Shown: one piece after another, positions 1 through 64,000 of the stretch
How the letters are laid out: every line of letters begins with the position of its first letter
How positions within the stretch are numbered: position 1 is the stretch's first letter
Source of the DNA: Bacteroidota bacterium
Lineage (GTDB): Bacteria; Bacteroidota; Ignavibacteria; Kapaibacteriales; UBA961
Assembly: GCA_049317525.1 (NCBI GenBank)
Contig: JBMOIC010000010.1
Location: 125 to 64,124, forward strand
Length of the DNA: 64,000 nt
Reading direction: 5' to 3'
Notes under the pieces: generated by a model
Told to the model about the DNA's origin: nothing
Databases searched by the model: none
Seen by the model: only the letters and a program-made list of their open reading frames with translations
Made by a program: the position numbers and the translations under genes

Positions 1-83
<83 letters not shown>

Positions 84-172
84 AAATTTAATCTGCAACA
101 AAAATAAGCACTTCTTTACAAGTTCACAAACTGTTTTAGAATTTAATTTTTAACACTTTAATTATCAACATA

Positions 173-2677
173 TTACAACAGTTCTAATTGGTCAGAATTA
201 GTAGGTGTTATGATTTCATTTCCTTCTACTGTGTCTGTTTCATCCTCATCTTCTTCATGAGGTACAGTAGTAATATCTGCTATTTTATCACCTTCTTCTA
301 ATCTAATCAGGCGAACACCTTGGGTATTTCTACCGATGATTCTAATATCTTTAACTTGTTGACGAATAAGAATACCGCCAACTGTCATTACTACTAAATC
401 TTCAGTATCTTGTACTTCCATGATACTGACAACTTCACCAGTTTTATCTGTAATATTCATAGATATCACACCTTTAGCACCACGTTTTGTTAGCCTGAAA
501 TCCTCATAATTGGTTCGTTTTCCATAACCTCTTTCACCAACAACGATTATTTGAGAATCTGGGCGTTTTATAGATACCATCGAGATTATTCTTTCGGTAT
601 CGCCTAATTGCATACCAATAACCCCTGCAGCAGTTCTACCCATTGGGCGTACATCACTTTCGCGGAATCTACAAGCTAAACCAGCATTAGATGCTAAAAT
701 AATATCATTTGATCCATCTGTAATTTTAGCACTAATCAAACTATCATCATCATGAAGATTAATTGCAATTTTTCCATTTGCTCTAACACTTTCGAATTCT
801 GATAATAATGTTTTCTTTACAGTACCATTAGCTGTTGCCATAAAGATATAGAGATTATCTGGGAATTCTTTTACAGTTAATGTAGCTGTTACTTTTTCTT
901 CATTGGCTTTTTCGATAACATTTGCTAAAGATCTACCTTTTGCATTTCTGCTTGCTTCGGTTAAATCATATACTTTTACTCTAAACACTCTACCGCGATC
1001 AGTAAAGAATAATAAATAATGATGCGTTGCTGCACGGAAAACTTGTTCTACATAATCATCATCATATGTACCAGCTCCGCTTGCGCCACGGCCACCTTTA
1101 TGTTGACGTCTATAATTAGTTACTGCAGTACGTTTTATAAAACCTTTATGAGAAATAGTTACAATCATTTCTTCATTGGCTATCATATCTTCCAATGTGA
1201 AATCTCTGGCATCATGAACTATCTCTGTTCTGCGTTCATCACCATATTTTTTTCGTATCTCAGCTAATTCATCGCTAATAATTTGCATCTGCAATTCTTT
1301 GCTAGCTAAAATAGATTTCAATTTTTCAATTAATTGAATAATCTCTCTATATTCAGCTTGGATTTTATCTCTTTCTAAACCAGTTAATCTTTGTAAACGC
1401 ATTTCAAGAATAGCTTTAGCCTGAATTTCAGACAAACTAAATCTTGAACGTAAATTCATACTAGCTGTTGGTGTATCTTTAGATTGCTTGATGGTTTTAA
1501 TTACTTCATCAATATTGTCTAAAGCAATAATAAAACCTTCTAAAATATGGGCTCTTCTCTCTGCAGCATCTAATTCAAACTGTGTTCTTCTAACAATTAC
1601 TTCATTTCGATGTTTTAAAAATTCTTCCATCATTTCTTTTAGTGTAAGAACCTTTGGACGGCCCTTCACTAAAGCTAACATATTAATACCAAACGTTGTT
1701 TGCAATTGTGTATGCTTATACAAATTGTTCAAAACAACCATAGGAGTGGCATCACGCTTTAACTCAATAACAATACGCATTCCATCACGATCTGATTCAT
1801 CTCTGATATCAGAAATATCTTCAATTACCTTGGCCCTTACTAAATCTGCAATTTTTTCAATTAATGAAGCCTTACCTACTTGATAAGGTAATTCAGTAAT
1901 AATAATTGTTTCTCTGGTTTTTGTAGTCTCAACACTTGCTTTAGCACGAACTAAAACACGGCCACGCCCAGTATGATAACCATCTTTTACACCTTCATAT
2001 CCGTAGATAATACCGCCTGTTGGAAAATCAGGTGCCTTTACATATTGCATCAATTCAGAAATTGTAATTTCTGGATTAATGATCAATGCTTGTAAAGCAT
2101 CAACAACTTCATTAAGATTATGAGGAGGTATATTTGTAGCCATACCTACAGCAATTCCACCCGCTCCGTTTATTAACAAAGTAGGTAAAGAAGTAGGTAA
2201 CACGGTAGGTTCTTCTAAAGAATCATCAAAGTTAGGGCGATAATCAACAGTATTTTTATCAATGTCTCGCAATGTCTCCATTGCAATTGATGCTAATTTA
2301 GATTCAGTATAACGCATAGCAGCTGGTGGATCACCATCTACAGATCCATAGTTACCCTGTCCATCAACAAGTGGATAACGCATAGACCATTCTTGAGCCA
2401 AACGCACCATTGCATCATAAACAGAAGAATCTCCATGGGGATGATATTTACCAAGAACTTCCCCAACCAGACGAGCAGATTTTTTATATGGTTTATTAGG
2501 CATTAAACCTAGTTCATACATAGCATAGAGAATTCTACGGTGAACTGGCTTTAAACCATCACGCACATCAGGTAATGCACGTGAAACTATTACAGACATT
2601 GAATAAGCAAGATAAGAAGCGCGCATTTCATCTTCTAGCATAACAGGAAGAATGCGCTCGCTAAGGAGCGATGACAT
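173..2677 (-). CDS. gyrA: DNA gyrase subunit A
   Basis: 834 aa. The N-terminus ...[21 protein letters not shown]... is the canonical GyrA/ParC signature with the active-site Tyr region. The C-terminal beta-pinwheel repeats are present. Confidence 0.95.
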
Positions 2678-2785
2678 AGTGTTTTTCTGAGTATTTAAGG
2701 AAAAATCTTACACGCTAAAATACGAAAAAAGCAAGTCTTGGACGCAGTATTTATTGGTTTTTCTACTTTTTTTTATTCAAGCAAA

Positions 2786-2823
2786 ATAAAAAAAGCCACC
2801 CCCCAACAATTTAGGGGATGGCT
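2786..2823 (-). terminator. Rho-independent terminator downstream of tRNA-Ser(GGA)
   Basis: On the minus strand a GC hairpin (GCCATCCCC / GGGGGGTGGC) is followed by a T7 run, immediately 3' of the tRNA. Confidence 0.5.
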
Positions 2824-2825
2824 TG

Positions 2826-2912
2826 CGGAAAGGGCGGGATTCGAACCCGCGGAACCCTTACAGGCTCACACGCTTTCCAGGCGTGCCAATTAAACCACTC
2901 TTGCACCTTTCC
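2826..2912 (-). tRNA. tRNA-Ser (anticodon GGA)
   Basis: The reverse complement is GGAAAGGTG...CACGC-CTGGAAA-GCGTG...GGGTTCGAATCCCGC-CCTTTCC-G. It has a 7-bp acceptor stem, anticodon loop CTGGAAA (anticodon GGA), a long variable arm and a T-arm GGTTCGAATCC. Confidence 0.8.
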
Positions 2913-3166
2913 GTAGTACTTTCATCACAACCAGGGCTATGATTATACCTACCTTTTTTAAAAAAGGAAAGCGAAAATAAGAATTTTGAAGGAATTTGGA
3001 ATATATAATTTGTTTAGTGCTTTAGATTATGTTTGGTAGACATATAATCATCAGGAGAAATCAAACACTAATATTGCAAATAAACCCACGATTTTATTCA
3101 TCAAAATCACGTAATTTTGTCTTAGCAAATTCATGTTTCTTCAATCCCAAACAATAACTTTAAGGA

Positions 3167-4237
3167 TTGTTAATGATTGACAATATAGTCTCGCTTTTGG
3201 GCGGCCAAGCCTCTTATTTTTTAGATCACACTTGCAATACAGTTGATAAATCTAGTTTACATCTACCTGGTGGCGACGCTGTAGATAGAATTTATTCTGT
3301 TTCAGATAGATCTAATCGTGTTTTACAAAATTTACAAAGAATTTTTTCACATGGAAGGCTTTCTGGTACAGGATATACTTCTATACTTCCTGTTGACCAA
3401 GGGATAGAACATTCTGCAGGTGCTAGCTTTGCTAAAAACCCAGCATATTTCGACCCAGAAAATATCATTACTCTTGCAATTGAAGGTGGTTGTAATGCAG
3501 TAGCTTCTACTTTTGGTGTATTAGCTATGACTTCTCGTTTATATGCCCATAAAATTCCATATATCGTCAAGATTAATCATAATGAACTTCTTACCTATCC
3601 AAATAAGGCAGATCAAATACTATTTGGAACTGTTCAGCAAGCTTATGAAATGGGCGCTGCTGCGATTGGAGCAACTATTTATTTTGGATCTCCCGAAAGC
3701 TCTAGACAAATAGTAGAAATTTCACAAGCTTTTGCACATGCACATCAATTGGGTATGGCAACTATTTTATGGTGTTATCTAAGAAATTCAGCTTTTAAAT
3801 CAGATAAAGATTATCATATTTCTGCTGATTTAACCGGCCAGGCAAATCACTTGGGTGTTACTTTAGGAGCTGATATTATTAAACAAAAATTACCTGAAAA
3901 CAATGGTGGATATTCTTCACTTAATATGGGTAATTCTAGTTATGGAAAATTAGATAATCGTATGTATTCAGAATTAAGTTCAGACCATCCAATTGATTTA
4001 TGTCGTTATCAAGTAGCAAATTGTTATATGGGCAGAATTGGACTTATCAATTCTGGTGGTGCATCCGGTTCTAATGATTTTGCAGAAGCCGCTATAACAG
4101 CAGTTATTAATAAAAGAGCTGGTGGAATGGGTTTGATTTCAGGAAGAAAAGCATTTCAAAGGCCAATGAATGAAGGCATAGCATTATTGAACACAATTCA
4201 AGATGTGTATTTATGTCCAGAAATTACCATAGCATAA
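3167..4237 (+). CDS. fbaB: class I fructose-bisphosphate aldolase (FbaB/DhnA type)
   Basis: 356 aa, collinear with E. coli FbaB. Shared motifs include [57 protein letters not shown] and [16 protein letters not shown]. The start may be 3173. Confidence 0.85.
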
Positions 4238-4247
4238 TGCAATCAAT

Positions 4248-6026
4248 ATGAAAGAATTAAAAAGATTATTCCCCTATTTGAAAAGACATAAAGCCCAACT
4301 TATGCTGGGCTTTCTTTTTGTAACATTATCTAATGTTTGTTCTACTTCTGTACCACGCTTTGTTGGGCGTATTGTAGATGGAATGCAAAGGGCTAATATA
4401 GATTCACAGGAGGTTTATCTTTCTATTGGACTTATTCTTGCGCTTACAATAGGCTCTGGTTTTTTTATGTACCTTACCAGAAGAACAATTATTGTAACAT
4501 CTCGATTAATTGAATATGAATTAAGAAATGATTTATTACAGGCTTTAGAAATTCAATCTCTTTCTTTTTTTCATGGAAATTCTACTGGCTCTTTAATGGC
4601 TTTAACAACAAATGATATTGCTGCAATGCGTGAATTCTTGGGTCCAGCTATCATGTATTCAGCCAATACTATAACTACATTTACATTTGCATTAGCCTTG
4701 ATGAGCTCGATTAATCTATCAATTACTTTATTAGCTTTGATTCCTTTACCCTTTATGGCTTTTTTAACATATAGAATTGGAAAAAAAGTACATGATGGAT
4801 TTAGAGAAGTACAAGAACAATTTTCTCATTTAACTGCACATGCTCAAGAATCATTTAGCGGTGTAAGGGTAATAAAAGCTTATCAAAGGGAAGACTATGA
4901 ATACAAGCAGTTTTCCCAACAAAGTGAAGAATATAAATTCCGAAATATTAAGCTTGCTTTTTTTCAATCATTAACAATGCCTTCTATGATGGCTTTAGTT
5001 GGTTTTTCTAATCTTTTAGTTCTTGGATATGGCGGTATTCAAGTAATTAGAAATCAGGCTACTTTAGGCGATATCACGCAATTTTTTATTTATCTAAATC
5101 AATTGATATGGCCTGTTGCAGCAATCGGCTGGGTAAGTAATTTAGTTCAAAGGGCAGCAGCATCAGCAAAAAGAGTTGGTGATATTATGGATATGATACC
5201 CTCAATATCGTATAAACAAGATGCCAATTCTTCACAACACATACAAAACCCACACATTAGTTTTCACCATGTAACAATGCAATATCCTGATAGAAAAGAT
5301 AAGGCATTAGATTCAATTACATTTGAAGTTAAAGCAGGCAGTTCACTTGGTATTGTAGGGGCAACTGGGAGCGGAAAATCAACTTTAGCAAGCCTTTTAC
5401 CTCGTCTATTCGACTTAACATCTGGCTCGATAAAGATAGATGGTATTGATATTAAAGATATTTCTTTACAAGAATTACGTTCCTGTATAGGCCTTGTTCA
5501 GCAAGAAGCATTCCTTTTTAGCATGTCACTTGCAGATAATATTCGCTTTGGCAAACCAGAAGCAAGTGAGCAAGAAATTCAAGAAGCAGCTCAATTAGCA
5601 GGCTTAGCTCAAGATATTGAAGATTTACCAAATGGGTATAATACAATTGTTGGAGAACGTGGCATAACTCTATCTGGTGGGCAAAAGCAAAGAACTGCAA
5701 TCGCAAGAGCAATTGTCCGAAATCCCAAAATATTAGTATTAGATGATGCTTTCTCTGCCGTAGATACAGCTACAGAAGAAATAATCTTAAAAGGTTTATC
5801 AACATTAATGGTAAACAGAACAACTATTCTTATCGCTCACCGTATTTCTACTGTTTCATTATGCGATAATATTATTGTTTTGCAAAAAGGTGCAATAGTA
5901 GAATCGGGTACGCATCTTGAGTTATTATCAAAAAATGGTATATATGCTTCCATGCATGAACGCCAGCAATTAGAAGAAGAATTTATTGGTTTCACAGCCG
6001 AATTAACTGCACATAATCAGGCATAA
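4248..6026 (+). CDS. ABC transporter permease/ATP-binding protein (MsbA-like exporter)
   Basis: 592 aa with an N-terminal 6-TM domain. Walker A is GATGSGKST, the ABC signature is LSGGQKQR and Walker B is ILVLDDAFSAVD. Confidence 0.85.
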   Translation: MKELKRLFPYLKRHKAQLMLGFLFVTLSNVCSTSVPRFVGRIVDGMQRANIDSQEVYLSIGLILALTIGSGFFMYLTRRTIIVTSRLIEYELRNDLLQALEIQSLSFFHGNSTGSLMALTTNDIAAMREFLGPAIMYSANTITTFTFALALMSSINLSITLLALIPLPFMAFLTYRIGKKVHDGFREVQEQFSHLTAHAQESFSGVRVIKAYQREDYEYKQFSQQSEEYKFRNIKLAFFQSLTMPSMMALVGFSNLLVLGYGGIQVIRNQATLGDITQFFIYLNQLIWPVAAIGWVSNLVQRAAASAKRVGDIMDMIPSISYKQDANSSQHIQNPHISFHHVTMQYPDRKDKALDSITFEVKAGSSLGIVGATGSGKSTLASLLPRLFDLTSGSIKIDGIDIKDISLQELRSCIGLVQQEAFLFSMSLADNIRFGKPEASEQEIQEAAQLAGLAQDIEDLPNGYNTIVGERGITLSGGQKQRTAIARAIVRNPKILVLDDAFSAVDTATEEIILKGLSTLMVNRTTILIAHRISTVSLCDNIIVLQKGAIVESGTHLELLSKNGIYASMHERQQLEEEFIGFTAELTAHNQA

Positions 6027-6029
6027 GCT

Positions 6030-6992
6030 ATGAAAATCTCAATTGTAGTACCAATGTATAATGAAGAAGGTATCATACATGCTTTTTATGAAAGAATGGA
6101 GAATACCAAACAATTATTTCTGTCAAAATGTGGTATTAATGCTCAAGAAATAGAAGTGATTTTTGTTAATGATGGGTCTAAAGATAATACTGTGAATCTT
6201 CTCAAACATCTTTGTGAACAGATTCCAGGTTATGTGCTCTTAAATTTATCAAGAAATCATGGACATCAAATTGCAATTACAGCTGGCATAGACATAGCAC
6301 TGGGTGATGCAATTGCAGTTATTGATGGAGATTTGCAAGATCCTCCAGAAACTATTGTTGATTTATATGTAACAATGTTAAAGGGTTATGATGTTGTATA
6401 TGCCGTAAGAAAAAAAAGAGATGGAGAAAGCTTTTTTAAATTGTTTACCGCTTCTTTGTTTTATCGTGTTTTAAGAAAATTAACCAATGTTGATATACCT
6501 GTTGATACTGGTGATTTTAGAATTATGAGCAGACGAGTTGTCAATGTGTTAAAATCGATGAAAGAACGCCATAGATTTATTCGTGGCATGATTAGTTGGA
6601 TAGGCTTCAATCAAATCGGTATGGAATATGAACGTAATGAAAGACATTCTGGAGAAACAAAATATACCTTAACAAAAATGATAAAATTTGCTGTTGATGG
6701 CATAACTTCATTTTCTTCAATTCCATTAAAACTATCATCTTATATTGGAATTATCACAGCATTTCTTGGCTTTTTATATAGCCTTTATATTATTATACTT
6801 AAGCTATTTATGCCCGATACGCATATTGAATTAGGTTGGGCTTCTCTTATCATATGTATTTTACTTTTAGGTGGCACGCAATTACTTGCATTAGGGATGA
6901 TTGGCGAATATTTAGGCAGAATCCACGATGAGACAAAATATCGTCCATTATATATTATAGAAGATATTTATAGGAAAGAACCTAATGAGTGA
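6030..6992 (+). CDS. GT2 polyprenyl-phosphate glycosyltransferase (GtrB/ArnC-like) with C-terminal TM helices
   Basis: The N-terminus is ISIVVPMYNEEG...FVNDGSKDNT. The DGDLQD motif and two C-terminal TM segments are present. The gene is 3 bp from the ABC gene stop. Confidence 0.8.
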   Translation: MKISIVVPMYNEEGIIHAFYERMENTKQLFLSKCGINAQEIEVIFVNDGSKDNTVNLLKHLCEQIPGYVLLNLSRNHGHQIAITAGIDIALGDAIAVIDGDLQDPPETIVDLYVTMLKGYDVVYAVRKKRDGESFFKLFTASLFYRVLRKLTNVDIPVDTGDFRIMSRRVVNVLKSMKERHRFIRGMISWIGFNQIGMEYERNERHSGETKYTLTKMIKFAVDGITSFSSIPLKLSSYIGIITAFLGFLYSLYIIILKLFMPDTHIELGWASLIICILLLGGTQLLALGMIGEYLGRIHDETKYRPLYIIEDIYRKEPNE

Positions 6993-7683
6993 ATTTGATA
7001 AATATGCATTAGAATATCAATCGATGCATGCTCAAAATGTGAAGGCTTCTGGATATGAGCCCGCTTTTTTTGATGAATATAAAGTAAAAGAAGTATATCG
7101 GAAATTGAAAATATATGGAAGAGACAAAGAACATCTACATATCCTAAACTTTGGATGTGGTATTGGTAAAAGTGAACCATTATTAAGAAAATACTTTCCT
7201 AGCTCTTCAATAATTGGTGCTGATGTTTCGCAAGATTCATTAGATATGGCTAAAAGTGCAAATAAAGATGTTCCCGGAATTCAATGGGAACTATTATCTG
7301 AAACAGGCCCAATACCATTTCCAGATACATTCGATGTCATTTTTATTGCAAATGTATTTCATCATATTCCTCATTCAGAACATATAAGAATTCTTAAGGA
7401 TTTAAAAAATCATCTGCGAGCCGGAGGAATGATTTTTATGTTTGAACATAATCCTTGGAATCCAATCACTGTAAAAACAATTAAAGATTGTCCATTCGAT
7501 ATTGATGCAGTTCTGCTTCCTCCATCTTATTCGGAACATATATATAAAGAATCTGGGTTTTCTATAAGAAAAAGAACATTTACACTGTTTTTTCCAGCTT
7601 TTGTTGGATTCCTTAGACCTTTGGAACCAATGCTAGGTTTTTTACCGTTTGGAGCTCAATACTACTATGAAGCGCGAGTTTAA
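6985..7683 (+). CDS. class I SAM-dependent methyltransferase
   Basis: Motif I is ILNFGCGIGK. The start overlaps the GT2 stop in ATGAGTGA, which suggests translational coupling. Confidence 0.7.
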   Translation: MSEFDKYALEYQSMHAQNVKASGYEPAFFDEYKVKEVYRKLKIYGRDKEHLHILNFGCGIGKSEPLLRKYFPSSSIIGADVSQDSLDMAKSANKDVPGIQWELLSETGPIPFPDTFDVIFIANVFHHIPHSEHIRILKDLKNHLRAGGMIFMFEHNPWNPITVKTIKDCPFDIDAVLLPPSYSEHIYKESGFSIRKRTFTLFFPAFVGFLRPLEPMLGFLPFGAQYYYEARV

Positions 7684-7750
7684 GACTTTTACCTTTGACG
7701 AAAAACCCTCAATTATGTATTTTAGATCTAAATTATTAAGGATATAGTTC

Positions 7751-8494
7751 ATGTCTTCTCTGTTTCAATTTCTCCGTTCAACCGTATTCACCAAAATAGT
7801 GATGGCTGTTACGGGTTTGATGATTGTTGGATTTTTAGTTGGGCATCTTCTAGGAAATCTATTGATGTTTAGCGGCCCAGAAAAAATAAATGCTTATGCA
7901 TTAGGTTTAAAAAATCTAGGACCACTTTTATGGTTAGTTAGAATAGCCATGATTTCTGCATTAGGATTGCATGTTTGGTCTTCAATAAAACTTTCGAATC
8001 GAAATCGCGATGCACGTCCGATTGCATATCAAGAAAAAAAATCACTTAAATCTACATTTGCTTCAAGAACAATGATGTATTCTGGACTAGCAATACTTTT
8101 CTTTGTTATCTATCATTTATTACATTATACTTTTGGCATTATTCAGCCTCAAACATATTTTGAAAATAGTTATACCCTTAAATCTGGAGAAGTAGTTCAT
8201 AATGTATTCAATATGGTTGTAGCTGGTTTCCAGAATCCTTTTATTGCCCTTAGCTATATGTTTGCAATCATTTTTGTTTCCGCACATGTAAGCCATTCTG
8301 TTTCTAGTGCTTTTAGAACATTAGGAATACATAATCCAAAATATTTAGCTATTACTGCTAAGATTGGCCCTGCCCTAGCAGCTATATTTCTCATTGGATA
8401 TTTATCAATTCCAATAGCAGTATTTAGTGGTATTATCAAACCGGTTTGTGATAATTCAGAAGCTTGTTCTGCTATGAAAGATTGTTGTAAATAA
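7751..8494 (+). CDS. sdhC: succinate dehydrogenase/fumarate reductase cytochrome b subunit (single-subunit, Bacteroidetes type)
   Basis: 247 aa with about 5 TM helices and conserved His. It sits immediately upstream of the flavoprotein and Fe-S subunits. There is a TTGACG...N18...TATTTT-like promoter and an AAGGA SD upstream. Confidence 0.7.
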
Positions 8495-8528
8495 ATTATA
8501 TAGACTATTCACATTTAGATATTATATC

Positions 8529-10442
8529 ATGATTCTTGATTCCAAAATACCATCTGGCCCAATTGAACAAAAATGGGATAAACACAGGGCTGAAGTTAAG
8601 CTTGTTAATCCTGCTAATAAGCGAAAGTATAGAATATTGGTAGTAGGTAGTGGTCTTGCAGGTGCATCTGCTGCTGCATCTTTAGCAGAATTAGGCTATA
8701 ATGTAGATTGCTTTACATTTCATGATTCACCTCGTAGAGCCCATAGCATTGCAGCTCAAGGTGGAATAAATGCAGCAAAAAATTATCAAAATGATGGCGA
8801 TAGTATCTACCGTCTTTTTTATGATACAGTAAAAGGTGGAGATTTTAGAGCTCGTGAAGGTAATGTATATAGATTAGCCCAAGTTAGTACAAATATTATC
8901 GATCAATGCGTAGCCCAAGGCGTACCATTTGCAAGAGAATATGGTGGATACTTATCTAATAGATCATTTGGTGGGGCTCAAGTATCTAGAACGTTTTATG
9001 CAAAAGGACAAACAGGACAACAATTATTGCTTGGTGCATATTCAGCTTTATCAAGACAAATTGGTGCTGGAACTGTTACCATGCATACACGTTCTGAAAT
9101 GATGGAATTAGTAGTTGTCGATGGCCATGCTAAAGGAATTGTAACAAGAGATTTAGTTTCAGGTAAAATAGAATCATGGGCTGGAGATGCTGTCATTCTT
9201 GCTACTGGTGGATATTCTAATGTATTTTATCTATCAACCAATGCAATGGCTTGCAATGTAACGTCTATATGGAGAGCACATAAAAAAGGTGCGGGTTTAG
9301 CTAATCCATGCTTTACTCAAATTCATCCAACTTCTATTCCTCAACATGGTGAATATCAATCTAAATTAACATTGATGAGTGAATCTCTTCGTAATGATGG
9401 GCGTGTTTGGGTACCAAAATCAGCTACTGAAAAAAGGGCACCACATGAAATTCCAGAAAACGACAGAGATTATTATTTAGAAAGAAAATATCCATCTTTT
9501 GGTAATTTATCTCCTAGAGATATTGCTTCTAGAGCTGCCAAAGAAGTGTGTGATGAAGGACGCGGCGTTGGGCCCGGTGGACGCGGAGTATATCTTGATT
9601 TTTCTGCAGCAATACATCGTCTTGGCGAAAAAACCATTGCCGAACGCTATGGAAACTTATTCGAAATGTATGAAAGAATCACTGGCGAAAATCCTTATAA
9701 AATTCCAATGCGTATATATCCAGCCCCTCATTATACAATGGGTGGTTTATGGGTAGATTATAATTTGATGAGCACTATTCCTGGATTACATGTATTAGGT
9801 GAAGCTAATTTTTCTGATCATGGAGCAAATAGATTAGGCGCAAGTGCGCTTATGCAAGGCTTAGCTGATGGATATTTTGTGATTCCATATACAATAGGTC
9901 ATTATCTTGCAACAGATACCGGAAATAAGGTTGGTACAGATCACCCTGAATTCAAAAAAGCTGAAGCTGAAGTACAAGCGCGTTTACATACATTCTTATC
10001 TATAAAAGGAAAAAGAACTACTTCTTCTTTTCATAGAGAATTAGGAATGTTAATGTGGAATAATTGCGGAATGGCTAGAAGCGAAGCTAGCCTTCAACAA
10101 GCATTAAGCCGTATTCCCGAGATTAAAGAAGAATTCTGGAACAATCTGAATGTATTAGGTTCTGGCTTAGAAATGAATAATGCCTTGGAACAAGCTGGAA
10201 GAGTTGCAGATTTCATAGAGTTTGCAGAATTGATGTGTTGGGATGCCCTAGATAGAGATGAATCATGTGGTGGACATTTCCGCACAGAACATCAAACTCA
10301 AGATGGTGAAGCTAAAAGGAATGATCAGGATTTTTGCCATTCAGCAGTTTGGGAATATACTGGCACAAATAGCAAATCTATTAGACACAAAGAAGAATTA
10401 ACATTTGAGAATATTCAGCTTGCTACAAGGAGCTATAAATAA
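8529..10442 (+). CDS. sdhA: succinate dehydrogenase/fumarate reductase flavoprotein subunit
   Basis: 637 aa. It has the FAD-binding [12 protein letters not shown], the covalent-FAD His region, the HYTMGG motif and a C-terminal capping domain. Confidence 0.9.
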
Positions 10443-11194
10443 TGAATTTACAACTTAAAGTATGGCGTCAGCAGAATGCAAATACAAAAGGTAATTTTAC
10501 TGATTATACCTTAAATGAAATAAGCCCAGATATGTCATTCTTAGAAATGCTTGATGTTTTAAATGAACAATTATTAGGCAAAGGACAAGATCCAGTAGCA
10601 TTTGATCATGATTGTCGCGAAGGTATTTGTGGGTCCTGCTCTATGATGATTAATGGCAAACCTCATGGCCCAGAAAATATGACAACTACATGTCAATTAC
10701 ATATGCGTAAATTTAATGATGGCGATAATATTGTCATTGAACCATGGAGAGCAAGCGCATTCCCCGTTATCAAAGATTTATCTGTTAATAGAAGTGCATT
10801 TGATAGAATAATTCAAGCTGGTGGTTTTATATCAGTTAATACTGGTAATGCTCAAGATGGGAATACTCTTCCTATACCAAAACCAGACGCTGACGCTGCA
10901 ATGGATGCTGCTGCATGTATTGGTTGCGGAGCATGCGTAGCAGCATGCAAGAATGCATCTGCTATGCTATTTACTGCTGCTAAAGTTGCTCATTTGGGAT
11001 ATTTACCACAAGGACAACCAGAACGCCATAAAAGAGTTTTAAGAATGGTACATCAAATGGATAGCGAAGGTTTTGGGAACTGCACAAATACTTTGGATTG
11101 CGAAGCCGCTTGCCCTAAAGGAATAAGTGCTGATAATATTGCAAAACTAAACCAAGATTACTTGAAAGCTAAATTGAAAGGCATTTCTGCTTAA
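10442..11194 (+). CDS. sdhB: succinate dehydrogenase/fumarate reductase iron-sulfur subunit
   Basis: The 2Fe-2S region is [11 protein letters not shown] and there are [11 protein letters not shown] and CPKG cluster motifs. The start overlaps the sdhA stop (TAATG). Confidence 0.9.
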
Positions 11195-11198
11195 ATGT

Positions 11199-11230
11199 AA
11201 AAGGGATATCACATGATATCCCTTTTTTTA
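11199..11230. terminator. bidirectional intrinsic terminator between sdhB and the convergent downstream gene
   Basis: AAAGGGATATCACATGATATCCCTTTTTTTA is a perfect inverted repeat. It is flanked by an A-run on one side and a T-run on the other. Confidence 0.6.
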
Positions 11231-11809
11231 TTTACCTAATAATTTAAGTTTCAAATCTTTATCAGCTGGATTATCACATAACCAAATACCGAATAGTGCT
11301 TTTTTAAAGTCTAAACCAGGTATCATTGCAGACAGCTTACCATTTCTTATAATAGACAAACCCTTAGATGGTTCATACTGAAATACATATTGATCCCCTT
11401 TCTTAATCTCATCCTTAAAGATCTGTTTAAATTGATTAATTCTAGATTGCAAAGATGAAACTGAATTATTTGTTGATTTGATAAATCCTTCATCTACGGC
11501 ATCAGACATCTTTTGGGAAGTAATCAATCCACTAACAATAGTTAATTCCATCACCATCATCTCATTTGCTGCTATAATCTCAGAGGCATTTTGAGTTTTT
11601 GCTTTTACAAACAAAGCTCCAACATACATATCCATCCAAAACTTTTCTCTTGTTCCAGCTCCATTTAATACTAATTGTTGGTCAGATACTTTCATAGTAC
11701 TGGGAATTTTTATTCCGCCAATTTCTTGGTCTGCCTTCATTGTATAAATACAAACAAAAATGAATATCACAAGGTAATTCATAGAACACACTTCATAAAT
11801 AATAAACAA
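11228..11809 (-). CDS. chalcone-isomerase-like (Chalcone_3 family) secreted protein
   Basis: LVLNGAGTREKFWMDMYVGALF resembles the bacterial CHI-like family. The signal peptide is more likely to begin at the internal Met (MNYLVIFIF..., about 11782). Confidence 0.45.
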   Translation of the reverse strand: MFIIYEVCSMNYLVIFIFVCIYTMKADQEIGGIKIPSTMKVSDQQLVLNGAGTREKFWMDMYVGALFVKAKTQNASEIIAANEMMVMELTIVSGLITSQKMSDAVDEGFIKSTNNSVSSLQSRINQFKQIFKDEIKKGDQYVFQYEPSKGLSIIRNGKLSAMIPGLDFKKALFGIWLCDNPADKDLKLKLLGK

Positions 11810-11821
11810 GAATCTATATCA

Positions 11822-14110
11822 TTATTCTACGATAATGAAATCTTTTTTATGTCTAGCAATTGAAATAAAAAATCCAGCAACCATAGCAATTACTCCAAAC
11901 CAAACAAGATTTATCAAAGGTTTTATTGAAACTTCTACAGTAAATACTTCTTTTTTCTGAGGTATAGGTTTCGAAGTATCTTCAAAACTAAAAGCAGCTT
12001 CTGATTGAGCTAAACTTTTTTTATTAGGAATAAGTTTTGCAAAAGATATTTTTTGATTTGTGCCAGGCAATACTAATGGTTCGGGTATAGTCTCCATTGT
12101 TTGCATATTTAAAGAAGCACGCAATGAAATATCTGCGCTGTCTTTTGGTGAATATATGCGAACTATTGCTGCAGGATGTATCATTCCATCAGCAGATGGG
12201 CCACTTCTCATGGCAGACATATCGAAAGCAATAAAACGGAAAGATCTAGTAGAATCTGTAGGAAAAACTATTTTTTCATCCTTTTTTAAGGTAATAATTG
12301 GTATTCCACCTTCTTCATCAGTTGATTTTGGCGAAATATATAAATCTCTTCCTAAACTCCAGGCAATACCTGGCTCTAGAAAGGCAGACATTCTTTTATT
12401 GAAATCACTCCAATACAGAATTGGAGCCACATGATTTACATGACCATCTTTCTCTACTTTGATATGAAATTTATACTTTTCTCTGTCTGTAAATTCTTTT
12501 TCTATTTGTTCACGTCCTTCAAAAGTTAGAGTATATCCCAAAACTTGTGTTGGAACTCCAATAACTAATCGAGCATGCTCTAATACAGAATATCTGGATG
12601 TCCATACAATGCCAATTAACAATAATGCTATTCCCACATGAGAAATATAAGCACCAGCTGATGCAAACTTAGCTTTCATTACTTTTAATGCTAATTCAGC
12701 ATTAATCATCATAGAAAACCAAGCAGAAAATGTTAAAAGTATATAAAGAGGATCTCTAACGCCTAGTATCCAAGATACCAAAGTACCACATAAGGCTAAA
12801 GATCCTGAAAATAAGATTGATTTTTTTATATGTAATAGGGATTGACCTTTCCATCTTGCTAATAAAGACAATGCATTAATGCACATAATAAGAATTACTA
12901 ATGGCAAATGAGTAGTATTATAGAAATCTGGGTCTATTGCTATTTTAGGTTGTTTTAATATCTCTGCAAAAAGAGGCCAACTTGTACCAATAAAAACAAT
13001 AATAGCACTACCTAATAATAATGCCGATCCAATCGACATCATAAATTCTCGGCTGCCTATGGCAAAATCAGCCTTATCAGATTTTAGATCACTTTTTCTC
13101 CATATAATTAAGCCTATGGCTATCAAAAGAAAAGTGCTCATAAACACAATAAGAAGAATATATGCGAACATTCCTGGATCTACGAATGAATGAACTGATG
13201 TATCACCAAGTACTCCACTTCTAGTAAGAAATGTAGAATACAGTACAAGGATAAAGGCTAAAGCAGATAATATGATATTTGTTTTAACTAATCCACCAGT
13301 TTTTCTTTGAATAAGCATGGTATGTACTAATGCAACAGATACAAGCCAAGGAATTAATGATGAATTTTCTACCGGATCCCATGCCCAAAAGCCACCCCAA
13401 CCAAGGGTTTCATATGCCCAAAAGCCACCAAGCATAATGCCAAAACCTAGAATTGCCGTTGCATAAAGTGTCCAAGGTAATGCCATTTTTATCCAATCTT
13501 GATATTCTTTTTTTATCAAAGCAGCCATTGCGAAAGCAAATGGAACGCTCATTGCGGCAAAACCAGTAAATAATATTGGAGGGTGAATGGTAATCCACAC
13601 ATTATGTAATAAAGGATTTAATCCTTTACCATTTTCTGGCTTAAAGCCGTCTGCAATACCGTCTTTAGCAAAGGTTTCCCATACAAATGAGAATGGATTT
13701 TTTACAACTAACAATAAAAGAAGGAAAACACAAATCAAAGAATAAAATACCATTATCTGCGATTCCCAATTCCTTTTTTTTACAAAAGGTAAAAGGATAA
13801 CGCCTATCAATGACACCCATAAAGTCCACAGCATAAAGCTACCTTCTTGCCCAGCATATGAAGCAGCAAATAAATACCATGCTTGTAATTCTTTAGATGA
13901 ATAATTCCATACATAATGATATTCAAATTGATGAGTGAAAACAGTATATACTATCATCAAGAAAGCAAGTAAAATCCCTGCAGACATAGTACGATATACA
14001 TTTCTAGCTAGAGATGCTGCATATATATTTCCAGTTAGAGCAAAAGCATATAAGCCAGTACTTACTATTGCAAGAGCAAAAAGGATATGGATTAAAAGTT
14101 GTCCAATCAT
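11822..14110 (-). CDS. cytochrome c-type biogenesis haem lyase, CcmF/NrfE family
   Basis: 762 aa polytopic membrane protein. It has the tryptophan-rich WWD signature WAYETLGWGGFWAWDPVENSSLIPWL (the E. coli CcmF form is GWGGWWFWDPVENAS). There is a C-terminal periplasmic domain. Confidence 0.7.
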   Translation of the reverse strand: MIGQLLIHILFALAIVSTGLYAFALTGNIYAASLARNVYRTMSAGILLAFLMIVYTVFTHQFEYHYVWNYSSKELQAWYLFAASYAGQEGSFMLWTLWVSLIGVILLPFVKKRNWESQIMVFYSLICVFLLLLLVVKNPFSFVWETFAKDGIADGFKPENGKGLNPLLHNVWITIHPPILFTGFAAMSVPFAFAMAALIKKEYQDWIKMALPWTLYATAILGFGIMLGGFWAYETLGWGGFWAWDPVENSSLIPWLVSVALVHTMLIQRKTGGLVKTNIILSALAFILVLYSTFLTRSGVLGDTSVHSFVDPGMFAYILLIVFMSTFLLIAIGLIIWRKSDLKSDKADFAIGSREFMMSIGSALLLGSAIIVFIGTSWPLFAEILKQPKIAIDPDFYNTTHLPLVILIMCINALSLLARWKGQSLLHIKKSILFSGSLALCGTLVSWILGVRDPLYILLTFSAWFSMMINAELALKVMKAKFASAGAYISHVGIALLLIGIVWTSRYSVLEHARLVIGVPTQVLGYTLTFEGREQIEKEFTDREKYKFHIKVEKDGHVNHVAPILYWSDFNKRMSAFLEPGIAWSLGRDLYISPKSTDEEGGIPIITLKKDEKIVFPTDSTRSFRFIAFDMSAMRSGPSADGMIHPAAIVRIYSPKDSADISLRASLNMQTMETIPEPLVLPGTNQKISFAKLIPNKKSLAQSEAAFSFEDTSKPIPQKKEVFTVEVSIKPLINLVWFGVIAMVAGFFISIARHKKDFIIVE

Positions 14111-14114
14111 ATAA

Positions 14115-15824
14115 TTAAGGCTTTGGATTTGTCAATGGAGAATCAAGCAATGGAGGTTTTGCTTGGGATTTTTGTTTTTTCTGAACTTCGATAATTTTAA
14201 CAAATAAGTCTGGAGAACTTGCTGAAACAGGTACTCCACCAGATTCAGCACCGCATACTCCATTAAAAATACCTATAGTATTACTTGCAGCGACAATATT
14301 ATTAAAGGTTGTTAATGGTGTGCCGATTAAATCAACGCCTCTAACTAATTCATCTGGCCTGCCATCTTGATAGATTTTATATACCACCAAAGGTTGCACA
14401 TTAAATGCATTAGGAATTGTTCTTGCTGTAAAAGTAAATCCACCAGAGATTTCTACAAAATACAGACCATAATCTTTATTTTGTTTTTTGCATTCTTGTC
14501 GTAAAAGGGTTTTCAATGAATCGAAAGGTACTGATTCTGATGCATGAACTAAGAGATTTGATTGTCTTGACACAGGGCGCAATCCTGCTTGACGTCTGCC
14601 ATGACCATTAGAAACTGCAAAATTTTCAATTGGTGACCTGCTCATCAAGAAATTTTGAAAAAGTCCATTTTTAACAGCTACTACTTTTTGTGCTTTTACA
14701 CCTTCATCATCATATTTATAATATCCTACGATATCTTGTCCTTGCAAAGACTTCATTCCTGGATCGAATACAACATCGATAAAATCTGGTAATATTTTTT
14801 TGTTTAAAAACGATTTAAATGTTTGAGATGAATTTGGATCTTTTTGGCGATGACCTTCTACTCTATGTCCAAAAATCTCATGAAAAAACACACCTGCTGC
14901 AGGCCCAGATAAGATGGCTGGTCCAGAATATGTTTCTGCTAATGGTGATTCCCTTAATTTACCAATTGTACTAATCATAGACTGTATATCTTTTCTAATC
15001 TTCTCGGTTTGCGGAAGTCCTTCTGGAGCAAAAGCAAAATAGCTTGAAAATAAAGGCAATGTCATTCCATCATCGGATTTGGTTGAAGCAGAAGCAAACA
15101 TTCTTACATTGGGCTCACTTTGTTGCAATTGAGTTCCTTCGCTATTAACAAAATATTTTGTAATAATATCTGCTTGAAAGTATACATCTCCTGTATAAAT
15201 TTTAGGGTCTGCTAAAAATAGAGAGGATAAAGATGTAACTTTTTCTCTCCAAGCATTTGTATCTAAGGTAAAAACAGCTGCTTCTTCAATAAATACTTCA
15301 GGTTTTTGGACAGAGAAATCTGCAGAAGAATCTTCTTCTTTCACTTTTACAGCTTTATTTGTAAGTACTTTACCATATCGCTCTACAGCTTTTTTATACA
15401 GTTTATCGGTAGCTGCCCAAATAATTGAAGATAATGCTTGTTCATTTTCTGAAAACGGCAATTCTACTCCCCTGCCACCACCACCAAATTCAAAACGAGA
15501 ACCTCTGATCGTATGGGTATTATCCAAAGAGTTATCACCAACTCTTATGTCAATATCCAATACACGGCTATTAATTGATTCTTCAGATTTCAATTTGCCA
15601 AATGAAGCTGTCATCCTTACTGTTTTTGTTTCAGTAACTGCATATGATAAAAAATAAGGTGGATTGGTTTGGCTTTTCAAACCTTCCATTGTTCTTTTCA
15701 TTTCAGACTTTAGTGCTTTCATGATAACTGTTTCTGAGGCAGACAAGTCTACAATACCACATAGAAAACAACAAATCAACATATAAAGCGATACTCTACA
15801 ATACATATACGGTATTCCAATCAT
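14115..15824 (-). CDS. TldD/PmbA-family (peptidase U62) metalloprotease with N-terminal signal peptide
   Basis: The HExxxH motif is HEIFGHRVEGH. VSNGHGRRQ and the GGFTF region resemble TldD. A hydrophobic N-terminus is present. Confidence 0.65.
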   Translation of the reverse strand: MIGIPYMYCRVSLYMLICCFLCGIVDLSASETVIMKALKSEMKRTMEGLKSQTNPPYFLSYAVTETKTVRMTASFGKLKSEESINSRVLDIDIRVGDNSLDNTHTIRGSRFEFGGGGRGVELPFSENEQALSSIIWAATDKLYKKAVERYGKVLTNKAVKVKEEDSSADFSVQKPEVFIEEAAVFTLDTNAWREKVTSLSSLFLADPKIYTGDVYFQADIITKYFVNSEGTQLQQSEPNVRMFASASTKSDDGMTLPLFSSYFAFAPEGLPQTEKIRKDIQSMISTIGKLRESPLAETYSGPAILSGPAAGVFFHEIFGHRVEGHRQKDPNSSQTFKSFLNKKILPDFIDVVFDPGMKSLQGQDIVGYYKYDDEGVKAQKVVAVKNGLFQNFLMSRSPIENFAVSNGHGRRQAGLRPVSRQSNLLVHASESVPFDSLKTLLRQECKKQNKDYGLYFVEISGGFTFTARTIPNAFNVQPLVVYKIYQDGRPDELVRGVDLIGTPLTTFNNIVAASNTIGIFNGVCGAESGGVPVSASSPDLFVKIIEVQKKQKSQAKPPLLDSPLTNPKP

Positions 15825-16561
15825 TAAAATGTGCTATCAATATCTTTAACAGTAACCTGAATATCATTAGGAGCTTTTACAGTTCCTTCTATAAGTTGAA
15901 TTCGGGATTGGCTAGTTCCTATAGAAATTAATTTATCAAGAAGGGCTTTGATTCTTAATTGTCCAAAAGAAAGCTGCGTTTCGGGCTGAACATTTTTTCC
16001 TTTCTTCTTAGAAGGTTTAGCTTTTTTTGCTTTTGTAATGTTTGAAACAGTAATACTGATATTAAGGCTTCGCATTTTTTTCAACATTTGAGTAATCTTT
16101 TCAAAAAATGGACTCTCAATTAAGTCTGCTTTATCATTAGCAAAAACATGATATTCACCAAGGTTTTCACCTGTTTTGATTACTCTTACTGTAAACGTTT
16201 TTTGTAATTCTTGATATGAAGTAACAGATGGAGTTGTAAAATTTATATCTGATTGCAAAATATCGCTACGATCAAAAAATGTTGAATAGGTTTTTCCGGG
16301 TTTAAGGACAGATGTAAATTCACCAGTATTTTGTGATTTAGTTTTTCCTGCTGAGCTTTCACCATCTTTAAATTGAATATTAACACCCTGTAATGCATTT
16401 CCTGCTTCGTCTATTACTTTCCCTTTTAATAATATTGTTACATTTTGTGCATTCAAAGAATTCACTAAAACAATACTTAAACCTAATACCGATAAGAACA
16501 ATATATTTCTTCTTCCTAGGATTTTACTTACATTCATCATATACAAAAACTCCAATCCCAA
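15824..16561 (-). CDS. hypothetical secreted protein (CarboxypepD_reg-like N-domain)
   Basis: It has a signal peptide. The N-terminal beta-sandwich-like segment is VTILLKGKVIDEAGNALQGVNIQ. The C-terminus is K-rich. The start is probably at the internal Met, about 16537. Confidence 0.35.
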   Translation of the reverse strand: MGLEFLYMMNVSKILGRRNILFLSVLGLSIVLVNSLNAQNVTILLKGKVIDEAGNALQGVNIQFKDGESSAGKTKSQNTGEFTSVLKPGKTYSTFFDRSDILQSDINFTTPSVTSYQELQKTFTVRVIKTGENLGEYHVFANDKADLIESPFFEKITQMLKKMRSLNISITVSNITKAKKAKPSKKKGKNVQPETQLSFGQLRIKALLDKLISIGTSQSRIQLIEGTVKAPNDIQVTVKDIDSTF

Positions 16562-16573
16562 TAATTATATAAT

Positions 16574-17173
16574 TTATTGTAACAAAGATACGATTTCTAT
16601 TTCTACAGTTTGTCCTTTGTCTTTTGCATACCAAAGATGAACAGCTTCATATATCTTTGATTTTTCTTGATTATCATGTTTTAAAGCATCAAATACTTCT
16701 TGCGCTTTTATTGGCCTTGGGCCCCAGGTAAAAAGCTCTTTACCATTACTATCTATTGAAATCAATTTGGGAATACCCATAGAACCATTTGTTTTATATA
16801 ATTCAAGTAGTTCTGGATAAAGATCTCTTGAACACATTCTCAAATCAATAATATCTGATCTATATTCTGCTAATGCTGCAATTATTGGTAATGATTGCGA
16901 AGAATCTCCACACCAAGCCTCAGTGATGACAATCCATTTTTGTTCTATCATTAATCCAGATAAAACACTTTTAGCATTATCAGACATCGTATACACTTTT
17001 TCTACTCTTTTACTTCTAGCCCAGTTTAATGTATAATAATGTTGCATTTCTTTTTCAGATGCTTCAATATTATGTTCAGAACGCATAATTAAGGCTTCAA
17101 ATGTCGATTTATATTCTTGATAAGAAAAAGACTTTTCCCAATATTCATGTGCTGGTGATAATGTTATATTCAT
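16574..17173 (-). CDS. thioredoxin-fold protein (single-Cys WCGDS motif)
   Basis: 199 aa. The ITEAWCGDSSQ motif sits in a Trx-like context. Confidence 0.45.
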   Translation of the reverse strand: MNITLSPAHEYWEKSFSYQEYKSTFEALIMRSEHNIEASEKEMQHYYTLNWARSKRVEKVYTMSDNAKSVLSGLMIEQKWIVITEAWCGDSSQSLPIIAALAEYRSDIIDLRMCSRDLYPELLELYKTNGSMGIPKLISIDSNGKELFTWGPRPIKAQEVFDALKHDNQEKSKIYEAVHLWYAKDKGQTVEIEIVSLLQ

Positions 17174-17183
17174 TGTTTAATCA

Positions 17184-19193
17184 TTATAAAGTTAGTGTTA
17201 TATAATTGCCGGAACGGGGATATAATAAACTTGTTGTATTGTGTAGTGTTTTTAAGCGTATGCGAAATATTTGCAATGTATCTGGCAATGAAAAATAAAT
17301 ATGATGCATCCCACTACCACATAATTTTGGAATAAATCCATCAAATTGAAGATAATTATCTTTCCATATAGCTGTAAGAGTTTTATGCTGATCAGTAAGA
17401 ATATATATCTCTATTGCTGCATTCTTACCAATACAATCAGTTGCATTAATATTGATTGTATATAATTGAGATTCAGGATGAAAACAAATTTGAATAGAAG
17501 ACAGAATTTCTGAAACAGAATGGATGGCAGATCCTGAATATTCTTTTTCGAAAAGGGTATGAATAATTTCTTTTGAAGACAATTCAGCATCTGGAAAATC
17601 GATTTTGTCTGCAATTGGCTGCCTTACTTCATCTGGGATATGATGCCCAATTAAAAGATAAATTTGTTCAATATTCCACCTAAAAAGCTCATCAAATTCA
17701 GATTGATTTGCAGAAATATGATCATCTCCATACCACCAGAACCAATCAGAACCTTCAGAAATGAGAAGATGATTATATGCTTTTTGCCATTCCGGGCTTT
17801 TTTGATTTAAGGCACAACTAAATAATCTTTCTCTAGCTTTTGCAATCATTTCCCATGCAGCATTATCTTGAGGATGCCCAATCCAAATACTAAAATTACC
17901 ATGTATCCACGATCCAGCTTTGATAGAAGATAATGGTTCTAAGAACTCAGAACCTTGAATACCCTCACTCATTGTAATAGTATGTAATTCTGGATTGGAA
18001 ATAAGACCATGAAACAATGAACGTAAAAATGGCAAACCATTATGCTGATAATATTCCCAACAATTTTCTCCATCTAAAATAATCGGAACAACTGCATATT
18101 GCAATGATTGTTCGCCATAATGTTGAATAAGGTCTAATCGAATTTGTTTTAATCTGTTGATAAAATCGTCTGAAGCTTTTTGAGCTTCCCATGAAGAATA
18201 TTCAAATCCTATTGCATCAGACAAAGCATGATCACGAAAAAAGCAGGTAAGATTTCCTATTTTTCTTGGAAAATACTTATCCAATTGATGATGATGTCCA
18301 GGGGATTGAAACAGTATCTTTTCATCGGTTGCTATCCATTTTACATTATACTGTTCGAATACTGATAGTGATTCATTACTAATCGAGCCCTCTGATGGCC
18401 ACATTCCATTTGGCATAATAGATAATCGATCTTTGCAATATGCTAAAGCCCTTTCTATCTGCACTTGGGCATCTTTCATTGATTGGGGTGCTAAATCAGG
18501 TAAATGTATATTGGGCAAATTCTCTAAAGCTGATTTAGAATCAATCAATAGTGGAATAATAGGATGATAAAATGGAGTTACTGATAATTCTAATCTGTTT
18601 TCTTTAACAGCTTTCTGCATTAAAGGTATTATTAGACTAATGATATGTTTATGATAAGCTAATACTGCTAGTTTATCATCTTCTGAAAAATGAGTTTTTT
18701 CGAAAAATGACTGTAATTCTGAATTATTGGATTTATACAGTTCCCCAATCCATGTAAGATTATACCAGGTTTGTATGTCTAACCAATCTTGCGAAGTAAA
18801 TGATTCTACAGCTTCTTGTTGATTGTGAACTGCATAAGAATAAAGTTCATTATATCTAGCATATGGTGCAATCATAGTTGTATAATTACACAAAAAAAAG
18901 AGACGAAGAATTTCTGTTTTCTGGAATCTACTTAAATCATATGCATTAATAAGAGTTAATTCTTGGATTAAATCCGTAATTCCATATCGGATATATTCAT
19001 CCAATTGAACTAATAATGAAGGAACAATATTAATTGTTTGTTTTAAAGAAGGAAATTGTTCGGCTAAAGCAGGTAAATCCCAATAATCTTTTGCGGCATG
19101 TAATCGTACCCATGGGAGAATAAAATGATTGCCTTTTCTATAATATGGTTGATGCTGATGCCAAAGCAAAGCAATCCTTAAAGGCAGAATCAT
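17184..19193 (-). CDS. glycoside hydrolase family 57 protein (alpha-glucan-active)
   Basis: The N-terminus LWHQHQPYY...PWVRLHAAKDYWD matches the GH57 catalytic-domain opening. Confidence 0.7.
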   Translation of the reverse strand: MILPLRIALLWHQHQPYYRKGNHFILPWVRLHAAKDYWDLPALAEQFPSLKQTINIVPSLLVQLDEYIRYGITDLIQELTLINAYDLSRFQKTEILRLFFLCNYTTMIAPYARYNELYSYAVHNQQEAVESFTSQDWLDIQTWYNLTWIGELYKSNNSELQSFFEKTHFSEDDKLAVLAYHKHIISLIIPLMQKAVKENRLELSVTPFYHPIIPLLIDSKSALENLPNIHLPDLAPQSMKDAQVQIERALAYCKDRLSIMPNGMWPSEGSISNESLSVFEQYNVKWIATDEKILFQSPGHHHQLDKYFPRKIGNLTCFFRDHALSDAIGFEYSSWEAQKASDDFINRLKQIRLDLIQHYGEQSLQYAVVPIILDGENCWEYYQHNGLPFLRSLFHGLISNPELHTITMSEGIQGSEFLEPLSSIKAGSWIHGNFSIWIGHPQDNAAWEMIAKARERLFSCALNQKSPEWQKAYNHLLISEGSDWFWWYGDDHISANQSEFDELFRWNIEQIYLLIGHHIPDEVRQPIADKIDFPDAELSSKEIIHTLFEKEYSGSAIHSVSEILSSIQICFHPESQLYTININATDCIGKNAAIEIYILTDQHKTLTAIWKDNYLQFDGFIPKLCGSGMHHIYFSLPDTLQIFRIRLKTLHNTTSLLYPRSGNYITLTL

Positions 19194-19198
19194 AAAAT

Positions 19199-20128
19199 TT
19201 ACACTTCCTGTTCTTTAGATTTTGGGAAAAGTAATGATAATACAACAGAAAAGATAAGAATACTTAATACAACTAATAATGCCCAATGAATTGGAATAGT
19301 ATACATACCACTAATAAGCATTTTGACGCCAATAAAGCTTAATATGAAAGCAAGGCCATAATTTAGATAATGGAATAATCCTACAACTCCAGCCAAAGCA
19401 AAATACAATGACCTTAAACCAAGAATAGCAAAGATATTTGAAGTATATACGATAAATGGGTCTGGAGAGACAGCTAATACAGCTGGTATCGAATCTAAAG
19501 CAAAAATTAAATCAGTTGTTTCAACTAAAATCAACACCATAAATAATGGAGTTGCAAAGCTATGTCCCATCCTTCTTAAGAAAAATTTATCTTCATGATA
19601 ATATTTAGATACACCAATATATTTTCTTACAAATTTCAATGCAATATTATTTTCTGGATTATATTCTGCATTCTCATCGGTAAAAAAGAGTTTAAACCCG
19701 GTATATACTAAAAATGCACCCAATATGTAAATTATAAAATGAAACTTTGCAATAATGGATACGCCAGCAATAATAAATATTGCCCTCATTGCTAAAGCAC
19801 CTAATACACCCCAAAACAGTACTTTGTGTTGATATTTTTGAGGTACCCGAAAGTAATTAAAAATCGTTAAGAAAATAAAGAGATTATCAACACTTAATGA
19901 TTTTTCTATGATGTATGCTGTAGCAAATTCCGTAGCAGCAATAGGCGATTTGAAATAAGCAATACCTATTGCAAATAATGCAGACAAAGATATCCACAAA
20001 GCACTCCAGCCCAAGGCTTCTTTAACAGAAATTGCATGTGCTCTTTTGTGAAAGATACCAATATCAATTGCCAGCATCAAAAGAATAAATATGTGAAAAC
20101 TTATCCACAAGAATGTATCATTTACCAT
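19199..20128 (-). CDS. TerC family integral membrane protein
   Basis: It has multiple TM helices and the KSLSVDNLFIF signature. Confidence 0.8.
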   Translation of the reverse strand: MVNDTFLWISFHIFILLMLAIDIGIFHKRAHAISVKEALGWSALWISLSALFAIGIAYFKSPIAATEFATAYIIEKSLSVDNLFIFLTIFNYFRVPQKYQHKVLFWGVLGALAMRAIFIIAGVSIIAKFHFIIYILGAFLVYTGFKLFFTDENAEYNPENNIALKFVRKYIGVSKYYHEDKFFLRRMGHSFATPLFMVLILVETTDLIFALDSIPAVLAVSPDPFIVYTSNIFAILGLRSLYFALAGVVGLFHYLNYGLAFILSFIGVKMLISGMYTIPIHWALLVVLSILIFSVVLSLLFPKSKEQEV

Positions 20129-20193
20129 ATAGGAAGTCTGCTAAATCGGAATACACAGCAATAATTGCAGTGTTGTAGTGAGTTAAAAATATA

Positions 20194-21489
20194 TTACTTG
20201 GTAAGGCCACTGACCTTTCCATCCAAAATATTAAGTAATGCTTGTGCAAAATAATCAATTTCAGACTCTGCAATGTAAATATTGGGAGTAATTCTTAAAC
20301 CATCAATATTTGCATATTTTAATGGCGTAGAAATGATGCGGTGAGTATTCATTAAATATTCACCTATTTTCTCGTGATTAAAGCCTTTAAACATTACTAC
20401 TATGATGCCACACCATTGCTGATCATCATCTATATTAACTGAAAAAGATACTCTTTTATCTTGCTTAATCTTATCAATCCATCGTTTATTCAAGGCTCTT
20501 AATCTTTCTGCTTTTCTTTCTACAGTTATTCTTTCATTGAATGCCAAAGCATCGCTAATTGCATTGTGTAAAGCTGATTGATGCGTTCCAATTTCTTCGA
20601 ATTTCTTTATAGAATCATCCATTTCTGTAGGTGCAGCCATCAGAGGCCATATGGAAGATATTTTCTCTTTTTTCACATATAACATGCCTGTACCAATTGG
20701 TGCATAAAGCCATTTGTGAAGCGAAGTTGCAAAATAATCACATTGTAAATCTTGTTGTTTGAAAGGTATATGAGCAAATGAATGAGCGCCATCTACAATA
20801 GATTCAATAGAATATTTTTTTGCCATTTCGCAAATTGCTTTTATAGGCATTATTTGCCCTGTGCAAAATGGAATATGGGAAACATGAATCACTTTCGTTT
20901 TTTTTGTAATTGCTTTTTCTAAAGCATGTACAGCATCCATGGGATCTAATAAAGGCATAGGAATTTCAATTTTTTTCAAGACAATATTATCTCTTCTTAC
21001 CCTTTGCTCCCAAGCAGTAATCATCCTAGGATAATCATAGATGGTGGTTAATACTTCATCACCAGCCGATAAACTCATTCCTAATTGAATATTTTGTAAA
21101 CTTTCACTGGCATTTCTGGTAATAGCAATTTCTGATACTTGTGTACCAAACATATCTGCTAAACCTTCTCGCACCCTTTCTACACCTGGTTCTAATTGTT
21201 GCCAAAGATTTCTTGCTGGGGCTAAATTTGCATAATCAATAGCCTTATGAAGAGAATCAATAACAGATTTTGGGCTAGGACTAACACCACCATTATTAAG
21301 GTTAATCATGGTTCTATCCATAGAATATTCAGTTCTAATTGCTTGCCAAAAATCGGCATTATAATCAGGTTGAATAAGCTCTATTGGATTAGGATATGCA
21401 TGTACATTGTGAAATGTAGTAAATGGTAAAATCGCTAAGGCACCGGCTGATTTTAACAATGTTCTTCTGGAATTTATTGTGTTTTTCAT
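20194..21489 (-). CDS. aminotransferase class V-fold PLP enzyme with twin-arginine (Tat) signal
   Basis: The N-terminus NSRRTLLKSAGALAILPF is a Tat motif. The PLP-Lys region is ATSLHKWLYAPIGTGMLYV. Confidence 0.7.
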   Translation of the reverse strand: MKNTINSRRTLLKSAGALAILPFTTFHNVHAYPNPIELIQPDYNADFWQAIRTEYSMDRTMINLNNGGVSPSPKSVIDSLHKAIDYANLAPARNLWQQLEPGVERVREGLADMFGTQVSEIAITRNASESLQNIQLGMSLSAGDEVLTTIYDYPRMITAWEQRVRRDNIVLKKIEIPMPLLDPMDAVHALEKAITKKTKVIHVSHIPFCTGQIMPIKAICEMAKKYSIESIVDGAHSFAHIPFKQQDLQCDYFATSLHKWLYAPIGTGMLYVKKEKISSIWPLMAAPTEMDDSIKKFEEIGTHQSALHNAISDALAFNERITVERKAERLRALNKRWIDKIKQDKRVSFSVNIDDDQQWCGIIVVMFKGFNHEKIGEYLMNTHRIISTPLKYANIDGLRITPNIYIAESEIDYFAQALLNILDGKVSGLTK

Positions 21490-21766
21490 TGATGTGAGAA
21501 TAGAATACAGTTCAATACACTATACAATTTCATATAAATACACGTTTTCAATTGAACAAGTTAGCTATATAGATTTGATTCTTTGGCAAAGTATTTACAC
21601 ACATAGCTAATTTCTTTAAATTCTACCATATTATGATAGTATTAGATAGAATTCATTTAGTATTTTTGTATCCGTTGGATACCGACGGCATGAATTTTGC
21701 GATTAGTACTAATTATTGTATTCTTTATGTTGTTTCTCGGTTTTTCACATTTTGAAGTTGATACGA

Positions 21767-22909
21767 ATGAAAAGAAGAAATTTTCTTGGAGCATGTGGCA
21801 TTGGGCTAGGAGCCGGCATTATTAACTCTGCTAATTCATTAGCAAAGGCTGATAATAAGGTAGAATCTTTCCCTAAGTTTTCTGCTGAAGCCGTTCTTGC
21901 TTCAGAGGAATTGCATGCAAAAGGTTTCAGCGCTTCATTATTACCACCTGCCTTAAAAAAGGGATCAACAATAGGCATCACAGCACCAGCAAGCGGAGTT
22001 GATAATGGAGAACTCCAAGAAGGCATTTCACTGTTAAAAGCTAATGGTTTTAATATAGTAATAGGTAATACTATTACACGAAAATATGGCTATTTATCTG
22101 CACCAGATGCAGAACGTGCATCTGAGTTCATGGAGTTTATCGAAAGAAAGGATATTGATTGTATTTTATGTGCTAGAGGTGGATACGGAGTAATGCGCAT
22201 TCTACCCATGCTAGATTTTTCAATGATACAACAAAATCCAAAAATTATTATTGGTTATAGCGATATCACTGCATTATTAGTTGCTATAAATAGATTGAGT
22301 AATCTTGTCACATTTCATGGGCCTGTAGCGTCCTCTACTTTTGATCCATTTACTGTTGATTATTTTAATAAAACATTATGCTCAAATCAATTAATTCAAC
22401 AAGATGCAATTTCTAAAGATAATGTAGCTAGTTCTTTTGCGCCGATTACATATTCTGACAGTAAAATAATTACAATAAATTCTGGAGTTGCCCGGGGTAC
22501 TTTAACAGGTGGTAATTTATCGATGATAGTTAGTACTTTAGGTACACCTTATGAAATTGATACTAAAAATGCATTATTGTTTTTAGAAGATATTGCAGAG
22601 GAACCATATAAAATAGATAGAATGTTAACACAATTATGGCTTGCTGGCAAATTGCAACAATGTACAGGTATCGTTTTAGGACAATTCAAAAATTGTGAAG
22701 CTCAAAGAATCACAGGATTTGAAGTATCATTCTCACTTATACAAGTTCTTGAATCAAGAATTAAATCTTTGGGCATCCCTGCTGTGTATGGTTTACCTAT
22801 TGGGCATGTTAAAAGTAAGATGACATTACCATTAGGAGTTAATGCAGAGCTTAATTCTGTTGATAAAACATTTACAATTTTGGAAAGACCCGTAATGCTT
22901 GCTTCTTAA
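21767..22909 (+). CDS. LD-carboxypeptidase (peptidase S66, LdcA/MccF-like) with Tat signal
   Basis: MKRRNFLGACGIGLGAG is a Tat motif at the chosen start. The ORF track begins 17 codons earlier. The S66 core is GITAPASG...GYSDITAL. Confidence 0.75.
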   Translation: MKRRNFLGACGIGLGAGIINSANSLAKADNKVESFPKFSAEAVLASEELHAKGFSASLLPPALKKGSTIGITAPASGVDNGELQEGISLLKANGFNIVIGNTITRKYGYLSAPDAERASEFMEFIERKDIDCILCARGGYGVMRILPMLDFSMIQQNPKIIIGYSDITALLVAINRLSNLVTFHGPVASSTFDPFTVDYFNKTLCSNQLIQQDAISKDNVASSFAPITYSDSKIITINSGVARGTLTGGNLSMIVSTLGTPYEIDTKNALLFLEDIAEEPYKIDRMLTQLWLAGKLQQCTGIVLGQFKNCEAQRITGFEVSFSLIQVLESRIKSLGIPAVYGLPIGHVKSKMTLPLGVNAELNSVDKTFTILERPVMLAS

Positions 22910-23062
22910 TGAATATTTTGTGACTTATATCATTAGAATGTGTCATTACATTGAAGATTTTTGCATGATAAATCTACTTTTTTTTGTTCTAAAACATTAA
23001 TTTGTTTAGGGCATTTTACTTTGATAATAAATACTATGTGTTATACCAATCGGGAGAATCAT

Positions 23063-26000
23063 ATGATTCGCAGATTAGGATTCTTTACAATGTTTTTGTT
23101 TTTGTTAATAACTGCTTGTTCAGTTCAAACAAAAGCACAAGTTCGATTCAATATTTTTGCACCTGAAACAAAAGCTTATCCTCAGATAAGAACTTTTTTT
23201 CAAACATTAGATAAAGATGATGCTCCATTGGCTGGATTAGATTCTAATGATTTTGATGTATTTGAAAATGGAATTAGAATTCCAAATTCAGCGCTAATAA
23301 AGCGTTGTTCATCTATTGTTGATGGCCCTGCTTTAAGTGTAGTATTGGTTATTGATAAAAGTGGATCGATGTCTGAACAAGTTGGCCAAACCCCAGATGA
23401 TACAAGATTCAAATTTGTTAAGATTGCTTCTAAATTATTTGTTCAGCAATTGAATTTTATTGATCCAACTGCAGTAGCCATTGTTTCTTTCGATGGCCAA
23501 TCTTACTTAGAACAAGATTGGACAAATAATCGCAATCAATTGCTTGCTGCTATTGATAAAATAGAATTAGGAACTGCAACTGCTTATGATCCCCCGCTAC
23601 TACACAAACAATGGGGCGCAATTAAGCTTTTAAGTGAAAGGCCTACAGAACCAGTAAAAAGAGTCATTATCTTTTTAACCGATGGAGAGCCTAATAGAAA
23701 GCCAACTGTAGATTCTATTCGTAAAGGATTACAAGATAATGGCATCGTTTTTTATGCTATTACAGCATTTACCGGTATGAATGCAGATTTAGCAAGATTT
23801 GCAAGTGAAACCGGCGGAGAATCTTTCGAAGCAAATTCTCGTGATGCTGCAGCCCAATTACAAGAAATTTATGCTAAGATTGCTACTAAATTGCAAGCAA
23901 AAGAAGTATGCTATCTTCAGTGGAAATCTCCAATGGGTTGTGATGATTCTAGTAGAAAAAGAAAAATTGATATAACGCTAAAAAAAGGATATAATATCAC
24001 CAAATCCTCTGAATATTTAGCCCCAGCTAGTAGTATTCTAAGATTTGACGTAAGCCCACCAATTTTGTCATTTGGAAATCCTCTTCCAAATACTCCAATA
24101 ACAAGCTCTGTAACCGTTACAGCTAAAACTGGACAAGTTACTTTAACTAAAGGCAAAGTTACATCTCCAGCAGGTGCTACATTTAAATTAACTGATTGGG
24201 ACGGATCTACTCCAATTACGATAGATTCTGGAAAAAGCAGGGTTTTTGCTGTAGAATTTACTCAAGGTAATGTATTAGATTTTAGACAAGGCACTCTGGA
24301 ATTAACTGGAACACCATGTAGCCCACCAATTCTTCCTTTGGTAGGAGGAACAGCTAGTGTAATTCTTGTAGACCCAATATCTTCCGAAGTAAGATCTACA
24401 TGTAATGATTTAACTATCTTATGGGCAGGTGTTGATTCTGCGCAAGAAGTTATTATTCAATACAGTTCTGATGATGGAGCAACATGGAATCTTCTTGCAA
24501 ATAATGCAACAGGATTGAAATATATATGGTCAGCAGATGAGTTGAAAAAACTAGATACAAAAGGAAAATTCCGTATAAAAGTTGGTTTGCCAAGTGCAAA
24601 AACATATGTATGGGCTAAACAAATTGGCGGTACATTATCAGATTCATCTGTAAGTATATCTCTTTCATCAGATGGATTAAATGCTTTTGTAGGAGGTTCT
24701 TTTGTTGGTGTAGGTACTTTCGATACAAATCAGATGTCTAGTGCAGGTGGTTCTCGAGATGGCTTTTATGCTCAAATTGATGTTTCTGGCAATGTTGTTT
24801 ATGTAAAAGGCATTGGTGGAACTTCCGAAGATCAAATCACTGGAATTGCAGCTGGGCCTGGTAAAGTTGCATATACAACTGGATGGTATATTGGTGATGC
24901 AACTTTTGGAAATCAACCAGGTTTGCAAGGCGCAATATCCAAAACAAAGGCAAGTGATAAATCCAAACGTAATTTCTTTATGGCCAGAATAGAATCAAAT
25001 GGCAATATGGTTATGGTTCAGGATTTAGGCCCAAGAGCAAATACTGCAGGAGAAGCATTTGGTGAACAAATTGCATATGATCCATCCGATAAGCATGTAT
25101 ATGCTCAAGGTATGTTCAAAGGAACTTTAGAAACTACAATTGCTGGAGTTCCAGTAAGAATTCAGAATAGAACTACTTTATGGCAACCATTTACAGCAAT
25201 TTTTGATGAAGCAGGTAATTGGCTAGATTTACAACCATCTAAAGTAGTTGGCAAACCGTATACTAAAAATACAGCTACAGACAAAGATGGCTGTATTTAT
25301 GAAACAGGTTCTTTTAATGGAACAATCGTTAAAGATCCAGGTAATAAGCTATTAACATCAGCTGGATTATCTGATGGGTTTGTTACAAAATTCTGTGGAT
25401 TACCTCCAAGTTCATCTGCAAGTCAAGTAAGTTTCCCATTGGCAAAAGCTAAATTGTATTCGGTAGATCCAAATCTACGTTTCAATATGGGTACTACTGC
25501 TGTTGGACAACCTAAAGAACAAACATTAAATACTGGTATTTGTAATGGTGGAAACCTAGATACATTTATTGATAGTGTTGGTGTGGATAATCCTCAGTTT
25601 AGTCTAAAAACAGTGCTTAATGGACGACTCTTCCCAGCTGTTAACTGCGATACTGTTCCTATAGAAGTATTATTCGATCCAACTTCTCCAGGTGAACATT
25701 GCGCTAAAGTTACTTTTTATGCATCTTGCTCTCCTATAGTATCTATGACAATTTGCGGAATTGGTGTTGAGCCTTGTACATATACATATACTTCAGACAC
25801 AGTGTTTGCGAATACTTTGGTAAACGCTAAGTCTCCCATGAAAATTAAAACAGCACTTTGTAATAAAAGTGGGATAATTATTGATGGTAAATTAAAATTA
25901 GCGGGTACAAATCCTGGAGATTATAAAATTGTAAGTGTCAATCCTGGATATGGCACAGCTTTGCCTTCAAGTGGTGATACTACAATTACAATTCGCCCAG

Positions 26001-27766
26001 GACAATGTTTAGAACTTGAAGTTGAATTTTCTCCTACAGCAACAGGAAAAAGGACTGCAATTATAGATTTAGGCCTTCCAGCTGATTGTGGCGCTCCTCG
26101 TATTCAATTAAGCGGAGATGGTATTTCTCCATTACAGGCAACAGTATCTAATGGAATTTGGGGCTGTGTACCTGTTAATGGTAAAGATCAAAAAGTAATT
26201 AAAATTAAAAATAATGGTGGTAGCGAAGCAACAATAGAATCAATCACTCTACAAAAGAATGATGGAACATTTACCGTTATTACTCCAACATTACCAATTT
26301 CACCATATAAACTTGGTAGCGGACAAGAATCTAACCTAACAATTGAATTTTCTCCAAAAACCGCAACATTAGGTCTGTGGGATTCATTATTAGTTAAAGC
26401 TTCTGCAGATAATCAAACAATTACAGTTGGTGGAAGACTTCAAGGTGATGGATGTACTGGCACATTAAAAGCAGATTCTAATTGCGTTGGAACTACAATA
26501 GTTGGTACCAATAATACTAAAGCTGATGCATTAATATTGAATAATACGGGCAATGCGCCTTTGAATGTATCTTCAATCACTATTGTTGGATCTACAGAAT
26601 TTGATAATTTAACTCCAGTTGCACCATTTACAATTCCAGCTGGTGGGAAGCAGATAATGTCTGTAAGGTTTACACCTCAATTTGTAGGTTATAGAAGCGC
26701 AACTGTCAATATTGTACACGATGGACCAAATGGCTCTAGCCAAGCAACTATTTGTGGAGAAGGTTTCTCTGCAGACAGTACAGTTAATTTTGGAACTATT
26801 TTAGTGTGTGAAACTCCTGGAGCAGTAATTCCTTATCCTAACTTAAGTAGTAATAAAGTGACAATTGATGCTTCTGTAGAAGGCACAGATAAAGATCAAT
26901 TTACATTATTACCATCAGGAAGTGTAGATATTGGTGCTGGCTTAACTAATAATTTCTTAATAATGTTTACACCGCAAAGTGCAGGTACTTTTGCAGCTAC
27001 AGTAAAGTTAGGTCAAAGAAAAATCAATTTGATTGGCAAGGCTATAACTTCTGGTATGAAAGTATATACTAGCCCTAATGATTATCAAAAAGTTATTCCA
27101 GGAAAAGCGGTCAATTTAATTGTAAAAGCAAAGATTGATTCTGCTATAGGCACAACGAATGTTGATACATTACAAGTTATTTTAAGCTATAATGCACAAA
27201 ACTTAGAATATTCTAATAAGTTGATCAGCAAAATTAATGGCTGGACATGGAATGCAGTTAGCAAGCCAAATAATATTGTGGTAAGCGGAAAAGGTATCAC
27301 TTCGATTCCTGGCAAATCTGATGTAGAATTGTTTGAGTTAGAATACAATGCGTATTTGGGTGATACCAATGTATTCAGTGTCGATGTTCAAGCAACAACT
27401 TCTACTCCTTTATCTAAATGCTTAATTATTAATACTGCAGGTTCTTCATTAACATTGGATAAGATTTGCTTCCAAAATGGACGCTTTATCCGTGGAAGTG
27501 GAATTGGATATGCATTAAAGCAAATTGGCCAATCCCCTGCTGTAGATCAAGCATCAATAGAATATAGCATTGGGATTTCAGGACAAACCACAATCGAATT
27601 ATATAATAGTATGGGACAAAAAGTACATACTTTATTAAATGGAACACTCCAAAGTGGATCATATGAATTATCTTTATCTACAGAGTCATTACCATCTGGT
27701 ATGTATATCTGTGTAATGAAATCAGGTCCATTCCAAGCTCAGCAACAATTGATGATTACCAAGTAA
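23063..27766 (+). CDS. large surface protein: N-terminal vWA domain, repeated Ig-like beta-sandwich domains, T9SS C-terminal sorting domain
   Basis: The SD GGGAGAA precedes the ATG at 23063. The signal peptide is MIRRLGFFTMFLFLLITACS. The vWA MIDAS is DKSGSMS...FLTDGEP. There are many about 100-aa repeats carrying the N-x-G-x-x-x-L-x-I motif. The C-terminal about 80 aa (IELYNSMGQKVHTLLNGTLQSGSYELSL...GMYICVM) is a Por secretion tail. Confidence 0.8.
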   Translation: MIRRLGFFTMFLFLLITACSVQTKAQVRFNIFAPETKAYPQIRTFFQTLDKDDAPLAGLDSNDFDVFENGIRIPNSALIKRCSSIVDGPALSVVLVIDKSGSMSEQVGQTPDDTRFKFVKIASKLFVQQLNFIDPTAVAIVSFDGQSYLEQDWTNNRNQLLAAIDKIELGTATAYDPPLLHKQWGAIKLLSERPTEPVKRVIIFLTDGEPNRKPTVDSIRKGLQDNGIVFYAITAFTGMNADLARFASETGGESFEANSRDAAAQLQEIYAKIATKLQAKEVCYLQWKSPMGCDDSSRKRKIDITLKKGYNITKSSEYLAPASSILRFDVSPPILSFGNPLPNTPITSSVTVTAKTGQVTLTKGKVTSPAGATFKLTDWDGSTPITIDSGKSRVFAVEFTQGNVLDFRQGTLELTGTPCSPPILPLVGGTASVILVDPISSEVRSTCNDLTILWAGVDSAQEVIIQYSSDDGATWNLLANNATGLKYIWSADELKKLDTKGKFRIKVGLPSAKTYVWAKQIGGTLSDSSVSISLSSDGLNAFVGGSFVGVGTFDTNQMSSAGGSRDGFYAQIDVSGNVVYVKGIGGTSEDQITGIAAGPGKVAYTTGWYIGDATFGNQPGLQGAISKTKASDKSKRNFFMARIESNGNMVMVQDLGPRANTAGEAFGEQIAYDPSDKHVYAQGMFKGTLETTIAGVPVRIQNRTTLWQPFTAIFDEAGNWLDLQPSKVVGKPYTKNTATDKDGCIYETGSFNGTIVKDPGNKLLTSAGLSDGFVTKFCGLPPSSSASQVSFPLAKAKLYSVDPNLRFNMGTTAVGQPKEQTLNTGICNGGNLDTFIDSVGVDNPQFSLKTVLNGRLFPAVNCDTVPIEVLFDPTSPGEHCAKVTFYASCSPIVSMTICGIGVEPCTYTYTSDTVFANTLVNAKSPMKIKTALCNKSGIIIDGKLKLAGTNPGDYKIVSVNPGYGTALPSSGDTTITIRPGQCLELEVEFSPTATGKRTAIIDLGLPADCGAPRIQLSGDGISPLQATVSNGIWGCVPVNGKDQKVIKIKNNGGSEATIESITLQKNDGTFTVITPTLPISPYKLGSGQESNLTIEFSPKTATLGLWDSLLVKASADNQTITVGGRLQGDGCTGTLKADSNCVGTTIVGTNNTKADALILNNTGNAPLNVSSITIVGSTEFDNLTPVAPFTIPAGGKQIMSVRFTPQFVGYRSATVNIVHDGPNGSSQATICGEGFSADSTVNFGTILVCETPGAVIPYPNLSSNKVTIDASVEGTDKDQFTLLPSGSVDIGAGLTNNFLIMFTPQSAGTFAATVKLGQRKINLIGKAITSGMKVYTSPNDYQKVIPGKAVNLIVKAKIDSAIGTTNVDTLQVILSYNAQNLEYSNKLISKINGWTWNAVSKPNNIVVSGKGITSIPGKSDVELFELEYNAYLGDTNVFSVDVQATTSTPLSKCLIINTAGSSLTLDKICFQNGRFIRGSGIGYALKQIGQSPAVDQASIEYSIGISGQTTIELYNSMGQKVHTLLNGTLQSGSYELSLSTESLPSGMYICVMKSGPFQAQQQLMITK

Positions 27767-27784
27767 TTATTATTGTACATATAT

Positions 27785-27827
27785 AAAAAAAGGCAGTGAA
27801 TAACATATTCACTGCCTTTTTCTTTTT
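27785..27827. terminator. bidirectional intrinsic terminator
   Basis: An A7 run is followed by GGCAGTGAATA-ACAT-ATTCACTGCC and then TTTTTCTTTTT, between convergent genes. Confidence 0.65.
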
Positions 27828-27835
27828 ATCTCTAT

Positions 27836-30055
27836 TTAACTTTCTTGTATTGGGATCTCTTTATACATCACTCTATGATGTCGCATTCCTAGAAGGTTCT
27901 TTGCAAAAGACTCTTTTACTTCTTGTATCTCTGCCATCGTAATTGGGCATTCATCAAATTGACCATCTAAAAACCTATCTTTAACAATCGAATCTAATAT
28001 TTCTACGATATCTTCTCTATTATCTGCATTGGCAGCCCTTGCAATAGCTTCGGCAGCATCTGCCAGCATAACAATAGCTGTTTCTTTAGTTACAGGTTTA
28101 GGGCCTGTATATCTATAGTCTTCCATTTTAACAATTGTAGATCCTTCACCAATATTAGACAATTCAATAGCTTTAGCATAAAAGTGCTTAATAAGCATAG
28201 TTCCATGATGCATAGGAATAAAATCTATAATTCTTTGAGGTAATTTATATTCTATCGCTAATTCTATTCCATCTTGAACATGATCTCTAATGATAGAAGC
28301 ACTTTTTTTAGGTGCTAATTTATCATGTTTATTATCGATATTTATTTGATTTTCAACATAATATTCCGCTTTTGGAATTTTACCTATATCATGAAAATAA
28401 GAACCTACTTTGGCTAGAAGTCCATTAGCCCCTATTGCAATCGCAGCACTTTCTGATAATCGTGCAATGGTTAAAGTATGCTGATATGTACCGGGTGATT
28501 TCTCACTCATTTCTACTAATAATGGATGTTCTACATTATCATATTCTTTTAAACGTAAATCTGTTGTAAGATTAAAAACTCTTTCAATAATATACAAAAT
28601 ACCAAAAGTCAATAAAGGAGAAAAAACTGAGTTAACTCCAGCTACACCCAATTGGAGAAGTGTTTCTGAAATATCAAGAGTTCTTTCAGCACTAATTGAA
28701 ATGATTGTAAGAGCAAAACCAAGCATAACAAAGAGAATTGATTGAAATATCTGTGTTCTACTTTTAATATCTCTTACACTATAAGCAGCTAGCATACCGC
28801 CTATCATCATTGCCAAACCAACAGAATAATCGCTTCCTCTAATACCTGCAATCAACAAAGACATCACAACCGTACTATAAAAAGCAGTTCTTGAATCAAA
28901 TAAAATAGCAATTAGCATCGATAATGCAGGTACTATCACGGCATATTCTAATGGATAACTCGAATTAATGATAATTGAAAACCAACCTGATAATGAAGCC
29001 AGCAACATAATCCCACATAATCCCATTACTTTATAATTATCTTTAAATATATTTGGTCTTATGAAATACAGATACAAAATCAACATTGAAAAAATTATGA
29101 AGGAATGTCCCATACCACCAAGAAAGACAATCCAAGAATAATCTTTTCCTTCGATTATTGATCGATAGCTAGTATACGATTGCATTTTAAGCATTGCCAT
29201 TCTATCGATTCTTTCACCCTTATTGATGATGATATCTCCAGCCTTTACAATTCCTAAGGTTCTTGGTACAGCACTGATTTTTACATTTGACAACTCATTT
29301 GTAAGAGATTCAGAATACATGAACTTTGCAGGTAGAACTGATATCAACATCTTTACTAGAATAAAGCTTGTTTGTTCATCAAACTGATTATTAAGAGCTC
29401 TTATCAGAATTCGTTTAACAGATGAGGAATCAATTAATTCATGTCTCTGTAATTCAATATCTTGTAAACTATTTTTCTTAATAATAATACTTTGCCATAA
29501 GGAGTCTATTTGAATATTTACATAAGATTTACCTGAATAGACTGAATCTAGTATATTCGATTTATATAAAGCTAGAACTTGAAGGAACTTCTCTTTGGTA
29601 TTAGGATCAATTTTTTGGAATTTTTGATATATATCAGAGGATACATTGGCTTTAATCACATTATTATTATTTGATTTTAGCAAGGATTCTTCAAGGAGAA
29701 TAAGATTAGAATCTGCTTTTTGTCTACTTACTTTATTATCGACAAATACCGGGCTTGAATGCTCTTTTATAAATTGAATTTCAGCATTAATTTCTTGTAA
29801 AGGCTTATTAATTGCAAAAGGATATTCAGCTTTTACAGTTTCATTCATCCAAAGAATACCATCAGACACTTTCTTTATATCAGAAGATCCATCTTCGAAA
29901 TTTTGATGATGGGGAAATAATAATCCAACAAGTATAATAGATATGCACAATATTGAATACTTAACAATATGTGAATTTCTAAGAGAGATTTCAGGCGTTT
30001 GTTCTTGAGCTTCTGTATTTTTTAATTGCTCAAATAAGGTTTTTTGTTTAGCCAT
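27836..30055 (-). CDS. 7TM receptor with intracellular HD hydrolase (7TMR-HD / HDIG family)
   Basis: It has an extracellular N-domain, seven TM helices and a C-terminal HD domain (YQHTLTIARLS...GSYFHDIGK). Confidence 0.8.
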   Translation of the reverse strand: MAKQKTLFEQLKNTEAQEQTPEISLRNSHIVKYSILCISIILVGLLFPHHQNFEDGSSDIKKVSDGILWMNETVKAEYPFAINKPLQEINAEIQFIKEHSSPVFVDNKVSRQKADSNLILLEESLLKSNNNNVIKANVSSDIYQKFQKIDPNTKEKFLQVLALYKSNILDSVYSGKSYVNIQIDSLWQSIIIKKNSLQDIELQRHELIDSSSVKRILIRALNNQFDEQTSFILVKMLISVLPAKFMYSESLTNELSNVKISAVPRTLGIVKAGDIIINKGERIDRMAMLKMQSYTSYRSIIEGKDYSWIVFLGGMGHSFIIFSMLILYLYFIRPNIFKDNYKVMGLCGIMLLASLSGWFSIIINSSYPLEYAVIVPALSMLIAILFDSRTAFYSTVVMSLLIAGIRGSDYSVGLAMMIGGMLAAYSVRDIKSRTQIFQSILFVMLGFALTIISISAERTLDISETLLQLGVAGVNSVFSPLLTFGILYIIERVFNLTTDLRLKEYDNVEHPLLVEMSEKSPGTYQHTLTIARLSESAAIAIGANGLLAKVGSYFHDIGKIPKAEYYVENQINIDNKHDKLAPKKSASIIRDHVQDGIELAIEYKLPQRIIDFIPMHHGTMLIKHFYAKAIELSNIGEGSTIVKMEDYRYTGPKPVTKETAIVMLADAAEAIARAANADNREDIVEILDSIVKDRFLDGQFDECPITMAEIQEVKESFAKNLLGMRHHRVMYKEIPIQES

Positions 30056-30073
30056 AATAATCTGTTATTCTTT

Positions 30074-30910
30074 TCAAAATATATCAGCACTTTCAATATT
30101 AATAGAATAGGAATTTCCAAACAAACTTTGGAAGCGAATTAATCCTTTTACTATTAATGAAGGGGCTTGGAAAAAATCAATACGTATATCTAATGATTGC
30201 AAAGGTACTGAATATGTAGTTCGTAAAACAATATCTGGTGTTAATCCCATGACAGCACATATTCTTAAACCCGTAATGGCTTGAAGAATTAAAATGTCAG
30301 TTTCAAGGTAAAAATTATCAGTAATATCAGAATTAATTCCAATAGAATACTGAGGCATGGAAGGTTGATAAAGAATGGTATTATGCGTTTGTAAAGATTG
30401 TATACATATTAGTTTAGAGCTTAACCATGGAGATATATGAGTAATACCTCCTGTTAAAAAGTACGGTCCATTAATAAAAGATTGTTCATCTCCTATATGC
30501 ATATATGTACTACTTAGGCCGAAAAGAATATCAGTTTGTGCAATTGGTGATTTCCACTTGCATACGATACTAGGTGTTATTTCATTATAGTATTGTGAAT
30601 ATATTGACATTATTGAAGATTCGATTTCAATATCATTATGAGGAATTATATAAGCATTAATCGTATATGGGGTTAATTGTGCAATGCCAGAGGATTGAGG
30701 GCTAATCGTACATCCTAAAGAATATAAAGGGAGACTATTAAGTGAATCATGCGCTTCCCAGAATTTGTGATGAGTATTCATCACATTAGAAAGATTAGAT
30801 TCATATAAAGAAAAATGTCCAATTTGACTATAGCAATCAAACAAAATAAAAAAGTTGCTATGAGCAACTATGCATAGTATTTTAGCAGTACGTATAATAC
30901 TGACATTCAT
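30074..30910 (-). CDS. hypothetical outer-membrane beta-barrel-like protein (C-terminal Phe)
   Basis: The signal peptide probably starts at the internal Met (MNVSIIRTAKILCIV...). The sequence alternates hydrophobic residues and ends ...INIESADIF, which is typical of an OM barrel terminal strand. No family was recognised. Confidence 0.35.
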   Translation of the reverse strand: MNVSIIRTAKILCIVAHSNFFILFDCYSQIGHFSLYESNLSNVMNTHHKFWEAHDSLNSLPLYSLGCTISPQSSGIAQLTPYTINAYIIPHNDIEIESSIMSIYSQYYNEITPSIVCKWKSPIAQTDILFGLSSTYMHIGDEQSFINGPYFLTGGITHISPWLSSKLICIQSLQTHNTILYQPSMPQYSIGINSDITDNFYLETDILILQAITGLRICAVMGLTPDIVLRTTYSVPLQSLDIRIDFFQAPSLIVKGLIRFQSLFGNSYSINIESADIF

Positions 30911-30928
30911 ATAAAACCCCTGATTATT

Positions 30929-31840
30929 ATGTTTAAAATAAAACAAACTCTTGTTATTTCATGTATGTATTGCGCACTTACTTTTCTAAGTACTTTACAT
31001 GCACAAGAAATTCAATTTCAAGTAAATGTTGATTTAAATAATATACCTTTTGATAGTAGAATAGATATTCAAAATCTGAAATCAGATATTATTAATTATT
31101 TATCGACACAAAAATATGCCGATCAAGATTGGGAAAAGCCTAAAGTTCCTGTAGATATTGGTATTACTGTTACTGGAAAAGCCTCAAATAATACATATTC
31201 AGCTATTTTAACAGTATTAAGCTATACTCTATTAGAAAATGGAGCAAAATCAGTTTTAATGAAATCAATCGAAAAAAATTGGTCTTTTGAGTATGCTCCT
31301 GGTGCAGCACTCTCATTTCAAAATAATAGATTCAATAGTTTATCCTCCCCTATTGATTATTATATGCTTACTGCAATGGGCTTATTTTTGGACACCTATG
31401 GAGAATTAGAAGGTACACCATTTTATGAAAAAGCAAAGTTAATTTGTCGTAATGGGGCTGCTGTGAATGCATCTGGATATACTATGACTCCCGACCCCTC
31501 TGTTCCTTCCAAAATTGGATTAGTAACTGAATTAACTGACATGGTATTTGATGACTTTAGAAAACTAATATTCTCCTATCATTTTGATGGTTTAGAGGCC
31601 CTAGAAAAAGATAAAGATTCTGGAAAAAAAGTAATGGCAAACATTATTACTTCTATGAAAACATTTAAACAAAAGAAAGTAACCATGAGAAGTACATTAA
31701 TGGATTATTTTTTTAATGCAAAATTCATGGAGATAGCAGATATCTTTAAAGGATATGATGACCCAGAGCTATTTACAAATTTAGGCATATTAGACCCCGC
31801 AAATAATAGCATTTATCAAAAAGCTCAGGATGATAGATAA
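30929..31840 (+). CDS. hypothetical secreted protein
   Basis: 303 aa. It has a clear signal peptide (MFKIKQTLVISCMYCALTFLSTLHA). No catalytic motif was recognised. Confidence 0.4.
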   Translation: MFKIKQTLVISCMYCALTFLSTLHAQEIQFQVNVDLNNIPFDSRIDIQNLKSDIINYLSTQKYADQDWEKPKVPVDIGITVTGKASNNTYSAILTVLSYTLLENGAKSVLMKSIEKNWSFEYAPGAALSFQNNRFNSLSSPIDYYMLTAMGLFLDTYGELEGTPFYEKAKLICRNGAAVNASGYTMTPDPSVPSKIGLVTELTDMVFDDFRKLIFSYHFDGLEALEKDKDSGKKVMANIITSMKTFKQKKVTMRSTLMDYFFNAKFMEIADIFKGYDDPELFTNLGILDPANNSIYQKAQDDR

Positions 31841-32890
31841 ATGCAACATATGATTGATCTAAGAAGCGATACAGTTACTAAACCTACCGAAGAGATGCGA
31901 ATATGCATGGCGCATGCAGATGTAGGTGATGATATTTATGGTGAAGACCCAACAATCAATCATTTGCAAGAATATATTGCAGATATGTTTCAAAAAGAAG
32001 CTGCGTTATTTGTTCCAACTGGAGTAATGAGTAATCAGATAGCATTGGCTATTCATACAAAAAAAGGTGATGAAATTATTGTTGAAAGTCAATCACACTT
32101 ATTTCATTATGAAACATCTGCACCTTCAATCATATCAGGAGTTCAAATGTATTGTGTTCCTTCACAATATGGTGAAATCCCCTTAGAATCTATATCCGAA
32201 GCAATACGTCCACCAGATTATTATTTTCCCACTACAAGTTTAGTGTGCTTAGAACAAACGCATAATCGTCATGGAGGCACAGTTTTATCACTTGAATATC
32301 TTCAATCTGTTTCAGAAATGTTAAAAGAAAAAGAGATTAAATTTCATTGCGATGGAGCCCGTATTTGGAATGCATGTGCAGAAACAGGTATTTCCCCACA
32401 TGAATATGCTCGGAATTTTGATACTGTATCAGTGTGCCTATCAAAAGGACTAGGCTCCCCTGCTGGGTCTGTATTATTAGGAAATAAGAAGCACATAGAA
32501 TTAGCAAGAAAATGGCGCAAAATATTAGGTGGAGGTATGAGGCAATCTGGCATCTTAGCAGCTGGAGGTTTATATGCTTTACAATACCATAGAAAATTGC
32601 TAAACAATGATCATCATAATGCAAGGCTTTTTGCAGAAATGATTGCAAGTTCAGGATTATGTACTATTGCTAATAGTAATCATAAAGTAGATACAAATAT
32701 TGTAATTATTGAATGTTTACAAGGAGTTAAACCATTAGATTTTATTGATGAATGTAAGAAAAGACATCTTATTATATCTATGGGACGTTCCAATTGTGTA
32801 AGAGCCGTATTTCATTTTCAAGTTTCTACAGAGCAAACCATACAAGCAGCTCAAATTGCTGTAGAAGCTTTACAAGTATTAGCTCAATAA
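31841..32890 (+). CDS. ltaE: low-specificity L-threonine aldolase
   Basis: MIDLRSDTVTKPT...GDDIYGEDPT is the N-terminal signature of the beta-eliminating lyase/threonine aldolase family. Confidence 0.75.
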   Translation: MQHMIDLRSDTVTKPTEEMRICMAHADVGDDIYGEDPTINHLQEYIADMFQKEAALFVPTGVMSNQIALAIHTKKGDEIIVESQSHLFHYETSAPSIISGVQMYCVPSQYGEIPLESISEAIRPPDYYFPTTSLVCLEQTHNRHGGTVLSLEYLQSVSEMLKEKEIKFHCDGARIWNACAETGISPHEYARNFDTVSVCLSKGLGSPAGSVLLGNKKHIELARKWRKILGGGMRQSGILAAGGLYALQYHRKLLNNDHHNARLFAEMIASSGLCTIANSNHKVDTNIVIIECLQGVKPLDFIDECKKRHLIISMGRSNCVRAVFHFQVSTEQTIQAAQIAVEALQVLAQ

Positions 32891-32918
32891 TGCTTTATAA
32901 TAAATAGCCTACTTCATT

Positions 32919-33389
32919 ATGAAACAAATACAACCTCATCAACATACAATTGATAGTATTAAATATAAACATCGTTTGACTGGAAAAGTAAAAAGCTTCG
33001 AAGTTGATAGACAAAATATTGTTCATAATGCCGTATATATATACTGGCTGGAAGAATCTAGAATTGAATATTTTAGGTCTATTGGAATATCTATTGACTC
33101 CGAAACATTCATTACAAAAGATCGATTTGTTGTTGCTAAGAATGAAGTTAATTATGTTTCGCCTGCACAGTTTGATCAATCATATATACTTCTAACCAGA
33201 GTTTCAGAAATCCATAATTCTTCCATCATATTTGATCAAATCATTCTATCCTATCCAGATAATCAATTAATTGTACAAGCAACAGGTGTTCTAGTTAATC
33301 TTAATCCGATAACAAATGCACCCGAAAGAATACATGATGATTATAGAAAGTTAGTTATAGATTATGAAGATTATGCTGTTTTACAATAA
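32919..33389 (+). CDS. acyl-CoA thioesterase, 4HBT/hotdog fold (YbgC-like)
   Basis: 156 aa. The hotdog-fold motif is N.VHNAVYIYWLEESRIEYF. Confidence 0.55.
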   Translation: MKQIQPHQHTIDSIKYKHRLTGKVKSFEVDRQNIVHNAVYIYWLEESRIEYFRSIGISIDSETFITKDRFVVAKNEVNYVSPAQFDQSYILLTRVSEIHNSSIIFDQIILSYPDNQLIVQATGVLVNLNPITNAPERIHDDYRKLVIDYEDYAVLQ

Positions 33390-33403
33390 ATACTTATAGT
33401 TCA

Positions 33404-35548
33404 TTGAACATGAAACATATTTCAATAATAATCTTACTATTAGCTTTAATACAATGTTATAGAGTTGATGCTCAAGATACACCAGTGTGGTATTGGGGTG
33501 CTTATGCTGGTATAAACATGAATACTCATAATGCTAATTTTAAAGAAATACAAGGTTATCCAACTTGTTGTTTACAATTTGAGAATGGAACTGGTTTAGG
33601 TTATGCAATAGGTGGGCTTCTGCAAATTCCACTTAATAATTCATTGTATGCTGGCCTTAGATTAGGTATTCATAATCCCAGTGGCACTTTATTATCTAAT
33701 GAAAATATTGGTTTTCAATTTATCAGAAATCCCAATCCTCCATTTGATACAATTGGCGCTCCAATTACTGTAGAACATTCAATTGTTGCGAACTTATTAC
33801 AAATACATATTCAGCCTTCCCTACTGTATCAAATAAGTAATTCATTATTCTTATCTGCTTCACTTGGTGCTTATTATGTAATGAATGCAAATTTTGAACA
33901 AAAAGAAACACTCATTAGTCCATCAAATGCCACATTTTTAGATGGAAAAAAAATAAGAAATGAAGCAAATGGAATAATCCCAGAATATTCTCAGATTCTA
34001 TTAAGTGGTGATATTGGTATGAGCTATGATATACCAATATCTAAGCATATGTTTATTTCTCCATATATCTCTTATCATTTACCATTTAATTCTTTAAGCA
34101 GCTTAGATTGGAAAGTGAATACTCTACAATTGGGCTTATCATTCAAAAATGGTATTCTTCCTACAAAAGAAAAACTGTACATAAAAGATACTATCTATCA
34201 AAGAGATACTATTATTCATCAGATATCAGACATCTCGAGTATTCAGCTTAGAATAGATCATAAATCTTCAGAAATACAGGAAAAAGTTATAGACAATACC
34301 ATCATTCAAACTGTATATATTTCGGAATCATATATCAAAGAAGTGCCCATCATCAAAGCTAAAAAAGCACTTTCATTATCTATGCAAACCTCTGGTATAG
34401 ACAAAAAAGGTAATCGTACAAAAGACCCAACTATTCAGATCGAAGAAATTGAAACAACAGAAACTTTTCCTTTACTTCCTTATGTATTTTTTAATGAAGG
34501 CGAATATAAATTATCATCAACTGCTCAACATCTATTAAATAGCGATGAATCCACATTGTTTAGTGAAAAAGATATTCCTTCATCGACATTAAATATTTAC
34601 AAAGACATGTTAAATATTATTGCTTTTAGAATGCAATCTGAAAAAGGATCTGTTTTAATCATAGGAAATAATAATACTTCAGGTAAAGATACAATTGAAG
34701 GAATCAGTGAAAAAAGAGCTAATGAAGTAGCAAACTATTTACATAATACTTGGTCAATACCTAATTCCAGAATAAATAAAGTAATTGGAAAATTACCTAA
34801 AAAGCCTTCTAGCAATACAAATCCATTAGGACAAGCTGAAAATAGTCGAGTAGAAATTGAATCAAATTCATTGTCTCTGATAAAGCCAATCATTAAACAA
34901 ACAATTGAAATCTCGGCAAATCCTCCTTCTTTAGAGATTAATCTATTAGAAACATCTTCAGATTCATTAGCATCATGGGATGTATCTATCATGCAAAATG
35001 GCACTGTATTTCAAATGTATAAAGGTACAGGTAAAATTCCGAATCAACCATATTTATGGGATATACCTGTAAATAAATCTATTGTAAACGAGGAACCGAT
35101 TAAGGTAAAACTTCATGCTATAGATACAAATGGAAATGAGCAAACCATTGAAAAAGAGATTACATTACAACAACTTACTATTAATAAGAAAAGAGAAGAA
35201 TTTAAAGATGACAAGAAAATTGATAGATTCTCCTTATTGCTTTTTGATCATAATAGTGCTGAATTAGATAAAAAGAATGTAGATATTATTAATACTATTA
35301 AATCATTTATTTCGCCTAATTCAAAGGTAATAATAACAGGTTATGCAGATATCACAGGTGAGAAACTTTATAATCAAGAATTAACTAGAAAAAGATGTCT
35401 AGAAGTACAAAAAAAGTTAGATATACCTGATTCAAGAACTGATATCATTCCTATGGGTAGCGATATCCTTTTATATGATAATGATTCTCCCCAAGGCAGA
35501 AGTTATTCAAGAACGGTTCAAATTCAAATTGAAACACCAATACACTAA
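33404..35548 (+). CDS. OmpA-family protein: N-terminal OM beta-barrel-like domain plus tandem OmpA-like C-terminal module
   Basis: It has a signal peptide. Two OmpA-like peptidoglycan-binding domains are present (FPLLPYVFF..., and ...LLLFDHNSAELD...ITGYADITGE...RSYSRTVQIQIETPIH). It is a paralog of the C-terminal module of the 59434..62184 protein. Confidence 0.65.
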   Translation: MNMKHISIIILLLALIQCYRVDAQDTPVWYWGAYAGINMNTHNANFKEIQGYPTCCLQFENGTGLGYAIGGLLQIPLNNSLYAGLRLGIHNPSGTLLSNENIGFQFIRNPNPPFDTIGAPITVEHSIVANLLQIHIQPSLLYQISNSLFLSASLGAYYVMNANFEQKETLISPSNATFLDGKKIRNEANGIIPEYSQILLSGDIGMSYDIPISKHMFISPYISYHLPFNSLSSLDWKVNTLQLGLSFKNGILPTKEKLYIKDTIYQRDTIIHQISDISSIQLRIDHKSSEIQEKVIDNTIIQTVYISESYIKEVPIIKAKKALSLSMQTSGIDKKGNRTKDPTIQIEEIETTETFPLLPYVFFNEGEYKLSSTAQHLLNSDESTLFSEKDIPSSTLNIYKDMLNIIAFRMQSEKGSVLIIGNNNTSGKDTIEGISEKRANEVANYLHNTWSIPNSRINKVIGKLPKKPSSNTNPLGQAENSRVEIESNSLSLIKPIIKQTIEISANPPSLEINLLETSSDSLASWDVSIMQNGTVFQMYKGTGKIPNQPYLWDIPVNKSIVNEEPIKVKLHAIDTNGNEQTIEKEITLQQLTINKKREEFKDDKKIDRFSLLLFDHNSAELDKKNVDIINTIKSFISPNSKVIITGYADITGEKLYNQELTRKRCLEVQKKLDIPDSRTDIIPMGSDILLYDNDSPQGRSYSRTVQIQIETPIH

Positions 35549-35644
35549 TATATATTTTTGATTTTAAAAGAGAGTAACAGCGTAAAATTCATGTTAAATC
35601 TCTAATTTTGTGAAAAGATTTTTTACCCGCGATTGGATCTACAT

Positions 35645-36913
35645 ATGAGCTATTTAAAATTAATTCCACCTACAAAAGGTCAGAATATTACAGTTGGTGC
35701 AGATGGCAGTTTAATTGTACCTAATAATCCAATTATTCCTTTTATAGAAGGAGATGGAACAGGCGCTGATATTTGGGCGGCTTCTGTAAAAGTATTGGAT
35801 GCAGCTGTAGCAAAAGCATATGGTGGAACAAAATCTATAGAATGGTTTGAAGTATTTGCTGGTGAAAAATCGAATACAGTGTATGGCGAAAATACATGGT
35901 TACCAGAAGATACATTAACAGCTTTGCGTGAATATATAGTTGGCATCAAAGGCCCTTTAACTACACCTGTAGGAGGTGGCATAACGTCTATCAATGTTGC
36001 ATTACGCCAGTTGATGGATTTATATGTATGCTTAAGGCCCATAAAATATTTTAAAGGAGTACCTTCACCAGTTAAGCATCCTGAAAAAGTAGATATGGTT
36101 ATTTTTAGAGAAAATACAGAAGATATTTATGCAGGAATAGAGTTCAAAGCTGGTAGTCCAGATGCAAAAAAAATGCTTGATTTCTTACACACAGAATTTC
36201 CTGCATTTTATAAAAAAATTCGCTTTGCTCAAGAAGCGCCTGATTTAGTTGGATTAGGCATCAAACCAGTTTCTGCACCGGGCTCTAAACGTTTGATAAG
36301 AGCTGCGCTTAAATATGCTTTAAGCCAAGGTAAAAGCAGTGTAACTTTAGTTCATAAAGGCAATATCATGAAATTTACATCTGGTGCATTTCGTGATTGG
36401 GGTTATGAATTAGTTCGAGAAGAATTTAGCGATGTAGCAGTAGGTTGGGATGATTGCGGAGGAAAGCCAGGAGATAAGATGCTTGTTAAAGATTCAATAG
36501 CAGATGCTTTTTTGCAACAGATATTAACAAGGCCAGAAGAATATGATGTAATTGCTACAATGAATTTAAATGGTGACTATATCAGTGATGCTTTAGCAGC
36601 TCAGGTTGGAGGTATTGGAATTGCACCTGGTGCCAATATTAATTATGATAATGGTTATGCCATTTTCGAAGCAACTCATGGAACAGCGCCAAAATATGCT
36701 GGTTTAGACAAAGTAAATCCGGGCTCTGTAATTCTATCTGGTGAAATGATGTTTAGATACTTAGGATGGAATGAGGCAGCCGATCTCATTATCAAAGGTA
36801 TGAATGGTGCAATTAATGCTAAAACTGTAACATATGATTTCGCACGTTTGATGGAAGGTGCAACAGAAGTTAAATGTTCAGAATTCGGTGATGCAGTTAT
36901 CAGCCATATGTAA
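35645..36913 (+). CDS. icd: NADP-dependent isocitrate dehydrogenase
   Basis: It is near-collinear with E. coli Icd ([60 protein letters not shown]). An alternative start lies at 35633. Confidence 0.9.
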
Positions 36914-36933
36914 TATATCTCGCGAACATTATA

Positions 36934-36978
36934 GGGAGACGCGAAATCACATTGACTTCGGGTCTCCTTCTCTTTTTA
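36934..36978 (+). terminator. intrinsic terminator after icd
   Basis: The stem GGAGACGCGAA...TTCGGGTCTCC is followed by TTCTCTTTTT. Confidence 0.5.
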
Positions 36979-37027
36979 TAAGCAACCATTTCAGAAAATA
37001 CATTTTTAAAAAAAACAGCAAATTATC

Positions 37028-38635
37028 ATGGCAGTTAAAAAAACTAAGTTTATCTTCATTTCTGGTGGTGTACTTTCCTCTTTAGGAAAAGGTATTGCTT
37101 CTGCCTCTTTAGGTTTATTGTTAAAACAAAGAGGATTATCAGTAACAATCATGAAATTTGATCCATATATTAATGTTGATCCTGGAACAATGAGTCCACA
37201 ACAACATGGTGAAGTATATGTAACTGATGATGGCGCAGAATGTGATTTAGATTTAGGCCATTATGAACGATATTTAGATGTATCTGGAACACGTTATAAT
37301 AGTGTATCTTCGGGGCAAGTGTATTTTGAAGTGATTCAAAAAGAAAGAGAAGGTAGTTATTTAGGAAAAACAGTTCAAGTGATTCCTCATATAACTGATG
37401 AAATTAAACGTCGTATGACAATTTACGATAAGCAATATGATATCGTTATCATAGAAATTGGGGGCACTGTAGGCGATATAGAATCTTTGCCTTTTATGGA
37501 AACCGTTAGGCAAATTTGCCTAGAGAGAGGACCCAAAAATACATTGAATATTCATCTTACCTATGTTCCATATATTAAATCTGCAGGTGAGTTAAAAACA
37601 AAGCCGACACAACATTCGGCTAAAATGCTTATGGAAATGGGTATAAGGCCAGATATTTTATTATGTAGAACTGAATTACCATTAAATAAAGAAATCACTT
37701 CAAAAATTGCCTTATTCTGCAATGTCGAAGAAGATTCAGTAATTGAAGTTATGGATGCTGAAACGATCTATGAAGTTCCTACAAGCCTTGCTAAAAAGAA
37801 CCTTGATCAAATTGTTCTGCGTAAATTTGGTATGCCTGTTGGAAAACTTGATTTAGATACATGGAATAAATTTGTTGCGCGTATTAAAAATCCTAAGTTT
37901 TCTGTCACAATTGGTTTAGTTGGTAAATACAATCAAGTTAAAGACTCGTATAAAAGCATTCTTGAGGCATTTATTCATGCTGGCGCTATTAATAATACCA
38001 AAGTTGATGTTGTATGGATTGATTCAGAAACAATTCAAAAAAACAATGCTGCGCAAGCGTTAAAAGGTTTGGATGGTATTCTGGTTGCACCAGGTTTTGG
38101 AAACAGAGGAATTGAAGGGAAAATTGAATCAATTAGATTTGCTAGAGAACAATCTATCCCGTTTTTTGGTATTTGCTTAGGTATGCAATGCGCAGTAATC
38201 GAATTTGCGCGGAATGTAGCTGGTATGAAAGATGCAAATTCTGGAGAATTTAAAAAAGGAAAGAATTTGGTAATTAATCTAATGTCTTCGCAAAAAAATA
38301 TCACAGATAAGGGTGGAACAATGCGTTTAGGTTCTTATCCATGTAATATCAGAAAAGGTACTTTAGCATATGCAGCTTATGGTACAGAATCTATCGAAGA
38401 AAGACATCGTCACAGATATGAGTTCAATAATGCTTATCGCACTATATTAGAGCAACACGGTATGAAATTAAGTGGTGTTTCTCCTGATACTACGTTGATT
38501 GAAATTATAGAATTGAAGAATCATCCTTGGTTTGTTGGTGTTCAGTTTCATCCAGAATATAAATCTCGAGCAGTAAAAGGGCATCCACTATTCATCGATT
38601 TTGTGAAGGCTGCTTTAACGAATAAAAAGAATTAA
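37028..38635 (+). CDS. pyrG: CTP synthase
   Basis: The N-terminus is [21 protein letters not shown]. The C-terminal GATase domain carries the GICLGMQ catalytic Cys. Confidence 0.95.
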
Positions 38636-38665
38636 TCATTACCACCTAAAAGAGTAATTACTTCT

Positions 38666-39766
38666 TTAGGTAAATTTTTGTCCTTTCCATATAACTGATT
38701 TCTTTAAGAATAAGAATGGAATGATTGCTTCTATAATCATCATAAAGATCATTCCAGGAAATACATAGGCAATTTTATTCATTCTTTTAAGTGCTGCCAA
38801 TGATGGTATAACTAGAATATAGTCTCCCATTATTCTAATTATCAAGATCATGATAAGCTCATTCCATGCATGATGATATATTGCATATGCTAAAAAAGCC
38901 CAGAATATAAATGCAAAGAAAACAAAAATATGCTTTCTCCATCCTAATCCATTTGAACCCTTTATCCAACGATGAAGTTGCTTAATAAAATCAGACCAAT
39001 GTAAGCAAGGTTTTGTTTCAACTGCACATTCTTGATCGCATGGATATATGATTTTCCATCCTGATTTATGAACAGTTTGTAGTAATGATAAGTCTTCTGT
39101 TACTGAAAATGGAATGCCAGGATAGCCACCAATCTGTTGGTAAACAGCAAGCCTAATCGACAAATTATTGCCAAAACATCCTAATGGTTGGTCTAAAGAA
39201 ACACCAATACAAGCTAATGTATGGTTCATTAGCCATTCCATATCTTGCATATGTTGAAAAAATGATTCCCCTTGAACCACTGTATAAGAAGCAACTAATC
39301 CAACATTGGGATTATTAAATTGTTTTGCAATTGATTCAATCCATGTGGCTGCAACCGAACAGTCAGCATCAGTCATCATTATAATATCACTGTTAGAATG
39401 TAGTATACCTAAATGTAAAGCACCGGGTTTACCTTTAAGATTACCTTCTCTTTCTTCAATTGCATGTATCACTGTAACTTGTGGATACTTAGCAGCAAAA
39501 GTATTTGCTATTTCCCCTGTTTTATCTGATGATCTATCATTTACTACAATAATATCAAAATTGCTATATGTACTTTGTAGTAGAGAATGTAAACATATTG
39601 CAAGATTATCTTCTTCATTTCTAGCAGGAACGATAACCGATACTTTATGCAATGACTGATTGGATTGTCTTTTTCTTGCTTTTGTACGTTCTAAAGAAGC
39701 TGCAACAATAAATAGCAAAGCTTTTACTGTAAATAGTCCTGCAACCATGAAAAAGAAAATAGACAT
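38666..39766 (-). CDS. membrane-embedded GT2 glycosyltransferase (TM-GT2-TM architecture, ceramide/diacylglycerol or hopanoid glycosyltransferase-like)
   Basis: VSVIVPARNEEDNL, DADC and the QxxRW-like region HRWIKG are present. TM helices flank the domain at both ends. Confidence 0.65.
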   Translation of the reverse strand: MSIFFFMVAGLFTVKALLFIVAASLERTKARKRQSNQSLHKVSVIVPARNEEDNLAICLHSLLQSTYSNFDIIVVNDRSSDKTGEIANTFAAKYPQVTVIHAIEEREGNLKGKPGALHLGILHSNSDIIMMTDADCSVAATWIESIAKQFNNPNVGLVASYTVVQGESFFQHMQDMEWLMNHTLACIGVSLDQPLGCFGNNLSIRLAVYQQIGGYPGIPFSVTEDLSLLQTVHKSGWKIIYPCDQECAVETKPCLHWSDFIKQLHRWIKGSNGLGWRKHIFVFFAFIFWAFLAYAIYHHAWNELIMILIIRIMGDYILVIPSLAALKRMNKIAYVFPGMIFMMIIEAIIPFLFLKKSVIWKGQKFT

Positions 39767-39795
39767 ATATTATCTAAAGGTGAGATAATCAATAC

Positions 39796-41136
39796 TTATT
39801 GTAAAGATCCGACTATTTTTCTTCCTATACTATGATATTCAAATCCTAATTCAGCTATAGTATTTGGCTCATATAAATTTCTTCCATCAAATATTATGGG
39901 CATTGCCATATTATGTTTCATTAAAGCAAAGTCAGGCTTTCTAAACTCATTCCATTCTGTTGCAATAATTAATACTGCCGCGTCTGTTAATATTTCATAT
40001 GAATTTGATCCATAATGCAAAGTATCCGCATATATATGTTTTGTATTTGGCATTGCTTCAGGATCATAAACATGAATATTAGCTTCTTGTTTCAGTAATG
40101 AGTCTATAATCCTATATGCAGGCGCTTCTCTTACATCATCTGTATTAGGCTTAAAAGCTAAACCCCATACTGCAATTTTAACGCCTTTAAGATTTCCTAA
40201 ACGGTTAATGATATTAAGAATAAATCTATCTGTTTGAAATGTATTAGCAGCTTCAACTGCATGTATGATACCTAAAGGGGTTCCTACTGAATCTGTAGAA
40301 TACAATAATGCTTTTACATCTTTTGGAAAGCAACTTCCACCATAACCAATACCAGCAAATAAGAACCTTTTGCCAATTCTAGTATCAGAACCTATTCCAA
40401 TTCTTACATTTTCTATATCAGCACCAATTGCTTCACAATAACCGGACAATTCATTCATAAATGAAATTCTCATAGCTAAAAAGCAATTAGCTGCATACTT
40501 TGTGATTTCAGCACTTTTCTCATCCATAACATACATAGGATTACCACTTCTTAGAAATGGTTCATATAAATCCCTCATAGCTTTTTCTGCATATGCATTG
40601 CTAGTACCCACTACAACTCTATCAGGTTTCATAAAATCTTCAACTGCAAAACCTTCCCTGAGAAATTCTGGATTACTAACAATTTCTATAGTAAATCCGG
40701 GTGCATATTGTTGGCATACCGCCCGAACTCTTTCGGATGTAGCCACTGGTACAGTGCTTTTATTTACTAATATTCTAGGCTCTGAAATATTGTTTGATTT
40801 GATAAAAACAGATATATCTTTAGCAGCATCCAGAACATAATTTAAATCTGCAGATCCATCCTCGCCAGGCGGAGTTGGTAAACAAAGAAATAATATCTCA
40901 CATGATTTGGTTGCATATTCAAGATCATTTGTAAAATGCAATCTTCCATTTTTTATATTTCTTTCTAATAAATGTTCTAAACCAGGTTCATAAATTGGCA
41001 TGATTCCAAGCTTAAGCTTATTTACTTTATCTACATTAACATCAACACATATCACTGTATTTCCGCTTTCTGCAAAACAAGTTCCGGTAACTAGTCCTAC
41101 ATATCCTGTTCCAATTATTCCAATTGTTTGGGCCAT
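39796..41136 (-). CDS. ugd: UDP-glucose 6-dehydrogenase
   Basis: The Rossmann motif is IGIIGTGYVGLVTGTCFAE. The catalytic-Cys region is GGSCFPKD. Confidence 0.85.
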   Translation of the reverse strand: MAQTIGIIGTGYVGLVTGTCFAESGNTVICVDVNVDKVNKLKLGIMPIYEPGLEHLLERNIKNGRLHFTNDLEYATKSCEILFLCLPTPPGEDGSADLNYVLDAAKDISVFIKSNNISEPRILVNKSTVPVATSERVRAVCQQYAPGFTIEIVSNPEFLREGFAVEDFMKPDRVVVGTSNAYAEKAMRDLYEPFLRSGNPMYVMDEKSAEITKYAANCFLAMRISFMNELSGYCEAIGADIENVRIGIGSDTRIGKRFLFAGIGYGGSCFPKDVKALLYSTDSVGTPLGIIHAVEAANTFQTDRFILNIINRLGNLKGVKIAVWGLAFKPNTDDVREAPAYRIIDSLLKQEANIHVYDPEAMPNTKHIYADTLHYGSNSYEILTDAAVLIIATEWNEFRKPDFALMKHNMAMPIIFDGRNLYEPNTIAELGFEYHSIGRKIVGSLQ

Positions 41137-41166
41137 GGTTAAATCCGATTATATAGAGTAAGTGAA

Positions 41167-41364
41167 TTATTGATTATTCACTAGTTTTAAGATAACAAGT
41201 ATTAGAATTATGAGTGCACAAATGGTGAATGCAAATTTAATGAATGTGCGCGCTAACTTGAAGAGTAAGGCGATAATAATAATCGCTATGATAAGTAAAG
41301 GTAAAGCTCCTAAAGTTAATAACCAATGATAAATACTTGATATCTGATCCATTTTTACATTCAA
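41167..41364 (-). CDS. hypothetical small two-TM membrane protein
   Basis: 65 aa with two hydrophobic helices. The start overlaps the upstream TonB-like gene stop by 4 nt. Confidence 0.3.
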   Translation of the reverse strand: MNVKMDQISSIYHWLLTLGALPLLIIAIIIIALLFKLARTFIKFAFTICALIILILVILKLVNNQ

Positions 41365-42119
41365 TCCATTTTAAAACTAAATGTTATTATTCCAGACATT
41401 TCAACACCATCTGCTATCTTATTAAATCGCCAACGCTTTAATGCACTTAATGACTGTTGTTCAAGTAATGGATCACCTTTTTGCATTGGCTTCATATTTG
41501 CAACAGTTCCATCGGCTAATACAGTAAACTTTACTTTTAATTGGACATTTCTATCAAGCTTATTAGGACTTTTAGGTAATACTTTGCTTAATACAGTTCG
41601 ATTGCCTCCACCGCCCCATTCGATGTCTCCTAATCCTAAGCCTAAACCAGTCCCTATTCCCTTATCACCAAGGCCAGTACCAGAACCAGCTCCATTTCCT
41701 ATAGTTTTTCCACCACCAGATACACTATCCTTATCAGTTTTATTACTCTCAGACACTTTATCTTTTGCAATCAAGCTATTACTTTTTGTTGGGTCATTTG
41801 CAGAAGATGCTGATTTATCTTTACTAGCATCTTCTAGAGGATTAGATGGTTTTTTACCTGATGAAGAAATACCCTCAGCTGTTAAATTACCTTTTCTTTT
41901 ACCAGTTCCATCCCCTTCACCAAAATTGAGAAGAATTATTGGATGCGAAATATGTTCAATCTTGATTGGATCAATTACTACTTTGGTATATGTAAAAAAT
42001 ATCAATAATAAAACCATACAAATAAATGCATATACAAAGCCCTTTACTGTAAATTTGTCCCAAATAAAAACAAAATTTACACGTGCATTATTTTCAGTAT
42101 TTCTTGCATGATAACTCAT
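41361..42119 (-). CDS. TonB-family protein (N-terminal TM anchor, Gly-rich linker, TonB C-terminal domain)
   Basis: The C-terminus LKVKFTVLADGTVANMKPMQKG...ALKRWRF is TonB_C-like. The Gly-rich linker is GSGTGLGDKGIGTGLGLGLG. Confidence 0.6.
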   Translation of the reverse strand: MSYHARNTENNARVNFVFIWDKFTVKGFVYAFICMVLLLIFFTYTKVVIDPIKIEHISHPIILLNFGEGDGTGKRKGNLTAEGISSSGKKPSNPLEDASKDKSASSANDPTKSNSLIAKDKVSESNKTDKDSVSGGGKTIGNGAGSGTGLGDKGIGTGLGLGLGDIEWGGGGNRTVLSKVLPKSPNKLDRNVQLKVKFTVLADGTVANMKPMQKGDPLLEQQSLSALKRWRFNKIADGVEMSGIITFSFKMD

Positions 42120-42128
42120 AGGATATTT

Positions 42129-43214
42129 TTATTCGATTTTATCTATCCATGCTTGATTATAACCTGCTTTTTTTGCAGCAGATTGTGCAGATTCTCTGCT
42201 TTCAAAACCACCAAAACGGACTCTATACCAATTTGCACCTCTATTTTTATACATACTGATATAGGCACTTGATTGACCTCTAGATTTTAATTTCTTCAAT
42301 GCTTCATTTGCATCATCTTTACTTGGAGTAGCATACACTTGTACCGAGTAAATACCTTTAACTGATGACTTTTTTGTCTCTTTATTGACTATTAAATCTT
42401 TATTTAATTTATTGATATCCTTCGATTTAGGACTTAATTTTTCTTCAGTCTTAGGATTGATCTTAGATGTAATTTTCTCTTTTAATGGTGTTGCTGGGTC
42501 TAAAAAGGTTTGTTTGATAATATCTGCTTTGCTATCATTTTTAACTTTATCTTCCTTTTTAGCAACAACTTTCACATCTTTCTGTACTATTTTATTCCTT
42601 TTACTCTTATCAGATTTACCCTTAGGAGATTGAGGTTTTTCTTGAATTTTTTCTTCAATCACAGGTTTATTATCAGATATTGATTCGGAAGAATTATTAT
42701 CTAAAGGTTTGCCTTGTGCTAATTCTGCTCTTGTGATAGAATCTTGAACTCTTGCTATAGAATCCTGAATAATTGTATTTCTTAGAATAACAACTTGAGA
42801 ATCAATCTCTATGAGATCGGGATTTGAGACTTCATTATTTTCAGTTTGTTCTGTAGTATCTATTACAATTTCAGGCTGACTTTTAGGTGAATCAGGAATC
42901 AAAAAGTAAATGAGTCCAGAAATCAATAAAATTGCTGCTATTACTTTGATCCAATTATTTCCAGAATTTTTTGGTGCTGGATTATCTGCAGACATCGTAC
43001 TTGATTCTGGATTTATATATGATATAAAGCCACCTTTTTTTTCAGAATTGATTGTACCTGAAAATGGCTTATCTTGATTTTGTTCAGAATTCATAGAACT
43101 TTTTCCTTTTGATGAATTTTTAGACGAACCAGAACCGGAAAATGTTTGTCCATCCGAATCATCAAATCCTCCGAAATTATTGGGATTTGTATTTGGGTTT
43201 ATATCATCATTCAT
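42129..43214 (-). CDS. SPOR domain-containing membrane protein
   Basis: It has a single TM helix and a long disordered K/E/P-rich linker. The C-terminal SPOR-like domain is YSVQVYATPSKDDANEALKKLKSRG...NWYRVRFGGFESRESAQSA. Confidence 0.6.
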   Translation of the reverse strand: MNDDINPNTNPNNFGGFDDSDGQTFSGSGSSKNSSKGKSSMNSEQNQDKPFSGTINSEKKGGFISYINPESSTMSADNPAPKNSGNNWIKVIAAILLISGLIYFLIPDSPKSQPEIVIDTTEQTENNEVSNPDLIEIDSQVVILRNTIIQDSIARVQDSITRAELAQGKPLDNNSSESISDNKPVIEEKIQEKPQSPKGKSDKSKRNKIVQKDVKVVAKKEDKVKNDSKADIIKQTFLDPATPLKEKITSKINPKTEEKLSPKSKDINKLNKDLIVNKETKKSSVKGIYSVQVYATPSKDDANEALKKLKSRGQSSAYISMYKNRGANWYRVRFGGFESRESAQSAAKKAGYNQAWIDKIE

Positions 43215-43233
43215 ATGCAGCCATTCAGTTTAA

Positions 43234-44835
43234 TTAAAGGGAATATTTTAGGCCTAATGCTATAAAAATGCCACGTTCCTGAAAACCATTCCACAAATAT
43301 ACTTTTGAATTTAATATATTATCTAATCGAATATATCCTTTCATATTATATGGCAAAGCATAATTGCATTGCAGATTTACCATGAAATATGCTGGTAGAG
43401 AAATTGTAGACTGTTTATCAATTGATCTTTCGCCAATATACTCTGCAGAAAATACACTTTGTATATCATTATTCCACTTCATATCCCATGTAATTCCAGC
43501 TTTTATTGTCGGTAATAATGGAACTGAACCCTCAAAATCAGATAATTGACTATTAGTAAAAGCACATAATCCACTAAATGACATAGCATCATTGGGTTTC
43601 CATAATAACTCAGAGGAAAGTGTTAATATTCGAGCACCTACATATTCTATTGCATATCCAGAGTATGTATTTCTTTCTAATGAATTTGGGATATAAATAG
43701 GCATATCTGAACTGAGCCTATAATCAATTGATGTATGTATGCTTGTTTTGGCTGTTGGTTGATACATGAATGATGGTTTTATATGTATGATATCTCTTCT
43801 AAATGAAATTACTGAAGAATCGATGATATATGGATTATTCTGGACTATGTCTTGAAATGAATTTGCACTTAATCCGCTTTGTAAAAAGCCAAAAAGGGTT
43901 ATATCTTCAGACATTTGATAATGCGCATTATACGTAATAAGTACTCCACCTAATGTAATATCTAGAGAATTTGTAGCTGATTGAAGATCTACGGATATAT
44001 CTGATTGAATGTCATTGTATGTAAACTTAGTATATCCACCTAATTGTATCATATTATATGATGAGTTTTCTCGGAATGAATGTAAATCAACAGAAGCTTT
44101 AGCCCCATAATTCATTGTTCCAAATGGTCTTGAAATATCTAAAAATCCCATAATTCTTGCATCATTGGTTTGCTTCATATTTGTTTCGCATTGAAGCATA
44201 TTCCACTCAGCGCCTGTGCTGTAGGTATATTCCTGATAATTTCCTTTAGTATGTGCATGTGCTTTTACGCCTAGAATCGATCGATCTACAGAAGAATCCA
44301 TTCCAAAAAAGGAATAACCATTTCTGAATACCGATAAAGAAGATTCAGTTCTGCTGCCTCCAAAGAAAATGAACTTTTTAGGAGCATCATAACTTGCATT
44401 GATTGCTAGCTTTACTTTGCTATAATCAGCATTTTGAATATGCCCTTTACTTCCTTCATAATATCCTAATGCATCAACCGAATATCCTAATTCTTCAAAT
44501 GTATATAATCCAATTAATTTTGGAGTATAAAATTGGCCAAGTTCAGCTTGAACAGAGGTTGATGATATATTTTTTTTGAATGTACTTTTTGGTAATGTTA
44601 ACGCTGACAATAAAGGTGCTGGTATTTTTTCATTCGTATTTATTGAATCTAATTCTGTTTGTTTAAGTGATTGTGGTTTTAAAGGCTTTTGTTTAATTCC
44701 ACCTTTTATCTCTGCACTCGCTTTGCCAGTGATAACAAATTCTTGTAAATCAATAGGTTGAACAGCATTATTTTGACCTTGTTGTTGAGCACAAAGAACT
44801 ATAGGAAATACCATACATATTATGAATAGTTTCAT
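43234..44835 (-). CDS. hypothetical outer-membrane beta-barrel protein
   Basis: It has a signal peptide (MKLFIICMVFPIVLCAQQ) and an alternating amphipathic beta-strand pattern. No catalytic motifs were seen. Confidence 0.4.
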   Translation of the reverse strand: MKLFIICMVFPIVLCAQQQGQNNAVQPIDLQEFVITGKASAEIKGGIKQKPLKPQSLKQTELDSINTNEKIPAPLLSALTLPKSTFKKNISSTSVQAELGQFYTPKLIGLYTFEELGYSVDALGYYEGSKGHIQNADYSKVKLAINASYDAPKKFIFFGGSRTESSLSVFRNGYSFFGMDSSVDRSILGVKAHAHTKGNYQEYTYSTGAEWNMLQCETNMKQTNDARIMGFLDISRPFGTMNYGAKASVDLHSFRENSSYNMIQLGGYTKFTYNDIQSDISVDLQSATNSLDITLGGVLITYNAHYQMSEDITLFGFLQSGLSANSFQDIVQNNPYIIDSSVISFRRDIIHIKPSFMYQPTAKTSIHTSIDYRLSSDMPIYIPNSLERNTYSGYAIEYVGARILTLSSELLWKPNDAMSFSGLCAFTNSQLSDFEGSVPLLPTIKAGITWDMKWNNDIQSVFSAEYIGERSIDKQSTISLPAYFMVNLQCNYALPYNMKGYIRLDNILNSKVYLWNGFQERGIFIALGLKYSL

Positions 44836-47800
44836 TATCGGACCCTCCCATATTTCTTAAGTTTTGCTTGCGCTGCTTTTCCAAAATCATCATCTGCCCT
44901 AAGTGTTGATAGTGTTTGATAGACTTCAATTGCTGCTTCAATATTTTTTACTTGTTCATAGCTTTCGCCTAATCCAAGTAAAGACAATGTAAACCAATCT
45001 TCAATATTGCTAAACTTTTGTCTTACTTGATTAAATGCTTCTATTGCATTTCCTATTTCTTTTTGTTTCAGCCATGATTCACCTATTCTATATTGGGCTT
45101 CGGCTGCAATTGAAATATTTTCGAGTCTATCAATAAGCTTTCCAAAATGTACTCTTGCACTATCTAACATTCCTTTTGATCTATAGTACATAGCTATCTT
45201 ATATCTTGACTGATCACCATATTCAGAGCTAATAAACTTGTCAGCAATTTCTGTAAATAAACGTAAGGACTTAAGTGTATCTGTTAGTGACACAGCAATT
45301 TGGGCTCTTTCATATCCAGCTTGAGCTGCTGAATTGCTATTCGGGAATTCATCCATTAACTTGATAAATGCTGTGTCGGCATCCCTCAGTAATTGAGATT
45401 TTTGCTTGAGCAATCCTATTTCAAGTAATGCCAAAGGTGCAAATTCACTTTTTGAATATGATGCATACACATCTTTATAAGAAGATTCTGCTTTGGAAGA
45501 TTCACCCAAACTAGCATAACTTTTTCCTAAATAGAACAAAGCTTCGGCATTTCTTTCTTTATCATTATTCGATTTCAAAAACGATTCATATTCACTAATT
45601 GCGCTTTGAAAATTTTGTCTATTAAAAAAGCTCAATCCTTTATTCATCAGTAAATCTTTAGCTGCATCGGACTCAGGATGTGCTTTTACAAATTCATCTA
45701 CTATCTGGTCTGCTTCTTGATTTCTTCCCAAAAATTCCAAACAATACTGAATACTTTTAACTGATTCGCCCGCTAATGGTGATTGAGCATATGAGTTTTT
45801 AACAATTGAATATTCTGTGATTGCTTTTTCATATTGCTCCATATTATAATAAGCATCCCCAATAGTATAATGGGCTCTTGCACATAATGGACTAGATGGA
45901 TAAGAGCTAATCAAATCTTTTAAGTCTTCAATTGCTTCTGAATATTTTTTTTGCTGAAAATGCGTCCAACCTAATGAATATGATGCAGAAGGAGCCAAAG
46001 ATGACTTTGAATGAGATCGTATAAATGTCCTAAATGCTTGCAATGCCCCATCAAAATCATTTAATCTATATAAAGCTTGTCCATATTGATATGCAGAATA
46101 CTGCCCTTCTTCGGAATTTGGTAAGGCCTTATATGAGGCTTTATATGCAATAGAAGATTCTTTAAATTGTTTTTGGATATAAAATCCATCAGCCTTTCTT
46201 GCCCAACTTTCTGCTGCAAACCGTGAATCTGGATATTTCTTTAATAATGAAGAAAATGCCGTATTGCTTTTATTGAAATCTCTTGTCCTAAAATATGTCC
46301 AAGCTAATGCATACATACTTTCTTCAACTCTTTTGCTCTTTGGAAAATCTGAAATCAATTGATTGTAAAATTCTTCGGCATTTTTCAATAAATCTAATCT
46401 GAAATATGACTCAGCCAACCAAAACAATGCTTCATCTTTGCGTATATCACTTTTATGTTCACCTAAAAATGTAGAAAGTTCAATTGCAGCATCTTGATAT
46501 TGTTCATTTTGATGTAGTGATACTCCATTTTTCAATCTAATTTCTGCTAATATATTTTCTTTATTGGGTAATGAAATATCAGAAAGTATTATTGCATTTC
46601 TTTCAGCTGATGCATATTCTCTGGCTGCCTTACCATACATTTCTAAATCTAAAAATATACTTCCAAGTAATAGATTAATCTTAACAAGTACTGTTTTGTC
46701 GGTGGTTTCTCTTTCTGCTTTCTGCAAAGCTTTTTTTGCTATTTCTAAATCTTTATCTTCATAGGCAATTTGCCCATATTCTAATAAAGATTGAGATATA
46801 TATGGATATCCAATTTGTGCATTTAATAATGACAATTCTTTTTTTGCTTCTTCCCTTTTTTGTAATGCCTTGAGTACTATTGCATGATATAACTTTGCAC
46901 CTTGCTTAATCAAGGATTGATCATCTTGAACCGAATCAATTACTGTTTGATAATATTGTTCTGCTAATTGATACTCTTTTAAGTGTAGTGTATTATAGCC
47001 AGCAGCCAGCCATACTTGGGGTTTCAAAGAAGAGGAAGGAAATATTCGTATAAATTCTTTAGCCATACTATGGCTACTTTGGTATTGCCCCGATAATGTA
47101 AGTGCTTCTATACGCAAAAATTGTATTTCTTGATCAGATGCTTCAGAATGCACTTGTTTTTCATACATCAATCCAATTGAATCTTTTTGTGATATTCGAC
47201 GTACAATATTATGAGCTTGATCTAAGAATACAATTGCTGCATTAGGTTCTTTTAATGCTACTTTTACATTTGCTGCACGAATCGCAGAACTTAAAACTGT
47301 ATTACTATATTGATATCTACTTAATAGCTCAGCATATAAAACACCTGCTTGCTGAGATTTTAGCTCTCTTTCGGCTAATTGAGCCCTAAAATATAATGCA
47401 TCATCAGCTAATGAATGATCAGGAAATAGTTTTTGACACTCTGTAAGAAAAACTACCGACTGTTCTATATTCCCTAATTTCGCATGAGCTATACCTTTCC
47501 AATAAATTGCAGACCCACTTATATTTTTATAATAATTTTTATCAGTTTCTAATAGTTTATTAGCATTCATTGAAGCTTGATGAAAGTAATCTATAGAAAT
47601 TACTAAATCTCCTTTATGAAATGCTATTGCTGCACGCTCGAACCATGCAATGGGTATAAACTTAGAATTGTTTCTTTGTTGTATAAAATCAGCTAAAGAC
47701 TTATCTGCATAAGAATAATCAGCTTGCTCCCTCAAAATGATGGCTTGTAATATCCTAGCTTCGTCTGAGTATATCCCATCACTAAAATCTTTTAGGTATG

Positions 47801-47960
47801 TTCTTATATGTTCCCTTGATTCAATAAGATTTCCTTCTTGAAGCAAAGCATCAGTTTGCAATAGACTCTTAGGCCCATAAGAAATTTGTGGGTCTGCAAT
47901 TTGACTGTTTGCAATAACATGCACTAATGCAAACATTGCCGAAAAAAGCAATCGTTTCAT
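44835..47960 (-). CDS. large tetratricopeptide-repeat (TPR) protein, secreted
   Basis: About 1040 aa from the probable start MKRLLFSAMFALV. There are dozens of 34-aa TPR-like repeats with the W/L-G-Y-A-F-P pattern. The signal peptide lacks a lipobox Cys. Confidence 0.7.
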   Translation of the reverse strand: MKRLLFSAMFALVHVIANSQIADPQISYGPKSLLQTDALLQEGNLIESREHIRTYLKDFSDGIYSDEARILQAIILREQADYSYADKSLADFIQQRNNSKFIPIAWFERAAIAFHKGDLVISIDYFHQASMNANKLLETDKNYYKNISGSAIYWKGIAHAKLGNIEQSVVFLTECQKLFPDHSLADDALYFRAQLAERELKSQQAGVLYAELLSRYQYSNTVLSSAIRAANVKVALKEPNAAIVFLDQAHNIVRRISQKDSIGLMYEKQVHSEASDQEIQFLRIEALTLSGQYQSSHSMAKEFIRIFPSSSLKPQVWLAAGYNTLHLKEYQLAEQYYQTVIDSVQDDQSLIKQGAKLYHAIVLKALQKREEAKKELSLLNAQIGYPYISQSLLEYGQIAYEDKDLEIAKKALQKAERETTDKTVLVKINLLLGSIFLDLEMYGKAAREYASAERNAIILSDISLPNKENILAEIRLKNGVSLHQNEQYQDAAIELSTFLGEHKSDIRKDEALFWLAESYFRLDLLKNAEEFYNQLISDFPKSKRVEESMYALAWTYFRTRDFNKSNTAFSSLLKKYPDSRFAAESWARKADGFYIQKQFKESSIAYKASYKALPNSEEGQYSAYQYGQALYRLNDFDGALQAFRTFIRSHSKSSLAPSASYSLGWTHFQQKKYSEAIEDLKDLISSYPSSPLCARAHYTIGDAYYNMEQYEKAITEYSIVKNSYAQSPLAGESVKSIQYCLEFLGRNQEADQIVDEFVKAHPESDAAKDLLMNKGLSFFNRQNFQSAISEYESFLKSNNDKERNAEALFYLGKSYASLGESSKAESSYKDVYASYSKSEFAPLALLEIGLLKQKSQLLRDADTAFIKLMDEFPNSNSAAQAGYERAQIAVSLTDTLKSLRLFTEIADKFISSEYGDQSRYKIAMYYRSKGMLDSARVHFGKLIDRLENISIAAEAQYRIGESWLKQKEIGNAIEAFNQVRQKFSNIEDWFTLSLLGLGESYEQVKNIEAAIEVYQTLSTLRADDDFGKAAQAKLKKYGRVR

Positions 47961-48082
47961 AGATGTTTCGTGGGGATGGATATATGCTGCATTCCAAAAA
48001 TACAAATATCTTTAGTATTAAAAACACTGTTTTTTTAAGATACTAAGCAAATAATTTTTTTCTATGTAAAAATGTACAATAG

Positions 48083-48940
48083 TTAAAGAGATAGATCTAT
48101 ATTACCCATATTTCCTGCATGATAATCATCAATTGCTTGATTGATTTCATTGAAAGAATTCATCACAAATGGGCCCCGAGCTACAATTGGTTCATGATAT
48201 GGAATTCCATATCCAAAAAGGATTTCAGTCCCTTCTGAAGCATCAATAATTATTGTATAACCTTTATCATTGAATTGTATAAGTGAATGCTGCTTGATAT
48301 GTTCATTTTGAATCTGAACATTTCCTTTTTTTACATAAAAAAGAATAGATGAAGATTCAGGTACTTGAAGCTGAATATGTGTGTTTTCTAAAATTGATAT
48401 TGTTGATAAAAAAATATCGGTTATAGAAATAACAGGACTTTGTACCGAATGATAGGTACCACTTATCAATTTCATTATAGCATGGGGATTCAAAGATATC
48501 AATGGTAATTGCTCTGATTGAATACCCTGATATACAGGAGGAGTCATTTTTAGGGAAGATGGCAAATTAATCCATAATTGGATAATTTCTAATTCACCGC
48601 CATTCTCTTTAAATGATTCAGATACATTTTCAGAATGAATGATTCCCGAACCAGCTGTCATCCACTGAATACCCCCAGTACGAATAATACTTGAAGTTCC
48701 TAATGAATCTTTATGCTCGATATCACCATGATAAATGATAGTTACTGTTTCAAATCCCCGATGAGGATGTGGCCCAAAAGGTAATTCGAATCCTTTTTCA
48801 CATTGCATTGGTCCATGATGATGTAATAATACAAATGGATCAATATCTTTTATAGCGGTGGATGGCAAAGGTTGTTTCATCTGCAATCCACCTTCATTAA
48901 TAATCTTGGATTGCTCTATTTTTTTTATTGTTCTTATCAT
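48083..48940 (-). CDS. pirin family protein
   Basis: The cupin metal-site motifs HPHRGFETVT..YHGD..H.DS.G are present. Confidence 0.85.
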   Translation of the reverse strand: MIRTIKKIEQSKIINEGGLQMKQPLPSTAIKDIDPFVLLHHHGPMQCEKGFELPFGPHPHRGFETVTIIYHGDIEHKDSLGTSSIIRTGGIQWMTAGSGIIHSENVSESFKENGGELEIIQLWINLPSSLKMTPPVYQGIQSEQLPLISLNPHAIMKLISGTYHSVQSPVISITDIFLSTISILENTHIQLQVPESSSILFYVKKGNVQIQNEHIKQHSLIQFNDKGYTIIIDASEGTEILFGYGIPYHEPIVARGPFVMNSFNEINQAIDDYHAGNMGNIDLSL

Positions 48941-49905
48941 AGTGGATTGTCTTTTGGATTATTGCTTTTTAGCGCTTCCGCATTTCTTTTCAAACCTGCA
49001 AGCTTAGTTCTTTTAATCGGACTTTTTTTAAATCTAGTCGAAAATTCTTCTTGTGTCATAGATACGATTGCATCTAGCGACAAGGACATCTCATTATTTC
49101 TTGGGAATAACAATTCTTTATTTGTTTCTTTTTGGAATGAATTCCACGGGCACACTTCTTGGCATATATCACATCCAAATACCCACTGTTGTAGATTTTC
49201 TGATATGGCATCAGGAATTTGTATATCTGGCTTCGATTCAATTGTCCAATACGATATGCATTTTGTTGCATCAACTTTGTATGGTTCAATAATCGCATTT
49301 GTTGGGCATGCATCGATACAAGCGGTACATGTTCCACAATAATCAGTGATTTGTTTGCTTGCTGATAGTTTAATTGTAGAGATTATTACCCCTATAAAAA
49401 ACCAAGATCCTATTGCTCGATTAATGATATTTGAATGTTTTCCTTGCCAGCCAAGTCCTGCTTTAACTGCCCATTGTTTTTCTAATATTGGGCCAGTATC
49501 AACATAAAATTTATGCTGGGAATTGGGTACTAATTCAGTAAGCTCTTTCGATAATGATTGCATCATTGCTGGTAATATTTCATGATAATCTGTACCCCAA
49601 GCATATCGAGATATTTTCCCTTGTGTAGAATCATCTTTGTGCTGAATATCTGTATAATAATTTAGTCCAACTACAATAACAGATTCTGCCTCTGGTAAAA
49701 TAAGTGTAATATCTTTTCTTTTCTCTTGCTGAGTGGCCATATACCCCATTGAACCATGATAGCCAGCATTAATCCACTCCTGAAAATGAGAAAATTCTTG
49801 ATTGAATTCTTCTACATCGGCAATGCCAACCAGATCGAAACCTATTGATATAGCTTTTTCTTTAATGAATTCCGAATATTGCTCAATTGATGTATCAGAA
49901 AACAT
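48937..49905 (-). CDS. queG: epoxyqueuosine reductase
   Basis: There are two 4Fe-4S ferredoxin motifs (CGTCTACIDACPTNAI, CDICQEVCPWN). The HEAT-like C-terminus typical of QueG is present. Confidence 0.8.
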   Translation of the reverse strand: MFSDTSIEQYSEFIKEKAISIGFDLVGIADVEEFNQEFSHFQEWINAGYHGSMGYMATQQEKRKDITLILPEAESVIVVGLNYYTDIQHKDDSTQGKISRYAWGTDYHEILPAMMQSLSKELTELVPNSQHKFYVDTGPILEKQWAVKAGLGWQGKHSNIINRAIGSWFFIGVIISTIKLSASKQITDYCGTCTACIDACPTNAIIEPYKVDATKCISYWTIESKPDIQIPDAISENLQQWVFGCDICQEVCPWNSFQKETNKELLFPRNNEMSLSLDAIVSMTQEEFSTRFKKSPIKRTKLAGLKRNAEALKSNNPKDNPL

Positions 49906-49917
49906 ATAATGTCCCCA

Positions 49918-50337
49918 TCAGAAATTTTCCAACCATAATGGACGAGTTTTTTTTGGTTGTTCTAACCACACTAATCCTTCATCTTCAAATATATGATATG
50001 TAAGTAATCGTGCATTACTTCCTAATGCTTTGCCAGATTCTAGTGAATATATCCATCCATGTAGTGGACATGTCACTGTTTTTTCTTCCAAAAATCCATT
50101 GCATATTACAGCTGCATATTGATGTGGACATATATTAGAAACAGCAAATAATTGATGATTGTCTCTGAATACAGCTATTTGGACATCTTCATCAAAATAG
50201 AAATTTTTTCCTTTTTGGGGAAAGATATCACCAGATTTACACAATTGAATATACTGCTTATCGTGAAATATTCCTTTTTGATATATTCCAATTGATTGTT
50301 CAAACTCAATATTGTCTTCATTATCATATGCATTCAC
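49918..50337 (-). CDS. Rieske [2Fe-2S] domain protein (NirD-like)
   Basis: The Rieske ligand pattern CPHQ...CPLHGW is present. Confidence 0.6.
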   Translation of the reverse strand: MNAYDNEDNIEFEQSIGIYQKGIFHDKQYIQLCKSGDIFPQKGKNFYFDEDVQIAVFRDNHQLFAVSNICPHQYAAVICNGFLEEKTVTCPLHGWIYSLESGKALGSNARLLTYHIFEDEGLVWLEQPKKTRPLWLENF

Positions 50338-50338
50338 A

Positions 50339-51199
50339 TTATAACTCCACTTTTTCTGCTAATGCAAAACCTTTATCAGTATGCTTTATGTTACCTGCCG
50401 GAACAAATGCATCGTGCTCAAAGCATATTATCCATTTTTCTTCTACTGCTTTAGTTAAAATCTTATGTTTTTCTTCCATAGATGTTAAAGGGAAATTATC
50501 ATAACCCATAACATATGGCACTGGAATATGTGCTGCTGTAGGCAATAAATCTGCAGGAAATATTAAGGTTTGAATATCATCGGTAACTGTAATCATTTGT
50601 AAAGCTTGCGTATGGCCATGCAATGTTTGCACAGATAAACCTGGAAATAATTCGCCAGGACCATCTAATATCTCCATCATTCCATTGTGTATAATAGGCT
50701 CCCAGTTTTCTGGCATAAAAGAAGCTTTATCTTTATCTGTGGGATTTCTTGCCCATAACAGATGATCTTTTTGTACATAATGTTTTGCATTCGGAAACAT
50801 CGGCACAATTTCTCCCGTTTCTGTTCGATAGGTAGAACCACCCGAATGATCAAAATGTAAATGAGTAAATATTACATCAGTAATATCCTGTGCTTTTAAA
50901 TTATGAATTTCTAAAGATGCCTGAATGGAAGCTCTTGTATAATCAACATTATAAATATTTTGTAGTTTTAATGGCATTTTACTACCACATCCAGTATCTA
51001 CAATAATTCTTCTATCTTCATATTGAATAAGCAAACCCCTTGCTGTCATCGGAATGCGATTTAATTCATCACCAGAATTATATGCCTTAGACCACAAAGG
51101 TTTTGGAACAACTCCAAACATTGCACCACCATCTAATGCAAAATCACCTGTTTCAAAATGCTGTATAGTAAACTTTCCTATCTTCATATTAATCAACAA
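50339..51199 (-). CDS. MBL-fold metallo-hydrolase
   Basis: The beta-lactamase-fold zinc motif is THLHFDHSGG. Confidence 0.7.
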   Translation of the reverse strand: MLINMKIGKFTIQHFETGDFALDGGAMFGVVPKPLWSKAYNSGDELNRIPMTARGLLIQYEDRRIIVDTGCGSKMPLKLQNIYNVDYTRASIQASLEIHNLKAQDITDVIFTHLHFDHSGGSTYRTETGEIVPMFPNAKHYVQKDHLLWARNPTDKDKASFMPENWEPIIHNGMMEILDGPGELFPGLSVQTLHGHTQALQMITVTDDIQTLIFPADLLPTAAHIPVPYVMGYDNFPLTSMEEKHKILTKAVEEKWIICFEHDAFVPAGNIKHTDKGFALAEKVEL

Positions 51200-52595
51200 G
51201 ATACTGTGTTTGTATAAATCTTTTATCTAATAATTGTTTTTCTGCTGATTCTGCTTTTTCAAAATTAAACTTGTTGTATTCTGCTATACAATACGATTGA
51301 ATTTCTTGCAATCCAGGATTATTGATACTGCCAATATGAGTAGTATTCATATGCTTTGGCTTCTGATACTCTCCTTGTTGAACTTTTTGTCCAATCTGCA
51401 TATAAGCTTCTCTAAAAGAAATCCCTTGTTGAACTAATTCATTTACTGAATCAACTGTATACATCAGTTCATATTTTTTATCTTGAGTAATACCTTGATG
51501 ATAAGAACTATTCTGTAATGCTATTGTTAATAAAGACATACATGTTGATAATTCTGTAAAAGCAGGAAAAAGTATTTCTTTTGTTATTTGATAATCTCTG
51601 TGATATCCCGAGGGTAAATTTGTAGTAATTCCACTAATTTCTACATGAATAGCACTAATTCGATTACATTTAGCTCTGATTAACTCGAAAACATCTGGAT
51701 TTTTTTTATGAGGCATGATACTAGAGCCTGTTGTAAACTCTTGCGGTAATGACATAAATCCGAAGTTTTGACTAGTATATAAAGTTATATCCATTGCCAT
51801 TTTACTAATACTTTGGGCAATTCCCGAGAGTGCTCTAGAAACAATTAATTCACTTTTGCCTCTTGTCATTTGAGCATAAACAGAACTTATATTAAGTCCT
51901 TCAAAACCAAGTAAATCTGTTGTTAATGTTCTATCTAAGGGGAATGATGAACCATATCCTGCAGCACTTCCTAATGGATTTCTATTCACAAATCTATATG
52001 CTGATTGAACAGTAAGTAAATCATCGGTTAGTGATTCAGCATAAGCTCCAAACCATAAACCAAATGAAGATGGCATCGCAATTTGCAGATGTGTATATCC
52101 CGGAATAATGATATCCTTGTATTGATCTCCAAGTTGTAATAAAGACATAACAGCATCTTTAACATTACTTGCAAGATGAAAAAGTTGATGTCTTAGGAAC
52201 AGTTTTATATCCAATAAAGATTGATCATTTCTAGATCTTCCTGTATGAATTCTTTTACCTGCTTCACCAATTTTCTTTGTAAGAACTAATTCTACCCAAG
52301 AATGAATATCTTCACATGATTGGTCAATTGTAAATTCTTCTTGTACTACAATATGATATAATTCATGTAAAACAGACACAATAGATGAGAGCTCAGATCC
52401 GCTAATTAGTCCTGTTTTTTTCAACATTATTGCATGAGCAATTGAACCAAGTATATCGTATGGTGCTAAAAATACATCGAATTCTAAGTCTTTACCAATG
52501 GTAAATGCTTCGATTTCTTTATGAACAGAATATCCTTTATCCCATAGTTTCATAGAATGATTATCAGTAAACGAAGTGATATTTACTTTTTCCAT
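51189..52595 (-). CDS. argH: argininosuccinate lyase
   Basis: The fumarase/aspartase family signature is GSSIMPHKKNPD. The N-terminus KLWDKGY...FTIG.D...D..LA.YD..GSIAHA.ML matches the ArgH pattern. Confidence 0.75.
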   Translation of the reverse strand: MEKVNITSFTDNHSMKLWDKGYSVHKEIEAFTIGKDLEFDVFLAPYDILGSIAHAIMLKKTGLISGSELSSIVSVLHELYHIVVQEEFTIDQSCEDIHSWVELVLTKKIGEAGKRIHTGRSRNDQSLLDIKLFLRHQLFHLASNVKDAVMSLLQLGDQYKDIIIPGYTHLQIAMPSSFGLWFGAYAESLTDDLLTVQSAYRFVNRNPLGSAAGYGSSFPLDRTLTTDLLGFEGLNISSVYAQMTRGKSELIVSRALSGIAQSISKMAMDITLYTSQNFGFMSLPQEFTTGSSIMPHKKNPDVFELIRAKCNRISAIHVEISGITTNLPSGYHRDYQITKEILFPAFTELSTCMSLLTIALQNSSYHQGITQDKKYELMYTVDSVNELVQQGISFREAYMQIGQKVQQGEYQKPKHMNTTHIGSINNPGLQEIQSYCIAEYNKFNFEKAESAEKQLLDKRFIQTQYLVD

Positions 52596-53191
52596 TTAAT
52601 TGAGCAACCGATTGCTTTTGTAAAATCTGGACTTGCTGGTTTATTTTGCATTAAAGATTCTATTGCATTTGCTAGGTATTTTTCTTTTACATTCTCTGCA
52701 TCACTATGATTATCATCAATAGCACCTATATAGGCAATAGAAAACACTCCAGAGTTATTCTTTAACACATACACATGTGGTGTTCTTGTTGCGCCATATG
52801 TTTTAGCAATTTGCTGGGTTGCATCTTGAATATATGGGAAAACAAAACCCTTTTCTTTTGCTCTGATTTTCATATTATCATATGAATCTTCTGGTACCGA
52901 TACTTCATCATTTGGATTAATAGCTATAACAGGAAATCCTTTTTCTGCATACATCTTATTGATTTGAATAATGCGATCTTCATATGCTTTTGAAAATGGG
53001 CAATGATTACATGTAAAAATGAGAATAATCCCTTTTGATGAGGAATAATCTTTTAGGCTAATCATCGATCCATCAACATTTCTTAGAGAAAAATCAGAAG
53101 CGATATCGCCTACTTTTAATCCATCAGCAGCAAAAATGTTCACACATGTTATGCAGGATAACAGAAGAGAAAAAAACCATAATTTTTTCAT
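52583..53191 (-). CDS. periplasmic thioredoxin-fold protein (CxxC = CNHC)
   Basis: It has a signal peptide. FTCNHCPFS is a redox-active-like dithiol in a Trx-like scaffold. Confidence 0.5.
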   Translation of the reverse strand: MKKLWFFSLLLSCITCVNIFAADGLKVGDIASDFSLRNVDGSMISLKDYSSSKGIILIFTCNHCPFSKAYEDRIIQINKMYAEKGFPVIAINPNDEVSVPEDSYDNMKIRAKEKGFVFPYIQDATQQIAKTYGATRTPHVYVLKNNSGVFSIAYIGAIDDNHSDAENVKEKYLANAIESLMQNKPASPDFTKAIGCSIKWKK

Positions 53192-53706
53192 AATTCACTC
53201 TTTAATAATTGTGTAATAATATCTTGTAATTCTTCATGTTTAAATTGTTTTTCAAAGAATTTGCGAATTTTTTTTTGATTATTAATCAGTAAAGTAGCTG
53301 GTAAAGCACCACTCCACTCACTATCAACTTTATCTATCCATTCATTTGGATTTTCAGCTTTTAATAACACTATCTCGGATTGAATATCTTTCTTTTTTAT
53401 GAAAGGAAGTAGAATTTTTTCTTTGTCTTGTATAAAATCCAAACTAATTAAAAGAACTTTTACTGATTGATTTTTATACTTCGCATTAATTTCTTCAAAT
53501 ATTGGTAATTCTTCAACGCATGGCTTACACCATGTTGCCCAAAAATTTATTATGTATAATGTATCATGAGTATTATGAAGCAAAGAATCAATTTGTGAAA
53601 AAGAGATAATTCTTCCTTGATTTTGGGCATTAATATTTGGAGTGCTATGGATAAAGACCCATGCCAATAAAGGTAGAAGCAAACTATAATGTACTTTATA
53701 TAGCAT
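53188..53706 (-). CDS. TlpA/ResA-family thiol-disulfide oxidoreductase
   Basis: It has a signal peptide. FWATWCKPC is the classic WCxxC motif. Confidence 0.75.
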   Translation of the reverse strand: MLYKVHYSLLLPLLAWVFIHSTPNINAQNQGRIISFSQIDSLLHNTHDTLYIINFWATWCKPCVEELPIFEEINAKYKNQSVKVLLISLDFIQDKEKILLPFIKKKDIQSEIVLLKAENPNEWIDKVDSEWSGALPATLLINNQKKIRKFFEKQFKHEELQDIITQLLKSEL

Positions 53707-56700
53707 TATTGTATCACAGTACGTTTAGTTTGCAAGCGGTCAAAATATTGTCTGATAAGAATTTCATAGTCTTTTGTATACCCTTTTCCTAAAGATCTAA
53801 GCACATCTTGCATCGCTTTATTTCTTCCTTCTGGAGAGTTAAGATTTAACTGTGGAGGACTTTTTACCGTGATGTCTTGTCCACTTCTGGATTCTCTGTC
53901 TTTTTCATAATCTCTTTCATTCATAGATCTAGAAGCATCCAATAACCTAGACAAAATTCTTTCTTGTCTTCTTCTAGTTTCTGGAGTGATAATTCCACTT
54001 TCCATATCAGCAACAATCTCTCGCATTTCATCTGCAATTTTCTTTAAGTCGCCTAAAGATTTTCTTTTACCAGTTGGATCAGTTTGTTGTTTGGCTAATT
54101 CTTCCATAGCTTGTTGAGCTTTACCTTGTTGTCCTGCTAATCGAGCTAATTGCTGTTGTTGTTGCGGAGACAAACTTCCATCTTGTCCAGGTTGTGGCAT
54201 TCCTGAATTAATCTGTTGTTGCATACCTGCCATTTTCTGCAATTGTTGCATCATGCCTCCACTGCCTGCTTTTGCTTGGCCCTGCCCTCCGGGATTATCA
54301 CAAGATCCATCACCTTCGCCTTTCATCTTATTTAAGGCATCTTGCATTTGGATAGATGCTTTATTTAATGAACTCATAGCAGCCATTTGAGATTGAGCAG
54401 CATTCGAAGGATTTCTTTGAGATAATTGTTCAGATGCTTTTTGCATTTCTTGCATAGCATTAGACATTTCTTTTACCATTTCAGGACTTACTTTTGTTGT
54501 CTTTTGCGCTAATTGCATCATTTGGGCAGCCATATTTGCTAATTGATCTTGCAATTGCGCTTGGTCTTGGGCTGCTTTTTGTAATTGATTAGAATTAAAA
54601 TCTAATGATTCTGTTTTCTGTTTTTGGGCTTCTTCTTGTTTAGACATACTTAAAGCATCTTGCAATGATTTTTGCATTTGCCTGATGGCTTCTTTATTCA
54701 TATTTTTTTTCATCTCTTGCTTTAGCTTTTTCATTTGCTTGGCAAAATTCTTAACATTTTGCGCAGCTTTTTTCTGCTTTTGCGCAGACTTATTCATATC
54801 CCCTTTTTGCATTTCATCAGAAGCTTCTTGCATTTCTTGAGATGTTTCTTGTTCAGCTAATTCTTCTTTTGCTTTTTCAAGCTCTTTCATGGGCATTTGT
54901 TGAGCAAGATCTTTCATTAATTGTTCAAGATCTTTAAGTTCTTTTGCCATATCTTTTAAGTCTTGCTGCAATGCTTTGTTTTCTAATTCATTAGCTTTTT
55001 TTTCTGCTTGATTAGATGGATTTGTGTTTTCCGTCTTTTTGGCCAATTGTTCTTGTTGTTCTGCTAATTTTTCAGCTCTTTTAAGCAAAGCATCTGTTTT
55101 TTGTTCTGCTTGTAAACGCTTTAAAATATTCATTGTTCTTTCAATTCCCTTCCTAAATTCTTCTTCATTGAATTTCATTTGTTTCATTGCTTGTTGAATT
55201 TGTTCAGGGCTTAATTCTTGCATGGCTTTTTGCATTTCTTCCATTGCTTTCCGCAATTCTGGAGAATTTACTTCTCGCATCAGTTTTTGAAGCTCTTTAT
55301 ATTGCTCCATTGTTTCTGGTGAAATCGCATTGTTATCCTGCAACTTTTCGGTGATATCTTGCAATTTTTTATCTATCTGATCCATCTTTTTCTGAAGATT
55401 TTCCTGCTTTTTCATCAGATTATCTACTTTTTTTGCGTCTTTCCAATCCATATTTTGTTGTTGCTTTAGCATTTCTCTTTGTAATTCATCCAATTCTTTA
55501 GAGATTTCTTTTGCTTCAGCTGCTGTTTTTTCCAGATCTTTTACTGCATTATCTTGTACTGAATCTGCATTAGACAATACTTCATCTAATGAAGGTAATC
55601 GAACACTGATAATTGATGTTCTTGAAGATTTTGGGCCGGTAATAATATCATTATCAATGATTTCACAATAGAATTCATATCGATCACTTGGGGCAATTCC
55701 AACTTTATTTATATCCCACATATATGGAATATCTGCGCTTACAGTACCACTTGGAATAGGAATACTTAGCGAGCTAAAACTTTTGGACTCTGGTGCATAT
55801 TTGGATTCAGCTAATCTATACCACAGTTTTAATGATGAAAACCCATAATCATCGGCTATTTGAAGAGAAATAGGTAATAATGCTTGTTCATTTACAGTAA
55901 TATCATGATTTGGCTCTATCAATGTAATAATGGGAGAATTGTCACGAATGGTAGTTATGGAATAATGGAGTGGCTCTTCATTTATTCTTCCATCTTTGTC
56001 TTTAATTTCGATATAATATTCACCATCTTTTTTTACTGTAAATCCTCCATTTGCAACCCTTGATTCTCCTTGTAATGCTATTCTAACAGTATCATAACTT
56101 TTGGCTTTACTGCCATTTACCGTATCTTTTTGATTATATGAAGGATACAATACAATGATTGAAGCTTTGCTTATATCTTTGCTTGAAACTACAGATAATC
56201 GAACGGTAGTACCAATAAGGCTTATGATATCTGCATTTTGTTCATTTATTGTTTTTGATGCTTGTTTACTATATGCTGGTGGTTGAACGGTTCCTGAGAT
56301 AGAACGTATCTGAGGTCTATCAATCACGGTGATTTTCCCAATGGCTGTTTGTACTGGTTCATTTAACCAGTCTGACATTCCATAAAACTCTACACTTTGT
56401 TTAAGTGATTCTATCTGATAGGTATATACATTAGTAGAATCTGCTTGCAATTGAAATTTTTCGAAGTTTTGCTGTTTACCTTGCTTTAGCATCAGAAAAA
56501 CAGAGGCAGGCATAGTTCCATGTACAGTGATAGAAATGCGTGCTTTTTCACCTCTTAATTGTTCTTTATTAAGGGGAGATATCGTTAAATAGAATGGCGC
56601 AGGTGGAACAAATGATGTATCATGATTCCAAAGCCTATACAATGAAGATTGAAGAGATTGAACGCCAACAATACTAATTGATGATATAACTATTGATAGT

Positions 56701-57197
56701 ATAAAAAAAAGAAATGCCCTTTTTTTCTTTTGATGATTAAGTATTACAGAAAAATCTTTCCCTTTTGTTAATGATGATGCATATGAAAATGCAGCATATA
56801 CAAGTTCTTTAGATGTCCCTTGCTTATTAAATTCTAATAATTGCATTGCATTTAGCAAAATATCTCTAATATCACTATAAACATCTCCAACTCTTTTAGC
56901 TAATTGATATAATGTATCTTTTTTTGACATGCCGATTAATAGCATGATAGATGGGAATACATTAGAACCAAGTGCAACAATAGACAATATTACCGATGTA
57001 TAAAATAATGTTGTTCTTGTTTGAATATTACCTTGAGCTATAGCTTCTAATGCAGAAAAAAAGAGAACAATAATAGATATATATGAAATACCAATAAGTA
57101 ATCCAGAAATAGTATTATTAATCAGCTCTGAATGTTGAACTTCTTCAAGCCTTTTAATAATATCCTCATATCCTTTTTCTATAGGATTTGTATTCAT
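53706..57197 (-). CDS. large membrane protein of unknown function: N-terminal double-TM (plus third TM), beta-rich periplasmic region, about 450-aa K/E/Q-rich coiled coil, Q/G-rich tract, conserved C-terminal tail
   Basis: 1163 aa. The TM helices lie at about aa 30-50, 62-90 and 155-178. It is collinear and nearly contiguous with the upstream DUF4159-like gene, and its stop overlaps the TlpA-like start. Confidence 0.55.
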   Translation of the reverse strand: MNTNPIEKGYEDIIKRLEEVQHSELINNTISGLLIGISYISIIVLFFSALEAIAQGNIQTRTTLFYTSVILSIVALGSNVFPSIMLLIGMSKKDTLYQLAKRVGDVYSDIRDILLNAMQLLEFNKQGTSKELVYAAFSYASSLTKGKDFSVILNHQKKKRAFLFFILSIVISSISIVGVQSLQSSLYRLWNHDTSFVPPAPFYLTISPLNKEQLRGEKARISITVHGTMPASVFLMLKQGKQQNFEKFQLQADSTNVYTYQIESLKQSVEFYGMSDWLNEPVQTAIGKITVIDRPQIRSISGTVQPPAYSKQASKTINEQNADIISLIGTTVRLSVVSSKDISKASIIVLYPSYNQKDTVNGSKAKSYDTVRIALQGESRVANGGFTVKKDGEYYIEIKDKDGRINEEPLHYSITTIRDNSPIITLIEPNHDITVNEQALLPISLQIADDYGFSSLKLWYRLAESKYAPESKSFSSLSIPIPSGTVSADIPYMWDINKVGIAPSDRYEFYCEIIDNDIITGPKSSRTSIISVRLPSLDEVLSNADSVQDNAVKDLEKTAAEAKEISKELDELQREMLKQQQNMDWKDAKKVDNLMKKQENLQKKMDQIDKKLQDITEKLQDNNAISPETMEQYKELQKLMREVNSPELRKAMEEMQKAMQELSPEQIQQAMKQMKFNEEEFRKGIERTMNILKRLQAEQKTDALLKRAEKLAEQQEQLAKKTENTNPSNQAEKKANELENKALQQDLKDMAKELKDLEQLMKDLAQQMPMKELEKAKEELAEQETSQEMQEASDEMQKGDMNKSAQKQKKAAQNVKNFAKQMKKLKQEMKKNMNKEAIRQMQKSLQDALSMSKQEEAQKQKTESLDFNSNQLQKAAQDQAQLQDQLANMAAQMMQLAQKTTKVSPEMVKEMSNAMQEMQKASEQLSQRNPSNAAQSQMAAMSSLNKASIQMQDALNKMKGEGDGSCDNPGGQGQAKAGSGGMMQQLQKMAGMQQQINSGMPQPGQDGSLSPQQQQQLARLAGQQGKAQQAMEELAKQQTDPTGKRKSLGDLKKIADEMREIVADMESGIITPETRRRQERILSRLLDASRSMNERDYEKDRESRSGQDITVKSPPQLNLNSPEGRNKAMQDVLRSLGKGYTKDYEILIRQYFDRLQTKRTVIQ

Positions 57198-57203
57198 ATA
57201 AAA

Positions 57204-57875
57204 TTATCTAGTTAAAGCGTAAACAATAATGTTTGTACCAATTTTCAAGGAAATTTCACGTTTTTCATTTGTATCATGATGAATTTCTGGATCTGCCCAA
57301 CCATCACTTGGATTGGTTTCTACTGTATAGAACACACATAGTTTGCCATTATGAAAAAGGCCTAGTCCCTGAGGCATTTTTGCATCATGTTCATGTATTT
57401 TTGGCATACCATTTGGAAAAACAAAATGTGATGAATAAAGAGGATGATTAAAGGGTAAATCGATAAAATTTTGTGATGGAAACACCTTTTTCATTTCTTT
57501 ACGAATAGAAGCGTCCATGCCATAATCATCGTCAATATAAAGGAAACCTCCATGTTCTAAATATGCTTTTAGTCTAGCTACTTCATTATCTGAAAAACTA
57601 ACAGTACCATGACCTGTCATGAAAAGTATAGGATACTGAAATATATTATCAGATGAAATATCTACATATTCATATTTAGGTTCTACTTGAATAGTAGTAT
57701 ATTTTCTAATATATGCTAAAAGATTCACTTCAGAGGATTGATCATTATACCAATCACCACCACCTGAATATTTTACTCTTCCAATTTTAAGCAAACTATT
57801 TTGTTGTTGTGCTTGAATTGGTATTAAACATATCACTAATAAAAATGCAAAAAGCATATATCTGATGAATTTCAT
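57204..57875 (-). CDS. secreted DUF4159-like protein (class I glutamine-amidotransferase-like/ThuA-like fold suspected)
   Basis: The signal peptide is MKFIRYMLFAFLLVICLIPIQA. The motif is LFMTGHG...LKAYLEHGGFLYIDDDYG. The ORF track starts 21 codons earlier. Confidence 0.45.
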   Translation of the reverse strand: MKFIRYMLFAFLLVICLIPIQAQQQNSLLKIGRVKYSGGGDWYNDQSSEVNLLAYIRKYTTIQVEPKYEYVDISSDNIFQYPILFMTGHGTVSFSDNEVARLKAYLEHGGFLYIDDDYGMDASIRKEMKKVFPSQNFIDLPFNHPLYSSHFVFPNGMPKIHEHDAKMPQGLGLFHNGKLCVFYTVETNPSDGWADPEIHHDTNEKREISLKIGTNIIVYALTR

Positions 57876-57934
57876 ATTACATTTGTGATAGGCATAGATG
57901 AACATACATTTAATATGCATAACGTTCGAATGTA

Positions 57935-59308
57935 TCAAGTATTTGAGTCCAATACAATAGATTCAATTAATGTACGATAGTCTTCTGCATTTTGTTCTGA
58001 ATCACTTTCTGCAATAAATCTGACAATGGGTTCAGTATTAGATATTCGCACATGTATCCAACTCAATCCAAAGTCCATCCATATCCCATCATCATATCTA
58101 ATCTGAAGTGCATGTTCACCCAAAGTATCAGCAATTTTTTTATACAGTACTTGCGGATCTCTATCCCAATTTGATTTACCTTTAGCTATATATCTTTTGG
58201 GCAAACTATCAGATATTTTGCTCAATGTTGAATGTTCACATCTTAGCAAAGCAATAATCAATGCAATTCCAACCAAAGAATCTCTTCCATAATGACAACT
58301 AGGCAAGATTACGCCACCACTACCTTCCCCACCTATAATTGCATTATGCTGTTTCATTGCTTTTACAACATTAATCTCCCCAACTGGACTTCTAAATGTT
58401 TTGGCTTTATATTCTTCTGAAATAATATCTGTAATTCTTGAAGTTGATAAATTAACGACAACACTTTGAACTTCATTGATATCTATCATAGATAATAAAG
58501 ACTTAACAGATAAAGCAATTGTTTTTTCTTCGCCTATGGGAATGCCATGCTCATCAATCAGAACTAATCTATCTGCATCTGGATCTATGGCTATTCCAAA
58601 GTCTGCTTTATGGTTTAGGACAGCTTGCGATAATTGATATAAATTCTGTGGAATTGGTTCGGGAATGTGTGGAAACATCCCTGAATTGTCACAAAACAAT
58701 GGAATTACTTCGCATCCTAATAATTCTAATAATCTAGGTATAAATATGCTTCCAGAAGCGTGAACGGCATCCACAACTACTGTGTATTGTTTACCCAAGA
58801 AACAAGATTGTTTTGTAATTGATTCGATGGATGAAATGACAGCATTACAATGATATTCTACCGCATTTTCTACAGTATATATCGTACCAGGAATGATATT
58901 TTCTGATGAATCATGAGGAAAATTATCTACTATGTGCCAGAATTCTCTATTCTGTTGTTCGTCTAAAAATACTCCATCAGAACCTAGAAATTTCAATCCA
59001 TTCCATTCTTGAGGATTATGTGAAGCTGTAATTGATATTCCACCTGCAGCTTCAGAATGTTCTGTTTGTAATTGAATAGTTGGTGTTGGTGCAATACCTA
59101 ATAACAATATATCTCTGCCACAAGCTTGCAAAGTTCCAATAAGAATATGTTCCATCCATAATCCAGATGGGCGGCCATCTCTTCCAATAACTATTGGTCC
59201 TTCGGGACAATATTGTGCAAAAGCAGCAGCATATCTACTAATAATTTCAGGCTGAAGCCCTGTCCCTAATGTTGCTCTTAATCCAGAAATTGATCGTATA
59301 AATGCCAT
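57935..59308 (-). CDS. phosphohexomutase (phosphoglucosamine mutase GlmM-like, Bacteroidetes type)
   Basis: The active-site Ser loop is GISITASHNPQEWNGLKF. The probable true N-terminus MAFIRSISGLRATLG resembles the Bacteroides GlmM start. Confidence 0.75.
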   Translation of the reverse strand: MAFIRSISGLRATLGTGLQPEIISRYAAAFAQYCPEGPIVIGRDGRPSGLWMEHILIGTLQACGRDILLLGIAPTPTIQLQTEHSEAAGGISITASHNPQEWNGLKFLGSDGVFLDEQQNREFWHIVDNFPHDSSENIIPGTIYTVENAVEYHCNAVISSIESITKQSCFLGKQYTVVVDAVHASGSIFIPRLLELLGCEVIPLFCDNSGMFPHIPEPIPQNLYQLSQAVLNHKADFGIAIDPDADRLVLIDEHGIPIGEEKTIALSVKSLLSMIDINEVQSVVVNLSTSRITDIISEEYKAKTFRSPVGEINVVKAMKQHNAIIGGEGSGGVILPSCHYGRDSLVGIALIIALLRCEHSTLSKISDSLPKRYIAKGKSNWDRDPQVLYKKIADTLGEHALQIRYDDGIWMDFGLSWIHVRISNTEPIVRFIAESDSEQNAEDYRTLIESIVLDSNT

Positions 59309-59375
59309 TGTTTTTCTACTTGTAAATGTCTTAATTAAGCGCAAATATAAGGGAACAACCTGATATATATTGAGA

Positions 59376-59409
59376 ATAAAAAAAGGCTGTGCATAACTTA
59401 TACACAGCC
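59376..59409 (-). terminator. intrinsic terminator downstream of the 59434..62184 gene
   Basis: On the minus strand the hairpin GGCTGTG-TATAAGTTATG-CACAGCC is followed by a T8 run. Confidence 0.55.
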
Positions 59410-59433
59410 TCTCATTATAAAGCAGAAAGTAGA

Positions 59434-62184
59434 CTAGTCTTCTTCGATTGGTGTTTGAATATTAATCTGAACAGTTCTATTGTACAAACGTCCTTCTGGC
59501 AATTGATTAATAAAGAATTCTTGTTCTTCTCCAACACCTTTTGATTCAAGGGATTGGAATTGATTCTTTGTTGCAGCACGAATTCCTGTTTCAACTGTTT
59601 TGGCACGATTAGCAGACAATTTACCATTGGATTCGAACATTCCAATAACATCAGTATGGCCTTCTATAGCTATATCAGATTTAGGAGTTGTTCGGGTATA
59701 CACGAATTCTTTAAGAATTCTTTCATTGAATGGGCCTGCATCAAATCTATTGAATGGGAATAGAACAAGTTTATATGTTTCACGTGTTTTAGCACCAGCT
59801 TTTTCAACTTTTACGCCTGGCTTATTCTTAACTATCATTACTTTTATAGAAATTGGATCTGATGAACATTCAGTTCCATTGATACTTTTTACGATAAGCT
59901 TAGCTGTAAAAGGAGTTTCTTCTGTAACACTTTCTTTTAATTCGGCACCTGTTTTATCTTTCCAATTCCATGTATACGATGCTTCATTTTTACCAACTTG
60001 ATTTAAAGTAGCCCATTGTTTATCACTACGCATAATTTCAATGCGGCGAGAAGCAATAAGTGATTCATCAATACCATTATTCATGATAAAATTCATAGAC
60101 AATGGAGAAGGAAATATAGTAGGATCTCTATCTATCAATGGCTCCATGACAAGCCAAAGATCTTCAGGATCACCTGTAAAGGATAATTCTGTACGACGAT
60201 TTTCGATATTAGAATATAATTTACTTTGAGGGTCTTTATCACTTGTTTTGGATGCTACTTTATCGTCAGGTAATCCTCTTTTTTCTAGTGTTAAGCGATC
60301 TTCGGATATATGCCAAACATTTTTCAAATAATTATAAATTACCTGAGCACGTTTTTCGGATAATGCCATATCGCCTTTTTCACCAGCCGAAACATCATCA
60401 TTACATCCGGTAACTTTTACTTTTACATTTGGATATTTAGTAAGACGATATCCATAAATATTCAAGATATCATAATATTTTTCTGGTGTTTTGGCATTCT
60501 TATCACCTTGTACTTTTTCATCAGAAAAACCTGCTGTCTGGTCAAAAGATGAAAATAGTCTGTAACGACTAGGAATACTTGAAGAAGTAGAATCAAAGAA
60601 AACGTATGGTAATAATGGGAATAAATCGATTGTAGCAACTTCTTCTAATACTAATCCCTTCCAAGAAGCTAATTCAGGCTTCTTTTTAGACGCACGTTTG
60701 ATAAAATCAGAATATTCCATTTCTGCTGAAAGAACAGGGCGTTTACCCAATAAAATTCTAACAGGAGGCTCTTCTTGAGACTCTTTTGCTTTATCATTAT
60801 CGTAGGTAGTTTCTGGCTTTGTAACAATAATTTCTTCTACTTTTTTGCCATAATTAGCGTTTTCAGCTGTAATTCTGTACTTAATCGTTTTGCCAGCATC
60901 TTTACCTTTACCATAATCAGAATTCATAACCACATATTGAAATTCTTTTTTAATGTTGGTAACCGAATCTGTTTTCTTGGAACCAGTAGTCAAATTCTCG
61001 ATAGTTATTGTTGCAGGAACTGATTCATTTGTACATTCATCATTTACAAAAACACGTACAATAACTGCTCTTGATAATGGCGGAACAAATGCCATAAAGA
61101 TATCTTGTTCACCTTGGGCATTATCATAGTTTCTATTAGATGAGAAATAAATAACATCACCAGAAGCTGGGAAAGATATAAATTCTTCATCATCTTTTGA
61201 ATTAATTCCAGGATATGGAATTGGTTGAGGCTTTGTCCAAATATTTTTTTCTGGATCTGTAAGGGTGGTATAATAAAAATCTTTTTCTCCAAGATTTGGT
61301 ATATGGCCAGTAGAAGCAAAGTAAAGTGTAACACCATCTTTCGAAATAAATGGTCCTAATTCTTGTTTGCCAGTATTAACAATATTTCCCAAATTTTTTG
61401 CTAAAGACCACTCGCCTTTGTCTTCGTCAAAATCTGAATACCAAATATCATAATTCTCATTGCTTATGTCATTTTCAGTATTATTTGGTCCTAAACGATT
61501 TGAGGAATAATACACTCTATTTCCATCTGGAGACAAAGATGGTTGTGAATCCCAAAAGCTTGAATTTACATTTTTTCCTAGATTTGATGGCTTACCCCAT
61601 TTTACCCCGTCAATGGTAGTTTCATACAAATCACAAGAACCAAATCCATCTTGGCGATCACAAGCTGTAAAAATTAAACGCTGACCATCAGATGAAATGG
61701 AGGCTGCACCTTCATTAAAAATGGTATTAACAGTGTTTTTACTTTCTTTTGGTTCTGGTTCAATATTTAATACAGAACCAGCTGGGAACATATCTAAACG
61801 TTCCTCTTTAGATGCTGCCCAAAAATCATCTGATGCTGGGCCACGATAATCTACCTCTTTACTTGCTTTACTTCCCTTTCTGTTCGAAACAAAAAATAAT
61901 GTTTTACCATCTGCAGTAACCGTTGGAGCATATTCATCTGCACCAGAGTTAATAACAGGACCAAGATTAACAATCTTGATATTTTTCGATTTCAAAGCCT
62001 GGGAAGCATCTTCATCCGGATTGATTGTAGCTGCATACAAAAACAATGGGACTTCGGGTGCTCTTTCAGCTGCAATTTTCATTGCATGTCGAATTTTGTT
62101 TTCTGCTTTGTTTGCCAAAACAGGTATGGTTATTAAACCACAAATAACGGCAATACCGAAAAGAGTAGCAATGCGTCTTTTCAT
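59434..62184 (-). CDS. TolB-like (PD40 beta-propeller repeats) protein fused to tandem OmpA-like peptidoglycan-binding module
   Basis: It has a signal peptide. There are repeated LFFVSNRKG / LIFTACDRQDG / RVYYSSNRLG / IYFSSNRNYD PD40 blades. The C-terminal module (FPLLPYVFF..., ...IEGHTDVIG...RTVQINIQTPIEED) is paralogous to the 33404..35548 protein. Confidence 0.7.
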   Translation of the reverse strand: MKRRIATLFGIAVICGLITIPVLANKAENKIRHAMKIAAERAPEVPLFLYAATINPDEDASQALKSKNIKIVNLGPVINSGADEYAPTVTADGKTLFFVSNRKGSKASKEVDYRGPASDDFWAASKEERLDMFPAGSVLNIEPEPKESKNTVNTIFNEGAASISSDGQRLIFTACDRQDGFGSCDLYETTIDGVKWGKPSNLGKNVNSSFWDSQPSLSPDGNRVYYSSNRLGPNNTENDISNENYDIWYSDFDEDKGEWSLAKNLGNIVNTGKQELGPFISKDGVTLYFASTGHIPNLGEKDFYYTTLTDPEKNIWTKPQPIPYPGINSKDDEEFISFPASGDVIYFSSNRNYDNAQGEQDIFMAFVPPLSRAVIVRVFVNDECTNESVPATITIENLTTGSKKTDSVTNIKKEFQYVVMNSDYGKGKDAGKTIKYRITAENANYGKKVEEIIVTKPETTYDNDKAKESQEEPPVRILLGKRPVLSAEMEYSDFIKRASKKKPELASWKGLVLEEVATIDLFPLLPYVFFDSTSSSIPSRYRLFSSFDQTAGFSDEKVQGDKNAKTPEKYYDILNIYGYRLTKYPNVKVKVTGCNDDVSAGEKGDMALSEKRAQVIYNYLKNVWHISEDRLTLEKRGLPDDKVASKTSDKDPQSKLYSNIENRRTELSFTGDPEDLWLVMEPLIDRDPTIFPSPLSMNFIMNNGIDESLIASRRIEIMRSDKQWATLNQVGKNEASYTWNWKDKTGAELKESVTEETPFTAKLIVKSINGTECSSDPISIKVMIVKNKPGVKVEKAGAKTRETYKLVLFPFNRFDAGPFNERILKEFVYTRTTPKSDIAIEGHTDVIGMFESNGKLSANRAKTVETGIRAATKNQFQSLESKGVGEEQEFFINQLPEGRLYNRTVQINIQTPIEED

Positions 62185-62230
62185 AGGGTAACCTTGTTGT
62201 GAAAAACGAAAAAAATCAGTAAAGTTTTTA

Positions 62231-62767
62231 TCAATTATCTAATGTCTGTATGATACATAATACAGAACCTTTTTCAATAGCCTTTCCAATCTGAGTACTA
62301 ACTTTTGATACGATGCCATGAACAGGTGCTTTTATAGAATTCTCCATCTTCATAGCTTCTAATACAAAAAGTGTTTCTCCTTTTCGGACTCTTTTTCCTT
62401 CGGTACACAGAATTTCTTTTAATAATCCTGGCATCGGTGCTAGTAATTTGTTGACAGATTTAGATGTTACATTGCTTGATTGAAGTAATTTCTGATAATG
62501 ATATTGTATATCATTAAGAATATATGCCGGATAACTATAACCATTTAAAGAAAGCTCAACTGTATTTCCTTGAACTTTTGCATATACAATTGTATCAATT
62601 CCAATTTTATTATCATGTAACTTAAGTATGCACGGATATTCACTTATTATCGAAATAGAAAATTCGTTTTCTAAGATATGAACTGTTCCTGATTCTTCTA
62701 AGTTTATAGAAATGAAGTGCTTACTATCAGTATATTCGGCATTTGCAAAGTAATTATTGGACATCAA
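62231..62767 (-). CDS. biotin/lipoyl-attachment domain protein (biotin carboxyl carrier-like)
   Basis: The C-terminus EAMKMEN carries the AMKM biotinylation motif within a hybrid-barrel context. The N-terminal half is unassigned. Confidence 0.55.
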   Translation of the reverse strand: MMSNNYFANAEYTDSKHFISINLEESGTVHILENEFSISIISEYPCILKLHDNKIGIDTIVYAKVQGNTVELSLNGYSYPAYILNDIQYHYQKLLQSSNVTSKSVNKLLAPMPGLLKEILCTEGKRVRKGETLFVLEAMKMENSIKAPVHGIVSKVSTQIGKAIEKGSVLCIIQTLDN

Positions 62768-62853
62768 TTCAACTGAGTGTGTAACAAGTATGTTGAAGGT
62801 TGATGAAAATTAGTTAAATTTTTTCGTTTACGCATATAAAATTATCCACATTA

Positions 62854-63222
62854 ATGAAAAATTTTAGAAGTTTACCACATGATCAACAGAAAAATACTCA
62901 AGATTTTTATGCTAGAGTATATGATCTTGTTCGCTTGATCCCCCCTGGAAAGGTTTGTACCTATGGAATTATTGCAGAATTTTTAGGTGCAAAATCCTCT
63001 TCTAGAATGGTTGGCTGGGCTTTAAATTGTGTGATTGACCGTATAGATATTCCATGCCATAGAGTTGTAAATCGCAATGGTGATTTAACTGGAAAACTTC
63101 ATTTTGCTTATCCAGAACAAATGAAAGAATTGCTATTGTCTGAGAATATTCAATTTATAGGTGAATCTGTAGATATACACAAACATTTATGGAATCCTCG
63201 TGATCAGGATTTAATTACTTAA
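62854..63222 (+). CDS. MGMT-family protein (O6-alkylguanine-DNA alkyltransferase DNA-binding/active-site domain only)
   Basis: The PCHRVV active-site motif is present. Confidence 0.7.
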   Translation: MKNFRSLPHDQQKNTQDFYARVYDLVRLIPPGKVCTYGIIAEFLGAKSSSRMVGWALNCVIDRIDIPCHRVVNRNGDLTGKLHFAYPEQMKELLLSENIQFIGESVDIHKHLWNPRDQDLIT

Positions 63223-63249
63223 TATTTAACCATATATCTTTGATATAAT

Positions 63250-63960
63250 ATGAAATCTAATCGTAGAAACTTTATTGGTGCTTTTGCTTCTTTTTCAGCA
63301 TTAGCTAGTACAAAAATATTTGCATCTTCAGAAGATTCTTCTACTGGGATGCTAACTAAACATGAACTTCCAGCGCTACCATATGCATATAATGCTTTAG
63401 AACCATATATTGATGCTAGAACCATGGAATTACATCATTCTAAACATCATAAGGCTTATGTAGATGGTTTAAATAAAGCAGAAGCAGAATTAGCTAAAGC
63501 TCGTTCTTTACAAGATTATAGTTTCATTCAATATTGGAGTAAACAATCTGCATTTCATGGAGGTGGGCATGCTTTACATTCTTTATTTTGGAAATCTATG
63601 GCTTCACCATCCCAAGGTGGTGGTGGAGAACCAAAAGGACTTTTATCAGAAAAAATTAAAGAAGATTTTGGATCATTTGACTCTTTTAAAAAGCAATTTT
63701 CAGCTGCTGCTGCTTCTGTAGAAGGTAGTGGATGGGCAATTCTTCATTTAAGAAAAAGCGATAATCGTCTGATAATTTTACAAGCAGAAAATCAACATAA
63801 ATTGTCTGCTTGGGATACAATCCCTTTACTTAATATTGATGTTTGGGAACATGCATATTATCTTACATATCAGAATAAAAGGGCAGACTATATACAAGCT
63901 TGGTGGAATATTGTGAATTGGCGTTTTGTTGAAGAAATGTATACGCTATATAGAAAATAA
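63250..63960 (+). CDS. Fe/Mn superoxide dismutase with Tat signal peptide
   Basis: The N-terminus RRNFIGAFASFSALA is a Tat motif. The SOD signatures are HHSKHH...DVWEHAYY. Confidence 0.85.
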   Translation: MKSNRRNFIGAFASFSALASTKIFASSEDSSTGMLTKHELPALPYAYNALEPYIDARTMELHHSKHHKAYVDGLNKAEAELAKARSLQDYSFIQYWSKQSAFHGGGHALHSLFWKSMASPSQGGGGEPKGLLSEKIKEDFGSFDSFKKQFSAAAASVEGSGWAILHLRKSDNRLIILQAENQHKLSAWDTIPLLNIDVWEHAYYLTYQNKRADYIQAWWNIVNWRFVEEMYTLYRK

Positions 63961-64000
63961 TTATTCACTTTATATTTTTATTCTGAAATTTATGATATAC

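Follow-up and report, generated by a model that had tools for sequence, protein, structure and literature searches.

A double-OmpA cassette shared by a predicted outer-membrane barrel protein and a PorE/CHU_0125-like propeller protein in a Bacteroidota genome

Two otherwise unlike proteins encoded in a single 64,000-nt stretch of a Bacteroidota genome end in the same arrangement of about 380 residues, in which a PLLPYVFF strand is followed by a divergent OmpA-like domain, a modelled beta-sandwich and a second, canonical OmpA-like domain. We consider it probable that this arrangement is a portable peptidoglycan-anchoring cassette, fused long ago to unlike N-termini, and that of the two proteins p1 (the product of 33404..35548, + strand) is an outer-membrane staple while p2 (the product of 59434..62184, - strand) is a soluble periplasmic relative of PorE and CHU_0125. 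The stretch analyzed, referred to below as the window, covers positions 125 to 64,124 of the forward strand of contig JBMOIC010000010.1 (assembly GCA_049317525.1), and no further copies of the cassette were found in it besides those of p1 and p2.

Results and Discussion

Two unlike proteins end in one collinear cassette

The open reading frames of both proteins are present as originally predicted, that of p1 encoding 714 residues from a TTG codon and that of p2 encoding 916 residues (Table 1). Since the homologues of p1 are all 712 residues long and begin with MKHIS, translation of p1 probably begins at the ATG at 33410, which would give 712 residues rather than 714. The motifs by which the original prediction had linked the two proteins could all be located: FPLLPYVFFN at residues 355-364 of p1 and FPLLPYVFFD at 522-531 of p2, EKRANEVANYLHNTWSI (p1 436-452) and EKRAQVIYNYLKNVWHI (p2 610-626) in the first OmpA-like domain, and RTVQIQIETPI (p1 703-713) and RTVQINIQTPI (p2 903-913) at the end of the second.

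A single collinear BLASTP alignment joins residues 316-714 of p1 to 478-914 of p2 (26% identity, E 2e-27), and comparison of the profiles of the two families (probability 100%, E 1.7e-70, 374 aligned columns) gives an alignment that is unbroken from p1 342-714 to p2 509-916. Both methods therefore agree on a collinear C-terminal module carried by two unlike N-terminal domains, though the predicted length of roughly 330 residues was too short: the module measures about 373 residues in p1 and about 408 in p2. Within it, the first OmpA-like domains of p1 and p2 match one another (E 1e-16), as do the second (E 2e-11), while the two OmpA-like domains of one protein are barely alike (E 0.04-0.06). 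Each OmpA-like domain thus resembles its positional counterpart much more than it does its partner in the same protein. A recent internal duplication of the OmpA-like domains was also considered and was rejected on these values.

It could be argued that any two OmpA-family proteins would resemble each other in this way, given an identity of only 26% and the weak match of the middle segments to one another when compared alone (E 0.04). These segments are nevertheless aligned within the profile alignment, so that collinearity extends past the OmpA-like domains, its 374 columns spanning the non-OmpA middle domain as well as the PLLPYVFF lead-in. Together with the pairing of OmpA-like domains by position, this unbroken alignment indicates that the similarity exceeds generic OmpA-family likeness, and the cassette profile is matched over its full length (positions 2-378) by each of the best 150 proteins listed. 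Merely generic similarity is already refuted by these observations, and we assign it practically no chance.

Two OmpA-like domains and a beta-rich middle segment had been anticipated for each protein, and the domain searches agree. Whole-protein scores against Pfam family PF00691 are 53.8 bits for p1 and 56.4 bits for p2 (gathering threshold 27.2), with two stretches in each, and profiles of solved structures match at both positions, the first domain of p1 matching Tpn50 (3oon, profile positions 397-483) and that of p2 matching Pal (4g4v and 5lkw). The middle segment is modelled as a beta-sandwich in both proteins; a Pfam search with the middle domains alone, at E up to 10, gave nothing but a weak PKD-like hint for p2 (E 0.024). 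The OmpA-sandwich-OmpA arrangement is not spanned by any of the solved chains that matched. Mean pLDDT of the AF2 models is 87 for p1 and 84 for p2, with a pTM of about 0.5 for both, and the models do not fix the placement of the domains relative to one another.

Table 1. Predicted features of p1 and p2, with coordinates in the window.
Feature	Residues	Coordinates	Strand	Assignment or basis
p1, whole ORF		33404..35548	+	Predicted OmpA-type outer-membrane protein: barrel, stalk, double-OmpA cassette
p1 predicted signal peptide, MNMKHISIIILLLALIQCYRVDA / QD, type I, without lipobox		33404..33472	+	Sequence reading, family N-termini
p1 predicted N-terminal outer-membrane beta-barrel	~29-251	33488..34156	+	AF2, Foldseek, PF13568 in homologues
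p1 beta-hairpin-rich stalk/linker	~258-340	34175..34423	+	AF2, lower model confidence
p1 cassette copy	342-714	34427..35545	+	BLASTP, profile alignment
p1 OmpA-like domain 1, divergent	344-487	34433..34864	+	Pfam fragment score, PDB profile match
p1 middle beta-sandwich	~490-598	34871..35197	+	AF2; without Pfam family
p1 OmpA-like domain 2, canonical	603-714	35210..35545	+	Pfam, PDB profiles, Foldseek, alignment
p2, whole ORF	916 aa	59434..62184	-	PorE/CHU_0125-like propeller protein, predicted periplasmic, with double-OmpA cassette end
p2 predicted signal peptide, MKRRIATLFGIAVICGLITIPVLA / NK, without canonical lipobox		62113..62184	-	Sequence reading, family N-termini
p2 PD40 beta-propeller	~70-366	61087..61977	-	Pfam, AF2 strand pattern, Foldseek
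p2 CRD-like beta-sandwich	~374-455	60820..61065	-	PorE/CHU_0125 models, homologue hit, AF2
p2 cassette copy	509-916	59437..60660	-	BLASTP, profile alignment
p2 OmpA-like domain 1	511-670	60175..60654	-	Pfam fragment score, PDB profiles, alignment
p2 middle beta-sandwich	~673-785	59830..60168	-	AF2
p2 OmpA-like domain 2, canonical	799-916	59437..59790	-	Pfam, PDB profiles, alignment

p1 resembles OmpA/OprF-type proteins with an extended periplasmic part

p1 has the predicted layout of OmpA/OprF/Omp38-type proteins, with a signal peptide (a helix at residues 3-18 in the AF2 model), a small N-terminal barrel and a periplasmic peptidoglycan-binding end, and its Foldseek matches include the OmpA barrel as well as the C-domains of OprF and Omp38. 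The proposal of an outer-membrane barrel is supported by the AF2 model, which contains about ten long antiparallel strands with pLDDT mostly >90, by Foldseek matches to the OmpA, Ail, OpcA and Pla barrels, and by the presence of PF13568 (OMP_b-brl_2) in many full-length homologues, p1 itself giving no match at E<=1.

Several features set p1 apart from these proteins. Its predicted barrel, of a type that PF13568 marks in many homologues, is larger (~220 residues). A beta-rich stalk of ~90 residues follows, and scanning this stalk by itself against Pfam (E up to 10) gave nothing. In place of one OmpA_C domain there are two OmpA-like domains flanking a beta-sandwich. Against the family Porin OmpA of Enterobacteria (NF008071) p1 scores 33.2 bits, below the cut-off of 277. 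In the picture we favor, p1 would act as an OmpA/OprF-type staple: behind the signal peptide the barrel would sit in the outer membrane, the stalk would extend into the periplasm, and the cassette would hold on, non-covalently, to peptide stems in the cell wall.

p2 is related to PorE and CHU_0125

The PD40 propeller proposed for p2 is recovered by Pfam (E 1.1e-29) and by Foldseek, which matches it to the propellers of TolB (3iax and 7mx5) and of S9 peptidases. There are five PD40-like repeats, three recognized by a strict pattern and two read by eye, and the five blades are counted from the secondary-structure pattern (five four-strand groups) rather than from coordinates. Behind the propeller lies a carboxypeptidase-regulatory-domain-like (CRD-like) sandwich, into which the match of the PorE model extends as far as residue 421 and that of the CHU_0125 model as far as residue 388, and a homologue of p2 (P0290) has a CarboxypepD_reg match. 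Ahead of the propeller, the AF2 model shows no more in residues 1-69 than the signal peptide, a single helix and a disordered segment. No canonical lipobox was found in p1 or p2, nor one conserved across the N-termini of either family, and both signal peptides read as type I.

Proteins combining a propeller, a CRD and OmpA_C are already known in Bacteroidota (PMC7192894, PMC5891637). PorE (PG1058 of Porphyromonas gingivalis) is lipid-anchored at its N-terminus and comprises TPR, a five-bladed propeller, a CRD and OmpA_C (PMC7192894). CHU_0125, the 'Pal-like' protein of Cytophaga hutchinsonii, has the same series of four domains; it was characterized through a defect in outer-membrane integrity and the loss of crystalline-cellulose degradation, and not as a component of a secretion machine (PMC5891637). 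p2 has the same propeller and CRD-like part, and a terminal OmpA_C with the same Asp/Asn/Arg ligand-binding residues. CHU_0125 and PorE are the best NCBIfam matches of its N-terminal half, at 129.5 bits for CHU_0125 (NF053607, cut-off 620, model positions 144-432 of 639) and 123.1 bits for PorE (NF052230, cut-off 600, model positions 130-476 of 648 only), and over residues 72-398 p2 shares 38% identity (E 2e-50) with a CHU_0125/PorE-like Mucilaginibacter protein, along the propeller of the latter and into its CRD. Unlike PorE and CHU_0125, p2 has neither TPR nor lipid anchor, and the single OmpA_C of those proteins is replaced by the series of OmpA-like domain, beta-sandwich and OmpA-like domain. 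It is this doubled OmpA cassette that is not already described, the combination of a propeller with OmpA having been reported before.

TolB consists of an N-terminal alpha/beta domain followed by a six-bladed propeller. The original prediction described p2 as in effect a TolB-Pal fusion, which in its strong form would mean a working fusion in which one polypeptide replaces the outer-membrane half of Tol-Pal. There is a likeness in the PD40-type propeller fold, for which Foldseek reports TolB 3iax with an rmsd of 4.5 over 286 columns, and in the OmpA-like domains, which are of the peptidoglycan-binding type found in Pal. The description is nevertheless too loose. p2 scores only 20.7 bits against TolB (TIGR02800, equivalog cut-off 343), over one stretch of ~77 residues, and 41.1 bits against Pal (TIGR02802, cut-off 125, with p1 at 30.1); it has five repeats rather than six blades, it lacks a lipobox, neither Pfam nor NCBIfam gives a match to the TolB N-terminal domain, and the S9-peptidase propellers match it as well as TolB or better. 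Furthermore, tolQRA adjoin p2 neither here nor in relatives, and Cytophaga has, alongside the gene for the related CHU_0125, separate tolA and tolB genes that give a different phenotype when deleted (PMC5891637). We therefore regard a working TolB-Pal fusion as very improbable, and place the N-terminal half of p2 instead with the PorE/CHU_0125 group.

In the picture we favor, p2 would be a soluble periplasmic relative of that group, with its five-bladed PD40 propeller and CRD-like sandwich fixed to the wall by the cassette, in which the beta-sandwich may serve as a spacer between the two OmpA-like domains. The propeller presumably grips an outer-membrane partner, conceivably the machinery of type IX secretion.

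Ligand-binding residues and the number of anchoring sites

In the crystal structure of PorE with peptidoglycan, the side chains in contact with the ligand are Asp576, Asn584 and Arg591, and through these Asp/Asn/Arg side chains OmpA_C binds diaminopimelate in the stem peptide (PMC7192894). The second OmpA-like domain of the cassette retains all three, as Asp649, Asn657 and Arg664 in p1 and as Asp845, Asn853 and Arg860 in p2, each invariant in its family; across aligned copies the Asp is found in 325 of 325, the Asn in 324 of 325 (one Ala) and the Arg in 325 of 325. Non-covalent anchoring to the cell wall is the most likely function of the cassette. The OmpA-like domains of MotB/PomB, MotY, TagL/TssL and ExeA fix larger periplasmic or envelope assemblies to the wall, and several such machine-associated anchors match the second domain of the cassette by profile. 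As described, those proteins differ in having a single OmpA-like domain, fused to inner-membrane or flagellar components.

The first OmpA-like domain, which opens with the FPLLPYVFF(N/D) strand, is less uniform. Its Arg is found without exception in the 334 copies aligned (Arg438 in p1; Arg612 in p2, where it and Asp596 are invariant in the family). The Asp is kept in 123 of 124 members of the PD40 class and is N, S or A in most members of the barrel class (Asn424 in p1) and all members of the VWA class, while the Asn site is not kept in the PD40 class, which has Lys there (Lys603 in p2). The cassette possibly anchors at two sites, the uncertainty arising because the first domain lacks part of the triad.

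These differences also permit a reading in which only the C-terminal OmpA-like domain binds peptidoglycan and the first is a degenerate copy put to another use, such as oligomerization or the binding of a protein partner or of a different envelope polymer, with the beta-sandwich serving that use rather than acting as a spacer. Apart from the substitutions at the Asp and Asn sites, such a reading is consistent with the score of the isolated first domain of p1 against PF00691 (26.3 bits, just under the threshold of 27.2, with that of p2 above it at 30.0), with an insertion of ~30 residues after strand 1, and with the invariant motif PLLPYVFF, which is not found in ordinary OmpA domains. However, the Arg that never varies is the one forming a salt bridge to the diaminopimelate carboxylate, and its retention, like that of the Asp in the PD40 class, is conservation at precisely the ligand-binding positions, which is hard to explain for an unused pocket. 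We take binding at one site seriously as an alternative, though only tentatively so.

The cassette is widespread and its fusions are old

The expectation that domains had been shuffled onto a conserved anchoring module was borne out by a survey of its relatives. The cassette profile matches 1,868 protein cluster representatives at E<=1e-30, and the cassette occurs behind at least five kinds of N-terminus: the barrel, PD40 with CRD, VWA with a third OmpA domain, VWA with WD40 and ASH (Ig), and DUF6588. A barrel is the N-terminus in 121 of 140 new top matches of the profile, and members of the VWA class belong to Desulfobacterales genomes. How far the cassette as such ranges across taxa is read from the source names of the matches. 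These observations establish the cassette as a reusable unit that has been widely redeployed. Identity between cassettes is 40-57% within an N-terminal class and about 30% between classes, and the nearest neighbor of a cassette is almost always of the same class. Such clustering by N-terminal class indicates that the fusions are old, and we propose that the cassette was joined long ago to different N-terminal 'business ends', each fusion having since become its own orthologous family. Every member is currently annotated just as 'OmpA family protein', and a literature search on tandem or double OmpA domains gave nothing relevant.

When public genomes were scanned with the alignment of the p2 family, full-length matches of the p2 type came from Kapabacteria, Ignavibacteria and Chlorobiota genomes; in Bacteroidia only the propeller half matched, with or without a single C-terminal OmpA domain.

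Gene context and a possible link to type IX secretion

The source genome appears to have type IX secretion machinery: within the window there are genes for a PorD-like protein, for a cargo protein with a Por_Secre_tail and for a protein containing a PorW/SprE-like stretch. With respect to the PorE family, whose members are required for type IX secretion and associate physically with its machinery, these genes are circumstantial evidence. This raises the question of whether p2 is the PorE equivalent of its lineage, that is, a dedicated type IX component anchoring the outer-membrane secretion complex, and not a general envelope-integrity protein. Besides these genes, the rank of CHU_0125 and PorE as top named families for its N-terminal half, the five-repeat propeller with CRD-like domain as in PorE, and the division of full-length and propeller-only matches between lineages all point in this direction. 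Set against them are the PorE score, which is far below its cut-off, the missing TPR and lipid anchor, and the reported phenotype of CHU_0125, which concerns the outer membrane and cellulose and not secretion. In none of the loci examined does the p2 type adjoin type IX secretion genes. More generally, distant homologues of p1 and p2 lie among unrelated housekeeping genes, synteny around both loci is held only among close relatives, and no conserved operon for p1 or p2 was found in the homologue loci beyond close relatives, so that gene context provides no functional support. On balance we think it rather unlikely that p2 is a dedicated PorE equivalent.

Bolder still would be to suppose that the cassette is a distinct, portable two-site anchor whose first domain, with its PLLPYVFF lead-in, its invariant Arg and a residue at the Asp site that differs by class, recognizes something other than what the second does, and that the p2 family is a type IX wall anchor. 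We consider this improbable. If it were true, the target of the first domain might be a modified or differently cross-linked stem peptide, a protein partner or the glycan strand. The sandwich would then determine the distance between two wall features that the cassette reads or bridges, and in Kapabacteria and Ignavibacteria the p2 family would fill the place of the missing PorE-type anchor that ties type IX secretion to the wall.

Significance

In Kapabacteria and Ignavibacteria, the outer membrane and machines such as type IX secretion are probably held to the wall by OmpA-type anchors that act non-covalently. The parts of the cassette all belong to known fold classes, and no new principle is involved. 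With five or more kinds of N-terminus and, judging from the source names of the matches, a spread over two or more phyla, the double-OmpA cassette is nonetheless a natural unit for annotation, and it lends itself to a simple test of whether a chain with two OmpA-like domains would bind the wall more strongly or more specifically than a chain with one.

Two proteins with different N-termini share a collinear C-terminal cassette

The two ORFs compared here, p1 and p2, lie in a window with a G+C content of ~33% and densely packed ORFs, most of those scanned matching housekeeping families. In the ORF list p1 begins at a TTG codon (33404..33412, + strand, is the region concerned). However, all full-length homologues within 87% identity are 712 aa long and start with MKHIS, and the ATG at 33410 is therefore the likelier start.

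A single BLASTP alignment joined residues 316-714 of p1 to residues 478-914 of p2 (26% identity, E = 2e-27), while profile-profile comparison of 48 p1-type with 65 p2-type sequences gave 374 aligned columns without a break, from p1 residue 342 to 714 and p2 residue 509 to 916 (probability 100%, E = 1.7e-70). The three motifs noted in the original prediction, which had called these regions collinear, are all found in both proteins in identical order, and the collinearity spans the middle segment too, going beyond generic OmpA similarity. When the block was split into three pieces, OmpA-like domain 1 of p1 matched domain 1 of p2 (E = 1e-16) and domain 2 matched domain 2 (E = 2e-11), whereas domains 1 and 2 within one protein were barely similar (E = 0.04-0.06). 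The middle pieces matched weakly alone (E = 0.04), yet lie inside the continuous profile alignment. These positional matches and the unbroken alignment indicate that the three-part unit, hereafter the cassette, predates the divergence of p1 and p2. No further copies were found in the window.

From the family alignments, AlphaFold2 gave models that are confident within domains (mean pLDDT 87 for p1 and 84 for p2), while a pTM of ~0.5 for each leaves domain placement uncertain. Pfam OmpA matched two stretches in each protein; scanned alone, domain 1 scored 26.3 bits in p1 and 30.0 bits in p2 against a threshold of 27.2, and solved OmpA/Pal domains were matched at both OmpA-like positions of both proteins in a profile search of PDB sequences. 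The p1 stalk and the middle domains of both proteins, scanned alone, matched no Pfam family. The predicted N-terminal barrel of p1 is supported by its modeled strands and by Foldseek matches in the PDB to the OmpA, Ail, OpcA and Pla barrels; p1 also matched OprF/Omp38/Pal C-domains. Likewise, the predicted propeller of p2 agrees with four Pfam PD40 stretches (E = 1.1e-29) and Foldseek matches to S9-peptidase and TolB propellers, with 3 of its 5 PD40-like repeats satisfying a strict pattern.

Features of the window and domain composition of p1 and p2
Feature	Position	Strand	Description
p1	33404..35548	+	714 aa counted from TTG
p1 signal peptide	N-terminal		
p1 barrel region	aa 29-251		~ten long antiparallel strands (AlphaFold2)
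p1 beta-hairpin stalk	aa 258-340		lower model confidence
p1 OmpA-like domain 1	aa 344-487		
p1 beta-sandwich	aa ~490-598		
p1 OmpA-like domain 2	aa 603-714		
p2	59434..62184	-	916 aa
p2 N-terminus			signal peptide, one helix, disordered stretch
p2 propeller	aa 70-366		five four-strand groups, five PD40-like repeats
p2 sandwich	aa 374-455		carboxypeptidase-regulatory-domain-like (CRD), then short beta linker
p2 OmpA-like domain 1	aa 511-670		
p2 beta-sandwich	aa 673-785		
p2 OmpA-like domain 2	aa 799-916		
VWA + ASH/Ig-like protein	22961..27766	+	1601 aa; weak C-terminal Por_Secre_tail, 28.6 bits (threshold 27)
PorD-like DUF4835 protein	30929..31840	+	151.6 bits, NCBIfam type IX PorD model (cut-off 170)
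TPR protein	44835..48005	-	1056 aa; five YbgF/CpoB-like stretches, TIGR02795 280 bits
DUF4175 protein	53706..57197	-	1163 aa
DUF4159 protein	57204..57938	-	

The cassette recurs behind several N-termini

p1-type proteins (barrel plus cassette, ~650-740 aa) gave 64 word-indexed matches, which cover at least 90% of p1 apart from a handful that are partial or more distant; many contain PF13568, and the few given names are Kapabacteria or a generic 'OmpA family protein'. Matches to p2 exceeded 3,400, the best 120 of which (44-98% identity over 92-100% of the length) come from Kapabacteria, Ignavibacteria, Chlorobiota and 'Bacteroidota' metagenome-assembled genomes. When one genome was scanned for each species, the full-length matches to p2 carried Kapabacteria, Ignavibacteria or Chlorobiota labels, or vague or evidently wrong labels for that group, while Bacteroidia proper (Mucilaginibacter, Bacteroidales, Sphingobacteriaceae) had the propeller half only, in some cases together with one C-terminal OmpA. 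Several genomes with full-length p2 orthologues are labeled 'uncultured Hyphomicrobiales' (L004, L005, L006, L014, L018, L021, L040) and another 'Patescibacteria group' (L020), almost certainly through wrong automatic taxonomy of Kapabacteria/Ignavibacteria-like bins.

A cassette-only profile searched against 1.84 billion cluster representatives matched 1,868 at E <= 1e-30, and all of the best 150 of these matched its full length. New proteins among the best 150 numbered 140: 121 barrel-type, 3 PD40-type, and the others fragments or other architectures, including VWA plus a third OmpA plus cassette (~950 aa), VWA-WD40-ASH/Ig-cassette (1410 aa) and DUF6588-cassette (~785 aa). The ~950-aa VWA proteins (P0185, P0194 and relatives) derive from Desulfobacterales/Desulfobacteraceae metagenome-assembled genomes, and the cassette therefore reaches beyond the Fibrobacteres-Chlorobi-Bacteroidetes group. 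Within an N-terminal class, cassettes share 40-57% identity, against ~30% between classes, and the nearest neighbor of a cassette nearly always belongs to its own class; because they group in this way, the fusions are old and stable. The domain shuffling originally proposed is upheld, and it is not recent.

A Chlorobiota genome (L062, 2246..7122, + strand) encodes a 648-aa cassette ORF with a short, unassigned N-terminus; its overlap with the stop of a 977-aa ORF is 4 bases, and no NCBIfam family matched the latter. This pair may be a two-gene form of a larger architecture.

Putative peptidoglycan-binding residues differ between the two OmpA-like domains

When the PorE OmpA_C domain was crystallized with a stem peptide, diaminopimelate was seen to be held by the Asp576, Asn584 and Arg591 side chains, and according to the same paper OmpA, Pal and PomB conserve these residues (PMC7192894). 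We surveyed these positions in 338 aligned cassette copies from 326 proteins. In domain 2 the triad is kept almost without exception (Asp 325/325, Asn 324/325 with one Asn-to-Ala, Arg 325/325 aligned copies), and this domain therefore very probably binds peptidoglycan. The domain 1 pocket, judged by its residues, appears conserved but altered. Its Arg is kept in 334/334 aligned copies; the Asp site holds Asp in 123 of 124 PD40-class proteins (D596 in p2), mostly Asn, Ser or Ala in the barrel class (N424 in p1; Asp in only 14) and Ser or Ala in the VWA class, and the Asn position is Lys in most PD40-class proteins. Domain 1 may also bind peptidoglycan, which would give two-site anchoring, or it may accept a variant ligand or serve some other purpose.

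p2 is related to PorE and CHU_0125

The original prediction read p2 as a TolB-Pal fusion. We reject this reading: p2 scores 20.7 bits against the TolB model (cut-off 343) and 41 bits against the Pal model (cut-off 125), and it has no lipobox, nor is one conserved across the N-termini of its family. The top NCBIfam matches of its N-terminal half are CHU_0125_OmpA (129.5 bits, cut-off 620) and T9SS_PorE (123.1 bits, cut-off 600), both Bacteroidota propeller-OmpA_C envelope proteins. A Mucilaginibacter protein from the genome scan, 38% identical to p2 residues 72-398 (E = 2e-50), also has CHU_0125 and PorE as its top matches. PorE is described as a lipoprotein that combines a five-bladed propeller and a CRD with TPR and OmpA_C domains (PMC7192894); CHU_0125 is described as TPR, PD40 and OmpA_C, and mutants lacking it have impaired outer-membrane integrity and make about six times as many vesicles (PMC5891637). 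Both have a single OmpA_C and a TPR, whereas p2 has the doubled cassette and no TPR. Given these differences, the lack of a lipobox and the scores below cut-off, we place p2 as a relative of this group belonging to neither named family.

Gene neighborhoods and hints of type IX secretion

Neither p1 nor p2 lies in an informative operon. p1 is part of a tight same-strand run, headed by the PorD-like DUF4835 gene and continuing with a beta-eliminating lyase, a 4HBT thioesterase, p1, isocitrate dehydrogenase (icd) and CTP synthase (pyrG); this order recurs in two relatives' contigs, L082 and L083 (p1 38-43% identical), but is absent at the locus of P0037, a more distant homologue. p2 is flanked by a biotin-carrier-like gene and, on the other side, a phosphoglucosamine/phosphomannomutase-type gene, an order partly kept in one relative and absent in another. 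On their downstream side, p2 and the phosphomutase gene are closely followed by a DUF4159-DUF4175 pair, which in the same order also follows the p2 orthologue in contig L084.

From its C-terminal tail, the 1601-aa VWA protein is probably a cargo of type IX secretion. Over its first ~450 residues it shows homology to P0311 (24% identity, E = 2e-29), a protein of 1410 aa encoded by another organism, in which the double-OmpA cassette takes the place of the secretion tail; related N-terminal halves thus carry either a secretion or a wall-anchor C-terminus. Part of the large TPR protein is similar to PorW/SprE, a lipoprotein of type IX secretion (91 bits, cut-off 250). Together with the PorD-like gene, these two proteins suggest a type IX secretion system in this genome, which p2 may specifically serve.

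A probable portable wall-anchoring unit

All the parts of these proteins are known folds, and proteins joining a propeller to OmpA have been described before. The OmpA-sandwich-OmpA unit, and its recurrence in different architectures and phyla, seem not to have been described, since Pfam and NCBIfam returned for the cassette only models with a single OmpA domain or an unrelated architecture, and a literature search on tandem or double OmpA units found none. The original observation was correct and is extended here. The best-supported reading is that the cassette is a portable wall-anchoring unit. On p1 it would make an OmpA/OprF-style staple joining the outer membrane to peptidoglycan, while on p2 it would tether a PorE-like scaffold in the periplasm to the wall, with the propeller holding a partner.

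Follow-up and report, generated by a model that had tools for sequence, protein, structure and literature searches.

The window, a 64-kb (64,000-nt) stretch of Bacteroidota DNA analysed as a whole, is tiled by ORFs apart from a single gap of ~490 nt, and carries on its minus strand five tightly spaced, co-directional genes (Table 1). The five ORFs are all present where the original prediction, made from the letters, had placed them, and ORF and domain calls agree with the kinds it described: a TPR giant, an outer-membrane barrel, a SPOR protein, a TonB-family protein and a small two-helix protein. One base is common to the TPR stop and the barrel start (TAATG), and the remaining gaps within the operon are 19, 9 and ~8 nt. 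Close spacing carries on past the small ORF, with a gene for UDP-glucose 6-dehydrogenase after 30 nt and one for a GT2 glycosyltransferase after another 29 nt.

Table 1. Positions in the window of the five-gene operon, its principal motifs and the two genes that follow it
Feature	Position (nt)	Strand	Length or residues	Remarks
TPR protein ORF	44835-48005	minus		reaches TTG 48005
TPR protein, likelier start ATG 47960	44835..47960	minus	1041 aa	MKRLLF...
Barrel gene	43234-44835	minus	533 aa	signal peptide; disordered conserved N-terminal tail 17-93 (~77 residues); ~22-strand barrel 94-533
Ton-box-like motif, barrel tail	44722..44757	minus	P27-K38	PIDLQEFVITGK
SPOR protein gene	42129-43214	minus	361 aa	
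Acidic cytoplasmic motif, SPOR protein	43140-43175	minus	F14-F25	FGGFDDSDGQTF
SPOR domain	42144-42356		287-357	Pfam, 5e-15
TonB-like (TonB_C) protein gene	41361-42119	minus	252 aa	
D-box-like strand, TonB-like protein	41919-41942	minus	P60-G67	PIILLNFG
Small two-helix ORF	41167-41364	minus	65 aa	if overlapping TTG 41364 used
Small two-helix ORF, ATG 41352	41167..41352	minus	61 aa	
UDP-glucose 6-dehydrogenase	39796-41136	minus		TIGR03026, 434 bits
Membrane GT2 glycosyltransferase	38666-39766	minus		HpnI/PgaC-like architecture

The TPR protein, soluble and periplasmic, has a signal peptide and no lipobox Cys, and TPR families span nearly all of it, as had been supposed. Its units are of CpoB/YbgF and BamD type, closest to CpoB/YbgF: the model TIGR02795 (tol_pal_ybgF) matches 10 stretches with 280 bits, and phmmer with E. 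coli CpoB reaches 1e-20 to 1e-46 against this protein and those orthologous to it. Of NF008068, the model for E. coli CpoB, the TPR part alone aligns (155-255 of 263). Because such TPR units are found in BamD and PorW too, this similarity is not specific. The PorW model gives 91 bits (7e-26) against a cutoff of 250, and the GltC model of NCBIfam 21.7 (7e-5) against 450.

On profile homology and predicted fold, the barrel is a member of the TonB-dependent-receptor barrel superfamily from which the plug is absent. PF00593 matches 18 of 24 family members, the window copy itself having no Pfam match, and the best 50 PDB matches found by Foldseek for the AF2 model (pLDDT 79 overall) are all TonB-dependent transporters, with ZnuD first (4e-17) and BtuB also present. 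A standard TonB-dependent receptor with an overlooked plug was the outcome that the original prediction had named as telling against it; membership of the superfamily is indeed found, but the plug is truly absent, the Plug model of Pfam matching 0 of 24 members even at E<=1, and that candidate is rejected. A profile search at E<=1e-30 gathers 189 clusters, nearly all of 520-560 aa. The barrel is of BtuB-like size, has short extracellular loops and in most relatives ends in an aromatic residue. The most conserved segment, above the barrel proper, is the N-terminal tail, residues 1-93 having a pLDDT below 50. Near the mature N-terminus, the usual position of a Ton box, the tail carries a Ton-box-like motif (family consensus P-L-E-L-P-x-F-I/V-I/V-x-G). 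A strict regex recognises it in 76 of 130 full-length representatives from an unbiased profile search, a variant being visible by eye in most of the rest and none in a few (P0160-P0162). Downstream is a second conserved box, E61-K70 (ELDSINTNEK), and the invariant residues of the tail are L30, G37, L62, D63, S64, N66 and K70 (alignment A1).

The SPOR protein is predicted to be a bitopic inner-membrane protein with a cytoplasmic N-terminus, a membrane helix at ~88-106, a low-complexity periplasmic linker and the C-terminal SPOR domain, which Pfam confirms. Its orthologues range from 254 to 696 aa, and the acidic cytoplasmic motif, as the regex GGF(E/D)PxDxDD(E/D)TF, is matched in 46 of 67 of them, with weaker variants visible in most others. 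SPOR domains are present also in proteins not dedicated to division.

For the next protein, assignment to the TonB family is upheld by a Pfam TonB_C match (5e-6, residues 186-250) and by what is predicted to be a true TonB C-terminal fold. Foldseek matches its AF2 model best to 1u07, the C-terminal domain of E. coli TonB (TM 0.76, rmsd 2.2 A, 30% identity); the domain likewise superposes on the E. coli TonB copy in complex with the Ton box of BtuB (2gsk_B), while TolA domain III appears only at E>0.1. The membrane helix (22-44) has no conserved Ser or His, and an invariant PxFP is the counterpart of the TonB PxYP motif (alignments A2, A3). Some 15 residues past the helix is a Pro-flanked hydrophobic strand resembling the D-box of TonB as defined in PMC10907165, followed directly by a conserved GDGTGxxKGNLxxEG, a disordered Gly/Ser-rich linker (the Gly-rich linker of the original prediction), an invariant GDIEWGGGGNR and the C-terminal domain (166-252). 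The myxo_SS_tail model (AgmX/PglI; NCBIfam) scores 22.8 (7.5e-5) against a cutoff of 40.

The small ORF, missed by one automatic gene caller and matching nothing in Pfam or NCBIfam, is a real conserved two-helix gene, and 45 of 53 loci have it directly 3' of the gene for the TonB-like protein. Its orthologues are of 45-70 aa with a central motif (V/A)K(K/R)(L/F)(V/I)K(L/F)A; in the window copy a basic loop, K-L-A-R-T-F-I-K, separates two helices, neither with an acidic residue. In L009, a relative with 93% identity, the ORF begins with the ATG corresponding to 41352 and has 61 aa.

Sampling of 76 species-level genomes from Bacteroidota of Kapaibacterium and Ignavibacteria type shows an envelope module that is specific to one uncultured lineage, Kapaibacteria and related Bacteroidota of Ignavibacteria type, and vertically conserved there; the genes are co-conserved in relatives, the opposite of an outcome that the original prediction had named as refuting it. 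The barrel gene is adjoined by the SPOR gene in 63 of 67 loci and by the TPR gene in 53 of 66, and 55 of 63 loci have the TonB-like gene beside that for the SPOR protein. Gene order is kept across dozens of genomes, with barrel identity falling to 24-30% (as low as 24%), so the operon is not due to chance. The TonB-like gene is missing within 10 kb in ~9 loci and in a distant variant (L086) that retains TPR, barrel and SPOR only. Given that it is dispensable in some clades, the module core is, judged from gene content, TPR, barrel and SPOR, and most genomes have in addition a dedicated TonB paralogue and the 60-aa two-helix membrane protein. No earlier description of such a module was found in the literature.

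Motor genes are not part of the arrangement. No ExbBD or TolQR genes were found in the whole 64-kb window, where no ORF matches MotA_ExbB or ExbD of Pfam; phmmer queries with E. coli TolQ, TolR, ExbB and ExbD gave no match there or in ~80 related loci, and no motor gene is within 10 kb in any of the 76 genomes. The absence that had been remarked on thus stands, but its being a departure from the normal does not, since tonB genes are often not linked to exbBD, that of E. coli included. Because the TonB-like family keeps the D-box-like strand after its membrane helix, it may conceivably couple to a motor whose genes are at another site. As for the view that this is not an iron-uptake system, nothing contradicts it: the barrel has no plug and short extracellular loops, and no iron-uptake or sugar-degradation genes occur in the operon at any locus inspected.

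Parallels to described systems are several and each is partial. Like the Ton system of BtuB and ZnuD, the module has a transporter-fold barrel of ~22 predicted strands with weak PF00593 homology and a Ton-box-like motif near its mature N-terminus, as well as a partner with N-terminal helix, disordered linker, D-box-like strand and PxFP-bearing TonB C-terminal domain. In contrast to it, the plug is replaced by 77 residues of conserved, disordered tail, the barrel has short loops, no Ser/His (SHLS) motif is present in the helix, the linker is rich in Gly/Ser rather than Pro, exbBD is not within 10 kb in the 76 genomes, and the operon partners are TPR and SPOR genes instead of uptake genes. With Tol-Pal/CpoB the module shares a bitopic TonB/TolA-class transducer in the inner membrane, a partner on the outer-membrane side (TolB there, the barrel here) that bears a disordered N-terminal 'box', a CpoB-type TPR component, a peptidoglycan-binding component and, plausibly, action at the division site. 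However, TolQ, TolR, TolB and Pal are absent from the operon, the peptidoglycan binder is an inner-membrane-anchored SPOR protein whereas Pal is outer-membrane-anchored and OmpA-like, an integral barrel is the partner in the outer membrane, the TPR protein has 4x the length of CpoB without its coiled-coil N-domain, and the C-terminal domain resembles that of TonB and not TolA-III. The SPOR protein resembles FtsN, DamX and DedD in being bitopic with its N-terminus inside, a long low-complexity linker, a C-terminal SPOR domain and a short conserved cytoplasmic peptide, with a DamX-like long cytoplasmic part in some orthologues; unlike the basic N-terminus of FtsN its motif is acidic (GGFxxxDxDDxTF), no FtsN-like essential domain is recognisable, and, differing from SPOR division proteins, its gene shares an operon with an outer-membrane barrel.

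The module looks like an undescribed envelope-spanning machine, for which we infer from domain content the Tol-Pal-like or division role originally proposed. An assembly that ties the two membranes and the cell wall together, functionally analogous to Tol-Pal/CpoB, is the favored reading, though a tentative one with somewhat less than even odds. Its parts would bridge the inner and outer membranes by way of peptidoglycan. Docking on denuded glycan strands, i.e. septal or remodelling sites, would be through the SPOR domain, the Ton-box tail of the barrel would be captured by the TonB-like C-terminal domain through beta-strand addition, and the TPR giant would serve in the periplasm as pillar or hub, much like the TPR domain of CpoB toward TolA and PBP1B. 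The net result would be an outer membrane tethered or pulled toward wall and inner membrane in growth or division. Any force would have to come, via the D-box-like strand and not a Ser/His helix motif, from a motor of ExbBD or TolQR type whose genes are elsewhere; without force, the link would be a passive staple. Absence of the TonB-like gene from ~9 loci and the distant variant rules out an essential part for the Ton link in core function. If the bridge is real, the module would do the job of Proteobacterial Tol-Pal/CpoB in a phylum, Bacteroidetes, reported to be without identifiable (canonical) tol-pal loci (PMC12204202). The lack in the TonB-like helix of the Ser/His motif that TonB and TolA use for motor binding speaks against a bridge, as does the UDP-glucose dehydrogenase gene, whose frequent presence next to the module (31/51) would instead suggest a connection with a sugar polymer.

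Rather unlikely is that the barrel, as a reduced, plug-less relative of TonB-dependent transporters, imports a small solute, served by the TonB paralogue next door, with TPR and SPOR genes accessory or merely syntenic. Its transporter fold and PF00593 homology, the kept Ton-box-like motif beside an adjacent TonB-type gene, and the common unlinking of tonB from exbBD fit this. So does the natural occurrence in Bacteroidota of transporters with plug reduced or absent, plug-less barrels staying functional and viable (bioRxiv 10.1101/2025.11.13.688124). The barrel would resemble the lidless, small-plug or plug-less Type S transporters recently reported from Bacteroides in that work, which by description are of the same superfamily and barely detected by standard Pfam models. 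Type S genes are, however, linked to carbohydrate-degrading genes for import of small sugars, whereas at no locus inspected does a sugar-degrading enzyme, binding-protein or inner-membrane transporter gene accompany this barrel; its best-kept partners (SPOR, TPR) and translational coupling would be left unexplained, the TonB-like gene is the dispensable part, and conservation favors the tail over short loops.

More doubtful still is export of a glucuronic-acid-containing polysaccharide or glycolipid, with TPR scaffold and barrel in the role of AlgK/AlgE, PgaA, BcsC or PelB, the two-helix protein as a PgaD-like synthase partner, and dehydrogenase and GT2 supplying and polymerising the sugar. 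A TPR protein beside a barrel is a hallmark of synthase-dependent secretion and a wide plug-less barrel could pass a polymer; the dehydrogenase gene, which may be co-transcribed with the module, is directly 3' in 31 of 51 loci, and the GT2 aligns over its full length to HpnI and PgaC (99 and 87 bits, cutoffs 310 and 422). These scores are far under cutoff though, GT2 adjacency is confined to the window's own clade (L008-L019), no polysaccharide-export barrel is among the top 50 fold matches, a polymer-modifying enzyme and a c-di-GMP receptor are both absent, SPOR and TonB-like partners go unexplained, and broad passive synteny weakens the dehydrogenase link. Least probable is that the module works as a motor-driven machine like Myxococcus Agl-Glt/Nfs, or serves the type IX secretion/gliding apparatus as an accessory, such parts moving or exposing a surface component. 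The parts list parallels GltD (a TPR pillar of ~1200 aa), GltG and GltJ (bitopic, with TonB-type C-terminal domains and cytoplasmic extensions), the barrels GltA/B/H and the small accessory GltF (PMC11761067), there are the weak myxo_SS_tail, GltC and PorW matches, and the lineage carries type IX cargo (Por_Secre_tail). Yet all those scores are far below curated cutoffs and orthology is undetectable, no AglRQS- or TolQR-like motor is within 10 kb at any locus, other Glt, Nfs or Por genes are not adjacent, the barrels are of another type, the PorW/SprE model is that of a lipoprotein while the TPR protein lacks a lipobox, and a SPOR domain is in none of the Glt components described (PMC11761067).

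In the wider neighborhood, fliLMNO follows the dehydrogenase gene in 6 loci, and 4 loci have mreB close to the module, on its downstream side (L063, L070) or directly upstream of the barrel gene (L060, L080); synteny is broadly conserved in the lineage and part of the adjacency may be passive. In the window, a PD40+OmpA, PorE-like protein is encoded 11 kb from the module.

The five genes of the module lie on the minus strand in a tight array, with one base common to the TPR stop and the barrel start (TAATG) and other gaps of 19, 9 and about 8 nt. Packing of this kind, with TPR, SPOR and TonB_C domains among the products, was the original prediction, and both the coordinates and the Pfam and NCBIfam calls agree with it, the first protein being covered by TPR families. 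In a scan of 38400-48400, promoter-like sites were rarer than in shuffles and there were no credible terminators, a result without informative value; the sigma-70 consensus is also the wrong model for Bacteroidota. The DNA comes from a Bacteroidota bacterium of Kapaibacterium type, with a barrel 93% identical to that of MAG OZ123195.1 and 89% to that of Kapaibacterium MYJ.27.

Genes of the minus-strand array, with positions in the window
Feature	Position	Strand	Remarks
Tight gene array, including two downstream genes	38.6-48.0 kb	-	
TPR protein	44835-48005 (ORF)	-	1041 aa from the signal-peptide Met at 47960
Barrel	43234-44835	-	533 aa
SPOR protein	42129-43214	-	361 aa
TonB_C (TonB-like) protein	41361-42119	-	252 aa
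Small hydrophobic ORF	41167-41364	-	probable start ATG 41352
UDP-glucose 6-dehydrogenase	39796-41136	-	tight spacing continues
Membrane GT2	38666-39766	-	tight spacing continues

A scan of species-representative genomes, which used two search patterns, one of them the Ton-box motif, yielded 76 loci, all from MAGs labelled Kapaibacteria, Ignavibacteria or Bacteroidota. When neighbours are counted only where there is enough flank, the TPR gene is directly upstream of the barrel gene in 53 of 66 loci and the SPOR gene directly downstream in 63 of 67. The TonB-like gene comes next after the latter in 55/63, followed by a 45-70-aa two-helix ORF in 45/53 and then by the UDP-glucose dehydrogenase gene in 31/51. 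As the linkage persists to 24-30% barrel identity, the genes are real and their association is not due to chance; co-conservation in relatives, anticipated at the outset, is thus borne out as far as gene linkage is concerned. The TonB-like gene is missing within 10 kb in about nine loci (L037, L052-56, L062, L065 and L082), and a distant high-GC variant, L086, keeps TPR, barrel and SPOR with no TonB-like gene and with a barrel that has no ELPxFII motif. The core is therefore TPR plus barrel plus SPOR, and the TonB-like and small proteins are a frequent add-on.

In the sub-clade of L037, L052-56, L062, L065 and L082, most SPOR proteins have 600-650 aa (479 aa in L062), of which roughly 260-430 aa are cytoplasmic, and the barrel retains a Ton-box-like motif. 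A SPOR-TonB fusion in such clades was considered and rejected, the TonB-like profile matching nothing inside the long SPOR proteins. The mreB gene is directly upstream of the barrel gene, in place of that for the TPR protein, in L060 (8874-9899) and L080 (8923), and just downstream of the module in L063 (18601) and L070 (15310), an arrangement that perhaps survives from an ancestral gene order or else hints at a connection with cell shape. A flagellar link was also discarded, just 6 of about 80 loci having fliLMNO after the module; in related locus L005 it sits between the dehydrogenase and GT2 genes.

Classification of the barrel needed fold comparison, since by sequence its profile gave PDB matches that were weak (E>=0.008) and confined to the final 80 residues of transporters. 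In an AF2 model built with 24 homologues (pLDDT 79), residues 94-533 form about 22 strands with short loops, a barrel portion about the size of BtuB's, and residues 1-93 have pLDDT <50. The top 50 PDB matches are all TonB-dependent transporters, including ZnuD, BtuB, PfeA and OprC (E down to 4e-17, the value for ZnuD; TM 0.63-0.67). PF00593 matches 18 of 24 family members (best 8.5e-8), the copy in the window itself not being matched, and the protein has the 22-strand, PF00593-homologous outer-membrane barrel of TonB-dependent transporters. The Plug model (PF07715) matches 0/24 even at E<=1, and between the signal peptide and the first strand there are merely 77 residues, predicted to be disordered, where a plug domain has about 130-150 aa; the plug is therefore absent rather than overlooked. 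Of the idea that this is a standard receptor whose plug had been missed, the transporter fold and homology stand and the missed plug does not.

The most conserved part of the barrel protein is its N-terminal tail. At mature residues ~10-20 is a Ton-box-like motif, P-L-E-L-P-x-F-I/V-I/V-x-G, resembling D/E-T/E-V-V-V-T, and the tail also has a second motif, ELDS(L/I)N(S/T)LEKQ. Because the Ton-box motif was a search pattern in the genome scan, the loci found there are biased toward keeping it, and its conservation was therefore judged on the unbiased barrel profile search. Among representatives from the latter, a strict regex for the motif matches 76 of 130, with variants seen by inspection in most others, while P0160-P0162 have none. 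That search, of 1.84 billion representatives at E<=1e-30, returned 189 clusters (50% identity), nearly all with a length of 520-560 aa. At least that many clusters thus constitute an uncurated class of plug-less transporter-fold barrels with a conserved N-terminal putative interaction tail. Plug loss is not unprecedented in the phylum, as natural plug-less or reduced-plug barrels of the same superfamily are reported in Bacteroides as small-sugar importers (bioRxiv 10.1101/2025.11.13.688124), though those, unlike the barrel of the module, are linked to carbohydrate-degrading genes.

The TonB-like protein has the helix, linker and C-terminal domain architecture of TonB/TolA transducers, AF2 confidently placing a membrane helix at 22-44, leaving 59-164 disordered and folding 166-252 as a C-terminal domain, immediately N-terminal of which is the Gly-rich GLGDIEWGGGGNR. 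A TonB-family protein with a Gly-rich linker had been expected, and the expectation is upheld by a Pfam TonB_C match (27.3 bits vs cutoff 24.6, E 5e-6), by superposition of the C-terminal domain on E. coli TonB (1u07; TM 0.76, rmsd 2.2 A, 30% identity) and by the family alignment, in which GDGTG..KGNL..EG and PxFP, the equivalent of the TonB PxYP motif, are invariant. The domain also matches BtuB-bound TonB (2gsk_B), TM being 0.76-0.79 over the two structures, with TolA domain III a much poorer match. An AgmX/PglI identity was rejected (myxo_SS_tail 22.8 bits vs cutoff 40).

Coupling to a motor is a separate matter. In TonB/TolA transducers the SHLS motif, Ser...His in the membrane helix, binds ExbB or TolQ. 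In alignments of 26 and 36 sequences no Ser or His in the helix of the TonB-like protein is invariant or nearly so, and the SHLS motor-binding motif is accordingly lacking. A juxtamembrane motif, PWDxxTARGF, is kept, and the conserved W20, G27 and F28 are at the cytoplasmic edge of the helix. About 15 residues past the helix, a conserved P60-I-x-L-L-N-F-G67, with no C-terminal flanking Pro, appears from its sequence to be positioned and patterned like the D-box of TonB, the ExbD-dimer-binding element that follows the membrane helix closely as a Pro-flanked, beta-prone hydrophobic/hydrophilic strand (PMC10907165). This resemblance leaves room for coupling to a motor encoded elsewhere.

With a single hydrophobic helix (~88-106) and a C-terminal SPOR domain at residues 287-357 (PF05036 56 bits vs cutoff 21, E 5e-15), the SPOR protein is a bitopic inner-membrane protein with the domain layout of FtsN, DamX and DedD, varying from 254 to 696 aa across orthologues. 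Near its cytoplasmic N-terminus is a conserved acidic motif, GGF(E/D)PxDxDD(E/D)TF(L/M)L...YPG(E/D)LP, by which a cytoplasmic partner is implied. The TPR giant, which has a signal peptide and no lipobox Cys, is made up of CpoB/YbgF- and BamD-type units (TIGR02795 279.9 bits vs cutoff 90.1, summed over 10 stretches). In phmmer searches E. coli CpoB matches it at 2.8e-21 and its orthologues at 1e-20 to 1e-46. As the full-length CpoB model, NF008068, reaches 99.5 bits vs 383 and matches the TPR part alone, the giant is CpoB-like in its repeats and not a CpoB orthologue. Of the families originally named for comparison, CpoB/YbgF is thus recovered at the level of repeats, and PorW/SprE (NF052312 91 bits vs cutoff 250, model positions 540-647 only, and a signal peptide without Cys) and BamD (far below the curated cutoff) are rejected, as is GltC (21.7 bits vs cutoff 450). 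The small ORF was passed over by one automatic gene caller, yet is conserved with a basic inter-helix loop motif; its product, two helices joined by a basic loop, is free of acidic residues within the membrane, and so is not an ExbD- or TolR-like proton carrier.

No member of the MotA/ExbB or ExbD families is present among ORFs tiling the 64-kb window, and E. coli TolQ, TolR, ExbB and ExbD as phmmer queries have no match there or in the 10-kb flanks of about 80 related loci, although such single-sequence searches could miss a very divergent ExbD. The initial observation that ExbBD and TolQR are not nearby therefore holds on this wider sampling. TolA and TolB queries found nothing in the window or related loci, and Pal matched solely unrelated OmpA-domain proteins several kb away. 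The defining feature of Tol-Pal, TolQ, TolR, TolA, TolB and Pal encoded together, is absent at the module. Elsewhere in the window, a YbgC-like 4HBT thioesterase (32919-33389, +) immediately precedes a protein of 714 aa (33404-35548, +) that bears two OmpA-like domains; these two genes are also found beside the module in L001 and several related loci. The order recalls that in E. coli, where ybgC precedes tol-pal. A protein of 916 aa (59434-62184, -) combines PD40 beta-propeller repeats with an OmpA-like peptidoglycan-binding domain at its C-terminus. It gives partial matches to two 'outer membrane integrity' models, PorE and CHU_0125 (~125 bits vs cutoffs ~600), and could serve as a tether resembling a TolB-Pal fusion, a kind that PMC12204202 discusses.

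The module, then, comprises five conserved envelope proteins whose joint reach extends over cytoplasm, inner membrane, peptidoglycan, periplasm and outer membrane. It belongs to the Ton/Tol class of envelope-spanning systems yet lacks defining features of the systems on which it draws. With the Ton system it shares barrel, a Ton-box-like motif and TonB domain but not plug or SHLS motif; with Tol-Pal, the CpoB-type TPR and the logic of linking envelope layers but not TolQR, TolB or Pal; and with SPOR division proteins, the SPOR part. Neither a curated family for the barrel, small protein or operon, nor a description of the operon in the literature, was found. Mechanistically, the TonB-type domain would bind the Ton-box-like tail of the barrel via strand addition, the SPOR domain would bring the complex to denuded glycan where septation or remodelling takes place, and the TPR giant would be a periplasmic pillar or hub, with the assembly tethering or pulling the outer membrane toward the wall and inner membrane. 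That the module is in this sense a functional analogue of Tol-Pal/CpoB, close to the division-associated envelope system first suggested, is a tentative but serious possibility. In agreement with it, no tol-pal loci are reported to be identifiable in Bacteroidetes (PMC12204202); counting against it are the dispensability of the TonB-like gene in some clades and the lack of specificity of CpoB-type repeats.

With no recognisable Tol-Pal system, the means by which Bacteroidota hold and constrict the outer membrane are an open question (PMC12204202). An operon that brings a barrel together with a septal-peptidoglycan-binding domain, a scaffold of CpoB type and a transducer of the TonB class is a concrete, testable candidate, and would in that role exemplify both structural use of a nutrient-transporter barrel and a TonB paralogue without the classical motor-binding motif. 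A bolder and rather doubtful version is that Kapaibacteria and relatives built their own answer to Tol-Pal, a plug-less transporter serving as pure outer-membrane anchor, its tail grabbed by a dedicated TonB paralogue, with the SPOR protein targeting septal peptidoglycan and the CpoB-repeat giant organising. If true, constriction or tethering of the outer membrane would have evolved along a separate route in this phylum, from which canonical tol-pal loci are reported to be missing.

Both the fold and the Bacteroides precedent would suit a plug-less small-solute channel with a dedicated TonB; however, that leaves unexplained both the near-obligate TPR and SPOR partners and the absence of uptake genes, and is unlikely. 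Export of a glucuronic-acid-containing polymer or glycolipid would account for the pairing of TPR with barrel, the frequent UDP-glucose dehydrogenase neighbour, the clade-specific PgaC/HpnI-like GT2 and the PgaD-like small protein, but the barrel is of transporter type rather than the 16-18-strand export barrel of the PgaA, BcsC, AlgK/AlgE and PelB systems, the GT2 gene is adjacent in the window's clade only (87 bits vs PgaC cutoff 422), and synteny here is broad and passive, as 6 loci have fliLMNO after the dehydrogenase and 4 have mreB close to the module (2 downstream, 2 directly upstream of the barrel). Such export is decidedly improbable. More remote still is a machine of Glt/Nfs type or associated with type IX secretion: in architecture the module is similar to the Glt model (PMC11761067), but every family score is far below cutoff and there is no linked motor (AglRQS not found). 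Even if the function is transport or export, the barrel family is sizeable and uncurated. The GT2 itself (in 38666-41136, -, with the dehydrogenase) has full-length but sub-threshold similarity to both HpnI and PgaC, and was assigned to neither, being far below their curated cutoffs; judged from sequence, dehydrogenase and GT2 are a possible glucuronosyl-lipid or polymer synthase.

Other genes of the window merit brief mention. A 1601-aa protein (22961-27766, +), in which a VWA domain and several Ig-like domains (ASH/Cep192/HYDIN-type) are joined by a Por_Secre_tail at the C-terminus, is type IX secretion cargo, and the organism therefore has type IX secretion. A dip in AT skew to -0.33 at 54-56 kb is due to the very long Lys/Glu/Gln-rich coiled-coil of a 1163-aa DUF4175 protein (53706-57938, -), which is followed by a DUF4159 protein; the equivalent position in L005 has a 1161-aa Pfam-less protein. 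A 290-aa protein (30074-30946, -) has no Pfam or NCBIfam match, and one of 285 aa (48083-48940, -), with no NCBIfam match, looks pirin-like from synteny with L005.

Follow-up and report, generated by a model that had tools for sequence, protein, structure and literature searches.

Four neighbouring genes on the minus strand of the window, the whole 64-kb stretch of DNA analysed here, encode a secreted DUF4159 protein, a large DUF4175 protein, and two thioredoxin-fold proteins, Trx1 and Trx2 (Table 1). The four open reading frames, their motifs, coordinates, and strand had been set out in a preliminary description of the sequence and are borne out here, and the hundreds to thousands of homologues recovered in sequence searches indicate that the genes are real. 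An exact-sequence lookup of the DUF4175 protein returned no record. The overlaps at the junctions are also as first described, with TAATG common to the DUF4175 stop and the Trx1 start and ATGA common to the Trx1 stop and the Trx2 start; the gap between the DUF4159 stop and the DUF4175 ATG is 6 nt rather than 7. These junctions had been presented as a translational coupling, which is not distinctive here: 23 of the 38 same-strand junctions in the window (61%) overlap or lie at most 15 bp apart, including MBL/argH and argH/Trx2, the latter with an overlap of 13 nt, and coupling is therefore rejected as functional evidence. An intrinsic-terminator-like hairpin probably marks the start of a long mixed transcription unit that holds the DUF4159–DUF4175 pair.

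Table 1. Features of the locus, with positions in the window.
Feature	Position	Strand	Basis
Intrinsic-terminator-like hairpin, 15-pair stem and T run, upstream of the glmM-like gene	59381..59413	-	
DUF4159 ORF	57204..57938; homologue-length part 57204..57875 (223 aa)	-	ORF list, homologue lengths
Secreted DUF4159 protein, 223 aa	57204..57875	-	Signal peptide MKFIRYMLFAFLLVICLIPIQA followed by QQQ
DUF4175 ORF, 1163 aa	53706..57197	-	ORF list
DUF4175 membrane anchor, residues 1-190	56628..57197	-	Hydropathy, charge counts, AF2 helices, invariant columns
DUF4175 tandem Ig-like beta-sandwich ectodomain, residues 191-536	55590..56627	-	AF2 pLDDT about 90
DUF4175 Q/K/E/M-rich helical region, residues 537-1066	54000..55589	-	AF2 DSSP, pLDDT 65-80
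DUF4175 conserved C-terminal module, residues 1067-1163 and stop codon	53706..53999	-	Invariant columns
Trx1, 172 aa; neighbour, exported TlpA/ResA-like thioredoxin-fold protein (WCKPC), outside the conserved module	53188..53706	-	ORF list, Pfam, NCBIfam
Trx2, 202 aa; neighbour, exported AhpC-TSA/Redoxin-fold protein (CNHC), outside the conserved module	52583..53191	-	ORF list

Family and anatomy of the two proteins

The proposed assignment of the upstream protein to DUF4159 was correct, the Pfam profile PF13709 matching it over its full length (profile positions 2-202 of 202) at 213.3 bits against a cut-off of 25.9 (E=3e-63). A search for the family gave more than 6000 matches, and we know of no DUF4159 family member with a known function; the solved representative, PDB 4I66 (Hoch_4089 of Haliangium ochraceum), is itself uncharacterised. 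The window protein shares the fold of 4I66, a member of the class-I GATase-like clan: the alpha/beta fold is of the class-I GATase or ThuA type, and its nucleophile elbow is formed by G-H-G. A catalytic class I glutamine amidotransferase, with a Cys nucleophile and a His/Glu triad, was considered and rejected on the grounds that the elbow after strand 4 lacks a Cys and reads G88-H89-G90; the elbow residues are G-D-R in 4I66 and E-G-G in the DUF4159 protein of Gemmatirosa. The window protein is a soluble periplasmic protein with a non-amidotransferase GATase1-like fold, and falls in a Bacteroidota-type subfamily whose invariant motifs, MTGHG, DDDYGMD, PKxHEH[DN], and DGWxD, here read MTGHG, GGFLYIDDDYGMD, PKIHEHD, and DGWAD. 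These motifs are missing from 4I66 and from the MoxR-linked DUF4159 copies of Gemmatimonadota.

The guess that the large protein belongs to DUF4175 proved equally sound: PF13779 matches residues 298-1099 (profile positions 184-819) at 47.4 bits, above the gathering cut-off of 27.3 (E=1e-12), and many homologues of the protein carry precomputed PF13779 matches. A DUF4175 protein of Gemmatirosa aligns with residues 151-683 (BLASTP E=1e-29), a stretch that takes in the PPAY, DDxG, and DND motifs. The homology thus reaches outside the low-complexity helices, and the Gemmatirosa protein, encoded beside MoxR–DUF58–BatA, was annotated as DUF4175 independently. No NCBIfam family, including TIGR02302, a family of long membrane proteins that we regard as the counterpart of DUF4175 in alpha-proteobacteria, was matched by the 1163-aa protein at E<=0.01. 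With the PF13779 family it shares N-terminal transmembrane segments (TMs), a large extracytoplasmic Q/G-rich part, and a conserved C-terminal motif; it differs from typical alpha-proteobacterial members in being about 300 aa longer, with a Met-rich helical region, and in that its gene adjoins DUF4159 and does not lie inside a MoxR operon. The Acinetobacter division protein AdvA, in which the DUF4175 match is N-terminal only (PMC7481262), is not taken as an orthologue.

Hydropathy locates three hydrophobic segments in the anchor, at residues ~32-50 (TM1), ~70-88 (TM2), and ~161-179 (TM3), and AF2 models helices at 5-54, 58-87, 96-152, and 156-178. A K/R-rich helical insert at residues 88-160, assigned to the cytoplasm, holds an invariant motif around D112/L114/N116. 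The charge distribution suggests an N-in topology that leaves the bulk of the protein, on the C-terminal side, in the periplasm, and hydropathy, charge counts, and AF2 all support the original view of a membrane-anchored, mostly periplasmic protein. The likening of the anchor to the 'two_anch' double-TM arrangement of TIGR02226 is not confirmed, since neither Pfam nor NCBIfam gives a BatA_N/TIGR02226 match to residues 1-189 when the limit is relaxed to E<=10; the BatA_N/TIGR02226 (PF07584) anchor is a two-TM, N-out element of ~80 residues, as opposed to three TMs and a predicted N-in topology here.

The Ig-like ectodomain, whose beta-rich part spans residues 202-533 (AF2 pLDDT about 90), is the part most diagnostic of the DUF4175 family. 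Its invariant positions are P307/Y309 (PPAY), D419/P422, D449-D450-x-G452 (DDYG), and E512/D515-N516-D517/G521 (DNDxxxGP), and as sole query it matched 3680 cluster representatives (50%-identity clusters). Foldseek against the PDB yielded no specific structural homologue of the DUF4175 protein, only generic tandem Ig/FN3/MG domains, and a PDB sequence profile search retrieved nothing but designed helical bundles, apart from a single weak Ig match. The Q/K/E-rich helical part extends over residues 537-1100, within which the preliminary description had placed an uninterrupted heptad coiled coil of ~450 residues. We could not confirm such a structure: AF2 predicts at least 15 helices parted by S-P-E/N-P-S caps, and a 3.5-residue Fourier periodicity reaches z >= about 4 only in intervals spanning 587-642 and 951-1062. 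The Q/G-rich tract, on the other hand, is present (disordered, about 962-1010), with disordered Q/G-rich stretches at 962-980, 1003-1007, and 1039-1048, and so is the conserved tail. The motif of this C-terminal module is QERILSRLLDAxRSxNERDxExxRES ... GYxKDYExLIRxYFxxL, with invariant columns at Q1078, I1081, S1083, L1086, S1091, R1095, D1096, R1101, P1114, and Y1151 of the alignment, and the terminal GY..L...YF..L motif is found also in the Gemmatirosa DUF4175.

TolA-like periplasmic proteins, which are anchored in the inner membrane, also have long helical domains, and the DUF4175 protein resembles them, by analogy only, in its TM anchor, its long charged helical region, and its small conserved periplasmic C-terminal module. 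Unlike TolA, it has three TMs, Ig-like domains, and ~560 helical residues distributed over many segments; we found no sequence or profile similarity to TolA and no link to a TolQR/ExbBD-like gene.

Conservation of the pair and its link to MoxR/Bat operons

Gene neighbourhoods were compared at 87 related loci, 74 of which contained enough upstream DNA to be informative. At 60 of the 74 the gene directly upstream of DUF4175 is DUF4159, at 2 more DUF4159 is within 6 kb upstream, and at the other 12 there is no DUF4159 within 10 kb of DUF4175. At the 67 loci with both genes, the identities of the two products to the window proteins are correlated (r=0.67), with DUF4159 in every case the better conserved of the two (mean 64% versus 43%). 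The window comes from a genome of Kapaibacteria/Ignavibacteria type, and DUF4159–DUF4175 is a conserved envelope gene pair across Kapaibacteria/Ignavibacteria, and the pairing that had been proposed from the window is supported both by this adjacency and by the occurrence of the two families in one operon in Gemmatimonadota.

In the Gemmatimonadota loci (L090, L091, and L092) the gene order is DUF4159–MoxR(AAA_3)–DUF58–BatA/VWA–DUF4175, such that the two families are co-operonic with MoxR, DUF58, and BatA_N/vWA/GATase1-like genes, and an Ignavibacteria locus (L046) reads MoxR–lipoprotein–DUF4175. The GATase1-like fold of DUF4159 occurs also at the C terminus of BatA-type proteins. The preliminary description had known of no assigned function for the pair; the families are indeed uncharacterised, but these MoxR–DUF58–BatA operons do provide a context. 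Unlike in Bat operons, no MoxR/DUF58/vWA/BatA_N element accompanies the pair in the window or in most relatives: the 64-kb window contains no MoxR, DUF58, BatA, or vWA gene, as had been observed, and, within 10 kb, MoxR is found at 1 of the 87 related loci, BatA at 2, and none of MoxR, DUF58, and BatA at 84.

BatA-type proteins likewise put a large domain in the periplasm; one of them, BB0173, is an inner-membrane protein with a periplasmic vWA domain (PMC5700661). Full deletion of bat in Leptospira biflexa produced no oxidative-stress phenotype (PMC3557215). In Rhodobacter sphaeroides the CenR envelope regulon has a TIGR02302 family protein among its direct targets (PMC9275681), and deletion of TIGR02302 in Azorhizobium caulinodans leads to overproduction of exopolysaccharide, as stated in the title of Sato et al. 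2016 (listed in PMC6842974). These alpha-proteobacterial phenotypes may not be transferable to the window protein; literature searches for DUF4159, DUF4175, and TIGR02302 turned up no work on the function of these Bacteroidota-type proteins.

Interpretation of the gene pair

On balance, and with modest confidence, we favour the view that DUF4159 and DUF4175 constitute a conserved two-gene envelope module, the periplasmic scaffold part of a MoxR/Bat-type system, to which the Trx genes are bystanders. In the light of the Gemmatimonadota gene order, the pair is most readily interpreted as a periplasmic part that has become detached from such a system. The DUF4175 protein is an inner-membrane protein of ~1160 aa, with three TMs and a conserved cytoplasmic helical segment, that is predicted to project its Ig-like domains, a segmented helical/low-complexity spacer, and its C-terminal module into the periplasm, where it would serve as a membrane-anchored platform. 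DUF4159, and possibly vWA partners, may dock on its Ig-like domains or its C-terminal tail, and the conserved cytoplasmic segment is a candidate site of contact with a partner in the cytoplasm. The pair would form the membrane-anchored periplasmic scaffold of a MoxR/Bat-type envelope-maintenance system, presumably encoded in this lineage apart from the ATPase genes. The Trx genes, argH, the MBL gene, and others are only co-residents of a long compact housekeeping transcription unit and not functional partners.

Since MoxR genes are absent from the window and, together with DUF58 and BatA, from 84 of the 87 loci, the pair could alternatively act autonomously. DUF4159 would then be a metal-dependent enzyme or metal-binding protein, tethered or presented in the periplasm by DUF4175, whose Met-rich helices may be a binding region for Cu(I) or for hydrophobic clients; we regard this as unlikely. 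The Bacteroidota-type DUF4159 does possess a subfamily-specific set of His/Asp residues (MTGHG, DDDYG, PKIHEHD, DGWAD, and H199), with H89, D115-117, H144, H150, H161, E162, H163, D191, D195, and H199 invariant, its His/Asp motifs are retained down to 44% identity and absent in the Gemmatimonadota MoxR-linked type, and it is strongly conserved, at 54-73% identity where the DUF4175 partner shows 33-60%. Met accounts for 7.8% of the helical region of the window DUF4175, and for 4-9% across the class, versus a background of 2.5%. However, no DUF4159 protein, the uncharacterised 4I66 included, is known to have a metal site or a catalytic activity, and the Met enrichment perhaps reflects mere helix-core usage. 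It is conserved in the class but absent in Gemmatirosa and the most distant homologues, and for this reason Met-richness does not define the DUF4175 family. The [LI]SPE(Q/T/L) helix starts of DUF4175, such as LSPEQ and ISPET, resemble, to our eye, the LTXXQ motifs of Spy/CpxP, but kinship with these chaperones was rejected, fragments of the helical region giving no LTXXQ or metal-resistance (Metal_resist) match in Pfam at E<=10. Still more doubtful is a specific form of the proposal, in which the Kapaibacteria/Ignavibacteria pair is an autonomous periplasmic machine, with the His/Asp DUF4159 acting as a metal-dependent enzyme or metallochaperone held by a Met-rich DUF4175 that binds Cu(I), oxidants, or unfolded clients. 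If true, this would open a first biochemical way into the function of MoxR/Bat envelope systems at large.

It is similarly improbable, in our judgement, that the adjacency of DUF4159 and DUF4175 is only conserved synteny, hitch-hiking on rsmG with no functional coupling. The dominant arrangement, rsmG–DUF4159–DUF4175 (45 loci), does contain this unrelated housekeeping gene, DUF4159 is missing near DUF4175 at the 12 informative loci noted above, and the distant DUF4175 homologues P0061 and P0070 have no DUF4159 neighbour. The pair nevertheless persists in changed surroundings, being preceded by a glmM-like gene in the window and by rsmG elsewhere and retained in a locus (L004) where a Fic gene is inserted between its members, and both families recur, in another order, in one operon of a different phylum.

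Both Trx proteins have Pfam matches to AhpC-TSA/Redoxin/Thioredoxin, WCKPC and CNHC motifs, respectively, and N-terminal signal-like segments; against the ResA subfamily model they score 57.6 and 50 bits, under its cut-off of 170, so that TlpA/ResA membership holds at the superfamily level only. Their homologues follow DUF4175 only in six loci of a roughly 59%-identity clade, outside which the gene after DUF4175 varies. In these six the order PD40/OmpA–glmM-like–DUF4159–DUF4175–Trx–Trx–MBL–Rieske–QueG is wholly syntenic, and inheritance of the whole 10-gene block suffices to explain the arrangement. No Trx gene adjoins DUF4175 in loci at <=52% identity, and even at E<=0.01 the remaining loci contain a single Trx homologue within 10 kb, 9 kb upstream. 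The 87-locus comparison, at strict and relaxed thresholds alike, excludes the two Trx genes from the module, and the four-gene module with a redox pair put forward in the preliminary description, which had itself named loss of the adjacency in relatives as a sign of chance, falls with it. The adjacency of the Trx genes is a lineage-specific accident of gene order. The idea of the giant protein as a coiled-coil ruler or sensor across the periplasm, its state or partner serviced by two coupled thiol-disulfide oxidoreductases, does not hold up and strikes us as hardly credible: export signals or periplasmic topology in all four products, the overlapping start and stop codons, the retention of the arrangement in six related species-level genomes, and the historical tie of Bat loci to periplasmic redox and aerotolerance (abstracts of PMC3557215 and PMC5700661) are set against argH being just as 'coupled', a mature DUF4175 protein with a single Cys and an alignment without a conserved Cys pair, and modelled helices whose segmentation, with no single rod in AF2 or periodicity, would weaken any ruler.

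DUF4159 and DUF4175 are large, widespread, already named, and uncharacterised envelope families, and the present findings, including the favoured reading of the pair as a periplasmic scaffold, do not overturn current understanding of them. What is added is that the two families form a conserved pair, that their membership in MoxR–DUF58–BatA operons of another phylum connects them with the long-unresolved 'Bat aerotolerance' systems, and that the Bacteroidota-type DUF4159 carries a distinct invariant set of His/Asp motifs that is open to mutagenesis.

A conserved DUF4159–DUF4175 gene pair

The gene pair encoding a secreted DUF4159 protein and a large membrane-anchored DUF4175 protein is real, and the families guessed in the preliminary description are correct: the first protein matches PF13709 over its full length (E=3e-63) and the second PF13779 (E=1e-12; 47.4 bits versus a cut-off of 27.3). 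ORF calls and direct reading of the junctions likewise bore out the described positions, motifs and overlaps of these genes and of two thioredoxin-like genes downstream, Trx1 and Trx2. Both proteins are members of families already named and widespread but uncharacterised; the NCBI labels are 'DUF4159 domain-containing protein' and 'DUF4175 family protein', and a literature search for DUF4159 found no characterisation. The nearest relatives of both are in Ignavibacteria and Kapaibacteria MAGs. The DUF4175 protein has metagenome copies 95% identical to it, full-length homologs with as little as ~20% identity, and at least 587 confirmed relatives in a scan of species-representative genomes. A phmmer search of 1.84 billion cluster representatives with its Ig-like ectodomain alone gave 3680 matches at E≤1e-3 (1000 at E≤1e-10, 159 at E≤1e-30); among the matches listed, most were 1100-1200 aa long and carried the domain in the same place, and shorter ones were mostly partial. 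DUF4159 had 6077 matches, the best 120 of which were 62-98% identical.

ORFs were called in 87 related loci and searched with the window proteins; in 74 of these the DNA upstream of DUF4175 reached 1.5 kb or more, which made them informative. The pairing is conserved and persists through changes of flanking genes, with DUF4159 immediately upstream of DUF4175 in 60 of the 74 and within 6 kb in two more; the usual order, rsmG–DUF4159–DUF4175, occurs in 45 loci. In all 67 loci that have both genes, DUF4159 is better conserved than DUF4175 (identity to the window proteins averages 64% versus 43%), and the two identities correlate (r=0.67). One Ignavibacteria genome has a Fic-domain gene between the two.

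Directly downstream of DUF4175 in 18 loci is a small membrane protein (117-122 aa) with weak EamA/TMEM234 Pfam matches, its start overlapping the DUF4175 stop by 4 nt (ATGA) in many of them; the window encodes none. This protein may be a third partner specific to its lineage, or merely one more compact junction.

Coordinates of features in the window and in related loci
Feature	Location	Strand	Remarks
DUF4159 ORF	57204..57875	-	223 aa; longest ORF extends to 57938, homologs 222-223 aa
DUF4175 ORF	53706..57197	-	1163 aa
Trx1 ORF	53188..53706	-	172 aa, WCKPC
Trx2 ORF	52583..53191	-	202 aa, CNHC
argH	51189-52595	-	between Trx2 and MBL-fold gene; reaches TIGR00838 cut-off
Terminator-like hairpin, strong	59381-59413	-	15-pair stem + T run; between PD40/OmpA and glmM-like genes
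Envelope-looking gene set	41361-48005	-	syntenic in L001
Met-rich helical region	53898-55589	-	DUF4175 residues 537-1100
Invariant cluster 1	D112, L114, N116		cytoplasmic insert
Invariant cluster 2	P307/Y309, D419/P422, D449-D450-G452, E512/D515-N516-D517/G521		Ig-like domains
Invariant cluster 3	Q1078, I1081, S1083, L1086, R1095, D1096, R1101, P1114, Y1151		C-terminal module
Fic-domain gene	L004 8122-9576		between DUF4159 and DUF4175
MoxR–lipoprotein–DUF4175	L046 6850-13531
TPR genes by DUF4175 or DUF4159	L090 8198-11698; L091 1181-3835; L006 13379-15292; L030 8119-9990
Plasmid DUF4159	L089 11953-12570
Small membrane protein	L088 14186-14554
Small membrane protein after DUF4175	L020, L021, L023, L027, L033, L034, L037, L039, L040, L043, L050, L052, L059, L063, L066, L073, L075, L078

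Thioredoxin genes and the transcription unit

Trx1 and Trx2 have the thioredoxin fold (AhpC-TSA/Redoxin/Thioredoxin), with ResA/TlpA likeness at the superfamily level, and had been described as parts of the module, coupled to it in translation. Homologs of both follow DUF4175 only in six of the 87 loci (L001, L002, L008, L009, L010 and L016), in which DUF4175 is 58-60% identical and the order PD40/OmpA–glmM-like–DUF4159–DUF4175–Trx–Trx–MBL–Rieske–QueG is kept throughout; loosening the Trx search to E≤0.01 across the 87 loci did not alter the outcome. At DUF4175 identities of 52% or less the downstream gene changes from locus to locus and, besides the small membrane protein, includes P-type ATPase, cation-efflux and TruB-like genes, among others. 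The pair lies beside the Trx genes through inherited synteny, not through a conserved functional link, and Trx1 and Trx2 are bystanders.

Nor is the coupling special. The DUF4159/DUF4175 gap is 6 nt, TAATG is common to the DUF4175 stop and the Trx1 start, and ATGA to Trx1/Trx2; in the window as a whole (G+C about 33%), 23 of the 38 same-strand junctions are overlaps or gaps of at most 15 bp. The argH gene shares 13 nt with Trx2 and 11 nt with the MBL gene. In the clade whose DUF4175 is about 59% identical (L001, L008 and others) the MBL gene directly follows Trx2 with no argH there, so argH looks like a recent insertion, yet one already 'translationally coupled'.

The four ORFs belong to a long string of co-directional minus-strand genes. 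Past the terminator-like hairpin no comparable terminator occurs across the ~11 kb that follow, where genes of mixed function run in the same direction; the compact junctions and the upstream hairpin most probably place the pair within a long transcription unit of mixed housekeeping genes. Farther downstream in this string, the envelope-looking set comprises a 1056-aa TPR protein with a YfiO/BamD-like match, a 533-aa protein without a Pfam match whose L001 ortholog weakly matches a TonB-dependent-receptor barrel, a SPOR-domain protein and a TonB_C protein.

Architecture of the DUF4175 protein

Hydropathy places three TM segments at residues ~32-50, ~70-88 and ~161-179. Because residues 88-160 are K/R-rich (13 K/R) and KKKR closes this segment just ahead of TM3, the positive-inside rule points to an N-in topology with residues 185-1163 periplasmic. 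A TIGR02226-like anchor had been proposed for the N-terminus, which gave no BatA_N or TIGR02226 match at any threshold. An AF2 model from 40 homologs (pLDDT 76.9, pTM 0.46) has the TM helices, a helical cytoplasmic insert (96-152), high-confidence beta-sandwich domains (202-533, pLDDT ~90), then ~560 helical residues (pLDDT 65-80) in at least 15 segments, and disordered Q/G tracts at 962-980, 1003-1007, 1039-1048 and 1095-1117. Invariant or near-invariant columns of the homolog alignment form three clusters. Foldseek against the PDB matched the model to generic tandem Ig/FN3/macroglobulin domains only, and a profile search of PDB sequences returned designed helical bundles and one weak Ig match.

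An uninterrupted heptad coiled coil of ~450 residues had been read into the helical region. In a Fourier test, 3.5-residue hydrophobic periodicity was strong only in windows spanning 587-642 (z ~10) and 951-1062 (z ~4-5). Given this local periodicity and the segmented helices, the uninterrupted coil is unsupported, and a segmented helical array is the likelier reading. The helices begin at Pro-containing caps, for example ISPET, NSPEL, LSPEQ, VSPEM and ITPET. Met makes up 7.8% of the helical region versus a window background of 2.5%, many Met columns being conserved; it is 4-9% across Ignavibacteria/Kapaibacteria homologs, whatever their K/R usage, whereas the most distant homologs and Gemmatirosa have just 1-3%.

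Relation to MoxR/Bat systems

A tblastn search of plasmids with DUF4159 found a copy on a 1.1-Mb replicon of Gemmatirosa kalamazoonensis, where Pfam scans of the ORFs give the order TPR/Peptidase_MA_2, secreted DUF4159, MoxR (AAA_3, E=1e-59), DUF58, BatA_N+VWA_2+GATase1_like and a 1268-aa DUF4175-like protein. The last matches the window protein across the TM3–Ig-like region (E=1e-29), with conserved PPAY, DDxG and DND motifs and a common C-terminal GY..L...YF..L motif. The order DUF4159–MoxR–DUF58–BatA/VWA–DUF4175 recurs on two further Gemmatimonadota contigs. The two families thus co-occur in MoxR–DUF58–BatA operons of another phylum. Gemmatimonadota and some distant loci repeatedly have TPR proteins beside DUF4175 or DUF4159, several of them with Peptidase_MA_2; these might be one more part of the wider system.

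As the preliminary description had noted of MoxR and BatA, the window holds no homologs of MoxR, DUF58, BatA or rsmG. Within 10 kb, the Ignavibacteria set has MoxR only in L046 and a BatA-vWA gene only in L007 and L079. In L046, MoxR is followed by a 703-aa predicted lipoprotein, in place of DUF4159, and DUF4175; the lipoprotein has no Pfam match and no homolog among the other 86 loci. Separately, the Corynebacterium crudilactis plasmid pCRULAC1 (NZ_CP015623.1) carries a Bacteroidota-type DUF4159 (45% identity, all subfamily motifs), without DUF4175, adjoining a dihydrofolate reductase gene in an IS26/Tn3-rich multi-resistance region of this actinobacterial plasmid.

We take TIGR02302 to be the equivalent of DUF4175. 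In R. sphaeroides the family member RSP_0730, which is not essential, is among the direct targets of the CenR envelope regulon (PMC9275681). By the title of Sato et al. 2016, deletion in Azorhizobium caulinodans causes exopolysaccharide overproduction and defective infection; the text of PMC6842974, which lists that study, cites it only for the adequate exopolysaccharide needed in nodule development. AdvA, a division protein of Acinetobacter, matches DUF4175 at its N-terminus (PMC7481262). The vWA domain of the BatA-type protein BB0173 is periplasmic (PMC5700661). Leptospira biflexa with all bat genes deleted showed no oxidative-stress phenotype (PMC3557215).

The proposal of a four-gene, redox-coupled periplasmic ruler finds no support. 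In the main alternative, which seems less likely, the pair would act autonomously, with the His/Asp-rich DUF4159 subfamily as a metal-dependent protein. We infer instead that DUF4175 would be a periplasmic scaffold anchored in the inner membrane, with DUF4159 serving as the soluble partner. The scaffold's conserved cytoplasmic insert is a candidate site for contacts with a component in the cytoplasm, and the acidic invariant loops of the Ig-like domains are candidate binding sites for Ca2+ or a partner. Together the two proteins may make up the periplasmic portion of an envelope-maintenance system of the MoxR/Bat type, whose ATPase genes would here be encoded elsewhere.
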